In this document: positions 1 through 64,000 of the stretch, in pieces
How positions within the stretch are numbered: the first letter of the stretch is position 1
Layout: each line of letters begins with the position of its first letter
Assembly (NCBI GenBank): GCA_965222605.1
Contig: OZ244960.1
Location: forward strand, 4,928,001-4,992,000
Direction of reading: 5' to 3'
DNA: 64,000 bases
Source: Candidatus Latescibacterota bacterium
Lineage (GTDB): Bacteria > Latescibacterota > UBA2968
Notes under the pieces: generated by a model
The model's database searches: none
Told to the model about the DNA's origin: nothing
Seen by the model: the letters and a program-made list of their open reading frames with translations, nothing else
Position numbers and translations under genes: made by a program

Positions 1-368
1 CCACGTTTAGAAATATGCACACAGCTCTGGTGAAGTTTTCGTCTGGCGCGACAGGTGTGTTGCAAAATTGTTATATGATGGGACGGCGAATGTTCACGGT
101 AGAGGTGCATTCAACAGGGATTTCGATGTTTGGCGACCCCGAAGAGGGAGGGCAGGTATTTGCAGATGGCAAAGTCGAGCCTGTGCGTGCGCTCGATCCA
201 TGGACGTTGAGCGAAAGTAAGGAGCCACATGTCGCTTTTGGGGTTTATGCCCTCAACCGCCACTTTATCGATTGTGTAAAAACGGGCCAACAACCCGAAA
301 CAAATTTTGAAGATGCGGCAAAATCTATGGAATTGGTCGATTCGATTTACGATTCGCAAATCGGGTGA
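1..368 (+). CDS. Gfo/Idh/MocA family oxidoreductase, C-terminal part (5' truncated by window edge)
   Basis: C-terminus HFIDCVKTGQQPETNFEDAAKSMELVDSIY is typical of Gfo/Idh/MocA. Confidence 0.75.
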   Translation, partial: TFRNMHTALVKFSSGATGVLQNCYMMGRRMFTVEVHSTGISMFGDPEEGGQVFADGKVEPVRALDPWTLSESKEPHVAFGVYALNRHFIDCVKTGQQPETNFEDAAKSMELVDSIYDSQIG

Positions 369-379
369 GATGCGATTAT

Positions 380-424
380 AAAACAGAAAAGGCGGGATGC
401 GATAGATCCCGCCTTTTCTGTTTT
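380..424. terminator. Bidirectional intrinsic terminator
   Basis: aaaacagaaaaggcgggat-N7-atcccgccttttctgtttt inverted repeat between convergent genes. Confidence 0.85.
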
Positions 425-1023
425 TACAACAGATGTCCATTTCCGCGTGTTCGACGTTTTACTTCGCGCAGGGTGACGAGAGACTTTTCGAGTGCATTGG
501 ACACGGTTTTGAGGCGTTCGTTGGGTGAAGTGCTTTCCAGAAGTACTTGCTGTTCGTCGAGGGATAAGGTGAGATTTGCTGCGAGGATGTATGAGAGTAC
601 ACCCAGTTCCATGGCGGGTATTGGGGGTGATATCCAGCCGGATGAGAGCTTCAGGGCTTCGGAATAGAGTTTTTTGGCGCGGTTCCCCAAAGCAATATCA
701 AAGGCTTCGTCATCGTCTTCTACTTTTTCCACGAAGCCCGATATATACGGATGGATATCGTATTGCTGAAGAACGCGAAAGCGTCGCGTTCCTTCAATCA
801 AGATATTCATTCGGCCATCGGGAAATCGATTGAGCAGGCCGACAACACGCGCCGCGCATCCGATGTCATTAAAGTTGTCGTCTGTACCCCATACAAGACC
901 AAATTCGGTGTCGTTGTCAAGACATTCACCGATCATTTGCTTGTATCTCTCTTCGAAGATATGCAAGGGAACACGCCGGTGTGGCAGCAGCACCATGTCG
1001 AGGGGGAAGAGGGGAAGTTCCAT
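424..1023 (-). CDS. LON peptidase substrate-binding (N-terminal) domain protein
   Basis: LPLFPL..VLLP...PLHIFEERYKQMI and DGRMNILIEGTRRFRV motifs; no ATPase or protease domain. Confidence 0.9.
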   Translation of the reverse strand: MELPLFPLDMVLLPHRRVPLHIFEERYKQMIGECLDNDTEFGLVWGTDDNFNDIGCAARVVGLLNRFPDGRMNILIEGTRRFRVLQQYDIHPYISGFVEKVEDDDEAFDIALGNRAKKLYSEALKLSSGWISPPIPAMELGVLSYILAANLTLSLDEQQVLLESTSPNERLKTVSNALEKSLVTLREVKRRTRGNGHLL

Positions 1024-1027
1024 TGGA

Positions 1028-1927
1028 TCAGGAGGCGGATTTTTGAACGCTGTTTAAGAGAATATCGAGCAATTTTTGGGTGGCGATTGACAAGCTGCGT
1101 CCTTTGCGAAAGAGGATGCCCAGCGGTCGATCAAAATCTTGATCTACAAAGTGCAGATACGCAAGGGTTTTGCGAGCGAGTTCTTGCTCAATAGAATTGA
1201 GTGGCAAAATAGAGATACCAATATCGACTTCTATGGCGTGTTTGATAGTGGCTATATGGTCGAGTTCCATGACGATATTGGGGCGTATTTTGTATTTTTT
1301 TAAGAACTGATCAATGGCACGCCGAGTTGGGGTTTCGGGGGTGAAGAGAACCAGAGGAAATTTGTTGAGTTCTTGTGGCAAGAATGCGTTGCGAGAGGCC
1401 AATTCATGATCGGGATGCATGGCTATGACCATCTTGTCTTGCGTGAAGGGCATCACATCTACATTGCGTTGGGTGCGTGGATGCGGCACAATGCCCAAAT
1501 CGACTTCGCCATTGGCAACATCGTCATAAATTTTATTTACCTGATCGTATTGGAGACGGAAATTAACCCGGGGATAGGCTTTGAGGTAGGTTTTGAGAAA
1601 GGGCGTGAGTTCGAGCATTCCCACGCTGTAAATAGATGCCAGACGAACAGTTCCCGAAACCACCCCGCCCAGAGCCTGGATGCGGTGTTCCATTTCTTCG
1701 TAGCGCCGGACAATGTCTCGGGCATAGGTGTAAAAAATTTCGCCTTCTGCAGTGAGTGTCAGACGTCTTTTTTCAACCCGCTCAATGAGTTGTTTTCCCT
1801 GGCGTTTTTCAATGCTTTTGAGTTGCTGGCTTACCGCGGATTGGGTAACGGAATTAAGGACAGCTGTTTTGGAAAAACTTTGCGTTTCAATGAGGTCACA
1901 GAAAACTTTCAAACTTGTAATCAGCAA
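1028..1927 (-). CDS. LysR family transcriptional regulator
   Basis: N-terminal HTH SFSKTA..NSVTQSAVSQQLK plus LysR substrate-binding domain; TTG start. Confidence 0.93.
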   Translation of the reverse strand: MLITSLKVFCDLIETQSFSKTAVLNSVTQSAVSQQLKSIEKRQGKQLIERVEKRRLTLTAEGEIFYTYARDIVRRYEEMEHRIQALGGVVSGTVRLASIYSVGMLELTPFLKTYLKAYPRVNFRLQYDQVNKIYDDVANGEVDLGIVPHPRTQRNVDVMPFTQDKMVIAMHPDHELASRNAFLPQELNKFPLVLFTPETPTRRAIDQFLKKYKIRPNIVMELDHIATIKHAIEVDIGISILPLNSIEQELARKTLAYLHFVDQDFDRPLGILFRKGRSLSIATQKLLDILLNSVQKSAS

Positions 1928-1996
1928 GGGGCTTTCTCCGTATGTTAAAATTATAAGAGGATATGAAATTGTGAGAGGGGGTAAATTAGGGCGACA

Positions 1997-2025
1997 AATC
2001 TATAAGAAAATCGAAACTATGTCAA
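1997..2025 (-). promoter_or_regulatory. sigma70-type promoter for lysR
   Basis: TTGACA-17nt-TAGATT on minus strand. Confidence 0.55.
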
Positions 2026-2135
2026 TAGAAAAACTGGTTGTGAAAAATTGTGCCCATTTTGATACAGCCTGCAGAAACAATCGGAGTAAGATTTTGGTAA
2101 AGCTGATTGCCAAAACGCCAATTTTGGATTTGCTC

Positions 2136-2164
2136 TTGTAAAAAACGCCAGAACATCTTATACT
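2136..2164 (+). promoter_or_regulatory. sigma70-type promoter for accD-aroQ
   Basis: TTGTAA-17nt-TATACT about 30 nt upstream of the GGAG/ATG. Confidence 0.5.
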
Positions 2165-2195
2165 TCAATTCGTTATCGCTATATGGAGATCGCTT

Positions 2196-3065
2196 ATGAA
2201 TTGGTTTAACAAGCTCAAATCTGGCATTCAGACGCTTGTGCGCAAGCGTCTGCCCGAAAATATTTGGGTCAAGTGCGAGCGATGTGAGCAAATGGTTTAC
2301 CGAAAGAAACTCGAGCAAAATACAGGTATTTGCCCGCATTGCAAACATCACTTTCGCATATCCAGTGCCGAGTATATCGCCGCTGTGCTCGATAGAGATT
2401 CGTTTGAAGAAATAGGTCAGGAAGTCAAATCGGCTGATCCGCTCTCATTTATCGATCTACAGCCCTACCCCGATCGACTCAAGGAATATCGCAAACGCAC
2501 GAATATGGATGCTGCTGTGCTGGCTGGTGTGGGTAAGATCAATGGTGCATCTGTGGGCATTGCTGTGCATGAATTTGGTTTTATGGGCGGGTCGCTCGGT
2601 TCGGCTGAAGGAGAGCGAATATGTCGGGTGATTGACCGATGTATGCGCGATCAATTGCCGCTAATTATTGTGTGTCGGTCCGGTGGCGCGCGTATGCAAG
2701 AGAGCATTTTTTCGCTGATGCAAATGGCGAAAGTCAATGCCAGGTTGTCGCAATTTTCAGATGCGGGACTTCTGTATATTTCTGTTCTGATAGATCCCAC
2801 AACAGCCGGTGTAAACGCCAGTTATGCGTCGATTGGCGATATCAATATCGCCGAGCCAAATGCGCTGATCGGGTTTACGGGATCGCGTATTACGGGGTCT
2901 TCTGTGAGTGCCTCTGAGATGGAAGCCCTGCGCCAGGCACAGCGCGCGGAGCAAGTACTCGAACACGGTTTTGTCGATATGATTGTTTCTCGAGATAAAA
3001 TGAAAGCCACCCTGTCTCAGTTGATTGAGATGTTGAGTAAAAAACCCCCCGAGGTTAATTCATGA
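2196..3065 (+). CDS. accD: Acetyl-CoA carboxylase carboxyltransferase beta subunit
   Basis: Zn finger WVKCERC...CPHC; FMGGSLG; SGGARMQES. Confidence 0.97.
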   Translation: MNWFNKLKSGIQTLVRKRLPENIWVKCERCEQMVYRKKLEQNTGICPHCKHHFRISSAEYIAAVLDRDSFEEIGQEVKSADPLSFIDLQPYPDRLKEYRKRTNMDAAVLAGVGKINGASVGIAVHEFGFMGGSLGSAEGERICRVIDRCMRDQLPLIIVCRSGGARMQESIFSLMQMAKVNARLSQFSDAGLLYISVLIDPTTAGVNASYASIGDINIAEPNALIGFTGSRITGSSVSASEMEALRQAQRAEQVLEHGFVDMIVSRDKMKATLSQLIEMLSKKPPEVNS

Positions 3066-3508
3066 AGATTCTCGTTTTACAAGGTCCCAATATCAACATG
3101 CTGGGGCGGCGCAAAGCAGAGCACTACGGTACTGTGACAATGGACGAGATTCATGCGCATCTCGAACAAAAGGCAGATGAACTGGATTGCGAGATTGCGT
3201 GTTTTCATTCGAATTGCGAGGGGACACTTGTTGAAAAGGTGCAGGAGATGCGCGATTCTGTAGATGGTATTCTTATGAATCCCGCAGGGCTGACGACAAC
3301 AAGTGTATCGCTGCGGGACGCGCTTGAAGATGCGGGTTTACCACTGGTTGAAATTCATCTGTCCAATATCCACGCGCGAGAAACATGGCGGCGGCATTCT
3401 CTGTTTTCAGAAATTGCAGTGGGCATTATTGCCGGATTCAGATGGCGTGGCTATGTGTCGGCACTTGAGATGCTGATAGAGATGTTGCGAGAGCAATCGG
3501 AAGTGTGA
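3062..3508 (+). CDS. aroQ: Type II 3-dehydroquinate dehydratase
   Basis: GPNINMLGRR..HYG; NPAG; EIHLSNIHARE. Confidence 0.97.
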   Translation: MKILVLQGPNINMLGRRKAEHYGTVTMDEIHAHLEQKADELDCEIACFHSNCEGTLVEKVQEMRDSVDGILMNPAGLTTTSVSLRDALEDAGLPLVEIHLSNIHARETWRRHSLFSEIAVGIIAGFRWRGYVSALEMLIEMLREQSEV

Positions 3509-3569
3509 GAGGAATTTGCGAGATTTAGAATTACTGTTTTGACTGTTCTGCATTTTTGCCACAGACTTT

Positions 3570-3594
3570 ACGCCCTGAATCACGGGCGTTTTTT
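3570..3594 (+). terminator. Intrinsic terminator
   Basis: acgccc-N8-gggcgt followed by a T run. Confidence 0.65.
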
Positions 3595-3650
3595 GTTGGC
3601 ATTGACGTCAAGGCATGGATTTGGCGTTGGTGGGCTGGGAGGCTGACAGC

Positions 3651-4379
3651 TCAAGTTCGATAGAGGTCGAATGTCTCAATAAATTGGGCAATTGTTTCTG
3701 GCACGAGGTCTGTGATGGGATCTCCTGCGCGGATGCGCTTGCGTACCTCGGTAGAGGAGATGTTGCCAAAGGATGGAGGCAGTTGCAGAGGGTGTACGCG
3801 GCTGGCAAAAGGCGCGCATTCGGGGCGAGCCATAAATCTGTGGAAGACTTCCCGCGAAGGGTTTTCGCGGTTGGCAGATACAATGTGGCAAAGTGAAAAT
3901 AGCACTTTGAGTTCGGCGGGCATGTCGATGTAATAGCGGGGATCGAAGATGCGTATCAAGGTGTCGTGGCCGACGAGAAAGTAGATCTGGGTGTCGGGTG
4001 AAAACTGTGCTCTGAGTGCGTGTGCTTTGTCGATAAAGCGGGCATGGCTGCATCCCGCAATTGACAGGTAGGTGCCCAATTGGGTATTAGAATCCGCGTA
4101 ATTGACCATCATGGCGAGGCGCTGGCCCAGGTCTGCACCAAAGAGGGCTTTATCGACATTGGTTTTGGCGAGGAGAAGGACGATTTCGTCAAAACCAAAA
4201 GTATCTTGTGCATGGTTTACAAGTGCCTCATGGGCAAGGGTGAGGGGATTGAAGGATGCATCGAGTACCCCAATATGTTTCGGTTGCTGGGATGCAGCTC
4301 GATATGCAAATTGTACCACAGGGGGACTTTGGGAGTCGAGGCTATCCATGAGGATGCGGTAGTTTTCAAGGGGGGGCAT
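3651..4379 (-). CDS. Nicotinamide/nicotinate mononucleotide adenylyltransferase-like (Pof1/NadD-like)
   Basis: DASFNPLTLAH (HxGH-like); NVDK; GHDTLIRIFDPRYY; ISSTEVR. Confidence 0.85.
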   Translation of the reverse strand: MPPLENYRILMDSLDSQSPPVVQFAYRAASQQPKHIGVLDASFNPLTLAHEALVNHAQDTFGFDEIVLLLAKTNVDKALFGADLGQRLAMMVNYADSNTQLGTYLSIAGCSHARFIDKAHALRAQFSPDTQIYFLVGHDTLIRIFDPRYYIDMPAELKVLFSLCHIVSANRENPSREVFHRFMARPECAPFASRVHPLQLPPSFGNISSTEVRKRIRAGDPITDLVPETIAQFIETFDLYRT

Positions 4380-4508
4380 AGTGAAAGAAATTTATGTTAG
4401 AGGCAGGTGCGGGGCAAGGAGAAATAGCGATTAATCCAAACTATTCCCAAAATTAGTTATTGGCGGTGGGGAATGGTCAACCTGGCGGAGCGCGCGAGGA
4501 TATCACAA

Positions 4509-5261
4509 ATGATTTATCGACTGTTTTTTATGGCACTTGTCATCCTGTTTGCCAATTCCGTTGTGCTATTGGCATCCGAGCAGGATGTAGAAACTATTGT
4601 GAGAAAAATTGATGCGCTCTACCGCAGCGCGACCAGCATGGCGGATATGGAGATGCAGATTGTTACGCCGCACTGGGAACGCACGCTATCGATGAGGGTG
4701 TGGACGAAGGGGATGGATAAGACCTTCATCCGCATTGACGCGCCCAAAAAGGAAAAGGGCGTTACAACGCTGCGCATCGGCAACGAGATGTGGAACTATC
4801 TTCCAAAGACCAACAAGGTGATAAAGGTTCCGCCGTCGATGATGATGGGGTCGTGGATGGGGTCGGATTTTACGAATGATGACCTCGTCAAAGAGTCGTC
4901 GATGCTCAGTGATTATACCTACGAGATGATTGCGCCGTCTGACGCGAAACCGGATCATCTTTACATCCAGTTCATTCCAAAGGAAGATTCTCCGATTGTT
5001 TGGGGCAAGCTCATCACGGCTGTGCGGGCAGATGATCTGATTCCGGTGTGGCAACATTTCTATGACGAGAAGGACAATTTGATGCGGGTCTTGAATTTCA
5101 AGGAAATTGTGTCGTTTGGCGGCAAGACGATTCCATCTCTGATGGAGATGGTGCCACAGAACAAGGATAGGCACAAAACGGTTATGCGTTATCTCAAGGC
5201 CGAGTTTGATGTGCCGATTGATGACGGTGTGTTCACGCGGCGCAATCTTCAGAGGAAATGA
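4509..5261 (+). CDS. Outer membrane lipoprotein-sorting protein (LolA-like)
   Basis: Signal peptide; EMWNYLP and SWMGSDFTNDDL motifs; start 4473 or 4509. Confidence 0.85.
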   Translation: MIYRLFFMALVILFANSVVLLASEQDVETIVRKIDALYRSATSMADMEMQIVTPHWERTLSMRVWTKGMDKTFIRIDAPKKEKGVTTLRIGNEMWNYLPKTNKVIKVPPSMMMGSWMGSDFTNDDLVKESSMLSDYTYEMIAPSDAKPDHLYIQFIPKEDSPIVWGKLITAVRADDLIPVWQHFYDEKDNLMRVLNFKEIVSFGGKTIPSLMEMVPQNKDRHKTVMRYLKAEFDVPIDDGVFTRRNLQRK

Positions 5262-6475
5262 CGATGATCAAGATAGCTTTTCGCAATATCTTTCGCCAAA
5301 AGCGTCGCACCGTGTTGACTGCGCTTGCAATGATCGTAGGGTTCACGCTCTCGTCGGTCTTTATTGGCTGGTCAGATGGCGCGTATTCGGATATTATTTC
5401 AATGTTCACGCGGAATCGCATCGGGCATATTCAGGTGCATCGCGCGGGCTATCTCGACAAGCCATCGCTTTACGATGTGATCGACAGTTATGAATCCATT
5501 GGCGAGAAGATTGCCAGCGTTGAGGGCGTTGAGACGTGGACGCCGCGCATCTATTCGGCGGGGCTCGGTTCGGTGGACGAGAAGACAATGGCGGTGCAAA
5601 TCATCGGCGTCGATGTGGGGCGCGAGGTGAACGCCACGCGGTTTGATCGGAAGATCACCAGTGGGGCGATGTTTTCAGATGCCGCCGCGCGCGAAGCGAT
5701 TCTCGGCAGTGGGTTGGCGCGTATTTTGAAGGCAGATATTGGTCGCGAAATTGTGCTCGTCACACAGGGCACGGATGGTGCTATCGCCAATGATTTGTAC
5801 ACGATTATAGGCATTGCAGAAAGCGGCGACAAAGCGACCGATCGGATGGCGTGCTATCTCCACATCGATGACGCGCAGGACTTGCTCGTGCTCGATGGGC
5901 GCGTTCATGAAATCGCCGTGATCGCCGAAGCATTGGATCGAGTCCCCAAAATCACCGCGGCGATTGAGGCGCGGCTCAACGACACGACACTCGAGGTGTC
6001 GCCGTGGCAGGTCGTCGCCAAATCGTTTTATCGCGCGATGCAGGCCGATAGACAGGGCGACCTCATCGGGCGCATGATTATTATGTTAATTGTCGCAATT
6101 GGCGTGTTGAACACTGTTCTGATGTCGGTGCTGGAGCGGACGCGGGAGTACGGCGTGTTGAAAGCAATGGGGACAAAACCGAGTCAGATCTTCGGAGTGG
6201 TGGTAGCTGAGGTGACGTTCATCGCGCTTGGCAGCATTGCCATTGGCGCGCTGTTCGGCGCGGGTCTCAATTACTTGCTGTCGATCTACGGTATCTCACT
6301 GCCACAAGAGTTCTCCTATGGCGGGATTGTGTTTCAGACGATGTACGCTGCGGTCACTGTGCGAAGCCTTGCAATTCCCGCAGTTACGGTCCTTGTTTCA
6401 GCGATTGCGGTCAGCCTGTTCCCCGCGCTGAGAGCGGCGCGAATTGCCCCGGCCAACGCGATGAGGACGCATTAG
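5258..6475 (+). CDS. ABC transporter permease (MacB/LolC/E-FtsX family)
   Basis: AFRNIFRQKRRT; LNTVLMSVLERTREYGVLKAMG. Confidence 0.92.
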   Translation: MTMIKIAFRNIFRQKRRTVLTALAMIVGFTLSSVFIGWSDGAYSDIISMFTRNRIGHIQVHRAGYLDKPSLYDVIDSYESIGEKIASVEGVETWTPRIYSAGLGSVDEKTMAVQIIGVDVGREVNATRFDRKITSGAMFSDAAAREAILGSGLARILKADIGREIVLVTQGTDGAIANDLYTIIGIAESGDKATDRMACYLHIDDAQDLLVLDGRVHEIAVIAEALDRVPKITAAIEARLNDTTLEVSPWQVVAKSFYRAMQADRQGDLIGRMIIMLIVAIGVLNTVLMSVLERTREYGVLKAMGTKPSQIFGVVVAEVTFIALGSIAIGALFGAGLNYLLSIYGISLPQEFSYGGIVFQTMYAAVTVRSLAIPAVTVLVSAIAVSLFPALRAARIAPANAMRTH

Positions 6476-6491
6476 GAAAACGGTTGATACT

Positions 6492-7721
6492 ATGTCCTGG
6501 ATACTGATAAAGCTCGCGTGGAAGAATATTTTGCGGCATAAACGCCGCTCCATAATTGCTGCGACAGCTATGGGAATCGGGCTTGCTGCACTTATCTTTG
6601 CCGATGCACTCTGGTTGGGGATGGAGCAAAACATGGTCAAAACGGCGACGGCATCATTTCTCGGAGATGGACAGATTCATCGAGAGGGGTTTTCCGACGA
6701 GCAAGCGATCGAGTTGACGATTAACCAACTCGATGCGGTTATTGCCAATCTTCGACGAGAAGATATCGTAGCGCACTTCACCTTGCGGACATTCGCCTTT
6801 GGCATGATAACCTCACCTGCAATTGTCGCGGCGGTCAATCTCGTGGGCGTCGAACCAGCCACCGAGCGGTATCTGTCTCAAATTGATGATGCGATCATTG
6901 AAGGCGCTTATTTTGAGGGATCAAATCCTCGGGACATCGTCATTGGCGAGGAACTTGTGGAACGTCTCGAGGTGGGGTTAAACGACAGGATTGTTGTGAC
7001 TGTAGCGCAAGCCGGGAGCGGCGATCTCTCGCAGGAGATGTTTCGCGTCTCTGGTATCTACCGTTTTGCCGATGAAGAGATGAACAGCGGCATGGCGTTC
7101 ATTCGGTTGGGAAAGGCGCAGCAGATGCTCGCACTCGGCGCGGATGTACACGAGATCGCGCTGAAGTTCATTGATTCGACATCAGCGGAGGATCAGAACC
7201 TGCCGTTTTGGAAAACCTATTCGCAAGGGGGAAACAAAGCGCGCAGTTGGACAGAGGTTTTGCCGGAGGTGCAAGCGATGTTCGAGATGTCGAAGTTCAG
7301 CAAGTACATTATGGGCGTTGTGTTGTTTGGCGTGGTTGTTTTTGGCATTGTCAATACGCTTTTTATGTCGCTTTACGAACGGATGTTTGAATTTGGCGTG
7401 TTGCGAGCAATTGGCACGCGGCCGTTTGGCATGGCGCGACTGATTCTGTTTGAGGCAGGGGCGTTGGCAATTTTGAGCATTATTTTAGGCACGATTTTTG
7501 CGTTCTGTGTCATTTTAATTTTTTCAACGATTGGCATTGACTATACGGGGATCGAGATGATGGGCATCACCATGCAGGAGTTGATCTATCCGGATATCCG
7601 TATCCAACCGTTCATTTTTTATTCCATCTGGATCTTTGTCTTCACACTCATCACGGGGCTGTACCCGGCGTGGTATGCAGCAAAGATGTCTGCGGCAACG
7701 GCGATGCGAAGAAGTTTCTGA
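6492..7721 (+). CDS. ABC transporter permease (MacB/LolC/E-FtsX family)
   Basis: AWKNILRHKRRS; VNTLFMSLYERMFEFGVLRAIG. Confidence 0.92.
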   Translation: MSWILIKLAWKNILRHKRRSIIAATAMGIGLAALIFADALWLGMEQNMVKTATASFLGDGQIHREGFSDEQAIELTINQLDAVIANLRREDIVAHFTLRTFAFGMITSPAIVAAVNLVGVEPATERYLSQIDDAIIEGAYFEGSNPRDIVIGEELVERLEVGLNDRIVVTVAQAGSGDLSQEMFRVSGIYRFADEEMNSGMAFIRLGKAQQMLALGADVHEIALKFIDSTSAEDQNLPFWKTYSQGGNKARSWTEVLPEVQAMFEMSKFSKYIMGVVLFGVVVFGIVNTLFMSLYERMFEFGVLRAIGTRPFGMARLILFEAGALAILSIILGTIFAFCVILIFSTIGIDYTGIEMMGITMQELIYPDIRIQPFIFYSIWIFVFTLITGLYPAWYAAKMSAATAMRRSF

Positions 7722-7732
7722 AGGAGATATCC

Positions 7733-8425
7733 GTGGTGCCTGTAATTGTGACAGAAGGAGTGACTAGAGTTTATTCGGGGGATGGCGTGCCCGTTCACGC
7801 CTTGCGCGGGATTGATTTGACCATTGAGCGCGGCGAATTTGCGGCGTTGGTTGGGCCGTCCGGGTCTGGGAAAACGACTTTTCTCAATATTATCTCCGGG
7901 CTGGATACACCAACGGACGGGAAGGTCTGGCTCAATGGCAAACTTTTGTCGCGCATGGGCGGTAACGCACTTTCGGATTTTCGGCGGGACAATATCGGAT
8001 TTATTTTTCAAGCGTACAATTTGATTCCGGTGCTGACCGTTGAAGAGAATATCGAATACATCATGCTCCTGCAAAAAGTGCCCAAATCTGAGCGGCACAA
8101 GCGCGTGCTGGCGATACTGGAAGAGGTGGGTCTGGGCGGGATGGCGAGTCGCATGCCGCCGCAACTTTCGGGTGGGCAGCAGCAGCGGGTCGCGATTGCG
8201 CGGGCTATGGTGTCTCAGCCGGCGATTATTCTGGCGGATGAACCGACAGCGAATCTCGATTCAAAGATCGGCGCAGATTTGCTCGATATGATGTATCGGC
8301 TCAATACGCAGACCGGGATGACATTTATTTTTTCGACACACGACCCGATGGTGATGGCGCGCGCAAGGCGGCTGATTATGTTGAAGGATGGACAGATTGA
8401 GCGCGATGAGGTGAGGTCGCCATGA
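7733..8425 (+). CDS. ABC transporter ATP-binding protein (LolD/MacB-like)
   Basis: GPSGSGKT; LSGGQQQRV; LADEPTANLD; GTG start after AAGGAG. Confidence 0.95.
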   Translation: MVPVIVTEGVTRVYSGDGVPVHALRGIDLTIERGEFAALVGPSGSGKTTFLNIISGLDTPTDGKVWLNGKLLSRMGGNALSDFRRDNIGFIFQAYNLIPVLTVEENIEYIMLLQKVPKSERHKRVLAILEEVGLGGMASRMPPQLSGGQQQRVAIARAMVSQPAIILADEPTANLDSKIGADLLDMMYRLNTQTGMTFIFSTHDPMVMARARRLIMLKDGQIERDEVRSP

Positions 8426-9606
8426 GATGGCTCGTTGGGCCAATGATTGTGCTTTTGCCACATGTCGGCATGGCTGCACAACTGAGCGGGTTTTACAAGA
8501 GTTTCTCCGTTGCCTTTGATTCGCCGCAGGCGGGGGATTCCGTGACTGGTATGATGAGTAATCGGTTGCGGCTCAATCTCGCCGATTCATTCAGGGAGCA
8601 TATATCGTTTGATCTCGCCTACGACTTTATCCTGCGTGTTCAGGATCCATCGCTGTTTGAGAATCAGGCGGAGGTCGTTACTCTCGATTCGCTCGATTAT
8701 CGCGTTGCCGATCTTGACTCGCCTATTTATCCCGGCGACAATGATCCCATCGGTAGCGTTGGCGTGTTTCAAAACCTCGACCGCGCCAATGTGACAGCGC
8801 GTTTGTCATTTGCAGATGTGATTGTCGGACGTCAGGCGATTGCGTGGGGAAGTGCGCGGGTTATCAATCCGACAGATGTGATCGCGCCGTTTACCTATAG
8901 CGAATTGGACGCGGAAGACCGCACCGGTGTCGATGCCGTGCGTGTGCGCGTCCCGATTGGCGCACTGGGCGAATTCGATGCGGGATATGTGTTTGGCAGA
9001 GACTTTGCGGCTGATCGGAGCGCGTTTTTTGCCCGCAGTCAATTTAATATGGCGGAAACCGATGTGTCGCCGCTGCTCATCCGATTCCGCGAGCAGTTGC
9101 TCGTTGGCATTGACGTCGCGCGTGGCATTGGGAGTATTGGTGCGTGGATAGAGGGTGCTCGCGTTTTCACGATGGAGCGTGCCGCGATTAGCGACTATTT
9201 TCGCGTATCTACGGGCATGGATTATAGCTTTGGTGGTGAGACTTATGGATTTATCGAATACCACTTCAACGGAGCGGGGGTGCGCGACCCTGAAGATTAT
9301 CTTGCCAACTTAAATCGCCCGACATATCGCGATGCTGCCGTCTATCTCATGGGCACCCACTACTTCGCGCTCGGCACCACCCATCAACTCTCGCCGCTGG
9401 TCGCGTTGAGCGGACAGTTTCTTGCGAATGTCACTGACCCGTCGTTCTTTTTTTTCTCTACTATCGAATATAATATCGCGCAGGATATCTATCTGTCTGC
9501 GGGCGCGTTTATCGGCGTTGGTGATCGCCCGAAAGGAGAGCATTTTCAATCCGAGTTCGGCGGGTATTCCAATATCCTGTTTTTTGCGTTCCGAATTTAC
9601 TACTGA
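8422..9606 (+). CDS. Putative outer-membrane beta-barrel protein linked to the ABC/LolA-like system
   Basis: Signal peptide; LDRA; GRQAIAWG..NPTD; alternating aromatic strands; C-terminal FRIYY. Confidence 0.7.
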   Translation: MRWLVGPMIVLLPHVGMAAQLSGFYKSFSVAFDSPQAGDSVTGMMSNRLRLNLADSFREHISFDLAYDFILRVQDPSLFENQAEVVTLDSLDYRVADLDSPIYPGDNDPIGSVGVFQNLDRANVTARLSFADVIVGRQAIAWGSARVINPTDVIAPFTYSELDAEDRTGVDAVRVRVPIGALGEFDAGYVFGRDFAADRSAFFARSQFNMAETDVSPLLIRFREQLLVGIDVARGIGSIGAWIEGARVFTMERAAISDYFRVSTGMDYSFGGETYGFIEYHFNGAGVRDPEDYLANLNRPTYRDAAVYLMGTHYFALGTTHQLSPLVALSGQFLANVTDPSFFFFSTIEYNIAQDIYLSAGAFIGVGDRPKGEHFQSEFGGYSNILFFAFRIYY

Positions 9607-9716
9607 TTGGCGCGATCCAGACTTGTATCATTTTTCTTGACTTCACCTTCACAACGCGTTTTCATATCAGCGCAGCCGAGATAATCGACAACAGTTTTTT
9701 ATCAGGAGGTAACACA

Positions 9717-10580
9717 ATGCATGTGGGTATGCGAATCCCGCCGATGGGTCGGGAAATGGGTTTGGAAGGCATTATTCAGTGGGCAGCAGAAAATGGTCTG
9801 GGGTCAATTGATTTACCCGAAGTAGATGCTGAAATTCGCAAGATGTGTGACGGTGCTGGGATTGGGATCGGCACTGTGGATTGGGGGGCAGGAGGTGGGT
9901 TGTTGAGCAAAGATGATGGTGCGCGCGAAGAAGCTGTGGCCGCGATGAAAGCGCGCATTCAAGCAGTTGGCGAATACGGTTCAGAGGTGATTTTTTTATG
10001 TCTGGCTCCCGACGATCGATTGCAGGCGCGGGCTGAAACATTTGAGGTGTTCAAGCAGGTCTATCCAGGGATTGTGAAAGAGGCAGAAGTGCATGAGGTT
10101 TTTCTCGCCATTGAACCCTGGCCTGGCCCGGCACCTGCATACCCGAATTTGGGTTGTACGCCCGAAACCTTGCGGGCGGTTTTTGAGGTTGTTCCGTCAC
10201 CCAATTTGGGTATGTGTTACGATCCATCGCATTTTGCGCGCATCGGCGTCGATTACAAGCGGGTGTTGATGGAGTTTGGCAGCCGAGTGCGGCATGTGCA
10301 TGCAAAGGATACCGAGTTGCTGGCGGATGGACTGTACGAGTTTGGCTGTTTGGGCCAATCGTTTGGTCAGCGCTACGGTTATGGCGAGGGGTGGTGGCGT
10401 TACTGCATTCCCGGATGGGGTGTGGTGGATTGGAAATGGGTGATTGCGCGCCTGGAAGAATTAGGCTATGATGGGCCGCTGGCCATTGAACTGGAAGACC
10501 ACCGCTACAGCGGCAGTGCCGAAAAGAATGCAGCGGGTATTTTGGCCGCGAAAAGCTATCTCGAAGATATTTTGGGATAA
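9717..10580 (+). CDS. Sugar phosphate isomerase/epimerase (xylose isomerase-like TIM barrel)
   Basis: AIEPWP; YDPSH; HVHAKD; PGWGVVDW; IELED. Confidence 0.9.
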   Translation: MHVGMRIPPMGREMGLEGIIQWAAENGLGSIDLPEVDAEIRKMCDGAGIGIGTVDWGAGGGLLSKDDGAREEAVAAMKARIQAVGEYGSEVIFLCLAPDDRLQARAETFEVFKQVYPGIVKEAEVHEVFLAIEPWPGPAPAYPNLGCTPETLRAVFEVVPSPNLGMCYDPSHFARIGVDYKRVLMEFGSRVRHVHAKDTELLADGLYEFGCLGQSFGQRYGYGEGWWRYCIPGWGVVDWKWVIARLEELGYDGPLAIELEDHRYSGSAEKNAAGILAAKSYLEDILG

Positions 10581-10621
10581 ATCGCTCGGTACCGTGGCGT
10601 TATCCCGATATCGAGCAAGGC

Positions 10622-10662
10622 AAAGCCCCCACAATTGATTTGTTGTGGGGGCTTTTTGTTTT
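10622..10662. terminator. Intrinsic terminator between convergent genes
   Basis: aaagcccccacaa-loop-ttgtgggggcttt followed by a T run. Confidence 0.85.
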
Positions 10663-10767
10663 TTGTTGCTCTAAAGATCTCTGGATTTTGGGATGAGGGA
10701 TTTAATCTGTGCTATCCTTTAATCCGCCTCATCCGCGTTTCAGAGCGTTTTCCACCATAGGCGATTT

Positions 10768-11643
10768 TTACCAACTGCGATATTGGTCGATATTCTCTTT
10801 GGCATCGGGCCACCATGTGGGTTGGGCAGGCTGGTCTTGTGGGTTCCATGCGCCGATGAGTTGTGGACCTGTGGCTGTGATCACGAAATACCAGTAATTG
10901 CTATAGATACAGCCCGATGGACAATCTCCCCAAGCATATCGAAATAAGTACGTCAAACCGCTCGGTGTGGACCGCGGATAAATATTTGGCGAATCACCAA
11001 CGTAACCATCGGGTTCGGCATATTGCACACCGGGCAGGTCGGCATAGAGGGTTGCCAAACGCCGGGGATGGCGTATGCCTTCAAAGGAGAGCGCCACGAA
11101 CGAGAAATGTATTTTTTTATCCAACAACTGGTATTTCAGATTCAAGGCATCCCAGGCGCGATAACTGCCTTCTCTTATCATTAGGTTAGTAGTCGTATCA
11201 ACGCGAATAATAATGCGACCTGGTACCCAGGGCGGACGGTATAAAAGCGAGTTGATTGCAGCATCTATGTTCCCGTATTGTGCTCGGATCTGCGCGAGAT
11301 GCGCTTCTATCTCGCGTGCGAGGGCTTGCGGGGGTTGGATCTCGCCTGAAAGGGATAGGGCCATCAATCGCGCCTCCTCCGAGGCTGGTGGTTGAATCGT
11401 TTTCCCAAAGTTTGCGACGAAAAGCGAAAAATCTTCAAAATCGACGATGCCGTTGTTGCTGAGGTCGAAAATATCGAGATCAGCAGATACCTCGGAACCA
11501 AACGCACCTGCAAAAAGGATGAAGTCAGCGAAATCGACAGTTCCGTTATCATTAAAGTCCGGACTCTTTGTTTGTGCATCTGTCAGACTTGGAATTATTA
11601 CAAGCGACAGATAGCTCGCAATGAGAACGACGTGCTTTGCCAT
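10768..11643 (-). CDS. Secreted protein with EF-hand/dockerin-like repeats and an uncharacterised C-terminal domain
   Basis: Signal peptide; DFNDNGTVDFADF and DLSNNGIVDFEDF; C-terminal WGDCPSGC. Confidence 0.75.
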   Translation of the reverse strand: MAKHVVLIASYLSLVIIPSLTDAQTKSPDFNDNGTVDFADFILFAGAFGSEVSADLDIFDLSNNGIVDFEDFSLFVANFGKTIQPPASEEARLMALSLSGEIQPPQALAREIEAHLAQIRAQYGNIDAAINSLLYRPPWVPGRIIIRVDTTTNLMIREGSYRAWDALNLKYQLLDKKIHFSFVALSFEGIRHPRRLATLYADLPGVQYAEPDGYVGDSPNIYPRSTPSGLTYLFRYAWGDCPSGCIYSNYWYFVITATGPQLIGAWNPQDQPAQPTWWPDAKENIDQYRSW

Positions 11644-11675
11644 ATTTCAACCTCCTAGCTGTCAGTGGTTAGTGG

Positions 11676-12611
11676 TCAACTCCCGCGCAACTCACCAGTC
11701 CTTGTCTCCAGCCTCTCTAAATTTAGCCCGATAAGGGCGCGTTTCATTGTTGCGCCCATTTCAGCGGGGCTTTCGCACACGTGAATGCCCGCATCCTGAA
11801 GTGCGGCCATTTTGTCGGCCGCGGTGCCCTGTCCGCCAGAGATAATTGCGCCCGCATGCCCCATGCGTCGGCCCGGGGGCGCTGTTTGGCCCGCGATAAA
11901 ACTGACCACGGGTTTGTCAAAGTGCACTTTGACATAAGCGGCGGCTTCTTCTTCAGCGGTGCCGCCTATTTCTCCGATCATGATGACGGCGTCTGTATCG
12001 GGATCGTCCTTGAAGAGCGCGAGGCAATCTGTAAAGGTTGTGCCGATGATGGGATCGCCACCAATGCCCACACAAGACGATTGGCCAAAACCACTATCGG
12101 TGAGTTGTGAGACTGCTTCATAGGTGAGTGTACCGCTGCGCGAAATGACGCCAATGCGACCTTCGCGGTGAATAGCGCCTGGCATAATGCCGATTTTGCA
12201 CTTGCCCGGAGAAATCAGGCCCGGACAATTGGGGCCGATCAAGCGCGTGTTTTTATCTCCCAGATAGTGTTTGGCTTTTAGCATGTCGAGGACGGGGATA
12301 TTCTCGGAGATGCAAACGATCAGGGGCAGATCCGCATCGGCTGCTTCCATGATGGTGTCGGCTGCAAAGGGCGCGGGAACAAAATTGGCCGATGCCGTGG
12401 CTCCTGTTTGTTCCACGGCATCGGATACGGTGTCAAAAACCGGTATGCCATCAACGCTCTCGCCACCTTTGCCCGCGTTGACCACGCCGACGACTTGAGT
12501 GCCGTATTCGACCATTTGCTGCAGATGAAATCGCGCTTCGCCACCCATTGCTCTGCTGCTGGAAAAGCTCTGGACGATTACGCGGGTGTTGTTGTCAATG
12601 AGGATGCTCAT
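11676..12611 (-). CDS. sucD: Succinyl-CoA synthetase alpha subunit
   Basis: IGPNCPG; SRSGTLTYE; GIGGD; RMGHAGAI phospho-His motif. Confidence 0.95.
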
Positions 12612-12773
12612 GAAACTTGTTCCTTGTGATTGAAATACAAATCAACGAAATATATTGGGATTTAGTGCCTTCTTTTTGAATGCGTGAAAAAAAAGAAAGT
12701 TGCATGTCTTTTATGAATCTGTATTTAAGGCATTAAACAACTGGCAGGGCTACTTGTTCCCATCAACGAATCA

Positions 12774-12902
12774 ACGGAGTGGTGTACAATTGGCCGCCTC
12801 ACAGGCCAGTTCATCAACGACGGAACTCGTAGTGATTTTGGGTGGAGGGCGGGGTTCGTCTATGAACGGGGCTGGGAATCGCCCCGTTGTACACCGCTCC
12901 GT
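12774..12902 (+). repeat. ~130-bp inverted-repeat-bounded multi-hairpin element (MITE/REP-like or structured RNA)
   Basis: Arms acggagtggtgtacaa and ttgtacaccgctccgt (15/16 match) enclose three internal stems; the arm core recurs at 45608 and 60999. Confidence 0.65.
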
Positions 12903-13589
12903 CTATTCGCGCTTCTTTGTTCGTTCTTCGATTGTGCCATCTGTTTTGCCGATGATGATGTGATCTGTCAGTCCAATAAAAAGGCCACATTCGACGACGC
13001 CGCACAAGGCGTTAATTTTTTTTTCGAGTGTGGGTGGGTCGTCAATGCGACCAAAGTCGCAATCGATGATGTAATTGCCGTTGTCTGTGACAAAAGGCGT
13101 ATTGTCCTGTGTGTTGCGAAGTGTGGGGTGACAGCCCAGGTCTGCGAGCTGGCGTTGTATGGCTTGCCAGCCAAATGGGATGACCTCAACGGGCAGGGGA
13201 AAAGCCCCCAGGTGCGCCACCGGTTTGGATTCGTCGGCGACGATGATTTCCCTGTCGGATAGTGACGCGACGATTTTTTCTCGCAAAAGCGCGCCACCAC
13301 CGCCTTTTATGAGGTTAAAGTACGGGTCAAATTCATCTGCGCCGTCAATGGTTAAGTCTATGCGGGTGACTTTGCCGAAGTCGATGAGGGGAATATTTTC
13401 CGATTCCGCCTGAATGCGCGATTGCTCTGAGGTGGGTATGCCACATATATCGAGTCCTTCAGTGATGCGCTGGCCGAGTTTTTGGATGGCAAAAAAAGCC
13501 GTTGATCCCGTGCCCAGACCGACGACCATGCCATCTTCGACATATGCCGCAGCCCGTTCTCCTGCCAATTTTTTAGGGTGAATTGTCAT
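12903..13589 (-). CDS. rpiA: Ribose-5-phosphate isomerase A
   Basis: GLGTGST; DGADE; KGGGGALLREK; TDNGN. Confidence 0.97.
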   Translation of the reverse strand: MTIHPKKLAGERAAAYVEDGMVVGLGTGSTAFFAIQKLGQRITEGLDICGIPTSEQSRIQAESENIPLIDFGKVTRIDLTIDGADEFDPYFNLIKGGGGALLREKIVASLSDREIIVADESKPVAHLGAFPLPVEVIPFGWQAIQRQLADLGCHPTLRNTQDNTPFVTDNGNYIIDCDFGRIDDPPTLEKKINALCGVVECGLFIGLTDHIIIGKTDGTIEERTKKRE

Positions 13590-13720
13590 GGCTCTCCCAT
13601 TTCGAATGATGAAAACAAGCGAAAAGATAAATGTAAGATAATGATTTGGCAACGATTTTGAACCATACAGGCACGGTATTTTTTTATTTATTTTTTTTAA
13701 AAATTGTCATACTCTATTAA

Positions 13721-15427
13721 CCCGACTAATTCATGAACTGTAATGGTTGGGGTTGTTTGTCAGGCGGCATCGGTTCCAAGCATCAAAATGAGGGTGCTTT
13801 CTATCTTGTCTGCCGTCATAGGCGTCTTCATAGAGTTCAAGCAGCCCAAATCGTCCCCTGACAGGCTCTGCCAGTGTCAAAAGTACAGACCGGTCCCTTG
13901 CCAGTCCTGTCTGTGGATAAGTCCGTGTATTTGTAAAGTCAGCAAGTGATGGGACAGACCCCTATTCCTTCCCCGTTGATGGGTTATGGCACCGCCTTTG
14001 CCAGATTGCACAGGATTTTATCAAAAAGGTGTGGCAATGGAAATGACATAGGCAGATGGAAGGTGATCTTTGTTTTCAACTCACAGACGCGTCCGGCGAC
14101 TTTAAGGAAACGATTTTGGAGGGTATTGACCTGTGCGTTTATCCACGTTGTGCCTTGTAATCCGATGTGCGCTAAGGTGTGCAACAAGACATAGGCAGCC
14201 GAATGGAGGAAGAGGCGGAACTGATTGGCTCCAAAAGCGTGACAGGACGTGCGGTCTGAGTGGAGAAAGGTTTTGTGATTTTTAATGAAGTTTTCCATCT
14301 GTCCGCGCGCACAATAGATATTTTGGTAGATAAAGGAGGCCCTTGAACTTTCAAGGTTGGTCACGACAAAGCGTGTGTTTTGGCCTCGGGTGGTGATTTC
14401 AGCTTTGCATAAGATGCGTCTGGCACAGGCCCAAGTCTGGGCTTGGTAATAAAATGAGGTAAAAAGTCGCACGGGCTTGCCGGTTTGTGCATAAAGGCTT
14501 TTGGTCTGATCCATCAGGGGCTTTGAAAGGGCTAAGAGTCGGGTATTGGCACTTTGTCCGAGGATAAAAAAGAGGTCCTTTGTCGCACAAAAGTCCTGGA
14601 CTTCTGGACTTGAGAAGTGGGCATCGCCTCGCAAAAAGAGTGCCACCTTTGGCCAAGCCTGACGAATATAAGCGACTAACCGCTTGAGAATGGTGACAAT
14701 CTGTTTGCCATCAGGACGCACACCCGGACGTAAAATCGTCGTGATTAGCTTGCCCGATTGCCCTTCATAAATATGCAAAGGCTGGTAGGAGTAGGCACCC
14801 AAATACCCATTGAATAAGGACAACTGCTGCGTCCCATAAACCCTATCCTGCGTATCATCAATATCTAAGATGATCGACGAAGGCGGCTTTTTATACGAAG
14901 CAATAAAACAATCGACAAAGGCACGAGCAACGCGATACAAATCGCTTCTGCTCATCTGATTCTCAAACCGACTCATCGTGGGTTGACTGGCCAAGTTCTC
15001 ACCACTTATGGGCAAGCGATCACAGGCAACCTTGAAGCCGGGATCGCTGCGTAAGGCATTGCAATCATTGGCATCTTCATACCCACAGGCAATTTGAAAC
15101 ACGCGCTGTTTGATCAACTCTGCCGTGCTATGCGCCACATAACTTTGATGCCGATGGTCTTTAATCGCGCGACTCAAACGTGATAAAATACCCGTTTTGG
15201 CCTCCACTTCTCGAAGCAATAAGGCTCCGCTATCGCTGGTGAGAATACCCCCATCAAAGGCGAGGTTGAGACGTTTGCCGAAAATGCTTGCCAAAGGAAC
15301 CTTGCAATGATTATCTTGTGTGCTCACGGTAGTTTCTCCCAAGTTCATTGTTCAATGGTTATGCGTATAACCTAATATAATACAATAACTTGAATAGGGA
15401 AACTACCTTTTTTATGAATTTTTCGGG
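13721..15427 (-). mobile_element. IS1380 family insertion sequence (1707 bp)
   Basis: Imperfect terminal IRs CCCGActAATTCATgAA / CCCGAaaAATTCATaAA; flanks ttaa and ctaa; encloses the transposase. Confidence 0.85.
13984..15348 (-). CDS. IS1380 family DDE transposase
   Basis: FDGG.LTSDSG; GYEDANDC; LASQPTMSRFEN; LDIDDT; RGDAHF; YCARGQMENFIK. Confidence 0.95.
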   Translation of the reverse strand: MNLGETTVSTQDNHCKVPLASIFGKRLNLAFDGGILTSDSGALLLREVEAKTGILSRLSRAIKDHRHQSYVAHSTAELIKQRVFQIACGYEDANDCNALRSDPGFKVACDRLPISGENLASQPTMSRFENQMSRSDLYRVARAFVDCFIASYKKPPSSIILDIDDTQDRVYGTQQLSLFNGYLGAYSYQPLHIYEGQSGKLITTILRPGVRPDGKQIVTILKRLVAYIRQAWPKVALFLRGDAHFSSPEVQDFCATKDLFFILGQSANTRLLALSKPLMDQTKSLYAQTGKPVRLFTSFYYQAQTWACARRILCKAEITTRGQNTRFVVTNLESSRASFIYQNIYCARGQMENFIKNHKTFLHSDRTSCHAFGANQFRLFLHSAAYVLLHTLAHIGLQGTTWINAQVNTLQNRFLKVAGRVCELKTKITFHLPMSFPLPHLFDKILCNLAKAVP

Positions 15428-15468
15428 CTAAATAGATAGGGCAAATATGATTAAATTCGGAGAAAAAT

Positions 15469-16305
15469 ATGGCTTATCGCACACTGGAAGATTTTTTTGG
15501 TGATATTGTGGGGAAAGCGCGTCGGGGACAGGGGATTTCGGAATCGGAGTTGGCGCGGCAGGTGGGGCTGAGTGTCCGACAAATTGGACAAATAGAATCG
15601 TACGAGTTGACACCCGATGATCAGGCCATTTATCGACTTGCAGACGCGCTGCATCTCGATGGCGAAAAACTGGTGGAAGTAGCGCATGGATGGGTGCCAC
15701 TACAGGGCAATGCGGTGTTTGAAGACGAGGCCATGCGGGTTGACCGATTGATTCTCGATGCGGGCATGACGGTGAATTGTTATGTGCTTATATGCAAGGC
15801 ATCGGGCGAAGGAGCTGTGATTGATCCCGGCGGGCAGGCGCAGTTGATTTTGGATGCGATTGCCGATATACAGGTCACGCACATTTTGCTCACACATGGA
15901 CACGGCGATCACGTTGGGGCACTCGAAGTAGTTGCCGATGCGACACAGGCGCAGGTATGCGGTTGCGAGCGCGATTTTGCGTTGATGGGCGGGCGCAGCC
16001 AGCGGGTGACTGAACGCGTGGATGAGGGGTGGCAAACAGCGATTGGTGAACTCGGTATTGATACAGTGAGTTTGCCAGGACACACGGGGGGTGGCATTGG
16101 GTATTATACTGCACCCGTGTTTTTTTCGGGCGATGCGCTATTTGCGGGTTCTTTGGGAGGGGCAAGGGGAGATGCCTACCGCGGGCAAATTCAGGCCGTG
16201 CGTACGAAGGTGCTTTCTCTGCCAGAGGAGACGACCATTTTTCCCGGTCATGGTCCGATTACGTCTGTAGCACAGGAGTTGGCGCATAATCCCTATTTTG
16301 TTTGA
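15469..16305 (+). CDS. XRE-type HTH fused to MBL-fold metallo-hydrolase
   Basis: N-terminal HTH (SESELARQVGLSVRQIGQIE); THGHGDH; PGHT; GDALF; PGHG. Confidence 0.88.
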   Translation: MAYRTLEDFFGDIVGKARRGQGISESELARQVGLSVRQIGQIESYELTPDDQAIYRLADALHLDGEKLVEVAHGWVPLQGNAVFEDEAMRVDRLILDAGMTVNCYVLICKASGEGAVIDPGGQAQLILDAIADIQVTHILLTHGHGDHVGALEVVADATQAQVCGCERDFALMGGRSQRVTERVDEGWQTAIGELGIDTVSLPGHTGGGIGYYTAPVFFSGDALFAGSLGGARGDAYRGQIQAVRTKVLSLPEETTIFPGHGPITSVAQELAHNPYFV

Positions 16306-16335
16306 GATGGGTCCCTGTGCTGAGATCCAGGGTTT

Positions 16336-16533
16336 TTATTTTTTATTGGATGCCTGGGTTTCAACCCATTGTCCAATGGCCTGTCGTATGGATTCGACTG
16401 CGGCTTTTTTGCGCTCAAGACGATCAATATGCGTACGTAGTTGATCGATTTGTGCGTTGAGGTCTTGGAGTTCTCCATTTGCTGCTTCAAGTGCTTGTTG
16501 ATACAGAGGTTCGCTATGGGTCGGTTCTGCCAT
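16336..16533 (-). CDS. Small coiled-coil hypothetical protein
   Basis: AAGGAG RBS, ATG start, heptad pattern. Confidence 0.65.
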   Translation of the reverse strand: MAEPTHSEPLYQQALEAANGELQDLNAQIDQLRTHIDRLERKKAAVESIRQAIGQWVETQASNKK

Positions 16534-16883
16534 GAATTAGGCTCCTTGTAGTAAAAAATGAAATATGCGATCCATCTAAACATAACCTGTGCGGCCTTGC
16601 GCCGTCAAGCGCGAAAAAGTCCGCTCGCAGTTGATTCGACAAAGTGGTGTATATATTTTTTCAAGCCTGTTACAATTTATTACAATTTTCATGGGAACGA
16701 AGTGGCCCAGCCGGTTGTTTAATGCTATAAGTTACAGATTCTTAGAGATATGCAACTTTCTTTTTATTCACGCATTAAAAAAGAAGATAGTAAATTCCAA
16801 TGCATAGCAAGAGTTAGGTGTATGTCAACACTTGTCTCACAAGGATATTTCTCACTGTTGATTTCGTTGCAAAGGAGCTAAAC

Positions 16884-19800
16884 ATGGCTCGGTGGTGTTT
16901 TTTTACGCGAAGCGCAATATTCGTCCTCATTTTGGGGGTTTCAACTTCTGCTTTCGGGCAGGAATATTTTGGCAAAAACAAGGTCAATTACAGCCAATAT
17001 GGGTGGCATTATATCGATAGTGAACACTTCACGATTTATTTTGATAAGGGTTCGCTGGGCCTGGCAGAGTTTGTTGCCAAAGAAGCCGAAAGGTCTTTGG
17101 TACACATTGAGAAAACCCTGAAATATACGCTGAAGGATCGCTATCCTATTGTTATTTACAATTCTCACAATGGGTTTTCGGTGTCCAATATTTCCAGCAT
17201 GGAACAGTCTGAGTTTACGGGTGGGTTTACCGAGTTTGCACAGGGGCGCGTGGTGATTCCATTTACGGGGTCTTATGGCGATTTGCAACATGTTATTCAC
17301 CATGAACTGGTTCACGCGGTTACAATTGAGTTGTGGACCGGTGGTGGCTGGTTGGGGTCTCTGGTTTCGCAAACATCGACATTGCCTCCCTTGTGGATTG
17401 CCGAGGGTATCGCCGAGTACGTGTCTCGATATGGCTGGCACAAAGAGCACGATAATTTTATGCGCGATGCAACCATTACCGGATATGTGCCGACTATCGA
17501 AATGATGTCCCTGAGTTATTTTGCCTATCCCGGGGGCAATTCGGTTTTTTATATGATTGAACAGGAATACGGGAAGGATAAGGTGGCGTCCTTTATCTCT
17601 TCTTTCCGCACGGCCAAAAATCCCGATAAAGCACTCAAAGCATCTCTGGGATTTGGGATGAAGGAATTGGAAGAAAAATATCAATTGTGGCTCAAGCGGC
17701 AATACTGGAATGAGATTAATTTGCGCCATACGCCCAAAGAGATGGCAACAAATTTGACGGAGCGTGAAGATAGGCGTTCGTCGTATAATTTAGCTGCTGC
17801 GTTGTCCCCACAAGGCGACAAGGTCGCGTATTTGACCGACCGAAATGGGACGTTTGATATTTATTTGATGTCGGCGATTGACGGCAAAGACCTGGGGCGT
17901 TTGGTCGAGGGACAAAAGTCGTCTGATTTTGAGTCGATGTTTGTTTTGCGGCCCGGATTTACCTGGTCCCCGGATGGCCGGCATATTGCATTCGCCGCCA
18001 AATCAAATAATAAGAATACCCTGTATATCCTCGATGTTAAAAAGAAGCAGATTCGCAAGCGATTTAAGTTTGACCTTGACGGGCTGTTCGAACCCACCTG
18101 GTCGCCCGATGGGAAAAAAATTGCCATCGCGGGTATTAAAGATGGCTGGTCCGATATCTATGTGGTCGATTTGAACGACGAGTCGCTTACGCGGCTTACA
18201 AGTGATCCCTATGACGAACGGCATCTGGATTGGTCGCCCGATGGTACGTGGATCGCCGTGAGTTCTGATCGTCCCGATATCCATTTGAAGTTCAGCGGCG
18301 GGAAGGATTTTGCTTTTGGTCAGTACGATATTTTCCTTGTGCGTGCAGATGGTTCTGAGATGCGCCGCATAGTCGCGTCTGAAGACGCAGAAGATTCGCA
18401 TCCCGTGTGGGGGGGCGATAGCAAACACGTCGCCTTTGTTTCCGACCGCACGGGTGTAGGCAATATCTATATTGCAAATGTTGATAGTACGCAGGAGATA
18501 TATCCCATTACTAATTTGCTATCGGGGGCGCAATATCTCGATTGGTCAGCCGATGGCAAAAAGATCGTGTTCAATGCGTTTCACAAGGGTGCCCTGGATA
18601 TATTTGTGATGCGCGACCCACTCGCACAGCGAAAAGAAATGGCGGATTTGCCGCGTACCCGGTTTGTCAAGCGCCTTGCCGGCGAAGATGAAAAGATGTT
18701 TGTCGAGTTGCAAAAGGAAAAATATGAGAGCCGCAAGATAGCCAAAGTAGAAGCCGACAGCACCGCGGTCGATTCGACAGCAGAAAAAACAGAGAAGAAA
18801 GTGGCGCTGTGGATTTCCGATCAGGAAGCACTTGCAGCAGCAGAGAGTGCGCCAGCCGATAGCACGGCTAAGATCGACACCACACATCCGGTCGCAGGCA
18901 GTCCAGAAATGGCCGATACAGGTAAACAAGGGGTGAAAAACTGGGGTGAAAAGGAATTTCTGGTTAAGAAGTACAAGCTAAAATTCAAGCCCGAACTGTT
19001 TGGTGCCCAGGCGGGATTTGATACGTTCTATGGTGTGAGCAGCTCTATCGTATTGTCTATGAGTGATGTGATGGGCGATCACCGCGCCACATTGGTGACG
19101 AGTCTGAATTTTTCGCTTAAAGACAGCGATTTTCTGCTCGCTTATGCTTATTTGAAGAATCGCACAAATTACGGTGCGCAACTTTTCCACACGCGGTTCT
19201 TCTTTTTTGATAATACAGGTCGTTTGACTGCGGATCGATATTACGGGCTTGCCGGGATGCTCGAGCGACCGTTTAATCGGTTTGCCCGTTTAGAGCTCAG
19301 TACGCGTTTTGTATCTGTTGATCGCGAGGAGTTGTTTACCGATATCAACAATAATTATTTGTACCAGCCGGGCTTTCGCGGCGTTGGGCGGTTTACGGGC
19401 GAATTGATCAGCCGCCGTCGGGCGGCTATCGGCGAGGTGGCTCTGGTGGGCGATAGCGCGCTGTACAGTTTGTTTGGCGCGGTAGATGGGCATCGCTATC
19501 GGTTGAATTTTGAAGGCTCTGGCGTGGGCATGAAATTTGCTACATTTACACTGGATTATCGCAAATATATGCGGTTGTTAAACGAATATACCTTTGCCAT
19601 CCGGATGTCGGGCGGGACGAGTTACGGCCACAACAGCACTATGTTTTTTCTGGGCGGTGTGAACAATCCAGTCAATCCGACATTTTCAACCATTGCCAGT
19701 GTTGATCAGAGTCGCGTGTTTTTCTCCTCTTATGTCTGGCCCCTGCGCGGCGCGAGATTGCTCGAAATGGCGGGTGATTCTTATGTGCTGGCCAATGTCG

Positions 19801-20150
19801 CATTTCGGTTTCCGCTCATCCGACAATTGGCCATGGGCTGGCCCCTGCCGTTTTTCTTCCAGAATGTACAGGGTGAATTGTTCTTCGACATCGGGGGAGC
19901 GTTTGACCGCGCCAATTGGAGAGATGGGTGGGTCTCCCGAGATGGGGGGTTTGAGCTCAATACGCCGCAAAACTATAATACGGCGGAAATCAGGAAAACA
20001 AAACCGCAGATAGCCGCTGGGTATGGGTTTGGCGTGCGGGTAAATTTGGGCTATTTCCTGTTCCGATACGATCTGGCGTGGCCCACGGATCTCGCCGAAA
20101 CATACCATCCACACCAGTATTTCTCAATTGATTTCACGGGCTTGTTCTAA
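16884..20150 (+). CDS. Omp85 (BamA/TamA) family protein with N-terminal peptidase MA-like domain and TolB/PD40 propeller
   Basis: FGKNKVNY; HELVH and WIAEGIAEY; multiple WSPDG repeats; C-terminal barrel (GYGFGVR, terminal F); AAGGAG RBS. Confidence 0.88.
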   Translation: MARWCFFTRSAIFVLILGVSTSAFGQEYFGKNKVNYSQYGWHYIDSEHFTIYFDKGSLGLAEFVAKEAERSLVHIEKTLKYTLKDRYPIVIYNSHNGFSVSNISSMEQSEFTGGFTEFAQGRVVIPFTGSYGDLQHVIHHELVHAVTIELWTGGGWLGSLVSQTSTLPPLWIAEGIAEYVSRYGWHKEHDNFMRDATITGYVPTIEMMSLSYFAYPGGNSVFYMIEQEYGKDKVASFISSFRTAKNPDKALKASLGFGMKELEEKYQLWLKRQYWNEINLRHTPKEMATNLTEREDRRSSYNLAAALSPQGDKVAYLTDRNGTFDIYLMSAIDGKDLGRLVEGQKSSDFESMFVLRPGFTWSPDGRHIAFAAKSNNKNTLYILDVKKKQIRKRFKFDLDGLFEPTWSPDGKKIAIAGIKDGWSDIYVVDLNDESLTRLTSDPYDERHLDWSPDGTWIAVSSDRPDIHLKFSGGKDFAFGQYDIFLVRADGSEMRRIVASEDAEDSHPVWGGDSKHVAFVSDRTGVGNIYIANVDSTQEIYPITNLLSGAQYLDWSADGKKIVFNAFHKGALDIFVMRDPLAQRKEMADLPRTRFVKRLAGEDEKMFVELQKEKYESRKIAKVEADSTAVDSTAEKTEKKVALWISDQEALAAAESAPADSTAKIDTTHPVAGSPEMADTGKQGVKNWGEKEFLVKKYKLKFKPELFGAQAGFDTFYGVSSSIVLSMSDVMGDHRATLVTSLNFSLKDSDFLLAYAYLKNRTNYGAQLFHTRFFFFDNTGRLTADRYYGLAGMLERPFNRFARLELSTRFVSVDREELFTDINNNYLYQPGFRGVGRFTGELISRRRAAIGEVALVGDSALYSLFGAVDGHRYRLNFEGSGVGMKFATFTLDYRKYMRLLNEYTFAIRMSGGTSYGHNSTMFFLGGVNNPVNPTFSTIASVDQSRVFFSSYVWPLRGARLLEMAGDSYVLANVAFRFPLIRQLAMGWPLPFFFQNVQGELFFDIGGAFDRANWRDGWVSRDGGFELNTPQNYNTAEIRKTKPQIAAGYGFGVRVNLGYFLFRYDLAWPTDLAETYHPHQYFSIDFTGLF

Positions 20151-20175
20151 CCTGCAAAATCAACCGCTGCATTTT

Positions 20176-20206
20176 AGGGAGAGGCGTTTTGCGTCTCTCC
20201 TTTTTT
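20176..20206 (+). terminator. Intrinsic terminator
   Basis: agggagaggcgt-ttt-gcgtctctcct followed by a T run. Confidence 0.7.
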
Positions 20207-20292
20207 CTCAGGTTGATGGATGGTGGTTTTTTGTGTATTATTGAGGTGCTCAAAACGCGAGTTGAGTGGGATTTTTTGATGAGGGATTTGTT

Positions 20293-20607
20293 ATGGCAGC
20301 AAAAGAATATTACATGGCGGGATTGGGTAAGTTGGGAACTGGAGATCTGGAAGGCGCGACTGTCGAATTTGAAAAGGCTGTATCTGACGATGCTTCATTT
20401 TACATGGCGCATCTGGGATGGGCGCAGGCACTGGATCGGCAGGGAAAGATTGACGAGGCGATTGAACAGGTCAATCGCGCTTTGAAAATTGTTCCCGATG
20501 AGGCACTGGCGCATACGAGTCTGTCGCGATTGTATCAGCAGAAAGGGATGATTGAAGAGGCCGAAAAGGAAATGGCTATTTCTCAAAAACTCTCTCAAAA
20601 TATTTAA
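20293..20607 (+). CDS. Small TPR protein
   Basis: TPR pattern; AHTSLSRLYQQKGMIEEAE. Confidence 0.85.
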   Translation: MAAKEYYMAGLGKLGTGDLEGATVEFEKAVSDDASFYMAHLGWAQALDRQGKIDEAIEQVNRALKIVPDEALAHTSLSRLYQQKGMIEEAEKEMAISQKLSQNI

Positions 20608-20610
20608 AAA

Positions 20611-22647
20611 ATGGTGCATGTACTGGAAATGAGGACGTCCTGTTTGGGCGTCCTTTCTGTTTTTATGTTGATGGCGTGTGTGACGGCAAATGCAAATTCG
20701 GTTGATTCGTTGCTCGCACGCGCACAAAGTGATACGTTGAAACCGCTTGATTACCGCATTGGTTTGCTTCGAAAAGCACTCAGTGTGGATGGCGACCGCG
20801 CAGATGTCTGTGCGGCATTGGGGGCGTTGTTTATGCAAAAGAACACGCCTGCGAGCAGGTTGCGTGCAGACCGCTATATTTATCGCGCGATTGTATTGGA
20901 TCCTGAGAATATAGATTATCATCTGTCTTACGCGACTCTGCAGCGCAAGAAGGGTTTTCGGTACAATGCCAGGCGATATTTCGAAAAGGTGCTCAGTATA
21001 GATTCAACACAGGTTGATGCAGCCTGTGAAGTGGGCGATTATTATTTGCAGGATATGTTGAAATACGTCGATGCGCGACGTTTTGACGGAGGTGGGAGTA
21101 TGCGATCTTTTGCAATGGAGAGCGTGCAAAGGGCCGCGGATTACTACCACTACGCGCTTGCACATGATCCCTATTGCAGGCGTGCGTATTACGGGTTGGG
21201 TATGCTGAGTATAGAGGGTGGGTATAAAGAGGATTTGATTGTTATTGCACAGGCACTTTTAGACCGACGGCCGCAGGATCGGGACGGACTTTTGTTTTTG
21301 GGATTGGGATATTATGCGACCGAAAAGTTTGAGGCGGCGGGCAAAGCATTTGATCGCGCGTACGCACAGATGGATTCGATTGGGCAGGCTGCAATGACTT
21401 CAATAAAATTGTTGGGTGGCGAGGATGAGACGCACGCGCTTTTTTGGCGAAAGCGCGATCCTTTGTTTCTCACGCCTGTGAACGAAAGAAAGCTGGCACA
21501 TCGCGGGCGGGTTGCTTATGCAAATTTGAGATTTGGTCTGCCCGATGAGGGGATTGCGGGTTGGGAAACGGATATGGGCAAGGTCTGGATTCGCTATGGT
21601 CGCTATGTCAATCGCGTGAGAACGCTTATTCCGCATCGAGAGATCTGGACATACGAAGATTTTTCAATGGACTTTTTTTCTTACGATTCCGTGCATTGGA
21701 AATTGGAATCGATGAAGGATGAGCGATGGGCACTTGTTCCGGGCGGATGGGGCAGAAGTCAGATTCTGTCTTCCAATTTCTATTTGCCCGAGCGCTATGT
21801 CGATCCATATCGAGATCAGAAATACAGATTGCCCGTGCAGGTGGGATTTTTTAAGGCGAGCGAAGGACAAGTCAAAGTGGCACTATCGTGGGGCATCCCC
21901 AAGCGTCAGTTGCAGTATCTCAAGCTCTATGGGACATATCAGGTCGATTTAGATGCAGGTATTTTTGTACACAGGAGTAACGGGCAAGAGGTAACGAATG
22001 TCAGGTGGGAACCAGAGGCATTTCGGGATGTTTGGACCGATTCATTAAAGGAGCGGTATTTGTTGGGACAACGCGATTTGGTTTTGGCACCGGATCAAAT
22101 TGCTTCGCAGTTGGACGCCGATTCACTTGCGCTGTCTTTAGAAATCAGAGATATGGGAAAGAAAACAGTGGGCGTGTTCCGCGATACCGTTTTTGTGCAG
22201 ACATTTCCCGATGATGTAATTTCTATGAGTTCTGTATTGTTGGCTTCACATGTGGGGGATGGCAAAGAGGGAATTGAGGTGATACCCAATCCATTGAGAA
22301 CTTTTGATGCGGACGAGTTGTTGTATATCTATTTTGAGATCTACAATTTAGTACGCGATGAGTTTGGTCAGACCGACTTTTCTGTGACGTACAGAGTAGG
22401 ACCGCCAGATTTGCGGCGTTTTTCTGATAAACGAGACCGAAAGGCGGTTGCGCAATTGGGTATAAGTGATGACATGTGGCGTATTTCTGTTAGTACGGAT
22501 TATCGAGGTGGGGATATGCTGGAGCCGATTTATTTGTCCGTTGACTTAAGTGAACTGGGGCCTGGCGTGCATCTGCTATCCGTAGTTGTCACTGACCGCG
22601 AAACCGGGTTACAAACCTGGCGAGAAACCCTGTTTCGCATTTTGTGA
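20611..22647 (+). CDS. GWxTD domain protein with TPR repeats
   Basis: FWRKRDP; GWETDMGKVWIRYG; signal peptide; start 20611 or 20629. Confidence 0.85.
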   Translation: MVHVLEMRTSCLGVLSVFMLMACVTANANSVDSLLARAQSDTLKPLDYRIGLLRKALSVDGDRADVCAALGALFMQKNTPASRLRADRYIYRAIVLDPENIDYHLSYATLQRKKGFRYNARRYFEKVLSIDSTQVDAACEVGDYYLQDMLKYVDARRFDGGGSMRSFAMESVQRAADYYHYALAHDPYCRRAYYGLGMLSIEGGYKEDLIVIAQALLDRRPQDRDGLLFLGLGYYATEKFEAAGKAFDRAYAQMDSIGQAAMTSIKLLGGEDETHALFWRKRDPLFLTPVNERKLAHRGRVAYANLRFGLPDEGIAGWETDMGKVWIRYGRYVNRVRTLIPHREIWTYEDFSMDFFSYDSVHWKLESMKDERWALVPGGWGRSQILSSNFYLPERYVDPYRDQKYRLPVQVGFFKASEGQVKVALSWGIPKRQLQYLKLYGTYQVDLDAGIFVHRSNGQEVTNVRWEPEAFRDVWTDSLKERYLLGQRDLVLAPDQIASQLDADSLALSLEIRDMGKKTVGVFRDTVFVQTFPDDVISMSSVLLASHVGDGKEGIEVIPNPLRTFDADELLYIYFEIYNLVRDEFGQTDFSVTYRVGPPDLRRFSDKRDRKAVAQLGISDDMWRISVSTDYRGGDMLEPIYLSVDLSELGPGVHLLSVVVTDRETGLQTWRETLFRIL

Positions 22648-22660
22648 CGCCATCAGGGAC

Positions 22661-23653
22661 CTATTTTTTCGCTTTTTTGTGCCAGAGGAGGCTAACAAGT
22701 GGAGGGCCGCCAAATAAAAGAAAGCCAAAGATTGCGACTGCGTGTACAGACGTGGCAAATGCCAATGCGATTTCTGTTGGCACATGATAGAAATGGTGGA
22801 GGGTTTGAGCGCAAAAGAAATGATAGGCGCCTATGCCGCCCGGGGCGGGAAGGACAAATCCGATCGTGGCGAAAGTCATAACAACCATAGCTTCAAATAA
22901 GCCGAGGTTGTAATTATGTGATAGATCAAAACTGTAGAAGGGCAAGTACATGGCGAACAAATAAAGACTATTGAGAACCAGGGTCGATACCAAAATCCCC
23001 GCGTAGCCCTCCACAGTGTGAATGGCTCTCATGCCCTGTAAAAAAGAACGCAAAATATGGGTTGCACCATCGGCCAGCCTGGGAGAGAGGCGCGCCAGCA
23101 GACGGTGGAAAATGGACAGGCCGCGTTCTCCGCGGGCAGAGAGCAATCCCAAAAATACGAAAGCAAACAGAATGACGGGCAATGTCAGCAAGGCGACTTG
23201 TTCAAGTCCGGGAAATGCCGCGCCTATCTGCTCTCTGGCAAAAAACAAAACCACGCCAAATATGACCAACAGGGTGAGTAAATCGAGCAAGCGTTCTACA
23301 ATCACTGTCGCCAGGATTGCACTGATTCCGATGGGGTGATTTCTTTCGAGGGCGAGGGCACGCGCAACTTCGCCTGCGCGTGGGAATACAACATTGCCCG
23401 CATAGGCGACCATGACAGCCCAAAATGCCGAGCGAATGGAAATGTTTGAGGCAACGGGCAATAGCAAAATGCGCCAGCGCCATGCTCGGGGTAAGCCCGA
23501 AATGATTATCGTGATGGCCGATAAGAGCAACCACAGGGGGTTGGCTGTTTGCAGGGCCTCTTTGAGGAGCATCCCATCGACATTTCTAAATGCTGCCCAG
23601 AGAAAGCCCCCCATTAGCACGAGACTGGCTGCGAGTTTGAGAAAGGTTTTCAT
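22661..23653 (-). CDS. Lysylphosphatidylglycerol synthase TM / flippase-like (UPF0104) protein
   Basis: RAWRW; PRAGEVAR; ERLLD; PAPGGIGAYH. Confidence 0.88.
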   Translation of the reverse strand: MKTFLKLAASLVLMGGFLWAAFRNVDGMLLKEALQTANPLWLLLSAITIIISGLPRAWRWRILLLPVASNISIRSAFWAVMVAYAGNVVFPRAGEVARALALERNHPIGISAILATVIVERLLDLLTLLVIFGVVLFFAREQIGAAFPGLEQVALLTLPVILFAFVFLGLLSARGERGLSIFHRLLARLSPRLADGATHILRSFLQGMRAIHTVEGYAGILVSTLVLNSLYLFAMYLPFYSFDLSHNYNLGLFEAMVVMTFATIGFVLPAPGGIGAYHFFCAQTLHHFYHVPTEIALAFATSVHAVAIFGFLLFGGPPLVSLLWHKKAKK

Positions 23654-24540
23654 GACAGGCCATATCCCAGGCTGCGAAGAGCGGTATCTTTTTTTCGCCA
23701 GTTCTCATAGACTTTAACGTGCAAGTCGAGGTAAATTGGGCGTTCCAAAAAGGCTTCGATTTTTTTACGTGCCTGATGTCCAATGGTTTTGAGGGTTTTG
23801 CCCCCCCGTCCGATAACAATGCCTTTTTGAGAATTGCGTTCGACAATGATATTGGCCTGAATATAGACTTTGGGGCGGTTTTCTTCAAAAGCCTCAATGT
23901 CGATTGCCGTTGCATAAGGCAATTCTTGACGCAGGTGGTGGAACACTTCCTCGCGAATGAGTTCTGCAACAAAAAATCTTTCGGGCTGTTCGGTGAGCAT
24001 ATCCTCCGGGTAGTATTGCGGACCTTCTGGCAGTGCATGGCGCAAGGCTGTGTGAAGGTCTGGTATGCCCTGTCCGCTGATGGCCGCTACAGATAAGACG
24101 GTCCGCGTAGAGAGTGAGGCACGAATCTGTTGTTCACAGTGTTGGGCTTGTGCACGCGAGATGAGGTCGGTCTTGTTTACGGCGATGATTTTGGGAATAT
24201 CCCATTGTCTAAAGATCTGTCGTACTTCGGTGTCATAAGATGTGTCAAATTTTGAGCCATCGACAATGCCCAAAAGCACATCGGCACTTTGATACGCACG
24301 CCCAATTTGTCGGTTCATAAATTCGTGAAGGCGATAGCGCGCAGACAAGATACCAGGGGTGTCGAGAAATATCATTTGAGTCTGTTTATCTGTCACAATC
24401 CCCAGGATATTATTGCGGGTTGTTTGAGGTTTGGGCGAAATAATGGATAAACGCTCCCCCACGAGTGCATTAAAAAGCGTGGATTTGCCGACATTGGTGC
24501 GTCCCGCGATTATGACATATCCAGATTTGAAAGCCATCAC
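23650..24540 (-). CDS. era: GTPase Era
   Basis: GRTNVGKST; PQTTR; DTPG; NKTD; KH domain (SQKGIVIG). Confidence 0.97.
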   Translation of the reverse strand: MMAFKSGYVIIAGRTNVGKSTLFNALVGERLSIISPKPQTTRNNILGIVTDKQTQMIFLDTPGILSARYRLHEFMNRQIGRAYQSADVLLGIVDGSKFDTSYDTEVRQIFRQWDIPKIIAVNKTDLISRAQAQHCEQQIRASLSTRTVLSVAAISGQGIPDLHTALRHALPEGPQYYPEDMLTEQPERFFVAELIREEVFHHLRQELPYATAIDIEAFEENRPKVYIQANIIVERNSQKGIVIGRGGKTLKTIGHQARKKIEAFLERPIYLDLHVKVYENWRKKDTALRSLGYGLS

Positions 24541-24547
24541 TGTCCAA

Positions 24548-25531
24548 TCAAAAAAATAAAATAGCCGAAATGCGGTACGTGTTGTCGAGTTGGTCGTGTT
24601 CCATGAAGGCGAGATCTACGCCAAACCGATGAAGTTGCAGGCCAGTGCCCGCTGTAAAGTGCCCGTCCTTGTATCCGAGGCGAAATGCAAGGCGATGTTG
24701 CAGGCGGTATTCTATACCCAGTTGTATGCTGCGTGTTTTTTCCAGTGTCGTTTTTTTGTCATTCAGGTGCGTGCTAAAACCGGCTGTCATATCGCCACCG
24801 GGCACCCTGCGTTGGAGGGCAGAGCCAATGAGAAGTGATGGCGAGATGCGATCTGAAATACCGTCGGGAAATGCAATGCGCGTCTTTGTGAGATCGCGTA
24901 TTGTCGCGCCAATGCGAAACGTCGATGTGGGCAGATAGAGCAGACCGATGTCCAGACCAAAGCCGCTTCCGATGCCCACGCTGAGATCGCGTCTGATCAT
25001 TTTTATACCTGCCCCAAGACGCAATTTATCTGTGATATGCCGCCCATAAGCGATTCGAAAGACGTAATCTGCCGTGCCGATTCTATCGATTATTACGGGT
25101 CGATTGTCTGGACCAATTGGACGATCTGGATCTTCCAGACCCGTCAGGGCAATCCCATCAACGCCAGCGCGAACAATGCCCAGACCAATGCCGCCTTTTC
25201 TCAGGGGCAAACGCAATGCAAAAATATCTTGATTTACACTGCCGCCAAATTGCTCCGCATGTTGTAAGTGAATTTCACGTTTTGGCAGCGATGAACGGCT
25301 GTTGAAGTCTGTCCTGGAGCGTGTTGGAGACACCTCAGGGGTAAGCCCTGCGGGATTCCAATAGATCGCCGTTGCATCAAAACTGAGCGCGACATAAGCA
25401 CTGCCCATGCCCAGGGCGCGGGCACCGGCACCCAATAAGAGTGGATCGCCTGTATAATGGGATGTCTGTGCATGAATTGGGCTTGTAAGCGCGCACGTGC
25501 AATATAATGCCAGGGTCGCAAAGCGTTTCAA
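24548..25531 (-). CDS. PorV/PorQ family outer-membrane protein
   Basis: GAGARALGMG..A..DATAIYWNPAGL; beta-strands; terminal F. Confidence 0.85.
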   Translation of the reverse strand: MKRFATLALYCTCALTSPIHAQTSHYTGDPLLLGAGARALGMGSAYVALSFDATAIYWNPAGLTPEVSPTRSRTDFNSRSSLPKREIHLQHAEQFGGSVNQDIFALRLPLRKGGIGLGIVRAGVDGIALTGLEDPDRPIGPDNRPVIIDRIGTADYVFRIAYGRHITDKLRLGAGIKMIRRDLSVGIGSGFGLDIGLLYLPTSTFRIGATIRDLTKTRIAFPDGISDRISPSLLIGSALQRRVPGGDMTAGFSTHLNDKKTTLEKTRSIQLGIEYRLQHRLAFRLGYKDGHFTAGTGLQLHRFGVDLAFMEHDQLDNTYRISAILFF

Positions 25532-26124
25532 TGATTGGCCTCTGCATGGGGGATGAAGATGGCGATATTGCCGGGACGCAATGCCGATCCCAGGGCTTTG
25601 ATATCGAGGGGAGATAAAGTGATGTGCGGCGTGGTACCTGTTGAAATTCCGTCTGCTCGAATGACGAGGTTTGGCGCAAAATAGAGACGGGAATGGTGGC
25701 GAGGCCCTTCTATCAGTCGTCCGGAAAAGTCGAGGGGAAAAAGCCGCCCGCGAAGTCGCAGATTTGCATTGCCGGGTTCAACAGAGATGGGATCAATTCT
25801 GTTTACAAAGCTGTAGTTCTGTGTGTGGCGTTCTTCTATGGGCGACATGTTGAGAATGGGGCACATTCTCAACATATTGCCCTGTGATTTGAGGTGAATT
25901 TGCTTTGATGGGAGGTCGATGATAAGGTAGAAATCGTCTGGTGATGTTTTGACTTGATCGAGTTCGCGAACGAGGGCTTCGCGGTAGTTTTGGAGAACGA
26001 TTCTGTTTTGACCAAATACAGGGGTTCCCACAAAAAGCAAACAAATTAGTAGATATAGACCCGGTCGCCAACTTGAAGTGAGCGATACACAAAGGCCAGG
26101 TCTTCGTCGTTGAGGCGAATACAT
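25528..26124 (-). CDS. Secreted protein, probably a catalytically degenerate YkuD/L,D-transpeptidase-like fold (start uncertain)
   Basis: YLIIDL...L at the N-terminus and ITL...D...L...LRPG..A.F at the C-terminus parallel YkuD, but HxxC/HGC is absent. Confidence 0.6.
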   Translation of the reverse strand: MYSPQRRRPGLCVSLTSSWRPGLYLLICLLFVGTPVFGQNRIVLQNYREALVRELDQVKTSPDDFYLIIDLPSKQIHLKSQGNMLRMCPILNMSPIEERHTQNYSFVNRIDPISVEPGNANLRLRGRLFPLDFSGRLIEGPRHHSRLYFAPNLVIRADGISTGTTPHITLSPLDIKALGSALRPGNIAIFIPHAEANH

Positions 26125-26630
26125 CCGTGCGTGATATGCCGTCCGAGCAATGTGGGATAAAGGGTGCCGTGAATTTCGTACCCATCGCCTAATTTAAGAG
26201 CGAAGGCACCTAAGGTTGTCCGGTCGAGACGCCGAAACTCCCAGGGCAAGACAGTGGGTTTTTCTCCATTTTCGACAAAGGCCCACAGAGGTTTGGCCCA
26301 GATGGGGTCTGTCACTTTGTGCAAAATAGCTCTGGTCCCCAATGGGGTGTGAAATTGCCAGCGTGCCGAAGCACCCGGATGGAGCAGTACTTTGCCGCTG
26401 CCTGTCGCACACGTCGCTTCTCGTATCATCTGGTTGTTGTGCCAAACTTGAAGGCGGTTGTGAACAGTATCAATAACGATGTAGGTTTCTGCAGCGTGCC
26501 GTTTCAATGCTTCCCGGAGCGATGCGATGTCAGTTTTGAGTTGTTCGCTCTCCGTTTCTCGTGCGGATAGATGCAGGCAAAAACTGAAGACCAAATAGAG
26601 AGCGAGCAATATGGTGTGAAAGCTGTGCAT
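26046..26630 (-). CDS. L,D-transpeptidase (YkuD family)
   Basis: TPLG; P.W; EIHGT; THGCIRL catalytic motif. Confidence 0.92.
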   Translation of the reverse strand: MHSFHTILLALYLVFSFCLHLSARETESEQLKTDIASLREALKRHAAETYIVIDTVHNRLQVWHNNQMIREATCATGSGKVLLHPGASARWQFHTPLGTRAILHKVTDPIWAKPLWAFVENGEKPTVLPWEFRRLDRTTLGAFALKLGDGYEIHGTLYPTLLGRHITHGCIRLNDEDLAFVYRSLQVGDRVYIY

Positions 26631-26646
26631 ATGACTCAGAAATTGT

Positions 26647-26679
26647 AAAACCGAGGTGCTTTTTGCGCGCCTCGGTTTT
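26647..26679. terminator. Intergenic hairpin/terminator
   Basis: aaaaccgagg...cctcggtttt. Confidence 0.6.
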
Positions 26680-26708
26680 GTCTTTTTAAGAAGATATTTG
26701 GATGGGTG

Positions 26709-27335
26709 CTACAGGCGGAAATACCAGGGTTTGTGTCGTTCTTTCCAGTCTTCAATTTTCTGGAACGCGACCGAAACAGCACCCTGAACCTCAGCAAGTT
26801 TGTTTTCTGCATCCTGAGCTTGAGCGAGCGCATCTCTGTATTGCCCGTTGTCGAGGCTGCTGCGCGCATCGCTTATGTTGGTCTCGGCCTGATTCAGGTC
26901 GGCGTTGAGCTGATCCATATCATCATCCGCGCCTTTTCCCCGAGGCGCCTCGCTCAAACTGACTCTGGTTTCTGAAATGCCGGGCATTACGCGTTCGATA
27001 ATTGCCTGAGTATCGGCCTCCAGTTGCCTATTGGTGTCAGCTTCTGATTTGGCGCGATTGGCTAACTCCTGAGCATCTACATAAAGAGGCTCGGCCTCAT
27101 CAAATTTATTAAAGAAGAAGAACTTTTTTTCTTCAAACTTCTTGGCGGCACTGTCTATGGCAGCAGTTGCTATACGATATGCGTCGGGCGCATAAGCCTC
27201 GGCCTGAGCCGCCTGAGCCGCAGCATAAGCTGCCTCAGTATCAGCTTTCAATTTTACCAATTGTTCGGAAGGCCCACAACCCGTTATGGCAAATGCCAAA
27301 ATCAGAACAGTGCAAAGGCTTAAAATGGATCGCAT
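26709..27335 (-). CDS. Alanine-rich helical lipoprotein (DUF4398-like)
   Basis: Lipobox ITGC; AEAYAP motif; APRGKG; AAGGAG RBS. Confidence 0.75.
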   Translation of the reverse strand: MRSILSLCTVLILAFAITGCGPSEQLVKLKADTEAAYAAAQAAQAEAYAPDAYRIATAAIDSAAKKFEEKKFFFFNKFDEAEPLYVDAQELANRAKSEADTNRQLEADTQAIIERVMPGISETRVSLSEAPRGKGADDDMDQLNADLNQAETNISDARSSLDNGQYRDALAQAQDAENKLAEVQGAVSVAFQKIEDWKERHKPWYFRL

Positions 27336-27476
27336 CCTTAGACTCCTTAGTTTGTCGTCAATGAGGGCTTTACGCATTGTCTTCTTTGCGGAAGATAAAA
27401 CACAAATTTCAGCTTGTCAACACCAATTTTGGGATATGGGAAATGGCATTGGGCTGTCGGTGAAGATGTATTTTAT

Positions 27477-28328
27477 TTATCGCCGTTCGCTTTTTTTGTA
27501 AAAGAGTTTGTTCAGTGGGCTTTTGGGAGCCGCAAGGTATTTGGCTTCATCGGGCGTCAGAGCTTTGTCAAAGACGGCGATTTCGTCGATTTGTCCGGGG
27601 TATTTGTAATGATTAAATCGCATCACGAGGGTTTCTATATCCCAGGTCACATTCTGCTGAAGCGGACCTTTGCGCCCTGCTTCTTTGCCATCTATATACA
27701 GTGCCCATTCTGCATCGGCCTTGCCGCTGTTAAAGTTGGACCATGTAATCGCGACGTGATGCCAGTCATTTGCACGCCAATTGACGGGAATAGAAATCAC
27801 GTATTTAGCGACTTCATTATCGCCAATTTCCTGTTTTTTATCGGGATAACATCCAAATCTGAGTGTGCCATCAACTTTTTTGAAATCGACGAATGCAACT
27901 GCATCATCCCACGGATATTTTTCGTCGTTTTTTTTTCCGACATGAAAAGGTTCGGGATAGTTGGATTCAAAGCTGGCGATGTCGGTTTGAAGCCAGAATG
28001 TAATGCTGCCAGACCACGCGCTGTTTGCACTGTAGGCGAGGTTATTTTTACCGCTGTAATCGAGTGCGCCTGCATTTGGGTTAAAAGCCAAATACCCGTC
28101 GGGATTGCCGCCCTGCTTAATGTGGTTGGTGTTGGCAGTGTCAAAGGTGGCCAACGGATCGCCAAGACTGTCGAGGGCGTCCACGCCTTTTTCAAAGTTG
28201 GCAAAAAAAAGTATGTGTGCTCGCAAGCTCTCTTCAATAGCCTTTTCGGGGCCACCACAAGCTGTTGTGAGCGTCAAAAATATGACGGTTAGAGTGCCGC
28301 GAGATAGATGGGGAAGGTGGAACGCCAT
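27477..28328 (-). CDS. LamG/concanavalin A-like domain lipoprotein
   Basis: Lipobox TAC; WHHVAITW; LYIDG; GQIDEIAVFDKALT. Confidence 0.85.
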   Translation of the reverse strand: MAFHLPHLSRGTLTVIFLTLTTACGGPEKAIEESLRAHILFFANFEKGVDALDSLGDPLATFDTANTNHIKQGGNPDGYLAFNPNAGALDYSGKNNLAYSANSAWSGSITFWLQTDIASFESNYPEPFHVGKKNDEKYPWDDAVAFVDFKKVDGTLRFGCYPDKKQEIGDNEVAKYVISIPVNWRANDWHHVAITWSNFNSGKADAEWALYIDGKEAGRKGPLQQNVTWDIETLVMRFNHYKYPGQIDEIAVFDKALTPDEAKYLAAPKSPLNKLFYKKSERR

Positions 28329-28383
28329 GTGTAAGGTCTCCAAAAAAGAAGTTCAGCGCATTGTGAAGTTGAGTACTTAAGTT

Positions 28384-28412
28384 GATATACTCCCAAAACG
28401 CGGGTATGTCAA
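28384..28412 (-). promoter_or_regulatory. sigma70-type promoter for the LamG gene
   Basis: TTGACA-17nt-TATATC on minus strand. Confidence 0.55.
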
Positions 28413-28484
28413 TAATAAAATAACGAGATTGCCAAGATAGCTTAAATGCTCGAAAAATCAATAGTGTGTGTCTCGGAAATTGTC

Positions 28485-28513
28485 TTGACATCTCAAAAGT
28501 TATTTATTAGCAT
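28485..28513 (+). promoter_or_regulatory. sigma70-type promoter for the 1615-aa gene operon
   Basis: TTGACA-17nt-TAGCAT. Confidence 0.55.
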
Positions 28514-28563
28514 AAAAATCCAATTTTCCCAGTAAGTTCGGCATTTTAACAGGAGCCTCCTCG

Positions 28564-31500
28564 ATGCGTAAAATCGGCACAGGTATTCTCTGGATTATCA
28601 CGATTTTGATGTTGTCTTCGGTGACCATTTTTAATCCGGGACAGGTGACGGATTTTTTTGTAACGCTTTTTAATATTAAACCGAGTATTCCCGAACTCAA
28701 ACCCATTGAAATTTCAGAACGCGATCGGGAAATTCGGTCCATTGCCGAGTCCATTAAACAAGAAGATGTGCACCAAATCATTGCCGACCTGTCGGGGATG
28801 GGGTCTCGGGTGCCCGGCTATGTGGGGCATCGGCGGGCTTTTGAATATGTCAAACAGCATTTTGAGCAAATTGGTCTCGAAGACATTGAGGTCGAAGAGC
28901 ACACGGTAACGGTTCCCATTGACAAAGGTGCTTCACTCACTTTGGCGGATACTGGCGAAGAGATTGCGGTTTACGGTTTTTGGCCCAACCATATACAAAC
29001 GCCCTCTGTACCCAGTGCTGGGATTTCGGGGACACTTATTTATGGGGGCAAGGGGGCATTTTCAGAACTCAATGGCAAAAAGGTCGAAGGCAGCATTGTC
29101 ATAATGGATTTCGATTGTGACCAGAGCTATTTAAGCCCGCGTATGCTGGGGGCACAGGCCATTTTATTTTATGACAATGGGCGGGTTACACAGGGCCAGG
29201 CAATGGACAAGTTTTTGCCCGTGCCCGTTGATGTGCCCCGGTTCTGGGTCGAAAAAGACGATGCTTTGCGCTTGCTCGAATTGGCCCAAACGCAATCGCC
29301 CGAAGTGCGTTTAACGTCAAAGATGGATTGGGAAGAGGTGCCGACCTGGAATATTTTTGCAACCCTCCCCGGATCCGAAGACTATATCACAGAGCGCGAA
29401 GAGCGCAAGTGGAAAGACCAGCAGATTGTGCTGAGTGCTTTTTACGATGCCATTTCCGTTGTACCCGCTCTCGCGCCGGGTGCTGAAAATGCGTCGGGGA
29501 TGGCTGCACTTTTGCATACTGCCCGCGTTTTGAAACGGCATCCGCCAAAATATTCGGTGACCTTTTTGGCAACTGGCTCTCATTTTCAAGGCCTATCGGG
29601 TATCAATGATTTTGTATATCGCCATTCGCGCGAAAGCGATCATTTCCGCGAGTTGATTCCCGATAGTGTGTCGGTTGCCGGTGCGTATCTCGATGGCGAA
29701 CTTATTCCGCGCGACAGCGAAGAGTTTGAAGAACTTATTCCCGACAGCTATAAAATTGATTTCCGGTTATTCATCGGCTTAGATCTGTCGAGTGAATCCG
29801 ATGAGTTGGCGAGCTTTTCACACGGCACCTTTAACAACCCAAATTGGCAGACCGACAATTATCTGAATAATCTGTTGGCGCCTTATGCGGACAAATTCGA
29901 TAAATATATGGCCAAAGTATTTCCGGGCGAAGAAGTGCGCCATGTCGATGCGATTGCACCGCCAAAACGCACATGGAAAAATTTTATGCCCATTCGCATG
30001 GGATTTGACAGCGAGGCCGTTACTTTTGTTGGAAAAGAAGGCATTACTCTGGCGACGCCATCAACTGTGCGGCGTTTTGTCGATACGCCCATTGATCGCG
30101 TTGAGAATGTCAATATGGACAATTTGACGCGCCAGGTCCAAACGGCGATAGCAGCCATGATGAAAGCGGGTGAAGATCCCGAGTTTTTCAGGGTATCCAA
30201 ACTCAAATTGCAAGATCGCGGACACAGTTTGAAAGGGCGCGTATTGTGGTTTGATCGCAATGTCGATTTCGCGTTGCCTCGCGTGCCCGTGCCCGGTGGG
30301 GTTGCGACGTATCGGCAGCCGGGCAATGTTCACAGTTGTGCGGGGGTGAGGACGCTGATTGTTGACAAGACGACAGAAGGTCCCATTTACGATATCAAAT
30401 TGGCAAAAAATAAAACAGATGCAGACCCAAACTTGTATGGCGATCCAGATGGTGTCAAACAAACGGGAGAGTTTTTCTTTAATATTATGCGCAATCGGTT
30501 TACCAATCGCATTTTGGCTTATGATATTGACGAAGAGGGGAATATTACATCGGCACCCGACATGGGTTCTGAGGGCGATAAGAAATTTCCACTGACACAG
30601 CGATATGGCTGGTGGGAAAATGAAATGATGACGGTTCTGTTTAAGAGCCGTTCCATCAGTGTTTTTGAAATTATCGATTCGAGCTATTTGTCGGCACTCG
30701 ATTTTATGACGGTGCTCAACGACAACGATACGCAGCCCCTGGAATTTGGCTATGCGTATTTGCCGGGGCAAAGCACCAAAGAGGGCGATGTGACACGCGC
30801 TGCTGTGACGTTTGCGCGTGTGGATGAACACACGGGGGAAGCTGAGCGGTTGAAAGTTTTGATGAGCACGGGCTTGTTTGGTGTTAAGTATTTGTTGATT
30901 AATGCGCCCCAGAAGTTTTTGGACAATCCTGTTGATAAACGCGCGGTGAATCCCGATCTTCTGGAAGAGGCCCGAGGTGAAGGGTATGAACCCGGCGTCA
31001 TTTTCACGCCCTCGTATCAGGCCGCCAAAGATATGTGGGTGATTGACGATGTGCGGATGAAACAGTTGGCACAATTTGGTATTGAGAACAATCGCCTTAC
31101 CCTGTTGCACAACAGCGCGCGTGAGGCACTGCTTGAAGCGCGTCAGCATCTTGAAAATTTGGATTACGAAGGGTTTATGGCCGCATCTCGGCGGGCATGG
31201 GGGCTGGAGGCGCGGGGGTATCCCGAAGTGATGGCTACTGCCAATGATACTGTGCGGGGCATTATTTTTTATTTTATTTTGTTGTTGCCATTTTCATTTT
31301 TCTGCGAGCGGTTGTTGATTGGCGCGTCGAGTATTACCGCGCGCTTGAGCTGGTTTGCCGCGTTTTTTGGGTTTTTCTTTATCGTTCTGCGCTTTGTCCA
31401 TCCGGCTTTTCAGTTGAGCAATTCTCCCTATATTATTTTTCTCGCATTTGTGATTATGGCCCTCGGCGGTGTGGCAATGGTCATTGTGGTGTCTAAGTTC

Positions 31501-33411
31501 GGTGATGAAGTTCGCAAAATGAAACAGGCTTCTGCCGGAACTTATGAAGCCGATGTTGGGCGCATTAGCGCGACATCGGCCGCGGTTGTGCTGGGCATTT
31601 CAAATCTGCGAAAGCGCCCCATGCGCACGGGGTTGACGGCGATTACCTTGACCTTATTGACGTTTACGACCCTGTCTTTTACCTCGGTGCAGACGTCGTT
31701 GAAGTTTTACAAATTGCCCCGCGACAATGAGCCATCTTATCAGGGGGCACTCGTGCGCGACCGATCCTGGCGGGGGATGCAGGAATCTGTTCTCAATTAC
31801 CTCAATAGCGCTTTTAAAGGCCGCGCTGATATTGTGCCGCGATCGTGGTATTTGTCACAGGTGCGGGGCGAGCGCGCTTATGTGAATTTCTCTCGCTTGA
31901 CAGAGGCCACCGCCGATATGGGTCCCAAGGAGATTTACGTCGATTTCGATGTGGGTATTACCACGGGAAAAGACAGTTTTGTCAATGCGCTGCTGGGGCT
32001 TACGCCAGACGAACCCAAAATTACCGGGGTTGATCGCTATTTGATGAGCGGGCGGTGGTTTGAACCCGGAGAAGAATTCGTTTGCTTGATACCCAATGAT
32101 CTGGCCGAGCTTGTCGGTATTTTTCCCGAGGATGCTGGCACGGCTAAAATTGAAATGCAGGGGCAGATTTTTACGGTGATTGGCATTCTCGATTCTGAAA
32201 TGTTTAACAAGTTCAAAGATCTGGATGATGAAAAACTGACCCCTGTTGATACGGTGAAAGAAAAAGACGATTTGGCAGATGCACAGGATCAGGACCCGCG
32301 GGTCGTCGCGGCTGCGCCTATTGAGACCTTTACCCATTTGGAATCGACCAATGTGCTTGTCGTACCCTATGAGTATATTCGGGATATCGGGGGTGTGTTG
32401 GCTTCGGTGGCGATTGCGAATTTCAAGGATGAGAGCGGGCAGCCCAAGTTGAATTTTGTTCCCGACATCGAGGAGTTTATGGCGCGCGTGTCTTTGACGA
32501 TGTTTGTGGGCAAGGATGATGGTGTAACCGTTTATAGTTCGATTGGTTCAACGTCGCTTTCTGGATTGGGCAATTTGTTTATCCCGATCTTGATTGCGGC
32601 ACTCATTGTGCTCAATACTATGATGGGTGCTGTGTATGAGCGTTTCCGAGAGATCAGTATTTATTCTTCGGTGGGATTGGCTCCCAATCATATTGCCGCA
32701 CTTTTCCTCGCGGAGGCCGGCGTGTTTGCCACACTCGGTGCGGTTTTGGGATATTTGATTGGACAAGTGCTCGTGCTCATACTTTACAATGAGGGATTGT
32801 TGGGTGGCCTGGAATTGAATTATTCGTCGCTGTCTGCAATTTCCGCCACGTTGATTGTGATGGCAACGGTATTTCTCTCAGCGCTTTATCCAGCGAAAAA
32901 AGCCGCGGATATGGCCGTGCCCGATGTGACCCGCAAATGGGAATTTCCCGATCCGGATGGCGATCGGTGGGTATTTGATTTTCCCTTTACCGTAGGTGGT
33001 ACCGAGGTATTGGGCATGTACTCCTATTTGACCCGGGTTTTTGAATCTTATGGCGAGGGATCGGTAGGTGATTTTGTTGCCGACCACGTAAAGTTCTGGT
33101 CTGAAGATCTCGAGGGTGAACCGCAATACAATATTGATCTGACGGCATGGTTGGCGCCTTATGATCTGGGGATTAGTCAGGAAGTGCAGTTAAAAGCCAT
33201 TCCAACGGGTGAGCACAATATTTATAAAATTGAAGTGGTGATCAATCGCTTGAGTGGCGATGTGGCGTCCTGGAAACGGATCAATCGCGGATTTTTGAAT
33301 GTGTTGCGAAAGCGGTTCCTGGTCTGGCGCACAATTCCAGGCGACATGAAGTTCAATTATGCAGAAGACGGACGCCGGGTGTTGTCTGGCGAAGTCGCGG
33401 CAATAGCATAA
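28564..33411 (+). CDS. Large membrane protein: PA + degenerate M28 peptidase-like ectodomain fused to a MacB/FtsX-type permease
   Basis: N-terminal TM; GSRVPG; PA-like GTLIYGGKG; SAFYD..PGAENASG; LRKRPMRT; LNTMMGAVYERFREISIYSSVG. Confidence 0.85.
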   Translation: MRKIGTGILWIITILMLSSVTIFNPGQVTDFFVTLFNIKPSIPELKPIEISERDREIRSIAESIKQEDVHQIIADLSGMGSRVPGYVGHRRAFEYVKQHFEQIGLEDIEVEEHTVTVPIDKGASLTLADTGEEIAVYGFWPNHIQTPSVPSAGISGTLIYGGKGAFSELNGKKVEGSIVIMDFDCDQSYLSPRMLGAQAILFYDNGRVTQGQAMDKFLPVPVDVPRFWVEKDDALRLLELAQTQSPEVRLTSKMDWEEVPTWNIFATLPGSEDYITEREERKWKDQQIVLSAFYDAISVVPALAPGAENASGMAALLHTARVLKRHPPKYSVTFLATGSHFQGLSGINDFVYRHSRESDHFRELIPDSVSVAGAYLDGELIPRDSEEFEELIPDSYKIDFRLFIGLDLSSESDELASFSHGTFNNPNWQTDNYLNNLLAPYADKFDKYMAKVFPGEEVRHVDAIAPPKRTWKNFMPIRMGFDSEAVTFVGKEGITLATPSTVRRFVDTPIDRVENVNMDNLTRQVQTAIAAMMKAGEDPEFFRVSKLKLQDRGHSLKGRVLWFDRNVDFALPRVPVPGGVATYRQPGNVHSCAGVRTLIVDKTTEGPIYDIKLAKNKTDADPNLYGDPDGVKQTGEFFFNIMRNRFTNRILAYDIDEEGNITSAPDMGSEGDKKFPLTQRYGWWENEMMTVLFKSRSISVFEIIDSSYLSALDFMTVLNDNDTQPLEFGYAYLPGQSTKEGDVTRAAVTFARVDEHTGEAERLKVLMSTGLFGVKYLLINAPQKFLDNPVDKRAVNPDLLEEARGEGYEPGVIFTPSYQAAKDMWVIDDVRMKQLAQFGIENNRLTLLHNSAREALLEARQHLENLDYEGFMAASRRAWGLEARGYPEVMATANDTVRGIIFYFILLLPFSFFCERLLIGASSITARLSWFAAFFGFFFIVLRFVHPAFQLSNSPYIIFLAFVIMALGGVAMVIVVSKFGDEVRKMKQASAGTYEADVGRISATSAAVVLGISNLRKRPMRTGLTAITLTLLTFTTLSFTSVQTSLKFYKLPRDNEPSYQGALVRDRSWRGMQESVLNYLNSAFKGRADIVPRSWYLSQVRGERAYVNFSRLTEATADMGPKEIYVDFDVGITTGKDSFVNALLGLTPDEPKITGVDRYLMSGRWFEPGEEFVCLIPNDLAELVGIFPEDAGTAKIEMQGQIFTVIGILDSEMFNKFKDLDDEKLTPVDTVKEKDDLADAQDQDPRVVAAAPIETFTHLESTNVLVVPYEYIRDIGGVLASVAIANFKDESGQPKLNFVPDIEEFMARVSLTMFVGKDDGVTVYSSIGSTSLSGLGNLFIPILIAALIVLNTMMGAVYERFREISIYSSVGLAPNHIAALFLAEAGVFATLGAVLGYLIGQVLVLILYNEGLLGGLELNYSSLSAISATLIVMATVFLSALYPAKKAADMAVPDVTRKWEFPDPDGDRWVFDFPFTVGGTEVLGMYSYLTRVFESYGEGSVGDFVADHVKFWSEDLEGEPQYNIDLTAWLAPYDLGISQEVQLKAIPTGEHNIYKIEVVINRLSGDVASWKRINRGFLNVLRKRFLVWRTIPGDMKFNYAEDGRRVLSGEVAAIA

Positions 33412-33448
33412 CGTGTAGATTTTGTGAATTTCCTTCTGGGAGGCAATT

Positions 33449-35503
33449 TTGGCAACTGAACCACGAGATACGGAAGAAACAGAAGAGGATCTGGCGGAAT
33501 ACGAACAGATTATGCCAGAGGACGCGCCCTTTGAAGATGGCTTTGGCTGGAAGACGATATGGGCGACCCTGTTCGTTGGGATTATCATGTTGCCGGGGGC
33601 GATTTATTTGGGCCTGGTGACCGGGCAGAGCATGGCTGGCGCGTCTGAGTGGGTGACGATTATTCTCTTTTTGGAGATTGCCAAGCGCTCTTTTGTTCGG
33701 CTCAAGACACAGGAAATTTTGATCATCTATTGGGTCGCCGCAGGGCTGTTGGGCATTGGGGTAAAACTCGGTTCGGGCGCACATCTATACGGCGGGCCTT
33801 TTGGAGGGTTGATCTGGGATCAGTATTTGATTCAGTCACCCGCAGCGCAAGGTCTGGATAAGTATATTCCGGGGTGGGTGACGCCGCCTTTGGATTCGCC
33901 GGTTTATGCCGAGCGCACGTTTGTGCATCCCGACTGGATTTTGCCGGTGTTGATTCTGTTTCTGGCCATGATCATCAATCAGACTGCGCGGCTGTCCTTT
34001 GGGTATGTGATGTTTCGCATTACCAGCGATATCGAGCAATTGCCTTTCCCGATGGAGCCCGTTCACGCACGCGGTGTCACCGCACTGGCTGAGACATCGG
34101 CCAAAACCGAGGGTTGGCGGTGGCGCGTGTTCAGTACGGGAACGTGTATTGGTCTGGTCTGGGGGCTGCTCTATGTGGTTGTGCCCACGTTGTCGGGCAT
34201 TTTTCTGACGGAGACCGTTCAGGTCTTGCCGATTCCGTTTATCGATTTTACAGCCGAGGTAAAGACCATATTGCCCGCTGCCGTATTTGGCATAGGAACG
34301 GATTTGGGGCATTTGTTGATCGGTTTTGTCCTGCCGTTTTACGTGGTGGTCGGATCTTTTATCGGTGCTGTGCTTGCCAATCTGGTGATTAATCCACTGC
34401 TTTATACCTACACAGATATTTTGAGCCGGTGGGCACCGGGGATGACGGCGATTCCCGCAAGTATTTCCAATCGCTTTGACTTCTGGTTGAGTTTTGGAAT
34501 TGGGACTTCATTTGTGATCGCGCTTACCGGGTTTTATATGGTGGGTAAAACCCTGTTGGAACAGCGCAAGGTGCAACAGGAAACAGGGCATCATTCGGTG
34601 AAAATTAGTATGGAGGATTTGCCCGAGGGCCGAGGGGATATACCGATGAAGTGGCCTCTTGTTTTATGGGTCATGGGTTCTTTGGCCGCTATTGGTTTGT
34701 GCCAGTGGCTCGTACCGGAATTTCACTGGTTATGGCTGGTTTTCTTCGCGTTTATTTATACGCCTGTTTCGTCTTATATCGGTGCTCGTATGATTGGTCT
34801 TACGGGCAGCCCTTATGGGGCGAGCATTCCCTATATTCGCGAAGCTGCCATTTTCATGTCGGGGTATAAGGGGGTGGCGGTGTGGTTTGCGCCCATTCCA
34901 CTGCACGATCACGGGCTGGCCGTGCGGCAGTTTAAGCAATTGGAATTGACCAAAACGAAGATCGGCAGTTATATCAAAATGGTGGTGATTACGACATTTG
35001 TGATTTTCCTGTGCAGCTTTTTGTTCTATGAGTTTATCTGGCGGTTGGGTCCCATTCCGTCTTCGACATATCCCTACGTGCAGTTGTTCTGGCCGTTTGA
35101 AGCTACGATGCAAACCATGTGGCTCAAATCGACTTTGCCACCTGGAGAAGTGCAGGGTGCTGCTGGCCTGGAACTGCTGGCGGATATTATTAAGATGAAA
35201 TATATCATCACTGGTTTGGTGTCGGGTGGACTTCTCTATCTGACACTGGTCGCCATCAAGGTTCCCGTGCTGGCATTTTTCGGTTTTGTGAATGGCCTGG
35301 CGCAATGGCCGCATTTTGTCATTTTGAATTTTGCCGGGGCGATGCTGGGGCGATACCATTTTGCCAAGCGGTTTGGCGAGTCCAAATGGCAGGCTTACGC
35401 GCCTATTTTACTGGCGGGTTATTCCTGTGGTATGGGGCTTATTGGCATGACCTCAATTGCCGTGGCTTTGATATCCAAGGCCGTGTCTCAGGTTGTTTTC
35501 TGA
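33449..35503 (+). CDS. OPT (oligopeptide transporter)-like polytopic membrane protein
   Basis: Many TM helices; EQLPFPMEP (OPT L.FP motif); TTG start after GGAGG. Confidence 0.75.
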   Translation: MATEPRDTEETEEDLAEYEQIMPEDAPFEDGFGWKTIWATLFVGIIMLPGAIYLGLVTGQSMAGASEWVTIILFLEIAKRSFVRLKTQEILIIYWVAAGLLGIGVKLGSGAHLYGGPFGGLIWDQYLIQSPAAQGLDKYIPGWVTPPLDSPVYAERTFVHPDWILPVLILFLAMIINQTARLSFGYVMFRITSDIEQLPFPMEPVHARGVTALAETSAKTEGWRWRVFSTGTCIGLVWGLLYVVVPTLSGIFLTETVQVLPIPFIDFTAEVKTILPAAVFGIGTDLGHLLIGFVLPFYVVVGSFIGAVLANLVINPLLYTYTDILSRWAPGMTAIPASISNRFDFWLSFGIGTSFVIALTGFYMVGKTLLEQRKVQQETGHHSVKISMEDLPEGRGDIPMKWPLVLWVMGSLAAIGLCQWLVPEFHWLWLVFFAFIYTPVSSYIGARMIGLTGSPYGASIPYIREAAIFMSGYKGVAVWFAPIPLHDHGLAVRQFKQLELTKTKIGSYIKMVVITTFVIFLCSFLFYEFIWRLGPIPSSTYPYVQLFWPFEATMQTMWLKSTLPPGEVQGAAGLELLADIIKMKYIITGLVSGGLLYLTLVAIKVPVLAFFGFVNGLAQWPHFVILNFAGAMLGRYHFAKRFGESKWQAYAPILLAGYSCGMGLIGMTSIAVALISKAVSQVVF

Positions 35504-35526
35504 GATAAAAAGAAGGTGGAACTTTT

Positions 35527-35575
35527 ATCCGGGCATGTGTCGTCTAATTTGTTGCGATATATGCCCGGATTTTTA
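35527..35575 (+). terminator. Hairpin/terminator after the OPT-like gene
   Basis: atccgggcat...atgcccggat followed by a T run. Confidence 0.55.
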
Positions 35576-35609
35576 TAGGTATTTTTTCACTTTTTTAAAG
35601 GAGCAGATT

Positions 35610-36110
35610 ATGCAGAGGTTTCGACTTTTCGGTTTTTTGGCAGTGGCAATGCTTATGGCCGCGTCCTGCGATGTGTGGGCACAGCCTCAAAGAGGTGGTC
35701 AAGGTCAAGGAGGGCGCGGGGGCGCACGCGGGGGCGTTCAGGTGCAGCGTTTTTTGCCAGTTGAACAGGTGCTGAGTTTTCTGTCGTTTAACGAGAATGT
35801 GGCTCTGAGCGATGAGCAACTCGTCAAGGTGCGCGCGTCACTTAAAGGGGTTTATACAAAACGCCAGGAATTGCAGAGAAGCCTGCGCGGAAGCACCGAC
35901 CAGCAGGCGGCGATGCAGAAAGTGCGCGCACTGCGAATGGAAATGACACAGGGTCTGACTGCTATACTCAATGAGGATCAGACAAAAGTATTTCAAGAAG
36001 AGATGCAGCGGATGAGCCAGCGCGGGCAGCGCGGTCAAGGCGGGCAGCGCGGGCAGCGCGGAGGGCAAGGTGGTCAGGGTGGTCGCCGTGGTGGCGGCGG
36101 TGGTGAATAG
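35610..36110 (+). CDS. Secreted Spy/CpxP-like helical protein with Gly/Gln/Arg-rich tails
   Basis: Signal peptide; LSDEQ and LNEDQ (LTxxQ-like) motifs; AAGGAG RBS. Confidence 0.7.
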   Translation: MQRFRLFGFLAVAMLMAASCDVWAQPQRGGQGQGGRGGARGGVQVQRFLPVEQVLSFLSFNENVALSDEQLVKVRASLKGVYTKRQELQRSLRGSTDQQAAMQKVRALRMEMTQGLTAILNEDQTKVFQEEMQRMSQRGQRGQGGQRGQRGGQGGQGGRRGGGGGE

Positions 36111-36148
36111 CTGAGATACACATCTGTCTGTTAAGTGTTGGAGATATC

Positions 36149-36188
36149 AAAACGCGGGTTTCTTTGAAGAAGCCCGCGTTTGTTTTTT
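36149..36188 (+). terminator. Intrinsic terminator
   Basis: aaacgcgggtttct-agaagcccgcgttt followed by a T run. Confidence 0.75.
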
Positions 36189-36233
36189 GGGCGCGCTTGT
36201 TTATCGTGAAAAAATGGGTTACATTATCGCACA

Positions 36234-37607
36234 TTGCAATGGGAGGGTTCTGTGATACCTGAGTCTATCAAACATATCAAGCGGCCTTTTTCATTTGCGG
36301 TTGTGAGTGATACGCATTTTGTAACGCGAGATTTTATCGGACAGGCATTTGACGCGACAAGACCGCTCAGCACTGAGGGGTATGTGAAAAATGTGACCTA
36401 TTCGCTTGCGCCTATGATGGATGCATTGCGCCATCTCAAACCGGATTTTATAGTTTTGACCGGCGATGTGGCCGAACCCCCGCTGGATCCAGAACGCCAC
36501 TGTGAGAATCTCAAGGCTGCACTGGATTTTTTTGCCACCTGCGATATTCCCATAGTCGTCGCTCGCGGCAATCACGATGGTACTTCGACTTTTGATGAGG
36601 TTGTGGGGCCGCGTATTGCACAGTTTTTGGGCGAGGCGCCCAAAGCGCATTATTTTTCCTTTGAGGTGGATGGTTGCCAGTTTATTGTTCTGGATACGCC
36701 GTATTGGAATACTGAGCAATGTCAGTGGCTCGATGCCGTGTTGGAAAAAAATGCTTATACACCATTGTTTTTGCTGGGGCATCATCCTATATGGCCGGTA
36801 GCACGCGCTTTTTTTTATAATCGCGATTTTCAGACGGATATGGTCAATCTTTTGTCTCGGCACGCGATTGATGCCTATTTTTGTGGGCATTCACACAATC
36901 AAAGTATTGTGTTGCACCGCACGCCTCATTTGCCGGTGTTGCAGTGTATGGGTGCTCTGGTTGGGTTGTCTGACGCACCGCCGCTTCCGCTCAACCGAGT
37001 TCAGGCCCTTTTGCCCACATCCGATGATCTCATGGCTGTTTGGCCCGGATATATTGAAAATACGGCTCCGGGGTGGTTTATGGGATATGTTGCACAGGGC
37101 CAGGCGCGTGTGGAATGGCATCATATTAACCGCGGGGCCGAAGCCCTGGTGCGTTGGTTTCGTCCTGGGGACATTCAGACTTTTTGGACAATGGATCCCG
37201 CGCCACCAGCGCAACTCATTGAAGCAAATTTGGGGCGTATTCGCCAGGGGATGCTCCGTTTTTGTGCCTGGGATAGTATGGGAGATGCGCGCGTATTTCT
37301 CAATGGGAATGAGATTGGCCTTTTGCCACGTGCAGATAATTTTACGCCCAGTCGCCTGTCTTTACCACCCAACGCGCTCGCTTGTTTGCAGATGGAAAAT
37401 AAGGTGCGTATTGAACCGGCTGAGGGCAGTGAGATAACGCTTGGCAATCTGGTTCTCGAAGTGGTATTGCCCGGTGGTCGTTATGTGCGGTCGCTGGTTT
37501 TTGAAGATATTTATACGTGGTCTAACCGGTGGGATGAGTATGAATATGAGACACTGCAAAAGATGCAACCGGGACGACCGTTAGCGACGGTGTTGTCTTT
37601 CAGGTGA
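36234..37607 (+). CDS. Calcineurin-like metallophosphoesterase with C-terminal beta domain
   Basis: SDTH; TGD; GNHD; HHP; GHSH. Confidence 0.88.
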
Positions 37608-37614
37608 GGATGTG

Positions 37615-39639
37615 ATGGTCGATAAAAGAGATACCAATAGATTGATCCGCGAGACCAGCCCGTATTTATTGCAGCATGCACATAATCCCGTTGCGTGGTT
37701 TCCGTGGGGTGAAGAGGCGTTTGAAAAGGCTCAAGCTGAAGACAAGCCAATTTTTTTGAGCGTGGGATATGCGGCTTGTCACTGGTGTCATGTGATGGCA
37801 CACGAGTGTTTTGAAGATGAGGATATCGCGCAGATTATGAACGCGCATTTTGTCAATGTGAAGGTCGATCGAGAAGAACGCCCCGATGTCGATGAAATTT
37901 ATATGAATGCGGTACAGGTTATGACCGGTTCCGGTGGGTGGCCTATGAGTGTGTTTTTGACACCGCAGGGCGTTCCGTTTTACGGGGGTACTTATTTTCC
38001 GCCTCAGAGTAGGCACAACATACCGGGCTTTCCTCATGTCCTGGAATCCGTTGCCAGGCATTTTCGAGAAAAAGGTGAAAATGTCGCAGATGTGGCGAAT
38101 CGATTGCACGAGCACTTACAGGCGATGGCGCGTATTGATGCGTTGGCAGATGGCCTTAGTGAGGCGGATTTTGACGGTGCATTTCAAAAGATCAGATCGA
38201 ATTTTGATTTTCAAAATGGCGGGTTTGGCACGCAGCCCAAGTTCCCCAATTCGATGAATCTCGATGTGTTTTTGCGAACTTATTTGCGTACGGGGAACGA
38301 AGAGGCACTTGCGATGGTGATATTGACGCTTGAAAAAATGGCGCGGGGAGGCATTTACGATCAGCTCGGCGGGGGATTTCACCGCTATGCTGTGGATAGC
38401 CGCTGGCTCGTGCCCCATTTTGAGAAGATGCTATATGACAATGCACTGCTCGCACAGCTTTATACACAGACTTATCAGGTGACGAAGCAACCGCTTTTTG
38501 CGCGTATTGTCAGGTCAATTTTGGATTATACGCGCCGAGAGATGACCTCGCCAGAAGGCGGCTTTTATTCTACGCAAGATGCCGACAGCGAGGGGGAAGA
38601 GGGCAAGTTTTTTGTATGGACGCCGCAGGAGGTGGTGGCTTTATTGGGCGAAGACGATGGGGCGGCATTTTGTCGGTATTTTGATGTGACGGCGCGAGGC
38701 AATTTTGAAGGTAAAAATATCCTGAATATTCCGCAGACCTACGAGGTGGATGAAGACGCAATGGCACGCGGGTGTGCGGTTTTGTTTGAGGCGCGGGAAA
38801 AGCGCGTGAAACCCGGGCGCGATGAGAAAATTCAGGTGAGTTGGAATGGGATGATGATTTCGGCCTTTGCGCAGGCGTATCGGGCATTTGGCGAGCCCGT
38901 TTATCTGGATAGTGCGTCAGATGCGGCTCGGTTTATCCTGGAGAATATGTGTACGGATCGCGGGCTTTTGTTGCATACCTATACAGATGGTCGCGCGCGT
39001 CTCAATGCCTATCAGGATGATTATGCCTGTCTGATCCTCGGGTTAATTGATCTGTACGAAGCGAGTTTTGAGCCTTCTTATCTCGTTGCTGCCCGCGATT
39101 TTATGGAGGTGATGATTGATCAGTTTTGGGATCGGGAAGATGGCGGATTTTTTTATACAGGGAGAGATCACGAAGCGTTGATTGTGCGTTCAAAAAATCC
39201 CTTTGACAATGCCACGCCCTCTGGCAATTCGACAGGGGCGATGGCGTTACTGCGATTGGGAACGCTGCTGGAGCGCGAAGATTGGCGGGATATGGCCGCC
39301 CGTATTTTGCATCTTTTTGGCAGGCATATTCAGGAGGTGCCTTCGGGCTTTGGCAATATGATTTGTGCCCTGGATCTCTATTTGCAAGAGCCGGTTGAAG
39401 TCGCTATTTTGGGTGATCGAGAAAGGGCGGATACGGTTGCACTGCTCGATGTGGTGAATAAAACATGGCGACCCAATGTGGTTTTGTGTGGGGGAAGTGA
39501 TCCCGTGTCCGATGCCATTCCGCTTTTGAAAAATCGCGGCATGATCGACGGACGCGCCACAGCTTATGTATGTCGCAATTTTGTCTGCTCTGAACCGGTT
39601 ACAGATGCCGAGGCACTGGAAAAACTACTGGATGAATAG
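37615..39639 (+). CDS. Thioredoxin-domain/six-hairpin protein (YyaL/SSP411, DUF255)
   Basis: [17 protein letters not shown]; CHWCHVM; GGWP; [11 protein letters not shown]. Confidence 0.95.
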
Positions 39640-39660
39640 AGTTTGGGATACTAATTTAAA

Positions 39661-39918
39661 ATGCCAACAATACTATTGATTTCAGGCTGGCGACTTTTCT
39701 TTTTCTCCAATGAAGGCAATGAACCTGCTCATATTCATTGTAGAAAAGGGGAAAAAGAATGCAAATATTGGCTCGGTAGAGAAAATTTTGATCTCGAAGA
39801 AGCTTATGCTTTCAATTTGTCACCTCGAGATCGTAGAGAAATTAAGAAGATCATTTTTGAACATTTTGAATATATTGAACAAGAATGGGATGCGTTTGAA
39901 CGGAGGCGTCAACAATGA
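39661..39918 (+). CDS. DUF4160 protein (putative type II TA toxin)
   Basis: MPTI..GWRLFFFSNE.NEP.HIH; low GC. Confidence 0.85.
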   Translation: MPTILLISGWRLFFFSNEGNEPAHIHCRKGEKECKYWLGRENFDLEEAYAFNLSPRDRREIKKIIFEHFEYIEQEWDAFERRRQQ

Positions 39919-40181
39919 AAAGATATCACGATGTAAGAGATCTTTATTTTAATGACGATGAAATGTCCGTAACCATTGATGGGCAAAAGAGAAGGTTTGT
40001 GCTCAGTGAGATTTCACCTGCATTGCAGAAGGCATCTGTTGAAGCGAGGAATATGTATGAAATTTCTCCCTCGGGTTATGGCATTCACTGGCCGTTAATT
40101 GACGAGGATTTGTCAATCGATGGCTTGCTGGGCATTGTTCATTCACCACAGAAAATATTGACGAGAACGCAATACGTCTAA
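39915..40181 (+). CDS. DUF2442 protein (putative antitoxin)
   Basis: GIHWPLIDEDLSIDGLL; ATGA overlap with DUF4160. Confidence 0.85.
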   Translation: MKRYHDVRDLYFNDDEMSVTIDGQKRRFVLSEISPALQKASVEARNMYEISPSGYGIHWPLIDEDLSIDGLLGIVHSPQKILTRTQYV

Positions 40182-40216
40182 CCGTTAATCCACAATCGTA
40201 AATGAAAGGATATGTT

Positions 40217-40762
40217 ATGGCAGATGTTTTGATTATAGGCGATGGACCTGCGGGATTGAGTGCCGCGTTGTTTTTGGCGAAGAATGGTCAGAATGTGACG
40301 GTGTTTGGACAAGATGGCACGCCGATGCACAAGGCCCTGCTCTACAATTATCTGGGCATTCCCGAGATAACGGGCAGTGAGTTTCAGCGGGTTTCTCGAG
40401 CGCAAGTCCAAAATTTGGGCGGCAAAATTGAGGATGTAGAAGTGGCCGATGCTGAAAAGACCGATGTCGGGTTTGCCGTTACAACGGGGGATGGAGATCG
40501 AAGAGAGGGGAAGTATCTCATTTTAGCTACCGGCACGAATACCAAATTGGCCGAGGGTCTGAGTTTGGCTAAGGAGAACAAGGGTATTGTTGCAGATGGA
40601 GATGGCCGCACCTCTGTTGAGGGGCTTTTTGCAGTGGGTTGGAATACGCGTCTCATCCGCACGCAGGCGATTATTTCTGCCGGGCAGGGTGCCGCGACTG
40701 CGCTGGAAATTCTATCGCTTGAAGCTGGCGAAGATTTCCATGACTTTGATGTTGTTGAATAA
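40217..40762 (+). CDS. Short FAD-dependent oxidoreductase (thioredoxin reductase-like FAD domain only)
   Basis: IIGDGPAGLSAA; LILATG; TSVEGLFAVG. Confidence 0.85.
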   Translation: MADVLIIGDGPAGLSAALFLAKNGQNVTVFGQDGTPMHKALLYNYLGIPEITGSEFQRVSRAQVQNLGGKIEDVEVADAEKTDVGFAVTTGDGDRREGKYLILATGTNTKLAEGLSLAKENKGIVADGDGRTSVEGLFAVGWNTRLIRTQAIISAGQGAATALEILSLEAGEDFHDFDVVE

Positions 40763-40878
40763 GTTGGGATAAATTTCTCCGGGAGGTTCCAGGCATGTCC
40801 TGTGCAGGACAAGGTATCTGGAGCCTCTTTTTTGATCCTGAATGAACGGGATCAAAATGAATGGAAGGAGGAAATAGT

Positions 40879-41082
40879 ATGACGGGACAAGGTTCGGGTG
40901 GCAATGTTCTTGCAGCTTTGTGTAGCTTTTTTATCCCGGGTTTGGGTCAGTTGCTTCAGGGACGTTTGCTCATTGCCCTTTTCCAATTTTTTTTGGCGGC
41001 CATCCTGTGGTTTATCTGGATGGGCTGGGTGATTCACCTGTGGTCGGTTTTGAACGCGGCCCGATGGAGACCAGGAGATTAA
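40879..41082 (+). CDS. Small membrane protein (PGLGQ motif)
   Basis: AAGGAGG RBS; SFFIPGLGQL; two TM segments. Confidence 0.75.
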   Translation: MTGQGSGGNVLAALCSFFIPGLGQLLQGRLLIALFQFFLAAILWFIWMGWVIHLWSVLNAARWRPGD

Positions 41083-41093
41083 GAGGAACTCAG

Positions 41094-42206
41094 GTGAAAA
41101 TTGATGCCGCAGAAATTCGATATGTCGAGTTGCCACTGATTTCGCCGTGGCGCACGGCTTATGGTGAGGATGCGACGATTCATTCGGTGATGGTTAAACT
41201 CTCGGGTGGAGGAACTACTGCCTGGGGTGAGGCTACGCCGTTTTATGCGCCGACCTATTCGCCGGAGTCAGCCCGATCTGTTTATGAGACGGCGCGGGAA
41301 TTTTTCTTGCCGCATCTGGTAGGAGAGCAAATAGAGACTGCTGCGGAACTGATGGCGCGGATTGTGGTGTTTAAGGGCAATCCCTTTGCCAAAGCGGCTG
41401 TGGAGACCGCGTGGTGGGCATTGGATAGCAAGTTGAAGGGCATACCACTCTGGCAGTCGCTGGGCGCGACTGATCCGACGGTGGTCTGTGGCGCTGATTT
41501 TGGTGTGCAGGATACGATTGATGAACTTTTATCGCTGATCCAGGGTGCTGTGGATGTGGGATATCCGCGTATTAAATTGAAAGTGAAGCATGGATGGGAT
41601 ATTGAGATGCTCAAAGCCGTGCGCTCGGCTTTTCCCGATCCCGTGATTCATGTGGATTGCAACTCGGGATATGATTTGAATGCGGATTTTGATACGCTCA
41701 AGGCATTTGATCAATTCAATTTGGCGATGATTGAGCAGCCATTGGATCATCTGGACCTGATTGAGCACGCGGAGTTACAAAGCCAAATTGAAACGCCCGT
41801 GTGTTTGGATGAGTCGGTCAAACGCCCCCGGGATTTTGAACTTGCTTTGAAAATTGGCGCATGTCGCGTGATCAATGTGAAACCCGGTCGCGTGGGAGGT
41901 TTGTTCAATGCCGTGAAAATTCACGACATTGCGCGCGATGCGGGCATAGATGCGTGGGTGGGCGGGATGCTGGAGAGCGGTGTTGGTGCTGGGATTTGTG
42001 CGGCGTTGGGTACGTTGTCCGGATTTAACTATCCGGCAGATGTGTTTCCTTCGCGCAAATTCTATGTTGAGGATATTACAGATCGGTGGATTGAGCAGGA
42101 TGAGAATTGCAATGTGGTACTGGACGAGACGCCAGGCGTTGGATTTGATCCGATTTCCGAACGTCTGGAGAAGGTGACGGTTATGAGGGCGGTTGTAGAG
42201 GCGTAA
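41094..42206 (+). CDS. menC: o-succinylbenzoate synthase / N-acylamino acid racemase (enolase superfamily)
   Basis: RIKLK; VDCN; EQP; LDES; NVKPGRVGG; GGMLESG. Confidence 0.85.
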   Translation: MKIDAAEIRYVELPLISPWRTAYGEDATIHSVMVKLSGGGTTAWGEATPFYAPTYSPESARSVYETAREFFLPHLVGEQIETAAELMARIVVFKGNPFAKAAVETAWWALDSKLKGIPLWQSLGATDPTVVCGADFGVQDTIDELLSLIQGAVDVGYPRIKLKVKHGWDIEMLKAVRSAFPDPVIHVDCNSGYDLNADFDTLKAFDQFNLAMIEQPLDHLDLIEHAELQSQIETPVCLDESVKRPRDFELALKIGACRVINVKPGRVGGLFNAVKIHDIARDAGIDAWVGGMLESGVGAGICAALGTLSGFNYPADVFPSRKFYVEDITDRWIEQDENCNVVLDETPGVGFDPISERLEKVTVMRAVVEA

Positions 42207-42226
42207 GAGCAATTACAGTAAAGGTC

Positions 42227-42270
42227 AAAAATAACAGTCCTATCGAATTCGGTAGGACTGTTTTATTTTG
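42227..42270. terminator. Bidirectional terminator
   Basis: aacagtccta-N11-taggactgtt with A/T tails. Confidence 0.8.
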
Positions 42271-42287
42271 AATAGTGAATCCCAATT

Positions 42288-42542
42288 TCACGGTTCAACT
42301 AACTCCTGTTCCAGAATTTTACCTTCTCTAACTTCGGCAATTGACTGACGCAAATGATCTGCATTGACAGGGTTTGATAGCAGGTACAGAGTTTCCTGCC
42401 AGGAATTAAATTCTTCCAAAGATAGGAGGACGACTTTCTGACTTCCCTCCCCACAAATAATCATCGGTTCAGCATCGGCTGTAACGCGCTCAATGATGCG
42501 ATCCAGGTCGTTTTTTGCTTCATTTACAGTGATGGCATTCAT
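42288..42542 (-). CDS. yefM: Phd/YefM family antitoxin (orphan)
   Basis: VLLSLEEFNSWQETLYLLSNP.NA.HL..SI. Confidence 0.9.
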   Translation of the reverse strand: MNAITVNEAKNDLDRIIERVTADAEPMIICGEGSQKVVLLSLEEFNSWQETLYLLSNPVNADHLRQSIAEVREGKILEQELVEP

Positions 42543-42649
42543 AGATAACCGCCTCGAGTTAAAAAATTCGAAATTTTTTTCTGCACAAAATATACCGTAA
42601 TTGCAACACTCGGTCAATATAGTGAGATTAGCTTTTTGATTCACTTTCT

Positions 42650-42885
42650 TTAAGCAGGCACAAATTTGCTCTCTATCGGTTCTACGGTGACAGATACGGT
42701 GAGCGCGTGTTGACCACCGCCCAGGACCACGCCTTTGAGGGGGGTGACATCGGCAAAGTCGCGGCCCCAGGCCACGGTGATGTGTCGGTCATCGGGCATG
42801 AGGTTGTTGGTTGGATCAAAGTCGATCCAACCGTGATTGGGCAGGTACAAAGAGAACCATGCATGGGAGGCATCCGCGCGTCAGG
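42650..42885 (-). pseudogene. 3' remnant of a transglutaminase-family gene
   Basis: ADASHAW..LYLP..GWIDFDPTN..H.TVAWGRDFADV.P; in-frame TGA just upstream; N-terminal part absent. Confidence 0.85.
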
Positions 42886-43162
42886 CCGCCGGGCACGACA
42901 TAAATATCTTCGCCGTTGTAGAGAACCTGTCAATTGTTTTTTGGGTGAACGACGGGTCAGGATTTTAGGGTGGGAAGATGAGCAGGATGGAAGGCGGGAG
43001 GTATCCGCCGCATTGACCACGTACTGCAATTGCAGTATATTTTCTATTGAATCGTATCTGCATTTTGTGAGAGAGGGGGGGAAAGAATTGCTTGATTTGC
43101 GGTTTTAATCTATTACTTTTCTTCTACTTTTCTTCTACTTTAGGCCATTATTTTGAGGAGGT

Positions 43163-45016
43163 ATGGTTATGGCTATCGCTACTCAAAGTTTCCAAGATCG
43201 ACTCATGGACGGGGATATGACCCTGGATGTTTCTCCGGAGGTGGATCCGAGCAATCTGGTGTATTACAAATTGTGCTCTGCTGATGATTTTGAAGAAGGC
43301 GAAGGAAAGCCGTTTACGGTGGAGGGCACCCACATCGCCGTTTTCCGCTACGAGGGGAGGTTCAATGCGGTGGACAACCGGTGTCCGCACATGGGATATC
43401 CGATGTCCGAGGGCAGCGTTCGGGACGGGGTCCTAATCTGTCACTGGCACCACTGGGAGTTCGACCTTAAGACGGGCGGCTGTTTCATAACCTCCGGAGC
43501 TGGAAACGATCTGAAGAGCTTTCCCTTGGAGGTGCGAGACGACGGGTGTCTGTACGTGGGGCTTGCGCCGGGCGAAAAAGAGGCGGCCAGACGCCGGCGG
43601 ATTGACCGGGGGAAGTATATTCTTGAGCAGGGTCTAAAAGATCGGAGCTCGCTCCTGATTGCCAAGGCGATTACCGCGCTAAGGGCTGTGGGTGCCACGC
43701 CGCAGGAGATGATCCAGCAGGGACTTTTTTATGGGGCATATAAATCGAATGAGGGTTGGTCATCGGGGGTGGCCATTTTGACGCTGGCTGCAAATATGTG
43801 GGAAGATGTAGATGAGAAGGACCACAATCTTTTCCTGGTCCACGGGCTGACGCAGATTTCCAGACGCACATCAGGAGGTTCGCGGCGGCAGGGTTTCTCT
43901 TTGCCCAAAACATCGGACGAACCGGACTTGGCGACCCTCAAACGCTGGTTCCGGCGGCTGGTAGATCAGCGCAGCAGCAGCGCTGCACAGCGCATTCTGA
44001 TGACCCTGTACGACCGTGGATATTCACCAGAAGAGATTGCGGATATCGTTTTTACCACGGCGACGGATTTCTATTTTACCGGGGACGGTCATGCGCTCGA
44101 TTTCGCGAATAAGATGTTCGAGGCCTTAGATTATGTGGACTGGGAAGGGGCGAATGAGATTTTGCGACCGATTGTGGTGGACTTAGTGGGCAGGGAACGA
44201 CACGAGGAGACCGCCCGGTGGGAAGACAGCGTGCCGGTCTTGGAAGATATTTTCACCCGTCTGGACGAGATGTGGGAAGCGAACCAGAAGAACGAGGCAA
44301 CGCTGGATATTTCTGCTTTTACGCAGACGCTGCTGGGGGAGGAGTTCGAGCCGATTGTCGCCGAGATCGAAGACAAACTGCGCGAGGGTGTGAAGCCCAC
44401 GGATATCTGCCGGGCGATGACCTATGCCGGAGCCATCCGCACGGCGCGGTTCCACCTCAAGAACGAGGGGGACTGGCACGATGTGGCGAATATTTACTCT
44501 TACGCCCATGCCCTCTATCGCGCTTTCCACCGGGCGCCGAGCGAAGAGCTTTTGCGCGGCATTTTCCACGGCGCTGTGTTTATGACCTATTTGCGCTGGC
44601 TCAACATGCCAGCGGCCCGCCTGCCCAGGGAAGGACAGCGGCTGGACGAGACGTTCGCGTCTGAGGACAAGATGTTGGACCGGCTACAGGAATTTGCGGA
44701 TTTCCAGAAGGTCTTCGAGGCTGAGGTGCTGGTAAGCCAGTACCTGGAGGAAGGATACGATATCGCGAAGCTCAGGCATACTTTGGCCCATATTATGCTG
44801 CGCGAGGATGCGGAGTTGCACATGTTCCAGGTGCTGGAGGTGGCGTTCCTGCACTCCGACATGTCGGACGATCCGAAGGAGAAGCGTATGCACCTGCTGG
44901 CGGCGACCCGGTATATTACCGCCCAGAAGGTGATGAAGGGGATTCTGTGGTCCACGGAGAACGCGGAGCGGCTGCAGCGCGGGGAACTGCTAAGCGAGCG
45001 AGATGATGATAATTAG
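43163..45016 (+). CDS. Rieske [2Fe-2S] domain fused to a large helical domain
   Basis: CPHMG...CHWHHWEFD; GHALDF.NK.FE; REDAELH; GAGGAGG RBS. Confidence 0.88.
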   Translation: MVMAIATQSFQDRLMDGDMTLDVSPEVDPSNLVYYKLCSADDFEEGEGKPFTVEGTHIAVFRYEGRFNAVDNRCPHMGYPMSEGSVRDGVLICHWHHWEFDLKTGGCFITSGAGNDLKSFPLEVRDDGCLYVGLAPGEKEAARRRRIDRGKYILEQGLKDRSSLLIAKAITALRAVGATPQEMIQQGLFYGAYKSNEGWSSGVAILTLAANMWEDVDEKDHNLFLVHGLTQISRRTSGGSRRQGFSLPKTSDEPDLATLKRWFRRLVDQRSSSAAQRILMTLYDRGYSPEEIADIVFTTATDFYFTGDGHALDFANKMFEALDYVDWEGANEILRPIVVDLVGRERHEETARWEDSVPVLEDIFTRLDEMWEANQKNEATLDISAFTQTLLGEEFEPIVAEIEDKLREGVKPTDICRAMTYAGAIRTARFHLKNEGDWHDVANIYSYAHALYRAFHRAPSEELLRGIFHGAVFMTYLRWLNMPAARLPREGQRLDETFASEDKMLDRLQEFADFQKVFEAEVLVSQYLEEGYDIAKLRHTLAHIMLREDAELHMFQVLEVAFLHSDMSDDPKEKRMHLLAATRYITAQKVMKGILWSTENAERLQRGELLSERDDDN

Positions 45017-45075
45017 CGCAAGTTAGCCTGCAAACTGGTTCAAATTTTGGGTCACAGATCCCCTTTCACTGCTCC

Positions 45076-46098
45076 CTATCTGATCGCTAAAAATTTTCCA
45101 CCTTTTCTCGCCGATTCTTCGGCTGTAATGCAGGCATTGGCAACGGCGAGGGTATCGTCTGTTGAGATGAAGTTTTCTTTGCCGCGTGCGAATGCATCGA
45201 TCATATTCTCGACAAATGCGTGATTGGTTGAGGGAGGGAGTTCGGGTTCGTAAGTGCCCGATTTGTTGGAGACAATGAGCACATGGTCGTCGGCATAGGC
45301 GCGCAAGTGTGCCGAACCTTCGGTACCCATGATAATAAATCGCGTATCGCCAAAGGATCGCGCATCTTTGGGGGTGAGCCAATCGGCAGTGGCGGTGGCA
45401 AGTGCGCCATTGTCGAGTTGAAACGATGCCTGGACGTGATCGAATGTGAGGCCCGTGTTGATGTGCTTTTTGAGTGTGCCGAGCGCGTGAACACCTGTGT
45501 ATTCTGCGCCGGTAAGCCAGCGGACTTGATCCACGCCGTGGCCTGCCAAATCGTGGAATGTGCCCACATACTTGTCTGCATCGAAGTAGAGCGCAGGGGG
45601 ATTGACCTGCTGGCGCAGTTGTACACCGCTTGCACCGAGTTTGTGAGGATGCGTGGTGATGAGGCTCACGAGGTCGCCCAAATCGCCGTTTTGAATCGCC
45701 TGTCTCAGGGCGATAAATGCTCCATAACAGCGGGAAGTGAAAAAGGTGGAAAGTTTGATATTGTTCTTTGTTACAGCCGTTTTGATGCGTTGTAATTCTT
45801 CCCGCGTTCGGCAAAGTGGTTTGTCGAGTAGCATGTGGACGCTGGCTGCGGCGCATGTTTCAATGACATGCGTTTTTTCGTGATGCGCGAGGCCCTCAAT
45901 CACCAGATCGGGTTTTGCTTTTTCGAGCATCAGGTCGAGTGTGGCAAATCGGGTGATGCTGTGGTCTGCGGTATATTTTTCGCAAAGCGCGTCATCGGAT
46001 TCTACAATGCCGACGATTTCGCCATTTGACGCATTGACCGCCGAGTGAAACATACCACTTATATGTCCGTAGTGCATGCCCATAATACCGATTTTCAT
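45076..46098 (-). CDS. Gfo/Idh/MocA family oxidoreductase
   Basis: KIGIMG..YGH; DKPL; HPHKL; D..GHGVD; DWLTP. Confidence 0.9.
   Translation of the reverse strand: MKIGIMGMHYGHISGMFHSAVNASNGEIVGIVESDDALCEKYTADHSITRFATLDLMLEKAKPDLVIEGLAHHEKTHVIETCAAASVHMLLDKPLCRTREELQRIKTAVTKNNIKLSTFFTSRCYGAFIALRQAIQNGDLGDLVSLITTHPHKLGASGVQLRQQVNPPALYFDADKYVGTFHDLAGHGVDQVRWLTGAEYTGVHALGTLKKHINTGLTFDHVQASFQLDNGALATATADWLTPKDARSFGDTRFIIMGTEGSAHLRAYADDHVLIVSNKSGTYEPELPPSTNHAFVENMIDAFARGKENFISTDDTLAVANACITAEESARKGGKFLAIR
45608..45630. repeat. 23-nt repeat copy inside the Gfo coding sequence
   Basis: tgctggcgcagttgtacaccgct is identical to 60999-61021. Confidence 0.75.
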
Positions 46099-46111
46099 AA
46101 TAGCGTCCTTC

Positions 46112-46888
46112 CTACGCTCGCCACCTGCGCGATTCGAGTACCGTATGTGTTAAAAAGAGAAAAAAAGCCGCAGCACTTATAAAAAATACCACGTCGTGCG
46201 TATCGACGACACCGTGAATCATGTCTCGGGTGTGTTCTATAAGGGAGAGAAATTTCAAAATAACAAAAAATATGTCGCTGGCAAAACGCGCGGCCCAGTC
46301 GATAATCCACAATAGAATTAAAAAGAAAAAAGACAACACAGCCGCGATAATCTGATTCTCAGTCAAAGACGATGCCAAAATGCCCACACTGATAAATGTG
46401 GCGCCAATCAGCACCACAGCCAGTGCACCTGAAAAAATGGCCCCCCAGTCCAATTGCGCGTACATAGACAACACGCCAATATATCCGAAGGCCATCACTT
46501 CGATTAGCAAATACAATACATAACAAGCGAGAAACTTGCCTATCAAAATTTGTGCCGAAGTAATCGGCGAAGTCATCAACAGTTCATACGTGCCCCCGCG
46601 TTTTTCCTCGGCATAGAGACGCATCGTAAGCATTGGAATCACAATCATCCAGATAAAAATCTGAAATTCAAAAAATGGTGTGACAACCTCTGTATTGACG
46701 TTTAGTAGAATTTTTTCTTCGCGTTCTGCCAATTTTAGATACACGCTCATATCGTGAAATTCGAGCAACTGATTGCGAAAAACAAAGCCGTTAAATAGCA
46801 AAAACACACCGGCCATCACATAAGCAATTGGCGAGCCAAAATACGACCGCATCTCTTTGCCAAAAATCGCCATTATATTGCCCATCAC
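46112..46888 (-). CDS. ABC-2 type permease (GldF-like)
   Basis: KEMRSYF.SPIAY; MRLYAEEKR.GTYELL.TSP; SSLTENQI. Confidence 0.9.
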   Translation of the reverse strand: MMGNIMAIFGKEMRSYFGSPIAYVMAGVFLLFNGFVFRNQLLEFHDMSVYLKLAEREEKILLNVNTEVVTPFFEFQIFIWMIVIPMLTMRLYAEEKRGGTYELLMTSPITSAQILIGKFLACYVLYLLIEVMAFGYIGVLSMYAQLDWGAIFSGALAVVLIGATFISVGILASSLTENQIIAAVLSFFFLILLWIIDWAARFASDIFFVILKFLSLIEHTRDMIHGVVDTHDVVFFISAAAFFLFLTHTVLESRRWRA

Positions 46889-47811
46889 ATCCTCTCCTCG
46901 CGCATGGTCAGTGCTTGAAAAATTTCTTCCAAAGACATCGCCTCTTGCTTCATTTCCACCAGCCCCATACCCAATTCGACAACGCGCGCCGATACTGCGG
47001 CACTCAAATCCGCTTCAGCCGGCCAATGGACATGCAGCCCATTGTTTGTGCGCGTCACGTCGCTAATCCCTTCAATAGTGGCAATGGCTTTGGCTGCAAC
47101 ATCCAGGTCGCCCGATATCCGAACAAAAAATCGCGTTGTGTCGCGCATATTAGCCGTGAGATTTTCAGTGGTATCAACGGCGACAATTCTGCCTTCGTGA
47201 ATAATGACCACGCGGTTGCAGGTCATTTCAACTTCGGGCAAGATATGCGTGCTCAAAATCACCGTGCGCTCCCGGGCCAGTTCGCGGATCAATTGTCGCA
47301 CCTCAATAATCTGATTGGGATCGAGGCCCGAGGTGGGTTCATCCATGATGATCACCTCGGGGTCGTGCAAAATCGCCTGTGCAAGCCCTACCCGCTGTCG
47401 ATATCCTTTGGACAAATGACCGATGAGTTGCTCGGTGCGATCCACAATCCCGCATTGAACGACAACTTCATCAATTCGCCGTCTAGATTCTCTTGGCGCA
47501 ACGCCCTTGATTTTAGCGATAAACTCCAGGTATGTACGCACGCGCATATCGCGATACAGGGGCGGTAATTCGGGCAAATACCCAATGCGTTTTTTGACTT
47601 CCAATGAATTGTCAAAAATGTCGTAGCCAGCAATGCGCGCCGTGCCTTCTGTAGCGGGCAAAAAACAGGTAAGCACGCGCATGGTCGTGGTTTTGCCCGC
47701 GCCGTTTGGCCCCAAAAAACCGACAATTTCGCCTTTACCTACCTGAAACGAAATGTCGTCAACAGCCGTAAACGCGCCGTATCGCTTTGTCAGGCGATCA
47801 ACTTCTATCAC
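46885..47811 (-). CDS. ABC transporter ATP-binding protein (GldA-like)
   Basis: GPNGAGKTT; LSKGYRQRVG; DEPTSGLDP. Confidence 0.95.
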   Translation of the reverse strand: MIEVDRLTKRYGAFTAVDDISFQVGKGEIVGFLGPNGAGKTTTMRVLTCFLPATEGTARIAGYDIFDNSLEVKKRIGYLPELPPLYRDMRVRTYLEFIAKIKGVAPRESRRRIDEVVVQCGIVDRTEQLIGHLSKGYRQRVGLAQAILHDPEVIIMDEPTSGLDPNQIIEVRQLIRELARERTVILSTHILPEVEMTCNRVVIIHEGRIVAVDTTENLTANMRDTTRFFVRISGDLDVAAKAIATIEGISDVTRTNNGLHVHWPAEADLSAAVSARVVELGMGLVEMKQEAMSLEEIFQALTMREERM

Positions 47812-47821
47812 ATCTTGCTCC

Positions 47822-48703
47822 TTATCCCTTAATTTTCTTTGCCCGCATCCTGAAAAATTGCATCAACGGTTCGTGATACGCCCCTTGAGTCGAAATATTC
47901 ACGGCGTCTAAGCCCATGCGCCGAAACAACGCTTCGCGGTCATCGCGCTCTTTTCGCGTTAGCTTTTGAAATGCCTCGCGCACTGCTGCATCGCCAAAAT
48001 CGACCATTATGCCTTCGCCCGTCTCGGCATCTTCCAACTCCACAATGCCGATTGCAGGCAGGTCGTACTCGCGCGGATCTTCCAGCGCTATCGCTACCAG
48101 ATCATGACGCCGATTGGCAACGCGCAATGCTTTCTCATAGTCAGAAGCAAAAAAATCTGATACCAGAAACACGACACTGCGCCGATAGGTCACGCGATTC
48201 AAATACTCCAATGCCGCATCGATATTTGTACTACGCCCTGAGGGCTGAAAGTACAACAACTCTCGAATTACGCGCAGCACATGCTTTTTGCCCTTTTTAG
48301 GGGGAATAAACAACTCGACTTCATCGGTGAAAATGATCAGTCCCACGCGATCGTTATTCTGAATTGCGGAAAAGGCGAGCAAAGCGCAAATCTCAGCACC
48401 TATCTCGCCTTTCATTTGCGCCACCGTTCCAAAGTCTCCCGACGCACTCGCATCCACCATCAATATCACGGTGAGTTCACGCTCCTCGTCGAACACTTTG
48501 ACAAAGGGATCACCCATACGCGCTGTCACGTTCCAGTCAATTGTGCGAACATCATCGCCGGGTTGATATTCTCGCACTTCCGCAAACGCCATGCCCCTGC
48601 CTTTAAATACCGAATGGTATTCGCCGGCAAAAATTGTATTTACCAGATTGCGCGTGCGCAACTCAATGCGTTTCACTTTTTTTAAAATTTCAGTTGGAAT
48701 CAT
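47822..48703 (-). CDS. DUF58 domain protein
   Basis: GMAFAEVREYQPGDDVRTIDWNVTAR. Confidence 0.95.
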   Translation of the reverse strand: MIPTEILKKVKRIELRTRNLVNTIFAGEYHSVFKGRGMAFAEVREYQPGDDVRTIDWNVTARMGDPFVKVFDEERELTVILMVDASASGDFGTVAQMKGEIGAEICALLAFSAIQNNDRVGLIIFTDEVELFIPPKKGKKHVLRVIRELLYFQPSGRSTNIDAALEYLNRVTYRRSVVFLVSDFFASDYEKALRVANRRHDLVAIALEDPREYDLPAIGIVELEDAETGEGIMVDFGDAAVREAFQKLTRKERDDREALFRRMGLDAVNISTQGAYHEPLMQFFRMRAKKIKG

Positions 48704-48714
48704 AGAAAAAGCTA

Positions 48715-49710
48715 TTAAGGCACTTCAACGTGATCGAATATTTGGCGTGCGATTTCTTCGGAGTTAATTTCTTCGGCTTCTGCCTCGTAAGTTACCAGCA
48801 CGCGGTGGCGCAATACGTCCATGCCAATGGCTTTCACATCTTCGGGAGTAACATAGCCGCGGTGGCGCAAAAACGCATGCGATTTTGCAGCGCGGGTCAG
48901 GGCGATAGACGCGCGTGGCGATCCGCCAAATTCGATCAGGGCGCGCAAATCACCCAGACCATAAGCTTCTGGATCGCGAGTAGCCAACACGAGATCGACG
49001 ATATAATCTTTGATTTTATCATCCACGTAAATCTCATCGGCTACGCTTCGCGCGCGAATAAGATCGTCAGTTGTTATGACTGTCTCAATTTGAGGAGTTG
49101 TATCGCGGCTCATGCGATCGACAATGGTGCGTTCTTCCTGTTTATTGGGATATGTTACCCGCACTTTTAGCATAAAGCGATCGACCTGTGCCTCGGGCAG
49201 TGGATAGGTTCCCTCTTGTTCGATGGGATTTTGCGTGGCCAGCACCAAAAAGGGATCGGGCAGGGCAAATGTTTCGTTCCCAATGGTAACTTGACGCTCT
49301 TGCATGGCTTCGAGCATGGCACTTTGCACTTTTGACGGTGCGCGATTGACTTCATCCGCGAGTACGAGCTGGGCAAAAATAGGCCCTTTTTGAGCCACAA
49401 ATTCGCCCGTTTCCCGGTGATAGACCATTGTGCCAATCAGGTCTGCGGGCAACAAGTCAGGTGTAAACTGAATGCGTTTAAAAGACGCCTGAATCGCCTG
49501 AGCCAATGAATTGACGGCTAAAGTCTTGGCAAGACCGGGAACGCCTTCGAGCAAGACATGGCCGTTGCACAATAGGCCAATTAACAATCGCTCAATCATG
49601 TCCTGTTGTCCGACAATGACCTTGCCCACCTCGGCCAATAACCGATCGACAAACGCGCTTTCGCGCCCAACCCGTTCATTGATTAATTGAATATCTTGTC
49701 CAACTGTCAT
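48715..49710 (-). CDS. moxR: MoxR family AAA+ ATPase
   Basis: GVPGLAKT; RIQFTPDLLPAD; DEVNR; ATQNPIEQEGTYPLPEAQ.DRF. Confidence 0.95.
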   Translation of the reverse strand: MTVGQDIQLINERVGRESAFVDRLLAEVGKVIVGQQDMIERLLIGLLCNGHVLLEGVPGLAKTLAVNSLAQAIQASFKRIQFTPDLLPADLIGTMVYHRETGEFVAQKGPIFAQLVLADEVNRAPSKVQSAMLEAMQERQVTIGNETFALPDPFLVLATQNPIEQEGTYPLPEAQVDRFMLKVRVTYPNKQEERTIVDRMSRDTTPQIETVITTDDLIRARSVADEIYVDDKIKDYIVDLVLATRDPEAYGLGDLRALIEFGGSPRASIALTRAAKSHAFLRHRGYVTPEDVKAIGMDVLRHRVLVTYEAEAEEINSEEIARQIFDHVEVP

Positions 49711-49714
49711 TGCA

Positions 49715-50206
49715 TCACTCTCGACTTATTGGTTTGGTACGCAACCACTGCTCGGGCGCTTTGCCCAAATTTTCGATTGAAAATTTGGCGTCATCCACTA
49801 ACTCAGAGTTCGGATAGGTATCAATCACCTGTTGATAGGCCACTCGCGCCTGTTCGTAATCGCCGAGTTGATCGTGGATATAGCCAATCATAAACTGTGC
49901 CTGTACACAATATCGGCTCTGCGGAAATCGCGCGATCAGGGTTTCGTATCGCGCAATGGCTTCTTGGTGTTTTTGTTGATTCATCAATACCCGCGCCAGG
50001 GCCTGTAGTGCCACCTCAGCGCGAGGATCGTCGGGAAAACGCGCCAGAAATTCCGCCAATTTGACCTCGGCCACGGGATAAGATGCCATATCGTGCGCGG
50101 CCTGTTCGCCCTCTCGAAATAGCAAATCCGCAGATTGTTCTTGCGCTCCACAGGCGACAAATAGTGGCAGAAAGAATAAGAATCGAAATCTGTGCATCTT
50201 TGCCAA
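49715..50206 (-). CDS. TPR lipoprotein (BamD/CpoB-like)
   Basis: Lipobox VAC; TPR helices with FP.S motifs. Confidence 0.8.
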   Translation of the reverse strand: MAKMHRFRFLFFLPLFVACGAQEQSADLLFREGEQAAHDMASYPVAEVKLAEFLARFPDDPRAEVALQALARVLMNQQKHQEAIARYETLIARFPQSRYCVQAQFMIGYIHDQLGDYEQARVAYQQVIDTYPNSELVDDAKFSIENLGKAPEQWLRTKPISRE

Positions 50207-50284
50207 TCTCCTTTGCTTATTTACACTTTTTCAAAAACGCTTTTGCTCAACTCGAGTTCCGTTTTTTCTTTTTAGACAGTGCAA

Positions 50285-51580
50285 TCAAATTAGACGGTGT
50301 ATATTAAAAAATTGCCCTATTTTCGTCAAGATTTCTGTGTGCTTGAGAAGCAAAGACGAGATGCCTACCAGCACCAATCCACCGTATTCCACCCATTGGA
50401 CCCATGCGGCTTCTTCCCATACGCCATGGGCCTGGTATTGAATCAAAATGTGATAGGATAAGACCACCAGGAGTGAGAAAGCAATCCAGGGCGGATGCCG
50501 ATAAAAAACGAGAAATGGGATTAACCACAAGACATACCATGGATGGAGCGTGGGGGTGAGTAGAACAAAGGCGACCGCAGTCACATATGCACAGTGCAAC
50601 AGGGGGACGCGCTTCCAGATCAGCAACAGCACAACACTTGAAAAGAGCAGGGCAATGATGCCGCGTGCAATTTGTCCACTGCCACAAAGCAGAATGAGTA
50701 TATCAAATACCGCGCTGTTAAACGACCAATGTTGGGCATAAGTGCCCAGGCTACCCAAAACAGGTGCGCCGGCCCAGGCATAGGGTAAATATCCCAGAAG
50801 CACGACACAGGGCACCATGAGCAGTGCCGACAAATTGGTTGGCCGCCACCCTTTCCATCGCACAAAATTCGGCAAAAAAACAAGGGGATAGAATTTTACC
50901 AAAACAGCCCCACCCAGCGCACTTAGCGCGATGCGATCTCGCCCTTTTAAGAACAAATACAATGCGGCCAGCAAAGCGACGATACCCAGCGATTCGATAT
51001 GTCCATTTCCTGCAATTTCCACCACGACCAGAGGATGCCAGAAGTAAATCAAAACCCATTGTGCCCGTTGCTCGAAATGCCTGAGCAAACAGATTAAAAG
51101 CCATCCCACAATCATGTCGGCACACGCGAGCAACACCTTAATGCCCAGTATGCCACCCGAAATGCCATATCCCACCCAGAATGCGATTTGGGCGATGGGT
51201 GGATAAATGGTGGGCAATTCTGGGTGGTTAATTTTGGGAAAAATGAGCGCGTCTCTCACCTGCACCAGTTCTTGTGCCGCAGGTGCATACAGGTAGGGAT
51301 TGATGCCCATCCACTGTACGCGTCCATCCCACACATAGCGATAAATATCATCGGATAGCGCGGGGATGGAAAACAAAAGGCTAAGCCGAAATACAGCGGC
51401 AGCGATCACAATAACCTTCAATGACACATATTCACAATGCCAGACTGCAATGAGATATGCCACAGATGCAATGCCAAAAAGCATAAAAAAAACCGGCACT
51501 TGCTTGCCCAATGCCGGCATCGCAGCAAAACTGCCCGCCATGACCAGCCCCATCAAAAGGGGCACGATCCACCGCTGCAT
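50285..51580 (-). CDS. GT-C fold glycosyltransferase (GT87/DUF2029-like)
   Basis: SDDIYRYVWDG; NPY; TIYPP; HPWY; polytopic membrane protein. Confidence 0.85.
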   Translation of the reverse strand: MQRWIVPLLMGLVMAGSFAAMPALGKQVPVFFMLFGIASVAYLIAVWHCEYVSLKVIVIAAAVFRLSLLFSIPALSDDIYRYVWDGRVQWMGINPYLYAPAAQELVQVRDALIFPKINHPELPTIYPPIAQIAFWVGYGISGGILGIKVLLACADMIVGWLLICLLRHFEQRAQWVLIYFWHPLVVVEIAGNGHIESLGIVALLAALYLFLKGRDRIALSALGGAVLVKFYPLVFLPNFVRWKGWRPTNLSALLMVPCVVLLGYLPYAWAGAPVLGSLGTYAQHWSFNSAVFDILILLCGSGQIARGIIALLFSSVVLLLIWKRVPLLHCAYVTAVAFVLLTPTLHPWYVLWLIPFLVFYRHPPWIAFSLLVVLSYHILIQYQAHGVWEEAAWVQWVEYGGLVLVGISSLLLKHTEILTKIGQFFNIHRLI

Positions 51581-51603
51581 AAATATCTCTTAGCGCAATA
51601 TGT

Positions 51604-52515
51604 TCATTGCCACCGGTCTTGTCCAATGTGTTGCCGGTGTGCGTTAATTTGCAAAACGATTTTGCCCTGCTTAAATACGCGAACCGTTCCGGTTGACTCA
51701 GAAATAGCAAGGGCGATGGCCCGGGTGGTTTTGGTAATCGCCGCCGCCGCCACATGCCGCGCGCCCAACCCCTTGGGCAAAGTGAGACCGCGCACATTCG
51801 CTGAAATATAGCGCCCCCCAGATAGAATAACGCCATCTTCCCGAATGATAAATGCGCCATCCATCAGCGATACTTCTTTGACACCTTCGTGAACATCGGG
51901 ATTGCAGATATTTTTTTCTATGTCGGAATATCCGCGAAAAGGATCAAATGTCATGGATCGCGAATGATGCAAAACCCGTTTGGAATCGCCAATGACAAAT
52001 AAGGTGCCGACCGGTTCGCCTTCGCGACCTTCCTTACCAATATTGATGGCAAGATCGAGCGTGGTTTTGACAACTTTGAGTGGTAAATCGCCCGCTATGG
52101 CCGAAATTTCGACCGAATCGTAAACATCAAACCCAATACTGGTATCCATTACTGTTATCGCATCCACACCCCGCGAGGCCAGCATGCGGCTCAGGCATAC
52201 CAATCGCGCACCTCGGCGAATATACCCACTCTCCAGGCCCTTGATAACGCATTGTCGCAATTGTTCAAAGTGCGTGCCATGACTTCTGCGATAATCATAA
52301 GTCAAGCGCTGCACTCCCTTTTCTTCAACACCGCTCAAAAAGTTTTCCCCCCCCGTAACAATCAGGACCTGACAGGTGGCGTTCAGCTTGTGAACATCTG
52401 CATGGCTCACGCCGGAATTGGCCACGAGGAGGATCATATCGGCGCAGGTTTTCCTCGCCAAATTTTTGGCGGTACTCAGCAAGGACTGCGTGTGATTTTC
52501 GTGTGTTTTAGCCAT
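51604..52515 (-). CDS. Diadenylate cyclase, soluble DacZ-like
   Basis: EGREGEPVGTLFVIGD; DGAF; GLGARH; SESTG; extra N-terminal domain; no TM and no HhH. Confidence 0.88.
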   Translation of the reverse strand: MAKTHENHTQSLLSTAKNLARKTCADMILLVANSGVSHADVHKLNATCQVLIVTGGENFLSGVEEKGVQRLTYDYRRSHGTHFEQLRQCVIKGLESGYIRRGARLVCLSRMLASRGVDAITVMDTSIGFDVYDSVEISAIAGDLPLKVVKTTLDLAINIGKEGREGEPVGTLFVIGDSKRVLHHSRSMTFDPFRGYSDIEKNICNPDVHEGVKEVSLMDGAFIIREDGVILSGGRYISANVRGLTLPKGLGARHVAAAAITKTTRAIALAISESTGTVRVFKQGKIVLQINAHRQHIGQDRWQ

Positions 52516-52574
52516 AAAACGCTTTTGTGAGAAGGTTATTCTGGCTTTGTGAATATGCCCAAAACTACCATTTA

Positions 52575-53198
52575 CTACCGCCGGGACGAGAAGCGCCGCC
52601 GCCGACCATAAGTCACATTTTCTCGTTCTTGAGATATGTTATGCGATGTTAGGGCCTCTCCCTGTTCCAAATTCAAAAATTCCCCGGGAATATGTTTGGT
52701 CAATATGGTTGGACCACAATCGTAGAAATGCACGCCAGCTTGATGGGCGCGGGTCGCTGAAATGCATATGACAGCCCCTCGGCGTCCGGGTCTGGCACTT
52801 AACCGCGCAGCGACATCGGCGTCAAACGACAAATGTACATAATCGCGGTCGTCTGGCGTCAAGCCCTCAGACAACAACCGCTCAACATCGGCAGAATCTA
52901 CTCCCTTATACAAAAATTCGGGCGGTTCTGATGGGTCGAGGCCCAGATCGATGGAAAAACTGTGTGCATAACGCGCTCGAATGCGATTTTCCACAATCTC
53001 GAAACGTTGCTTCTCTCCATCATAAACCACTTTTTCAATATCTTCAAGAGTAAATGTCGAATCTCGGTCTTGAAATGCACGCAAAACCGCGTCGAGATCG
53101 GCAAAACCATAGCGATCGACTTGTAGTCCAAACTCATCGGGCCTGTGCCGCAACATCAATGACAACAATTTGGAAATGTATACAATTCTCGGTGCCAT
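52575..53198 (-). CDS. kptA: RNA 2'-phosphotransferase (Tpt1/KptA family)
   Basis: ISKLLS..LRH; KQRF; IRA..AHS; VHLS. Confidence 0.88.
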   Translation of the reverse strand: MAPRIVYISKLLSLMLRHRPDEFGLQVDRYGFADLDAVLRAFQDRDSTFTLEDIEKVVYDGEKQRFEIVENRIRARYAHSFSIDLGLDPSEPPEFLYKGVDSADVERLLSEGLTPDDRDYVHLSFDADVAARLSARPGRRGAVICISATRAHQAGVHFYDCGPTILTKHIPGEFLNLEQGEALTSHNISQERENVTYGRRRRFSSRR

Positions 53199-53222
53199 GC
53201 GCTTTCTCCGTAATAATAACCT

Positions 53223-54596
53223 CTATGAAAACACCACATCTTGTGCGGCATCCACATCCTGAACGCCGATCAACGACAGGCCATCGGGAATGCGCGCCCC
53301 ACTCAAATTTGCTTTGGCGGCAACACATTGGGTGAAGCCCAATTTGCGCGCTTCGGCCATTCTGCGTTCAATTTGACCAACCGCACGCACTTCTCCGCCC
53401 AATCCTACTTCGCCAATCACAACCGTATCGCGGGACATCTGTCTGCTGCGAAAGCTCGACGCCATAGCCATAGCCACACCCAGATCGACAGCGGGTTCAT
53501 CAATGCGCAAGCCCCCTGCGACATTTAAAAAAATATCCTCAGCACCCAGTTGCAGGCCCGACCGCTTTTCGAGTACGGCGATTAAAATCGCCATCCGTCG
53601 CGCATCAAACCCCGTGGCCACGCGCTGCGGGTACCCAAAGTTGCTGCGACTGACCAATGCTTGCACTTCGACTAAAATGGGACGCGTGCCTTCAATTGTG
53701 CAAACAATGGCTGTGCCTTCTCTATCGGCTTCGCGTTCGGGCAAAAATACCTGTGAGGGATTATCCACCTCGATCATCCCCCGATCACACATTTCAAAAA
53801 TACCGATTTCATTTGTCGAGCCAAATCGGTTCTTCGCCGCCCGCAAAATGCGAAACGCACCGTGCTGCTCGCCCTCCAAATAAAGTACGGTATCGACGAT
53901 ATGTTCGAGCACACGCGGTCCTGCAACCGTGCCTTCTTTGGTGACATGTCCGATCAAGAAAATCGATGTGCCCGTGCGTTTGCCCAGTGCCACCAGTTTT
54001 GCAGAAGATTCTCTGACCTGTGCCACACTTCCGGGCGCGCTTTGTAGATCTGGACTAAAAATGGTCTGTACCGAATCGACCACAACCGCGACGGGCTGCA
54101 TCTCTTCGATATAGCCGCAAATCAGATCGAGATTGGATTCAGAAATCAAGTACAATTCATCGGATAGTGCGCCGATTCTTTGGGCTCGCATCCGCGTTTG
54201 GCGAGGGGACTCTTCTGCGGATACGTACAGTGTCTTCATACCCAAAAACGCGAGTTGTGCAACCCCTTGCAACAGCAATGTGGATTTGCCTATGCCGGGG
54301 TCGCCGCCGACAAGCGCGGCCATGCCGGGCACAATGCCGCCCCCTAATGTGCGGTCAAATTCGCCAATAGCTGTCTCAATGCGGTCTTCTCTGCCGCCCA
54401 CCACTTCCGTGATCGGTTGCGGCGGATTTGCTTTGACCCATTCGTCCGCGCGTCTGTTTTGTTTAGTCTCGGGTGATGTCTGTTCTTCGACACAGGTGTT
54501 CCATTCACCACAAGATGCACACCGTCCAAACCACCGTCCCGAATCAGCACCGCATTGTTGACATACATACCGCACGCGCACTTTGCCCATGGGCAT
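53223..54596 (-). CDS. radA: DNA repair protein RadA/Sms
   Basis: CQQCG..C..C; GDPGIGKS; KNRFG; Lon-like C-terminal domain. Confidence 0.97.
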   Translation of the reverse strand: MPMGKVRVRYVCQQCGADSGRWFGRCASCGEWNTCVEEQTSPETKQNRRADEWVKANPPQPITEVVGGREDRIETAIGEFDRTLGGGIVPGMAALVGGDPGIGKSTLLLQGVAQLAFLGMKTLYVSAEESPRQTRMRAQRIGALSDELYLISESNLDLICGYIEEMQPVAVVVDSVQTIFSPDLQSAPGSVAQVRESSAKLVALGKRTGTSIFLIGHVTKEGTVAGPRVLEHIVDTVLYLEGEQHGAFRILRAAKNRFGSTNEIGIFEMCDRGMIEVDNPSQVFLPEREADREGTAIVCTIEGTRPILVEVQALVSRSNFGYPQRVATGFDARRMAILIAVLEKRSGLQLGAEDIFLNVAGGLRIDEPAVDLGVAMAMASSFRSRQMSRDTVVIGEVGLGGEVRAVGQIERRMAEARKLGFTQCVAAKANLSGARIPDGLSLIGVQDVDAAQDVVFS

Positions 54597-54601
54597 ATTC
54601 C

Positions 54602-55975
54602 TCAGGGAAATTCGCGATAGATTTCGGGTTCTTCAAAGCGAAGGCACTCAGGTACAAAGGTCAAAAAGACGTTGCCAATCGGCCCGTTGCGCTGCTTGCC
54701 CAAAATGATCTCGGCCACGCCTTCTTGTGTATTGCCCTCTTCATCTACAATGCCATACACCTCGGGACGAAAGAGAAACATCACCACATCCGCGTCCTGT
54801 TCAATTGAGCCACTTTCGCGCAAATCGGCCAATTGTGGTCGTTTATCCGTGCGACTTTCCACAGCCCGTGACAATTGCGCGCAGGCAACGAGTGGGATAT
54901 CGAGTTCTTTGGCGAGGGCTTTTAGAGACCGCGAAATAGAGGCAATTTCCTGTTCGCGGCTGGCATAATTTTCAGTTGTGGTCATCAGTTGCAGATAATC
55001 GACAATGATTAATCCAATATTGTATTCGGATTTTGCGCGGCGCGCTTTGGCACGCAGTTCCATTACAGAGATAGCAGGTGTGTCATCGATGTATATGGGG
55101 GCCTCCATCAGCTTTCCCGTCCAGTTGGCTAATCTATGATATTCATCGTCTGACAACTTGCCCGTTCGCACACGATGCGAATCCACACGCGCTTCCGCAC
55201 ACAAGAGTCGCTGTGCGAGTTGCCCTGTTGCCATTTCCAGCGAAAAATACAGCACGGGTGTACCGTCCTTCACAGCGGCATTGCGCGCCATGCACAATGT
55301 GAGAGCTGTTTTGCCCATCGATGGACGCGACGCGAGGATGATCATGTCCGAAGACTGCAAGCCCGCTGTGATCTCATCGAGATCCGTATAGCCCGTGGTC
55401 ACGCCCGTCAGCGCGCCGCCATGTTCACGCGCTCTATCAATGGCTTCATAAACCTCGGTAAGTGCAGATACAAGGGGCATGACACCTTTGCCCAATTCGC
55501 CTTCGGCTATTTGAAAGACCCGTTGTTCGGCGCGGTCGATGAGTTCGCGCACATCCTCGGTTTCTTCATAGCTTTCGGTAAGCGTTTGTGTCGCTGCGGC
55601 AATTAACCGCCGACGTTGCGCCTTTTCCAGTACAATCTGTGCGTGGTATTCGGCATTGGCTGCTGTCGCCATTTCACTGGCTAACTCGGCAATTAAAACC
55701 GCGCCGCCGACATCATCGAGTTGCCCGCGCCGCACGAGTTCCTCTGTGAGCGTCACCTGATCGACAGGATCGCCGCGCTCAGACAATTTTTGAATTGCCG
55801 CATAAACTTTTCGATGTGGGGTATGGTAAAAAGCCGTTTCGTCCCCCAATACTTCGACCACGCGATTGATTGCCATATTGTCAATCAACATTGCGCCCAA
55901 CACAGCGCGTTCGACTTCGAGTGCCTGGGGCAGTGCGCGTTCAGCTGTATTCAATGTCGGATTTTGGGCGGCCAT
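54602..55975 (-). CDS. dnaB: Replicative DNA helicase
   Basis: RPSMGKT; FSLEM; VDYLQL; DLRESGSIEQDAD; KQRNGP. Confidence 0.98.
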   Translation of the reverse strand: MAAQNPTLNTAERALPQALEVERAVLGAMLIDNMAINRVVEVLGDETAFYHTPHRKVYAAIQKLSERGDPVDQVTLTEELVRRGQLDDVGGAVLIAELASEMATAANAEYHAQIVLEKAQRRRLIAAATQTLTESYEETEDVRELIDRAEQRVFQIAEGELGKGVMPLVSALTEVYEAIDRAREHGGALTGVTTGYTDLDEITAGLQSSDMIILASRPSMGKTALTLCMARNAAVKDGTPVLYFSLEMATGQLAQRLLCAEARVDSHRVRTGKLSDDEYHRLANWTGKLMEAPIYIDDTPAISVMELRAKARRAKSEYNIGLIIVDYLQLMTTTENYASREQEIASISRSLKALAKELDIPLVACAQLSRAVESRTDKRPQLADLRESGSIEQDADVVMFLFRPEVYGIVDEEGNTQEGVAEIILGKQRNGPIGNVFLTFVPECLRFEEPEIYREFP

Positions 55976-56646
55976 TAAATTTCAGTTCCATCGTAAAGTT
56001 TGCGAACCAGTTTCAAATCTTCCCACGCAGGGCGCTTCCAATGTGCATTTCTCAACAGGGCAGCGGGGTGATATGTGGGGACCAGTTTTGCGCCCTGGTA
56101 TTCAAAAATTTCCCCCCGCAAACGCCCTATTGACTCGGTGGTCTGCAACAGGGTTTGCGCGGCAAAACGGCCAAGGGTGCAGATTACAACGGGTGCAATC
56201 TGTTCAATTTGTTGTAGCAGATAAGGCTGGCAGGCGGCAATCTCATCGGGTTTGGGGTCCCGATTATTGGGCGGCCTGCATTTGATGATATTGGCGATAT
56301 AGACGTCTTCGCGCGTCAAACCCATGGCTTCGATCATTCGCGTCAACAATTGTCCGGCAGCTCCCACAAAAGGTAGCCCCTGCCGATCTTCTTCTGCGCC
56401 GGGTGCTTCGCCGATAAATACGAGATCTGCATCAGTGCGACCGCTTCCAAATACGACTGAGGTGCGCGTTCGCGCCAATCCGCATTTTTGACAGTTACAA
56501 GCTTCTTGACTCAAAATAGTCAGGGGATCAGCGTCCGATTCTCGATCATCCATCCGCGCAATTGAGGCGGGCGCATAAGCGATTTCCCGTGCTAAAAAAT
56601 CGCGTGCAAGCGCGAGAGTTTCCAACAGATCGGGGGATTCATTCAT
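55975..56646 (-). CDS. Uracil-DNA glycosylase family 4
   Basis: C..C.L; GEAPG; KCRPP.NR; HPAALL. Confidence 0.93.
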
Positions 56647-57844
56647 GCGCGTTCTCCCAACGCGACACCAGCCAATCCAAAATGCGGTCTGCCACATCGC
56701 GTTTGGACATCAATGGCAATGCGACAGGTTCTCGATGGGGTTCGATAAAAGTCACGACATTGGTATCGACAGCAAACCCCGCTCCTTCCACATTTAATTC
56801 GTTCAAAACAATCAGATCGAGGTTTTTCTCGTTGAGCTTTTTGCGGGCATTTTCCAGCGCGTGATCTGTTTCCATTGCAAATCCGATCACGATCCGCTCT
56901 CCCTTGTTTTGTCCCAGGGGAATTAAAAAATCTTCATTGAGCATAAGATGAAGGGACAGATTACCATCGCGTTTTTTGATTTTTAATTTGGACACATGTT
57001 TGGGGCGAAAATCGAGTACCGCTGCGGTCATAATTAGCGCGTCGGCCTTCTGATATGCGCGGATGGTCGCTGCTTTTAAGTCGGGAACTGTGCGGATATA
57101 TTCGACCTGTACACCGGCGGGTGCGGGGAGTTCTGTCGGTCCGCTAATCAACGCGACCTCGGCACCTCGGCAACGCGCTTGTTCGGCAATAGCATAGCCC
57201 ATTTTGCCCGTTGAGCGATTGGTGATAAAGCGCACGGGATCAATGGGTTGTTCTGTCCTGCCCGCTGTCACCACAATGCGTTTCCCAGCAAGCGATTGCG
57301 TTGCGCCCATCATTCTGCTGGCTTCATCCACAATCTCATGGGGTTCGGCCATGCGCCCCATTCCCTCGGCACCCGAGGCGAGCAGTCCCGCTCCCGGACC
57401 AACCATCCGATAACCATTTTTTTTAAGAAATCCCACATTTTGCTGAACAGCACCGTGTTCCCACATTTGGGTTTCCATTGCCGGGGCGAGTAGAACAGGT
57501 GCTTCTGCAGCCAACAATGCACAGGTCAACAGGTCGTCGGCCAACCCATGGGCCAATTTGCCTATGCAATTTGCAGTTGCTGGCGCGACAATGATCAGAT
57601 CGGTCCACTTGCCCAAATGCACGTGGATAACATCGGGGTCGCCGTCAGCAGGAAATAAATCTGTATAGACGCGATGGTGTGAGAGAGCTTCAAAAGTGAG
57701 GGGCTGCACAAACTTTTGTGCAGCCGGTGTCATGACCACCCGAACCTCTGCGCCTGCATTCTGAAGAAGACGCAATAAGAATACGCTTTTATAGGCGGCA
57801 ATTCCACCGCTAACGCCCAGAAGAATCCTCTTTCCCGCCAGCAT
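56639..57844 (-). CDS. coaBC: Phosphopantothenoylcysteine decarboxylase/ligase
   Basis: GGIAAYK; APATAN; [14 protein letters not shown]; GFAMET. Confidence 0.96.
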
Positions 57845-58037
57845 AGGTCACCTGAATTTTCTTTTTTACAATTCGGTCCAGTGCAATGGTTGTTATTTTT
57901 TCTTCGCCTTCGGGCACTCCCGCAACCAGCCGGACTTTATTCAGCCTGCGCGCTTCTTTTGATGCCAACAACACGGCCTGATAGGAATTCATATCCTCTT
58001 CAACTGTTAATTCCTCAGTAAAAAATACGTTTGACAT
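57810..58037 (-). CDS. rpoZ: RNA polymerase omega subunit
   Basis: NSY.AVLLASKEARRLN; position between gmk and coaBC. Confidence 0.8.
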   Translation of the reverse strand: MSNVFFTEELTVEEDMNSYQAVLLASKEARRLNKVRLVAGVPEGEEKITTIALDRIVKKKIQVTYAGGKEDSSGR

Positions 58038-58116
58038 AACGCACTCCTTGATAAGAGATGGGGCTTTCGCACCGCAATAACGGGCTGGAGATAGGTCGGG
58101 AGCATAGCTGGACTTT

Positions 58117-58770
58117 TTAGAGGTTCAATCCACTCAAACACATCCGCCGTGTGCGCCGTCGCTCTGCGCGAATAATAGCGAGCAAATCGGCGATGGCCTT
58201 TTCCAATTTGTCATTTACCACAACGTAGTCGCTGTTTTTTGCCCAAACGAGTTCAGAAACGGCATTTTTCATACGCAAGCGAAAGGCCGACGCGCTTTCA
58301 GACTGCCGTGCATTGAGTCGCTCTGCAAGCACATCGAGAGAAGGCGGCATGACAAATACGGTCACGCAGCGGTCTCCCAAGACCTCATTCCACGCGGCCA
58401 CGCCTTGTACATCCACGTCCATCAACATCACCTGTCCACCACTCATGGCTTTTGCAACCGCGTCGAATGTTGCACCGTAAAGATGTCCGTGTACTTCGGC
58501 AGACTCGACAAAATCGCTCCGCTTTTGCATGGCCTCAAATTGTGCAACTGTCACAAAATGACGGGCAAGACCCTCTACTTCGTCATCGCGTGGTGGTCGC
58601 GTCGTTGTCGTCACACACCGCCGCACGCCGGAATCTGCACGCAAAACCCCCTGGCACATCGACGTTTTTCCCACTCCCGATGGCCCGGCGACGATCACGG
58701 CAAATGCGTCGGGACTATCGCTCAACTTTTGTCTTATCTGTCCAACATCAGTTTCTTCTGATTTAATCAT
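58117..58770 (-). CDS. gmk: Guanylate kinase
   Basis: GPSGVGKT; TTR.PR..E.EG; VHGHLYG; DVDVQG. Confidence 0.95.
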   Translation of the reverse strand: MIKSEETDVGQIRQKLSDSPDAFAVIVAGPSGVGKTSMCQGVLRADSGVRRCVTTTTRPPRDDEVEGLARHFVTVAQFEAMQKRSDFVESAEVHGHLYGATFDAVAKAMSGGQVMLMDVDVQGVAAWNEVLGDRCVTVFVMPPSLDVLAERLNARQSESASAFRLRMKNAVSELVWAKNSDYVVVNDKLEKAIADLLAIIRAERRRTRRMCLSGLNL

Positions 58771-58779
58771 CCGAGATTT

Positions 58780-59652
58780 TTACTCGATGTTTTGAACCTG
58801 TTCTTTGAGTTTTTCAAGTTCTTCTTTGATATCCACGACCACATGGGCTATCGTCGCGTCACCTGCTTTGGATCCTATGGTATTGGCTTCTCTGAGCATT
58901 TCTTGCAGCAAAAAATTGAGACGACGGCCAACGGCTTCTTTGCGATCGAGCATCCCGAGAAACTGCGCGTTGTGACTGTGAAAACGCACGCATTCTTCTG
59001 TTATGTCGCTGCGGTCAGCTAAGAGAGCAATTTCCATCAACAACCTGCTCTCATCAATTTGTTCAGGTGTTAATAATTGCGCCAATTTTTCCTCTAACCG
59101 CGTCCGAACAGTTTCTACACGCTCGGGTGCGAGTGTTTCGACGCGCTGGAGAAATTCGTCGAGCAGTGTAATGCGCGTGCGGAGATCACAGGCGAGTTTT
59201 TCACCTTCTGCCAGGCACATGGCCCGACAGGCGTCAATGGCCTGACTGAGTGCAGCAGATACCACTTTCCAGAGGGCGCCAGAATCGAGTTCGGGAATTT
59301 CAAATGCGAATATTTGAGGCAATTGGGCAATTTGCATCAAATCGATATCGCCCGATATATCCGCGCGAATTTCTTTAATTCCTTTGAGATACGCGGATAG
59401 AACTTCGGGCTTGAGAACGGGAAGTCCCTGCTCTGATGCAGTACCCTGCAAGGTGATACTCACATCGAGTCGCCCTCTTGTAAAGACCGACAAAACCCGT
59501 TCTTTGATACGAGGCTCAAGCTCAGACAAAGAACGGGGCATGCGTACCATCACATCGCCATAGCGTCCATTGACCGACCGAATTTCAACAATAACACGCC
59601 CCACTTCCCCTTCTGCAACGCCCTTTCCAAAACCGGTCATGCTGGCGATCAT
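58780..59652 (-). CDS. yicC: YicC/YloC family endoribonuclease
   Basis: SMTGFG; GRRLNFLLQEM.RE.NTIGSK; EQVQNIE. Confidence 0.95.
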   Translation of the reverse strand: MIASMTGFGKGVAEGEVGRVIVEIRSVNGRYGDVMVRMPRSLSELEPRIKERVLSVFTRGRLDVSITLQGTASEQGLPVLKPEVLSAYLKGIKEIRADISGDIDLMQIAQLPQIFAFEIPELDSGALWKVVSAALSQAIDACRAMCLAEGEKLACDLRTRITLLDEFLQRVETLAPERVETVRTRLEEKLAQLLTPEQIDESRLLMEIALLADRSDITEECVRFHSHNAQFLGMLDRKEAVGRRLNFLLQEMLREANTIGSKAGDATIAHVVVDIKEELEKLKEQVQNIE

Positions 59653-59717
59653 ACCCGCTCCCACCTTCTGGCAAATGCAGAAAAAAATGTCTTAAACAAT
59701 AGATTAGAAAGCTAAAA

Positions 59718-59746
59718 AAGATACTCAATTTATACATCGTTGTCAA
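59718..59746 (-). promoter_or_regulatory. sigma70-type promoter for the yicC-gmk-rpoZ-coaBC operon
   Basis: TTGACA-17nt-TATCTT on minus strand. Confidence 0.65.
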
Positions 59747-59900
59747 TCAAACTGGGTGACTACTCCCAACGATAGAGCAGTTGGGCTTCTTGGCGTTTAG
59801 GTCGCCTGACGTTGTAGCCCCAACGTCAAAATGTTTATGGCAGCATTGAGGTCTCTGTCTGCGGTATAGCCACACGCCTTGCAATTGTGTACACGCTGAG
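59736..59900 (-). ncRNA. Predicted TnpB omegaRNA/reRNA (5' boundary approximate) with 3' guide from flanking DNA
   Basis: Known TnpB biology: scaffold overlaps the tnpB 3' end and right end; guide starts after TCAC. Confidence 0.55.
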
Positions 59901-60921
59901 AGAGTGCTTTTTTCTCTCTATGTCCGCATGCCGAGCAATCTTGTGAGGTGTATTCAGGATTGACGGCCTTGAATCCAATACCAGCCTCTTCCGCTTTGTA
60001 TTCGAGACAGTGCCGAAACAGTGACCATGCTACGTCTGCTATTGATTTAGACAATCGCCTGTTCTTTTGCATCTTTTTAACTTTCAATTTCTCGACGGCT
60101 ATGAAGCTGTGACGAGTGACCATTTTTCTTGATTCTTGATGGGCAAAGTTATGTCGCTTATTACGGATACGCTCATGCACTCTGGCAATGACTTTACGAC
60201 GCTTTTCTCTTACGGCGTCGGTCTTGGGTCTTTTTTTCACCGCGTCCCATTTGCGCTGTGCTTTGGCAAGTGATTTTTGCTCTTTTCTAAAGAATCGCTG
60301 GTTGGCTATCTTCTGTCCGTCACTGGTTACAGCAAAGGAATTGAGACCCACGTCAATGCCAACGGCAGAGCCAGCGTCTGCTTTCTTACTTATGCCGCCT
60401 ATATCGCAAGAGATAGTAGCGAACCACTTGCCCGTCGCCGTGCGCGTGACGGTGCAAGACTTAGGAACGCCGTCAAGTGGCCTGTGCTGGACAATGCGAA
60501 TACAGCCTATTTTACTCAATCGCAAGCCCTTATCGTCCAATCGGCATCCATTGGAAAACTGAGGATAGGTGATAGAATCATAGCGATTCTGACCCTTGTA
60601 TCTGGGAAAGCCAGCTTTCTCGCCCGTCTTTGCCCGCTCTTTGAGACGACGAAAGAATGCTTTGAATGCCAGATCAACTCTTGTTGATACTTGTTGCAAT
60701 ACCTGACTATATACTTGCTTGAATGCAAGACGCTGTTGCTTCATCAATGGTATTGTTTTTGTCTGGTCATGACGAGACAGAGACTTATTTTCACTTTCCC
60801 ATGCTTGGACTCTCGCACAGACAAGCTGGTTATATAGCAAGCGACATTCTTCAATATGTGCCAGCAAGACTTTCTCTTGCTTTTTCGTTGGGCGCAGTCT
60901 GTATTTGTAGGACTTAAGCAT
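59797..60921 (-). CDS. tnpB: RNA-guided endonuclease TnpB
   Basis: YKYRLRPT; GFPRYK; RuvC GIDVG / VEKL / DRDLNAA; Zn finger CSAC-CKAC. Confidence 0.96.
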   Translation of the reverse strand: MLKSYKYRLRPTKKQEKVLLAHIEECRLLYNQLVCARVQAWESENKSLSRHDQTKTIPLMKQQRLAFKQVYSQVLQQVSTRVDLAFKAFFRRLKERAKTGEKAGFPRYKGQNRYDSITYPQFSNGCRLDDKGLRLSKIGCIRIVQHRPLDGVPKSCTVTRTATGKWFATISCDIGGISKKADAGSAVGIDVGLNSFAVTSDGQKIANQRFFRKEQKSLAKAQRKWDAVKKRPKTDAVREKRRKVIARVHERIRNKRHNFAHQESRKMVTRHSFIAVEKLKVKKMQKNRRLSKSIADVAWSLFRHCLEYKAEEAGIGFKAVNPEYTSQDCSACGHREKKALSQRVHNCKACGYTADRDLNAAINILTLGLQRQAT

Positions 60922-61080
60922 AATAAAAATATATACTTATGAGCGTATTTTGTCAAGCTATTTTTCGTAGAGTTAACGGACGAATCACAATGATGAAGTG
61001 CTGGCGCAGTTGTACACCGCTCCACCGCCCATATCGCCTTGAGCGATATGCCCAATGCTAAAGCACCACACCATAAGCAT

Positions 61081-61101
61081 GTCCCTGCGAAAGCAGGGAA
61101 C
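61081..61101. repeat. REP-like palindrome
   Basis: gtccctgc-gaaa-gcagggaac; reads WFPAFAGT on the minus strand, like TCCC-N-GGGAA REP/RPE families. Confidence 0.55.
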
Positions 61102-61234
61102 CAGAAGCCCTTCGCCATGCGACCCACACCTGAAGGATGTGGGTTTTACGGGCTGTTTGATAAGACTACGGATTTAAGGTTGTCAATCGCATTTCCCCGC
61201 TGAGGTGATCCCGAGTTGTATTTCTACACTTTGA

Positions 61235-61263
61235 TTGACCTCAACGAGGTAAGACGGTATATT
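61235..61263 (+). promoter_or_regulatory. sigma70-type promoter for lepA-lepB-hemW
   Basis: TTGACC-17nt-TATATT. Confidence 0.6.
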
Positions 61264-61377
61264 CTCATGCTTTATGGCGTTTATTAAACTACTATACTGA
61301 CGTTGTGCTGTGCACGCGCAGCACAACGTTCACTCGCCTTCATATACGACTTCTCGAACTTGTTGAAACGCAAAAAC

Positions 61378-63177
61378 ATGAATCTTCAAAATATTCGAAA
61401 TTTTTCCATCATCGCGCATATTGACCACGGAAAATCAACTCTGGCTGACCGGTTGCTCGAGCAGACTCAAACTCTGAGTAAATTTCAGATGCAAGATCAG
61501 GTGCTCGACAGCATGGATCTCGAGCGCGAGCGGGGGATTACCATTAAATCGCACGCCATTCGCATGGATTACACGGCGCCAGATGGCCAGATTTATGAAC
61601 TCAACCTCATCGATACACCGGGCCATGTCGATTTCTCTTATGAAGTCTCGCGCAGCCTCACCGCATGTGAAGGGGCGCTGCTCCTCGTTGACGCGGCACA
61701 GGGGGTGGAAGCCCAAACCGTTAGCAATGTTCTCCTCGCTATGGAGCACGACCTGTTCATCATTCCCGTGATCAACAAAATTGACCTGCCCGGCGCCGAG
61801 GTCGATCGCGTGGTCATGCAACTCCACGACTTGCTGGGTGTCGAAGAAGAAGAAATTGTCAAAATCAGTGCCAAAGAGGGCATTGGGATCGCTACACTCT
61901 TGAGTGCCATCATCGATGAGATACCGCCTCCTGATGGGAACCCGGATGCGCCCCTTAAGGCCCTCATATTCGATTCTGTTTTTGATCAATATCGCGGTGT
62001 CGTGGCTTATGTGCGCGTTTTTGATGGCGTTCTGAAAAAAAATATGCCCATCCGACTTTTTTCGACCCGCCAAAATTACGACGCCGAAGAAATTGGCACC
62101 CTCAAACTCAAACGCATCAAACAACAAAGCCTTAGTGCTGGCGAAGTCGGGTATCTCATCGCGGGGATAAAAGACCTTGAAGACGCTCGGGTCGGCGATA
62201 CCGTTACCGGCTCTGCGAATCCCGCCATTCATCCCTTGCCCGGCTATAAGGAAGTCAAACCCATGGTTTTTGCCGGACTCTATCCCGTATTATCAGATGA
62301 CTTTGAAAACCTGCGCTCTGCGCTCGAAAAACTGCACCTTAACGATGCGTCATTGTCCTACGAACCCGAAACTTCGACAGCACTCGGTTTCGGGTTCCGA
62401 TGTGGCTTTCTCGGCCTGCTCCACATGGAAATTGTCCAGGAGCGACTGGACCGCGAATTTGACATAGACATCATTACTACTGTGCCCAATGTCGAATATC
62501 GCGTGCGTCTGACCAGTGGTGAGCAAATCGATGTGCAAAATCCCGCAGGGATGCCCCCAGCGGGAAATATAGAAGATATTGCCGAACCCATACTCGATGC
62601 CCAAATCCTGGTGCCCTCTGAATATGTGGGCAGTATTATGCGTATTGCACAAGACCGGCGGGGACATTACCGGACGACCGAATATATCGATCCCACCCGC
62701 GCGCTCTTGCGCTACGACCTGCCGTTATCCGAAATTGTACTCGATTTTTACGACCGTCTCAAGTCGGTCTCGCGCGGTTATGCATCTTTTGACTACGAAT
62801 ACAAAAAACACCAGGCAGCGGATCTGGTCAAACTCGACCTGCTCATCAATGGCGAACCTTTAGACGCACTCTCTGCAATTGTTCACCGCGACAAAGCCCA
62901 TGAATGGGGGCGTGCGTTGTGTCAAAAACTCAAGGCACTAATCCCGCGACAACTCTTTGAGGTCGTTATTCAAGCGGCAATTGGTGCCAAAGTGATTTCG
63001 CGCGAAACCGTGCGTCCCTTCCGCAAAAACGTCACTGCCAAATGTTATGGTGGCGATATTACCCGCAAGCGCAAACTCCTCGAGCGTCAAAAAGAGGGCA
63101 AAAAGCGCATGAAACAAGTCGGCGCAGTAGAAATCCCCCAAGAGGCATTTCTCGCTGTTTTGCAGATGGAAGTGTGA
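61378..63177 (+). CDS. lepA: Elongation factor 4
   Basis: [20 protein letters not shown]; [11 protein letters not shown]; [10 protein letters not shown]. Confidence 0.98.
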
Positions 63178-63182
63178 GGAAA

Positions 63183-63872
63183 ATGCCCCAAAAAAAATCC
63201 GTGACTATTGAATATATCAAAGCCATCTTACTCGCGTTTGCACTCGCGCTTTTTATTCGCATATTTGTCGTACAGGCATTTCGCATTCCTTCGGGATCGA
63301 TGGAAAGCACTTTGCTGGTCGGAGATTTTTTGCTGGCGAATAAATTTATTTATGGCGCTCGCATTCCCTTTACCGACGTTCGCCTGCCTGCGTGGCGCTC
63401 GCCAGCTCCCGGCGATATTGTCATTTTTCAGTATCCCAGAGATCTATCCCGCGATTTTATCAAACGCATTGTCGCAGGCCCCGGGCAGAAAGTTGAAATC
63501 AAGGATAAAATCCTTTATGTTGACGACAAACGCGCGATTGATCCGTCCAAAATCAAATATATAGATTCTGTTATTCTCAAACGGAGATCGGCGGCCAATA
63601 CGCGGGATAACTACGGGCCTAAGATCGTGCCCGAAGACTGTTATTTCGTGATGGGCGACAATCGCGACAGCAGTGAAGACAGCCGATACTGGGGCTTTCT
63701 CAAGCGCGATCTCATTCGAGGTCAAGCATTTCTTCTCTACTGGTCCTGGGCACTAGATGATCGTGTCCCCGCATATAGCAACATAACATCTCTAATCGGT
63801 ATCGCGATCTATAATCTGCTCCATTTTCCAGAGCGCGTGCGCTGGCAGCGCATTGGCATGCTCGTGGAGTGA
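63183..63872 (+). CDS. lepB: Signal peptidase I
   Basis: IPSGSM; FIKRI; MGDNRDSSEDSRYWG. Confidence 0.97.
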   Translation: MPQKKSVTIEYIKAILLAFALALFIRIFVVQAFRIPSGSMESTLLVGDFLLANKFIYGARIPFTDVRLPAWRSPAPGDIVIFQYPRDLSRDFIKRIVAGPGQKVEIKDKILYVDDKRAIDPSKIKYIDSVILKRRSAANTRDNYGPKIVPEDCYFVMGDNRDSSEDSRYWGFLKRDLIRGQAFLLYWSWALDDRVPAYSNITSLIGIAIYNLLHFPERVRWQRIGMLVE

Positions 63873-63875
63873 CAC

Positions 63876-64000
63876 ATCGGTCTTTACATCCACATCCCAT
63901 TTTGTCACTCTCGCTGTCCGTATTGCGATTTTGCATTTGTCGTGGGCAAAAATCACCTGGCAAAACGCTATACGGATGCGGTGATTGCCGAAATGCAAAA
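63876..64000 (+). CDS. hemW: Radical SAM heme chaperone HemW, 5' part (no canonical start codon; truncated by window edge)
   Basis: GLYIHIPFCHSRCPYCDF directly after lepB. Confidence 0.85.
   Translation, partial: MGLYIHIPFCHSRCPYCDFAFVVGKNHLAKRYTDAVIAEMQ

Follow-up and report, generated by a model that had tools for sequence, protein, structure and literature searches.

A giant membrane protein that joins an M28-type ectodomain to a MacB/FtsX-type module is functionally linked to an OPT-fold transporter in Latescibacterota, and this link is conserved far beyond chance. We tentatively favour reading the pair as an envelope capture-and-uptake module of this phylum, in which an FtsX-type giant with an M28 effector would act together with an OPT-fold importer and an ATPase supplied in trans. 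A literature search found no published description of such a giant/OPT-fold system, in keeping with the initial annotation of this DNA, which had presented it as a candidate uncharacterised system.

A two-gene unit with a conserved OPT-superfamily partner

The giant gene (28564..33411, forward strand, ATG start; 1615 aa) lies in a 64,000-nucleotide stretch of DNA that we refer to as the window, and encodes an M28/PA-like ectodomain, a MacB/FtsX-type module and a C-terminal domain. It is followed after 37 nt by a gene for an OPT/Yellow-Stripe-fold transporter (33449..35503, forward strand; 684 aa, with a TTG start preceded by GGGAGG), so that the ORF coordinates agree with the arrangement first described. 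The pair had also been credited with its own promoter and a closing hairpin. The hairpin stands: an intrinsic-terminator-like element with a T-rich tail (35527..35588, hairpin 35527-35570, forward strand) ends the unit 3' of the OPT-like gene at -37 kcal/mol (z -6.8), a stability equalled in 0 of 200 shuffles. The promoter is less secure, as a promoter-like site (TTGACA-17-TAGCAT, 28485..28513, forward strand, 10/12 matches) lies in the 220-nt gap that precedes the giant gene, but such sites show no excess across the region (12 found vs 9.7 +/- 3.1 in shuffles). Contigs from the RNA libraries of three studies span 28536-35532, starting at 28536-28577 and ending at 35478-35532, and those of two studies bridge the junction between the genes; because DNA carry-over is possible, they give a weak hint of expression. 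A single transcription unit is the best explanation for the two genes.

Locus surveys covered the best 80 of 443 relatives of the giant gene, with partners classed as P0002-type (the OPT-like partner gene) or as DUF6785, the other OPT-superfamily type. Among these 80 loci, 25 held only a P0002-type gene, 24 only DUF6785, 25 both and 6 neither, and in 22 a P0002-type gene lay at most 150 nt downstream of the giant gene. Rare co-occurrence had been named as the outcome that would count against a paired system; of the 59 loci whose flanks both extend for 8 kb or more, 58 instead had an OPT-superfamily gene. By chance, a same-size window of this genome would contain DUF6785 with probability 0.19 and a P0002-type gene with probability 0.007. 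Clades differ in gene order while the OPT-superfamily partners stay constant, and among the three giant paralogues in this genome a P0002-type gene immediately follows two, while the third lies within 8 kb of two DUF6785 genes. Distances between giant and OPT-like proteins co-vary (r 0.90, 48 pairs), to which shared descent contributes. The recurrent neighbour families in the 80 loci were OPT-like, DUF6785, a PPIase-domain protein and a lipoprotein. The suggestion that a LamG lipoprotein and a downstream "Spy-like" protein belong to the system did not hold up, since both genes recur in close relatives only (loci L014-L032) and the small "Spy-like" protein matched neither Spy nor CpxP. On the opposite strand, 2 kb upstream, there is an L,D-transpeptidase gene.

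The second protein itself matched no Pfam or NCBIfam family, and its identity as OPT-like, first assigned from sequence features, is now borne out by its predicted fold. Its AF2 model (pLDDT 76, pTM 0.81) had barley Yellow Stripe 1 as its only Foldseek match (E 8.8e-9; next E 0.08), and VIA aligned 542 of 600 residues to this transporter (Z 19.6, rmsd 4.1; next Z 5.3), which points to a whole-length fold in common with the OPT family (TC 2.A.67, PF03169; Yellow Stripe 1 structures 7wsr/7wst). Unlike members of that family, the protein is just 14% identical to Yellow Stripe 1 and has no PF03169 sequence match, with 0 of 36 members of its own family reaching E<=1 in the Pfam copy used; PDB sequence searches, a profile search included, returned no match for the family either. 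Precomputed PF03169 matches do exist for several 95%-identical relatives, and relatives are named 'peptide transporter' in NCBI records. By sequence, the protein is closest to DUF6785 (hhalign probability 94.7%, 204 columns), whose 56 paralogues in this genome often lie beside a SusC-like TonB-dependent receptor, sulfatases and sugar oxidoreductases, cassettes that count in favour of a nutrient role for the transporter superfamily.

An M28-fold ectodomain with an altered metal site

Homologues of the giant protein (542 at E<=1e-3) are typically about 1530-1620 aa long. The domain order first predicted (N-terminal TM, PA/M28 ectodomain, three TMs, MacB/FtsX block) agrees with AF2 modelling, Pfam, PDB matches and hydropathy, all features being on the forward strand. 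The protein begins with a TM helix (aa 4-22, 28573..28629, by hydropathy; helix 2-21 in the model) that is predicted to be an N-in signal anchor, followed by an M28 aminopeptidase fold with a PA insert (aa 50-546, 28711..30201, from the AF2 model, fold matches and alignments). The insert spans approximately aa 125-265 (28936..29358), as aligned to the PA regions of 2ek8 and 6hc6. Model secondary structure then delimits a beta-rich domain (aa ~547-815) and a helical stalk (aa ~816-895; together 30202..31248), a region that fold searches barely covered and for which a PDB sequence search (E<=10) gave 0 matches and the Atlas no lead. Three TM helices (aa ~896-990, 31249..31533, by hydropathy and model helices) lead into the MacB/FtsX-type module (31591..32910), with TM1 at ~1020-1042, a periplasmic domain at ~1043-1331 and TM2-4 at 1332-1449, and a homologue search defined a conserved cytoplasmic C-terminal domain (aa 1450-1615, 32911..33408). 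The AF2 model of residues 1-1010 reached pLDDT 83 and pTM 0.79.

Pfam Peptidase_M28 matched residues 282-361 only (E 2.6e-8), PDB sequence matches to residues 43-362 were the PA-bearing M28 aminopeptidases 2ek8 (Aneurinibacillus AP) and 6hc6 (B. subtilis BSAP/YwaD), and PF02225 is precomputed for several homologues. Modelled residues 50-546 superposed on Aeromonas aminopeptidase 1rtq (Z 29.2, 270 aligned, rmsd 2.7) and on 2ek8 (Z 27.4, 394 aligned). The M28 core and PA insert are thus shared with PA-domain aminopeptidases, PaAP from P. aeruginosa among them (Foldseek E 1.7e-21 to 2.5e-19, VIA Z 26-27), whereas the M28 domain here is membrane-embedded within a 1615-aa protein and its site differs, the five Zn ligands and general base reading F/Y/H, E, F, D, E and H instead of H, D, E, D, H and E. 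In the alignments, the ligand motif HxD reads F293-Y294-D295, GAxDDASG reads GA-E308-NASG (shorter by one residue) and EE reads H340-F341. Among 77 giant ORFs, D295, H340, F341, D407 and E484 are each conserved in all 77 and E308 in 75, the first ligand position is Tyr or Phe in 63 and His in 14, and the equivalent of Zn ligand Glu152 is always Phe.

These columns agree with the initial annotation that several Zn ligands are altered and that the dinuclear Zn site is not intact. They speak against its comparison to simple ligand loss in non-catalytic receptors, since the replacements D295, E308, H340, D407 and E484 are invariant or nearly so. Because of this near-invariance we prefer a rebuilt to a dead site, and the residue patterns fit better with a site that was rebuilt rather than decayed, and that may hold a metal or ligand and is possibly catalytic. 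Like transferrin receptor (Z 25.4, Foldseek E 9.5e-17), nicastrin, nicalin (a weak sequence match, E 0.42) and GPAA1, the giant protein places a PA-bearing M28 fold lacking the canonical Zn ligands on a membrane protein, and its ectodomain matches a GPI transamidase subunit at Z 18.9. Unlike those receptors, it is bacterial and fused to an FtsX-type module, and its invariant substituted residues suggest a working site. Eukaryotic ERMP1/FXNA-type proteins likewise fuse an M28-fold lumenal or extracytoplasmic domain to many TM helices, with a membrane part that is not of FtsX type and with canonical ligands apparently retained.

The invariant substituted residues, which argue for chemistry at the site, are also what an anchored metallohydrolase would predict. 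In that case the M28 domain would be catalytically active, as a non-canonical exopeptidase or amidase in which H340 acts as the base while E308, D407 and E484 bind the metal, and the FtsX part would serve only for anchoring or oligomerisation, with no mechanical coupling. The His at the first ligand position in 14 of 77 relatives and the closest folds, which are active PA-bearing aminopeptidases, are consistent with this, and a downstream OPT-type importer would suit product uptake and so be linked metabolically. We nevertheless consider it unlikely, because conservation is highest in the FtsX module with its periplasmic domain and in the C-terminal domain, which a mere anchor would hardly explain, and because Phe at the Glu152 position and Tyr or Phe for the first His in most relatives would leave the known M28 mechanism unable to run as such.

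An FtsX-type module and the source of its ATPase

Pfam FtsX matched residues 1339-1449 (E 4.8e-13), PDB sequence matches at 1322-1450 were to MacB, YtrF and LolC, hydropathy placed TM2-4 at 1332-1441, and PF12704 (MacB_PCD) is precomputed for some homologues. As in MacB, LolCDE and other type VII ABC systems, a large periplasmic domain sits between TM1 and TM2 of a four-helix FtsX module that carries an ERxREI-type coupling-helix motif, here ERFREI on the cytoplasmic side between TM2 and TM3, with E1359, R1360, E1363 and I1364 invariant. Unlike those systems, the giant has its hydrolase-fold domain fused upstream in the same chain by way of four additional TM helices, has an added 165-aa cytoplasmic C-terminal domain, lacks a fused or adjacent ATPase in most loci, and has as its constant genetic partner an OPT-fold permease rather than an adaptor, TolC, LolA or an amidase. 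Its NCBIfam scores are all far under the cut-offs (26.5 bits vs 966 for MacB). The C-terminal domain was found in 1461 cluster representatives (E<=1e-3) and, among the best 150 of these, stands at the extreme C-terminus of nearly all apparently full-length proteins, mostly of 1450-3053 aa; it matched no known family and no PDB entry and gave no Atlas lead. By analogy with the structures of MacB and LolCDE, it would occupy the ATPase docking place of MacB-type proteins.

The lack of an ABC ATPase noted at first is confirmed locally. The nearest ABC_tran genes lie ~14 kb downstream on the other strand and ~20 kb upstream in a separate permease-permease-ATPase set (window 5258-8425), and no ATPase gene adjoins any of the three giant paralogues in the genome (nearest 14-68 kb off). 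Among the best 80 of 443 loci, any ABC ATPase occurred in 5, below the 0.21 expected of random windows, and a mini-FtsX in 2. The claim fails as a general one, since a mini-FtsX/ATPase pair ends the operon in five genomes (deep families f7, f9 and f12), in the one-strand order giant, OPT-like, gene X, mini-FtsX, ABC ATPase, and deep-branching lineages with a single giant copy have the pair in this operon. The orthologous pair of the present genome (58% and 75% identical) is single-copy, at genome position 1.50 Mb, which is 3.5 Mb away from the locus. Such an operon-closing pair elsewhere, and its single copy here, make ATP coupling in trans a live option. Many FtsX-type permeases of the genome also lack an adjacent ATPase, so supply in trans seems usual. 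Across the phylum, mini-FtsX was found in 100 of 121 genomes and the giant C-terminal domain in 107, and neither was found in family f10 (13 genomes), a joint absence that amounts to one phylogenetic event. Giant gene and mini-FtsX/ATPase are unlinked in families f5, f6, f13 and f14, and metagenome loci centred on mini-FtsX had a giant gene upstream in 2 of 80, or in 1 of the 25 whose upstream flank reached 8 kb or more.

The absence of an ATPase gene from 75 of the best 80 loci would also suit a machine without any ATPase, in which the C-terminal domain replaces the NBD and the proton cycle of the OPT protein drives or gates the FtsX helices, or the helices gate the OPT protein, coupling ligand capture to import without ATP. 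Two points speak for this idea: the C-terminal domain, to our knowledge without counterpart in MacB, LolC or FtsX, marks the family throughout, and the sole constant neighbour is an OPT-superfamily gene. It is nonetheless quite improbable, given the invariant ERFREI motif shared with ATPase-dependent relatives, the operons of the deep-branching lineages and the apparently usual supply in trans, and we know of no FtsX-type protein that functions without an ATPase.

Envelope remodelling and sensing

In published accounts, type VII ABC systems are paired with periplasmic hydrolases (FtsEX-EnvC, FtsEX-RipC, FtsEX-CwlO and YbbAP-TesA), and FtsEX is known to govern such hydrolases or activators that resemble degenerate hydrolases. 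The giant protein resembles these in combining a membrane mechanotransducer with a hydrolase-fold partner, and its FtsX-like module could by extension control a peptidase-fold domain that, though degenerate, cleaves peptidoglycan or envelope proteins or activates their cleavage, the OPT-fold protein recycling the freed muropeptides. One 2451-aa family member adds LysM and the M23-associated NMB0315 domain I, which speaks for the cell wall rather than nutrients, and the nearby L,D-transpeptidase gene and a near-universal distribution in the phylum (107 of 121 genomes) point the same way. Yet we judge an FtsEX-type role very unlikely, as genomes carry 1-8 copies with diverged ectodomains, which resembles substrate diversification, the partner superfamily occurs in TonB-receptor/sulfatase cassettes, the envelope genes upstream recur in close relatives only, and a canonical ftsEX pair is present elsewhere (4.808 Mb). 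That the FtsX-type part instead signals ectodomain occupancy through the C-terminal domain to a cytoplasmic partner regulating uptake genes, as MacB-type proteins can act as sensors in BceAB-BceRS, would suit the large ligand-binding-type ectodomain and conserved cytoplasmic domain, but is highly improbable because no kinase, sigma/anti-sigma factor or regulator gene recurs in the best 80 of 443 loci.

A capture-and-uptake module

For the capture-and-uptake module that we favour, the giant protein would be a membrane mechanotransducer of type VII (MacB/FtsX-like) that carries its periplasmic effector in the same polypeptide. This effector is a PA-bearing M28-fold domain whose Zn site appears rebuilt as a conserved D/E/H/D/E site; its most likely role is to bind an oligomer, for instance a peptide or glycopeptide, and perhaps to trim it. 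Import across the inner membrane of whatever the ectodomain captures or sets free would fall to the OPT-fold protein, or to its DUF6785 relatives at other loci, in contact with the giant. Energy for the FtsX module most likely comes from an ABC ATPase whose gene lies away from the locus. The strongest candidate is the single-copy mini-FtsX/ATPase pair at 1.50 Mb, and this pair may join the giant protein in a LolCDE-like heterodimer. The conservation of the pairing throughout the phylum points to a previously undescribed capture-and-uptake machine.

A giant FtsX-type gene and its OPT-like partner

The core of the system consists of two plus-strand genes, the giant gene (28564..33411, ATG start), which encodes a 1615-aa protein joining a PA/M28-like ectodomain to a MacB/FtsX-type module and a C-terminal domain, and the gene of the predicted OPT/Yellow Stripe-fold protein P0002 (33449..35503, 684 aa), which begins 37 nt further along the same strand with a TTG preceded by GGGAGG. 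The initial annotation had credited this pair with its own promoter and a closing hairpin. The hairpin is well supported, since the 17-bp stem with T-rich tail 3' of the P0002 gene (35527-35588, +) has a folding energy of -37 kcal/mol (z -6.8) and none of 200 shuffles was equally stable; a promoter-like site does lie at 28485-28513 (+), in the 220-nt AT-rich gap 5' of the pair, yet the region shows no excess of such sites over shuffled sequence. RNA-library contigs from three studies span 28536-35532, with the gene junction bridged in two of these studies, and 28300-28535 and 35533-36300 are nearly bare of them, which hints weakly at the transcript ends. Because these data are contigs, with DNA carry-over possible, they give a weak hint that the two genes share one transcript.

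Downstream lies a gene for a small lipoprotein-like protein of 166 aa (35610-36110, +; ATG at 35610). Its signal peptide ends in AASC, Gly/Gln/Arg-rich repeats stand at either end of the protein, and the gene has a strong terminator of its own (36150-36181). A longer frame from 35493 would run over the last bases of the P0002 gene and probably does not have the true start. The protein had been described as Spy-like, but it gave no Spy or CpxP match. LamG, small lipoprotein, metallophosphoesterase and DUF255 genes were considered as parts of the system and set aside, as they recur only in loci of close relatives (L014-L032), to which the envelope genes upstream in the window are likewise confined.

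Conservation of the pair was evaluated from 542 giant-protein homologues (E<=1e-3, word-indexed search) and 443 giant-gene relatives encoded in species-representative genomes, of which the best 80 loci were surveyed for linkage with up to 10 kb of flank each and HMMs built for this analysis. Among these 80 loci, 25 hold a relative of P0002 (a P0002-type gene) only, 24 a DUF6785 gene only and 25 both, with neither partner in the remaining 6, five of which have short flanks. Where both flanks reach at least 8 kb (59 loci), one or the other partner is present in 58, against frequencies of 0.19 (DUF6785) and 0.007 (P0002-type) in same-size random windows of this genome, so that the proposed pairing is conserved as one of the giant gene with an OPT-superfamily partner. 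The P0002-type gene follows within 150 nt of the giant gene in 22 of the 80 loci, and gene orders differ by clade while the partners stay constant (giant-OPT-like; DUF6785-giant-DUF6785; giant-DUF6785-OPT-like; PPIase gene-OPT-like-DUF6785-giant). Giant and OPT-like distances also co-vary (r 0.90, 48 pairs), to which shared descent contributes. This genome itself carries three giant paralogues, with a P0002-type gene following two of them (the window copy and the one at 0.145 Mb), and two DUF6785 genes within 8 kb of the third, at 3.27 Mb.

Loci of more distant relatives (L046, L058, L061-L092) also carry a gene with a PpiC-type PPIase domain (26 loci), and a 263-aa lipoprotein gene without a Pfam family recurs in 18 distant giant loci; a tblastn search of this genome at E<=1e-3 recovered neither gene. 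Elsewhere in the window, an unusual fusion of 1110 aa (16818-20150, +) joins Peptidase_MA_2, PD40 beta-propeller repeats and an Omp85-like C-terminal region, and a DDE_Tnp_1_4 transposase gene (13984-15348, -; E 4e-150) marks an insertion sequence. The GC skew changes sign at ~44000-47000 and the coding strand switches from plus to minus at ~46 kb, which may be a replication landmark or merely a strand switch.

Architecture of the giant protein

Pfam recognizes Peptidase_M28 (PF04389; 34.3 bits, cut-off 21.3) over residues 282-361 only, corresponding to profile positions 11-86 of 193, and FtsX (PF02687; 49.7 bits, cut-off 25.5) over residues 1339-1449, and NCBIfam matches to MacB, LolC and ADOP were weak and all far under the family cut-offs. 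PDB sequence searches linked residues 43-362 to the PA-bearing M28 aminopeptidases 2ek8 and 6hc6, and residues 1322-1450 to MacB, YtrF and LolC. In an AF2 model of residues 1-1010, built from a 36-row alignment (pLDDT 83, pTM 0.79), residues 50-546 superpose on Aeromonas aminopeptidase (1rtq; VIA Z 29.2, 270 aligned, rmsd 2.7) and also match PA-bearing aminopeptidases, transferrin receptor and GCPII, and Foldseek placed the model against 2ek8 at E 1.7e-21. As modelled, the giant protein possesses the alpha/beta aminopeptidase fold of family M28.

Beyond this fold the model is beta-rich at residues ~547-815 and forms a helical stalk at ~816-895; residues 547-905 had no PDB sequence match, and 547-815 gave no usable ESM Atlas lead. 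Hydropathy and the model place TM helices at 4-22 and, three in number, at ~896-990, followed by the FtsX module and a 165-aa C-terminal tail, an order from which both large domains would be periplasmic and the tail cytoplasmic. TM2-TM4 of an FtsX domain were found, with E1359, R1360, E1363 and I1364 of the coupling helix invariant, and ~290 residues separate TM1 (~1020-1042) from TM2 (1332). The MacB_PCD family (PF12704) is precomputed for some homologues and absent from the giant protein itself at E<=0.1. As for shorter forms of the C-terminal module, the five examined start inside the stalk/TM region and most others come from short contigs.

The C-terminal domain, searched alone as residues 1440-1615, recovered 1461 cluster representatives (50% identity) at E<=1e-3, 1129 of them at E<=1e-10 and 139 at E<=1e-30. 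Among the 150 matches listed, it sits at the extreme C-terminus of nearly all full-length-looking proteins, mostly of 1450-3053 aa. Four larger family members retain FtsX, two with a Peptidase_M28 hit and a third with a weak hit to Nicastrin (M28-like), and bear Big_5, LysM or NMB0315 domain I as extra domains. A PDB sequence search with the domain reached a best E of 1.2, and the ESM Atlas returned no usable match. Records that carry the domain also bear the labels Armatimonadota, Planctomycetota and Omnitrophota.

A rebuilt M28 site

Evaluating the peptidase site further, we compared it with the five zinc ligands of AAP: His, Asp, Glu, Asp and His (H97, D117, E152, D179, H256). The five corresponding positions of the giant protein are F293, E308, F341, D407 and E484, a set that differs from the canonical one; D407 and E484 were placed by motif and family alignment, and F293, E308 and H340-F341 by alignment to 2ek8, 6hc6 and Aeromonas aminopeptidase. 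Through these latter alignments the HxD motif reads F293-Y294-D295, GAxDDASG reads GA-E308-NASG, shorter by one residue, and EE reads H340-F341, where H340 stands opposite the first Glu in 2ek8 (position 151 of AAP) and so replaces the general-base Glu. The site columns were read in 77 giant ORFs of the 80 surveyed loci, and D295, H340, F341, D407 and E484 are each present in all 77, E308 in 75 with Asp in the other two, whereas position 293 varies (Y 35, F 28, H 14). The same residues dominate in 92 more distant full-length representatives, for which the alignment is less certain (D in 79, E or D in 73, H in 71, D in 71 and E in 63).

By these alignments the canonical dinuclear Zn site of M28 is not intact, as the initial annotation had proposed from the loss of several ligands, but the loss does not read as decay: because the substituted residues are kept this consistently, D295, H340, D407 and E484 among them, the predicted site follows a single rebuilt pattern, without drift. 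An alternative that we consider unlikely makes the giant protein an active non-canonical hydrolase and its FtsX part only an anchor; the fixed site speaks for it, and the strong conservation of the FtsX module against it.

A candidate ATPase supplied in trans

The initial annotation also saw no ABC ATPase nearby, and locally this holds, as the 14 kb around each of the three giant paralogues are free of one and thus no cognate adjacent ATPase was found (nearest ABC_tran at 14-20 kb for the window copy, 58-68 kb for the second paralogue and 37 kb for the third). An ABC ATPase occurs in 5 of the 80 giant loci, rarer than the 0.21 for random windows. The claim does not extend to five genomes of families f7, f9 and f12, however, where a candidate is part of one same-strand cluster of (DUF6785), giant gene, OPT-like gene, gene X (a 293-aa gene with no Pfam family), mini-FtsX and ABC ATPase; at the two of these loci designated L043 and L093, the giant/OPT-like pair precedes a 228-aa FtsX-type protein that lacks a periplasmic domain and, after it, the ATPase.

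This genome encodes an orthologous mini-FtsX (229 aa, likewise without a periplasmic domain) and ABC ATPase at G000:C1:1499278-1500764 (-), among housekeeping genes and with 58% and 75% identity to the orthologues, and the pair is also found at loci L104-L108 and L110-L189. Across 121 genomes of the phylum, mini-FtsX is present in 100, always as a single copy, and the giant C-terminal domain in 107 (1-8 matches per genome). None of the 13 family f10 genomes yielded either one, and most of the remaining mismatches fall in genomes that are 57-89% complete. Approached from the mini-FtsX side, the ATPase follows directly in 73 of 80 metagenome loci, the other 7 stopping at a contig edge, and gene X lies upstream in 10 of 80. 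Against a dedicated link, the giant gene is upstream in 2 of these 80 loci (1 of 25 with at least 8 kb upstream), and the giant gene and mini-FtsX are unlinked in families f5, f6, f13 and f14. A candidate trans-acting ATPase module therefore exists, whose link to the giant gene comes from three families (f7, f9, f12) and is rarely seen from the mini-FtsX side. The local scarcity of ATPases speaks for, and this module in the same operon against, a second alternative, that coupling is ATPase-free and runs through the C-terminal domain, to which we attach rather little weight.

A separate, canonical MacB/LolCDE-like set at window 5258-8425 (+) comprises two FtsX-type permeases (405 and 409 aa) and an ABC ATPase (251 aa), the latter being the nearest one upstream of the giant gene. 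At G000:C1:3093184-3151240, a ~58-kb array holds ~20 genes for ADOP-type double-FtsX permeases (~800 aa each) and only four ABC ATPase matches; FtsX-type permeases in this genome far outnumber adjacent ATPases.

P0002 and DUF6785

P0002 has no Pfam hit at E<=0.1, no NCBIfam hit and no PDB sequence match, alone or as a profile, and the OPT model (PF03169) recovers 0 of 36 P0002 relatives at E<=1; a PF03169.21 label is precomputed for several relatives 95% identical to P0002, and record names of its relatives read "peptide transporter". The AF2 model of P0002 (pLDDT 76, pTM 0.81) matched barley Yellow Stripe 1 (HvYS1) in Foldseek at E 8.8e-9 (TM 0.57-0.67; next match E 0.08) and in VIA at Z 19.6 over 542 aligned residues (runner-up Z 5.3). 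Because HvYS1 is the sole match of the model and PF03169 gives no hit, P0002 is assigned a predicted OPT/YSL fold yet fails the OPT family sequence model; the earlier description of it as OPT-like agrees with this match to a solved member. A profile-profile comparison with 56 DUF6785 paralogues (probability 94.7%, E 6e-8) was limited to the N-terminal 204 columns, and an ERLxFP motif is common to both profiles, so that, with no Pfam hit, P0002 appears to be a distant relative of DUF6785/DUF6784 (PF20581/PF20580) and not a member. The OPT family (TC 2.A.67) carries out proton-coupled import of oligopeptides or metal chelates, and to our knowledge its bacterial proteins have hardly been studied.

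This 6.34-Mb genome encodes 56 full-length copies of DUF6785, against none in 14 control genomes. Two relatives lie in the window (20611-22647; 24548-25531), and we found no mention of DUF6785 in the literature searched. Within 9 kb of the 56 copies, a SusC-like receptor (CarboxypepD_reg and Plug) accompanies 16, a ~790-aa protein without a Pfam family 22, a UPF0164/FadL-like barrel 22 and all three together 14, with a sulfatase near 21 and a GFO/IDH/MocA oxidoreductase near 10. Many DUF6785/DUF6784 copies end cassettes that run from an OM beta-barrel and SusC-like TonB receptor through the ~790-aa protein and the UPF0164/FadL-like barrel, sometimes with a GWxTD protein, to DUF6785 (for example G000 C1:609009-619988 and C1:682426-693063). 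These neighbourhoods look like polymer-utilisation cassettes with an OPT-superfamily inner-membrane importer, and because DUF6785 sits in them, a nutrient-uptake role is favoured for the giant/OPT-like pair. Set beside this, an FtsEX-like role in envelope remodelling with muropeptide recycling seems quite improbable. A role of the giant protein as a sensor is less likely still.

Proposed mechanism and significance

The giant/OPT-like system is a genuine one, common across the phylum and so far undescribed, and its parts are of known kinds in a new combination; the observation behind the initial annotation is thus confirmed and its interpretation partly supported. Searches of main article texts found no description of FtsX, oligopeptide transporter and M28 in combination and no FtsX-like permease with M28. 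Nor did they find Latescibacter, FtsX and M28 together, the one FtsX/M28 co-mention being an unrelated Streptococcus sRNA study. The Latescibacteria genome paper counts M28 among nutritional peptidases and describes ABC, symport and PTS uptake, and the term OPT has 0 occurrences in it (PMC4454575).

We tentatively favour, at somewhat less than even confidence, a reading in which the giant protein would be a mechanotransducer of type VII style that carries, fused in cis, an M28 receptor or hydrolase domain with a rebuilt site. The M28-type domain would capture or trim oligomers in the periplasm before they pass to the OPT-fold importer, with power for the giant protein coming from an ATPase in trans. 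The known roles of type VII ABC systems are export, extraction and the activation of cell-wall hydrolases, and we know of no such system tied to an importer. Published work on type VII ABC systems includes PMC5985334, PMC7668044, PMC12646458, PMC10694151 and PMC6705773.

A bolder proposal, to which we give little credence, is that a single physical machine is built from the giant protein and the OPT-fold permease. In it, a MacB-type mechanotransducer with a rebuilt M28 receptor domain would press or hand periplasmic oligomers into a channel of secondary-transporter fold, the C-terminal domain and not a bound ATPase would couple proton-driven transport to periplasmic mechanics, and DUF6785 would play the same role in the TonB-receptor cassettes. 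If so, Latescibacterota would have a new inner-membrane uptake route by a kind of machine so far undescribed. Were the coupling physical, it would give an uncultured phylum of polymer degraders a novel means of importing oligomers through the inner membrane, and the rebuilt M28 site and the C-terminal domain would gain testable roles. DUF6785, absent from that literature despite its many copies here, is the probable inner-membrane importer of the phylum's TonB-receptor and sulfatase cassettes. The family that brings a type VII ABC module together with an OPT-type importer is large, with 1461 clusters (50% identity) and a presence in 107 of the 121 Latescibacterota genomes sampled.
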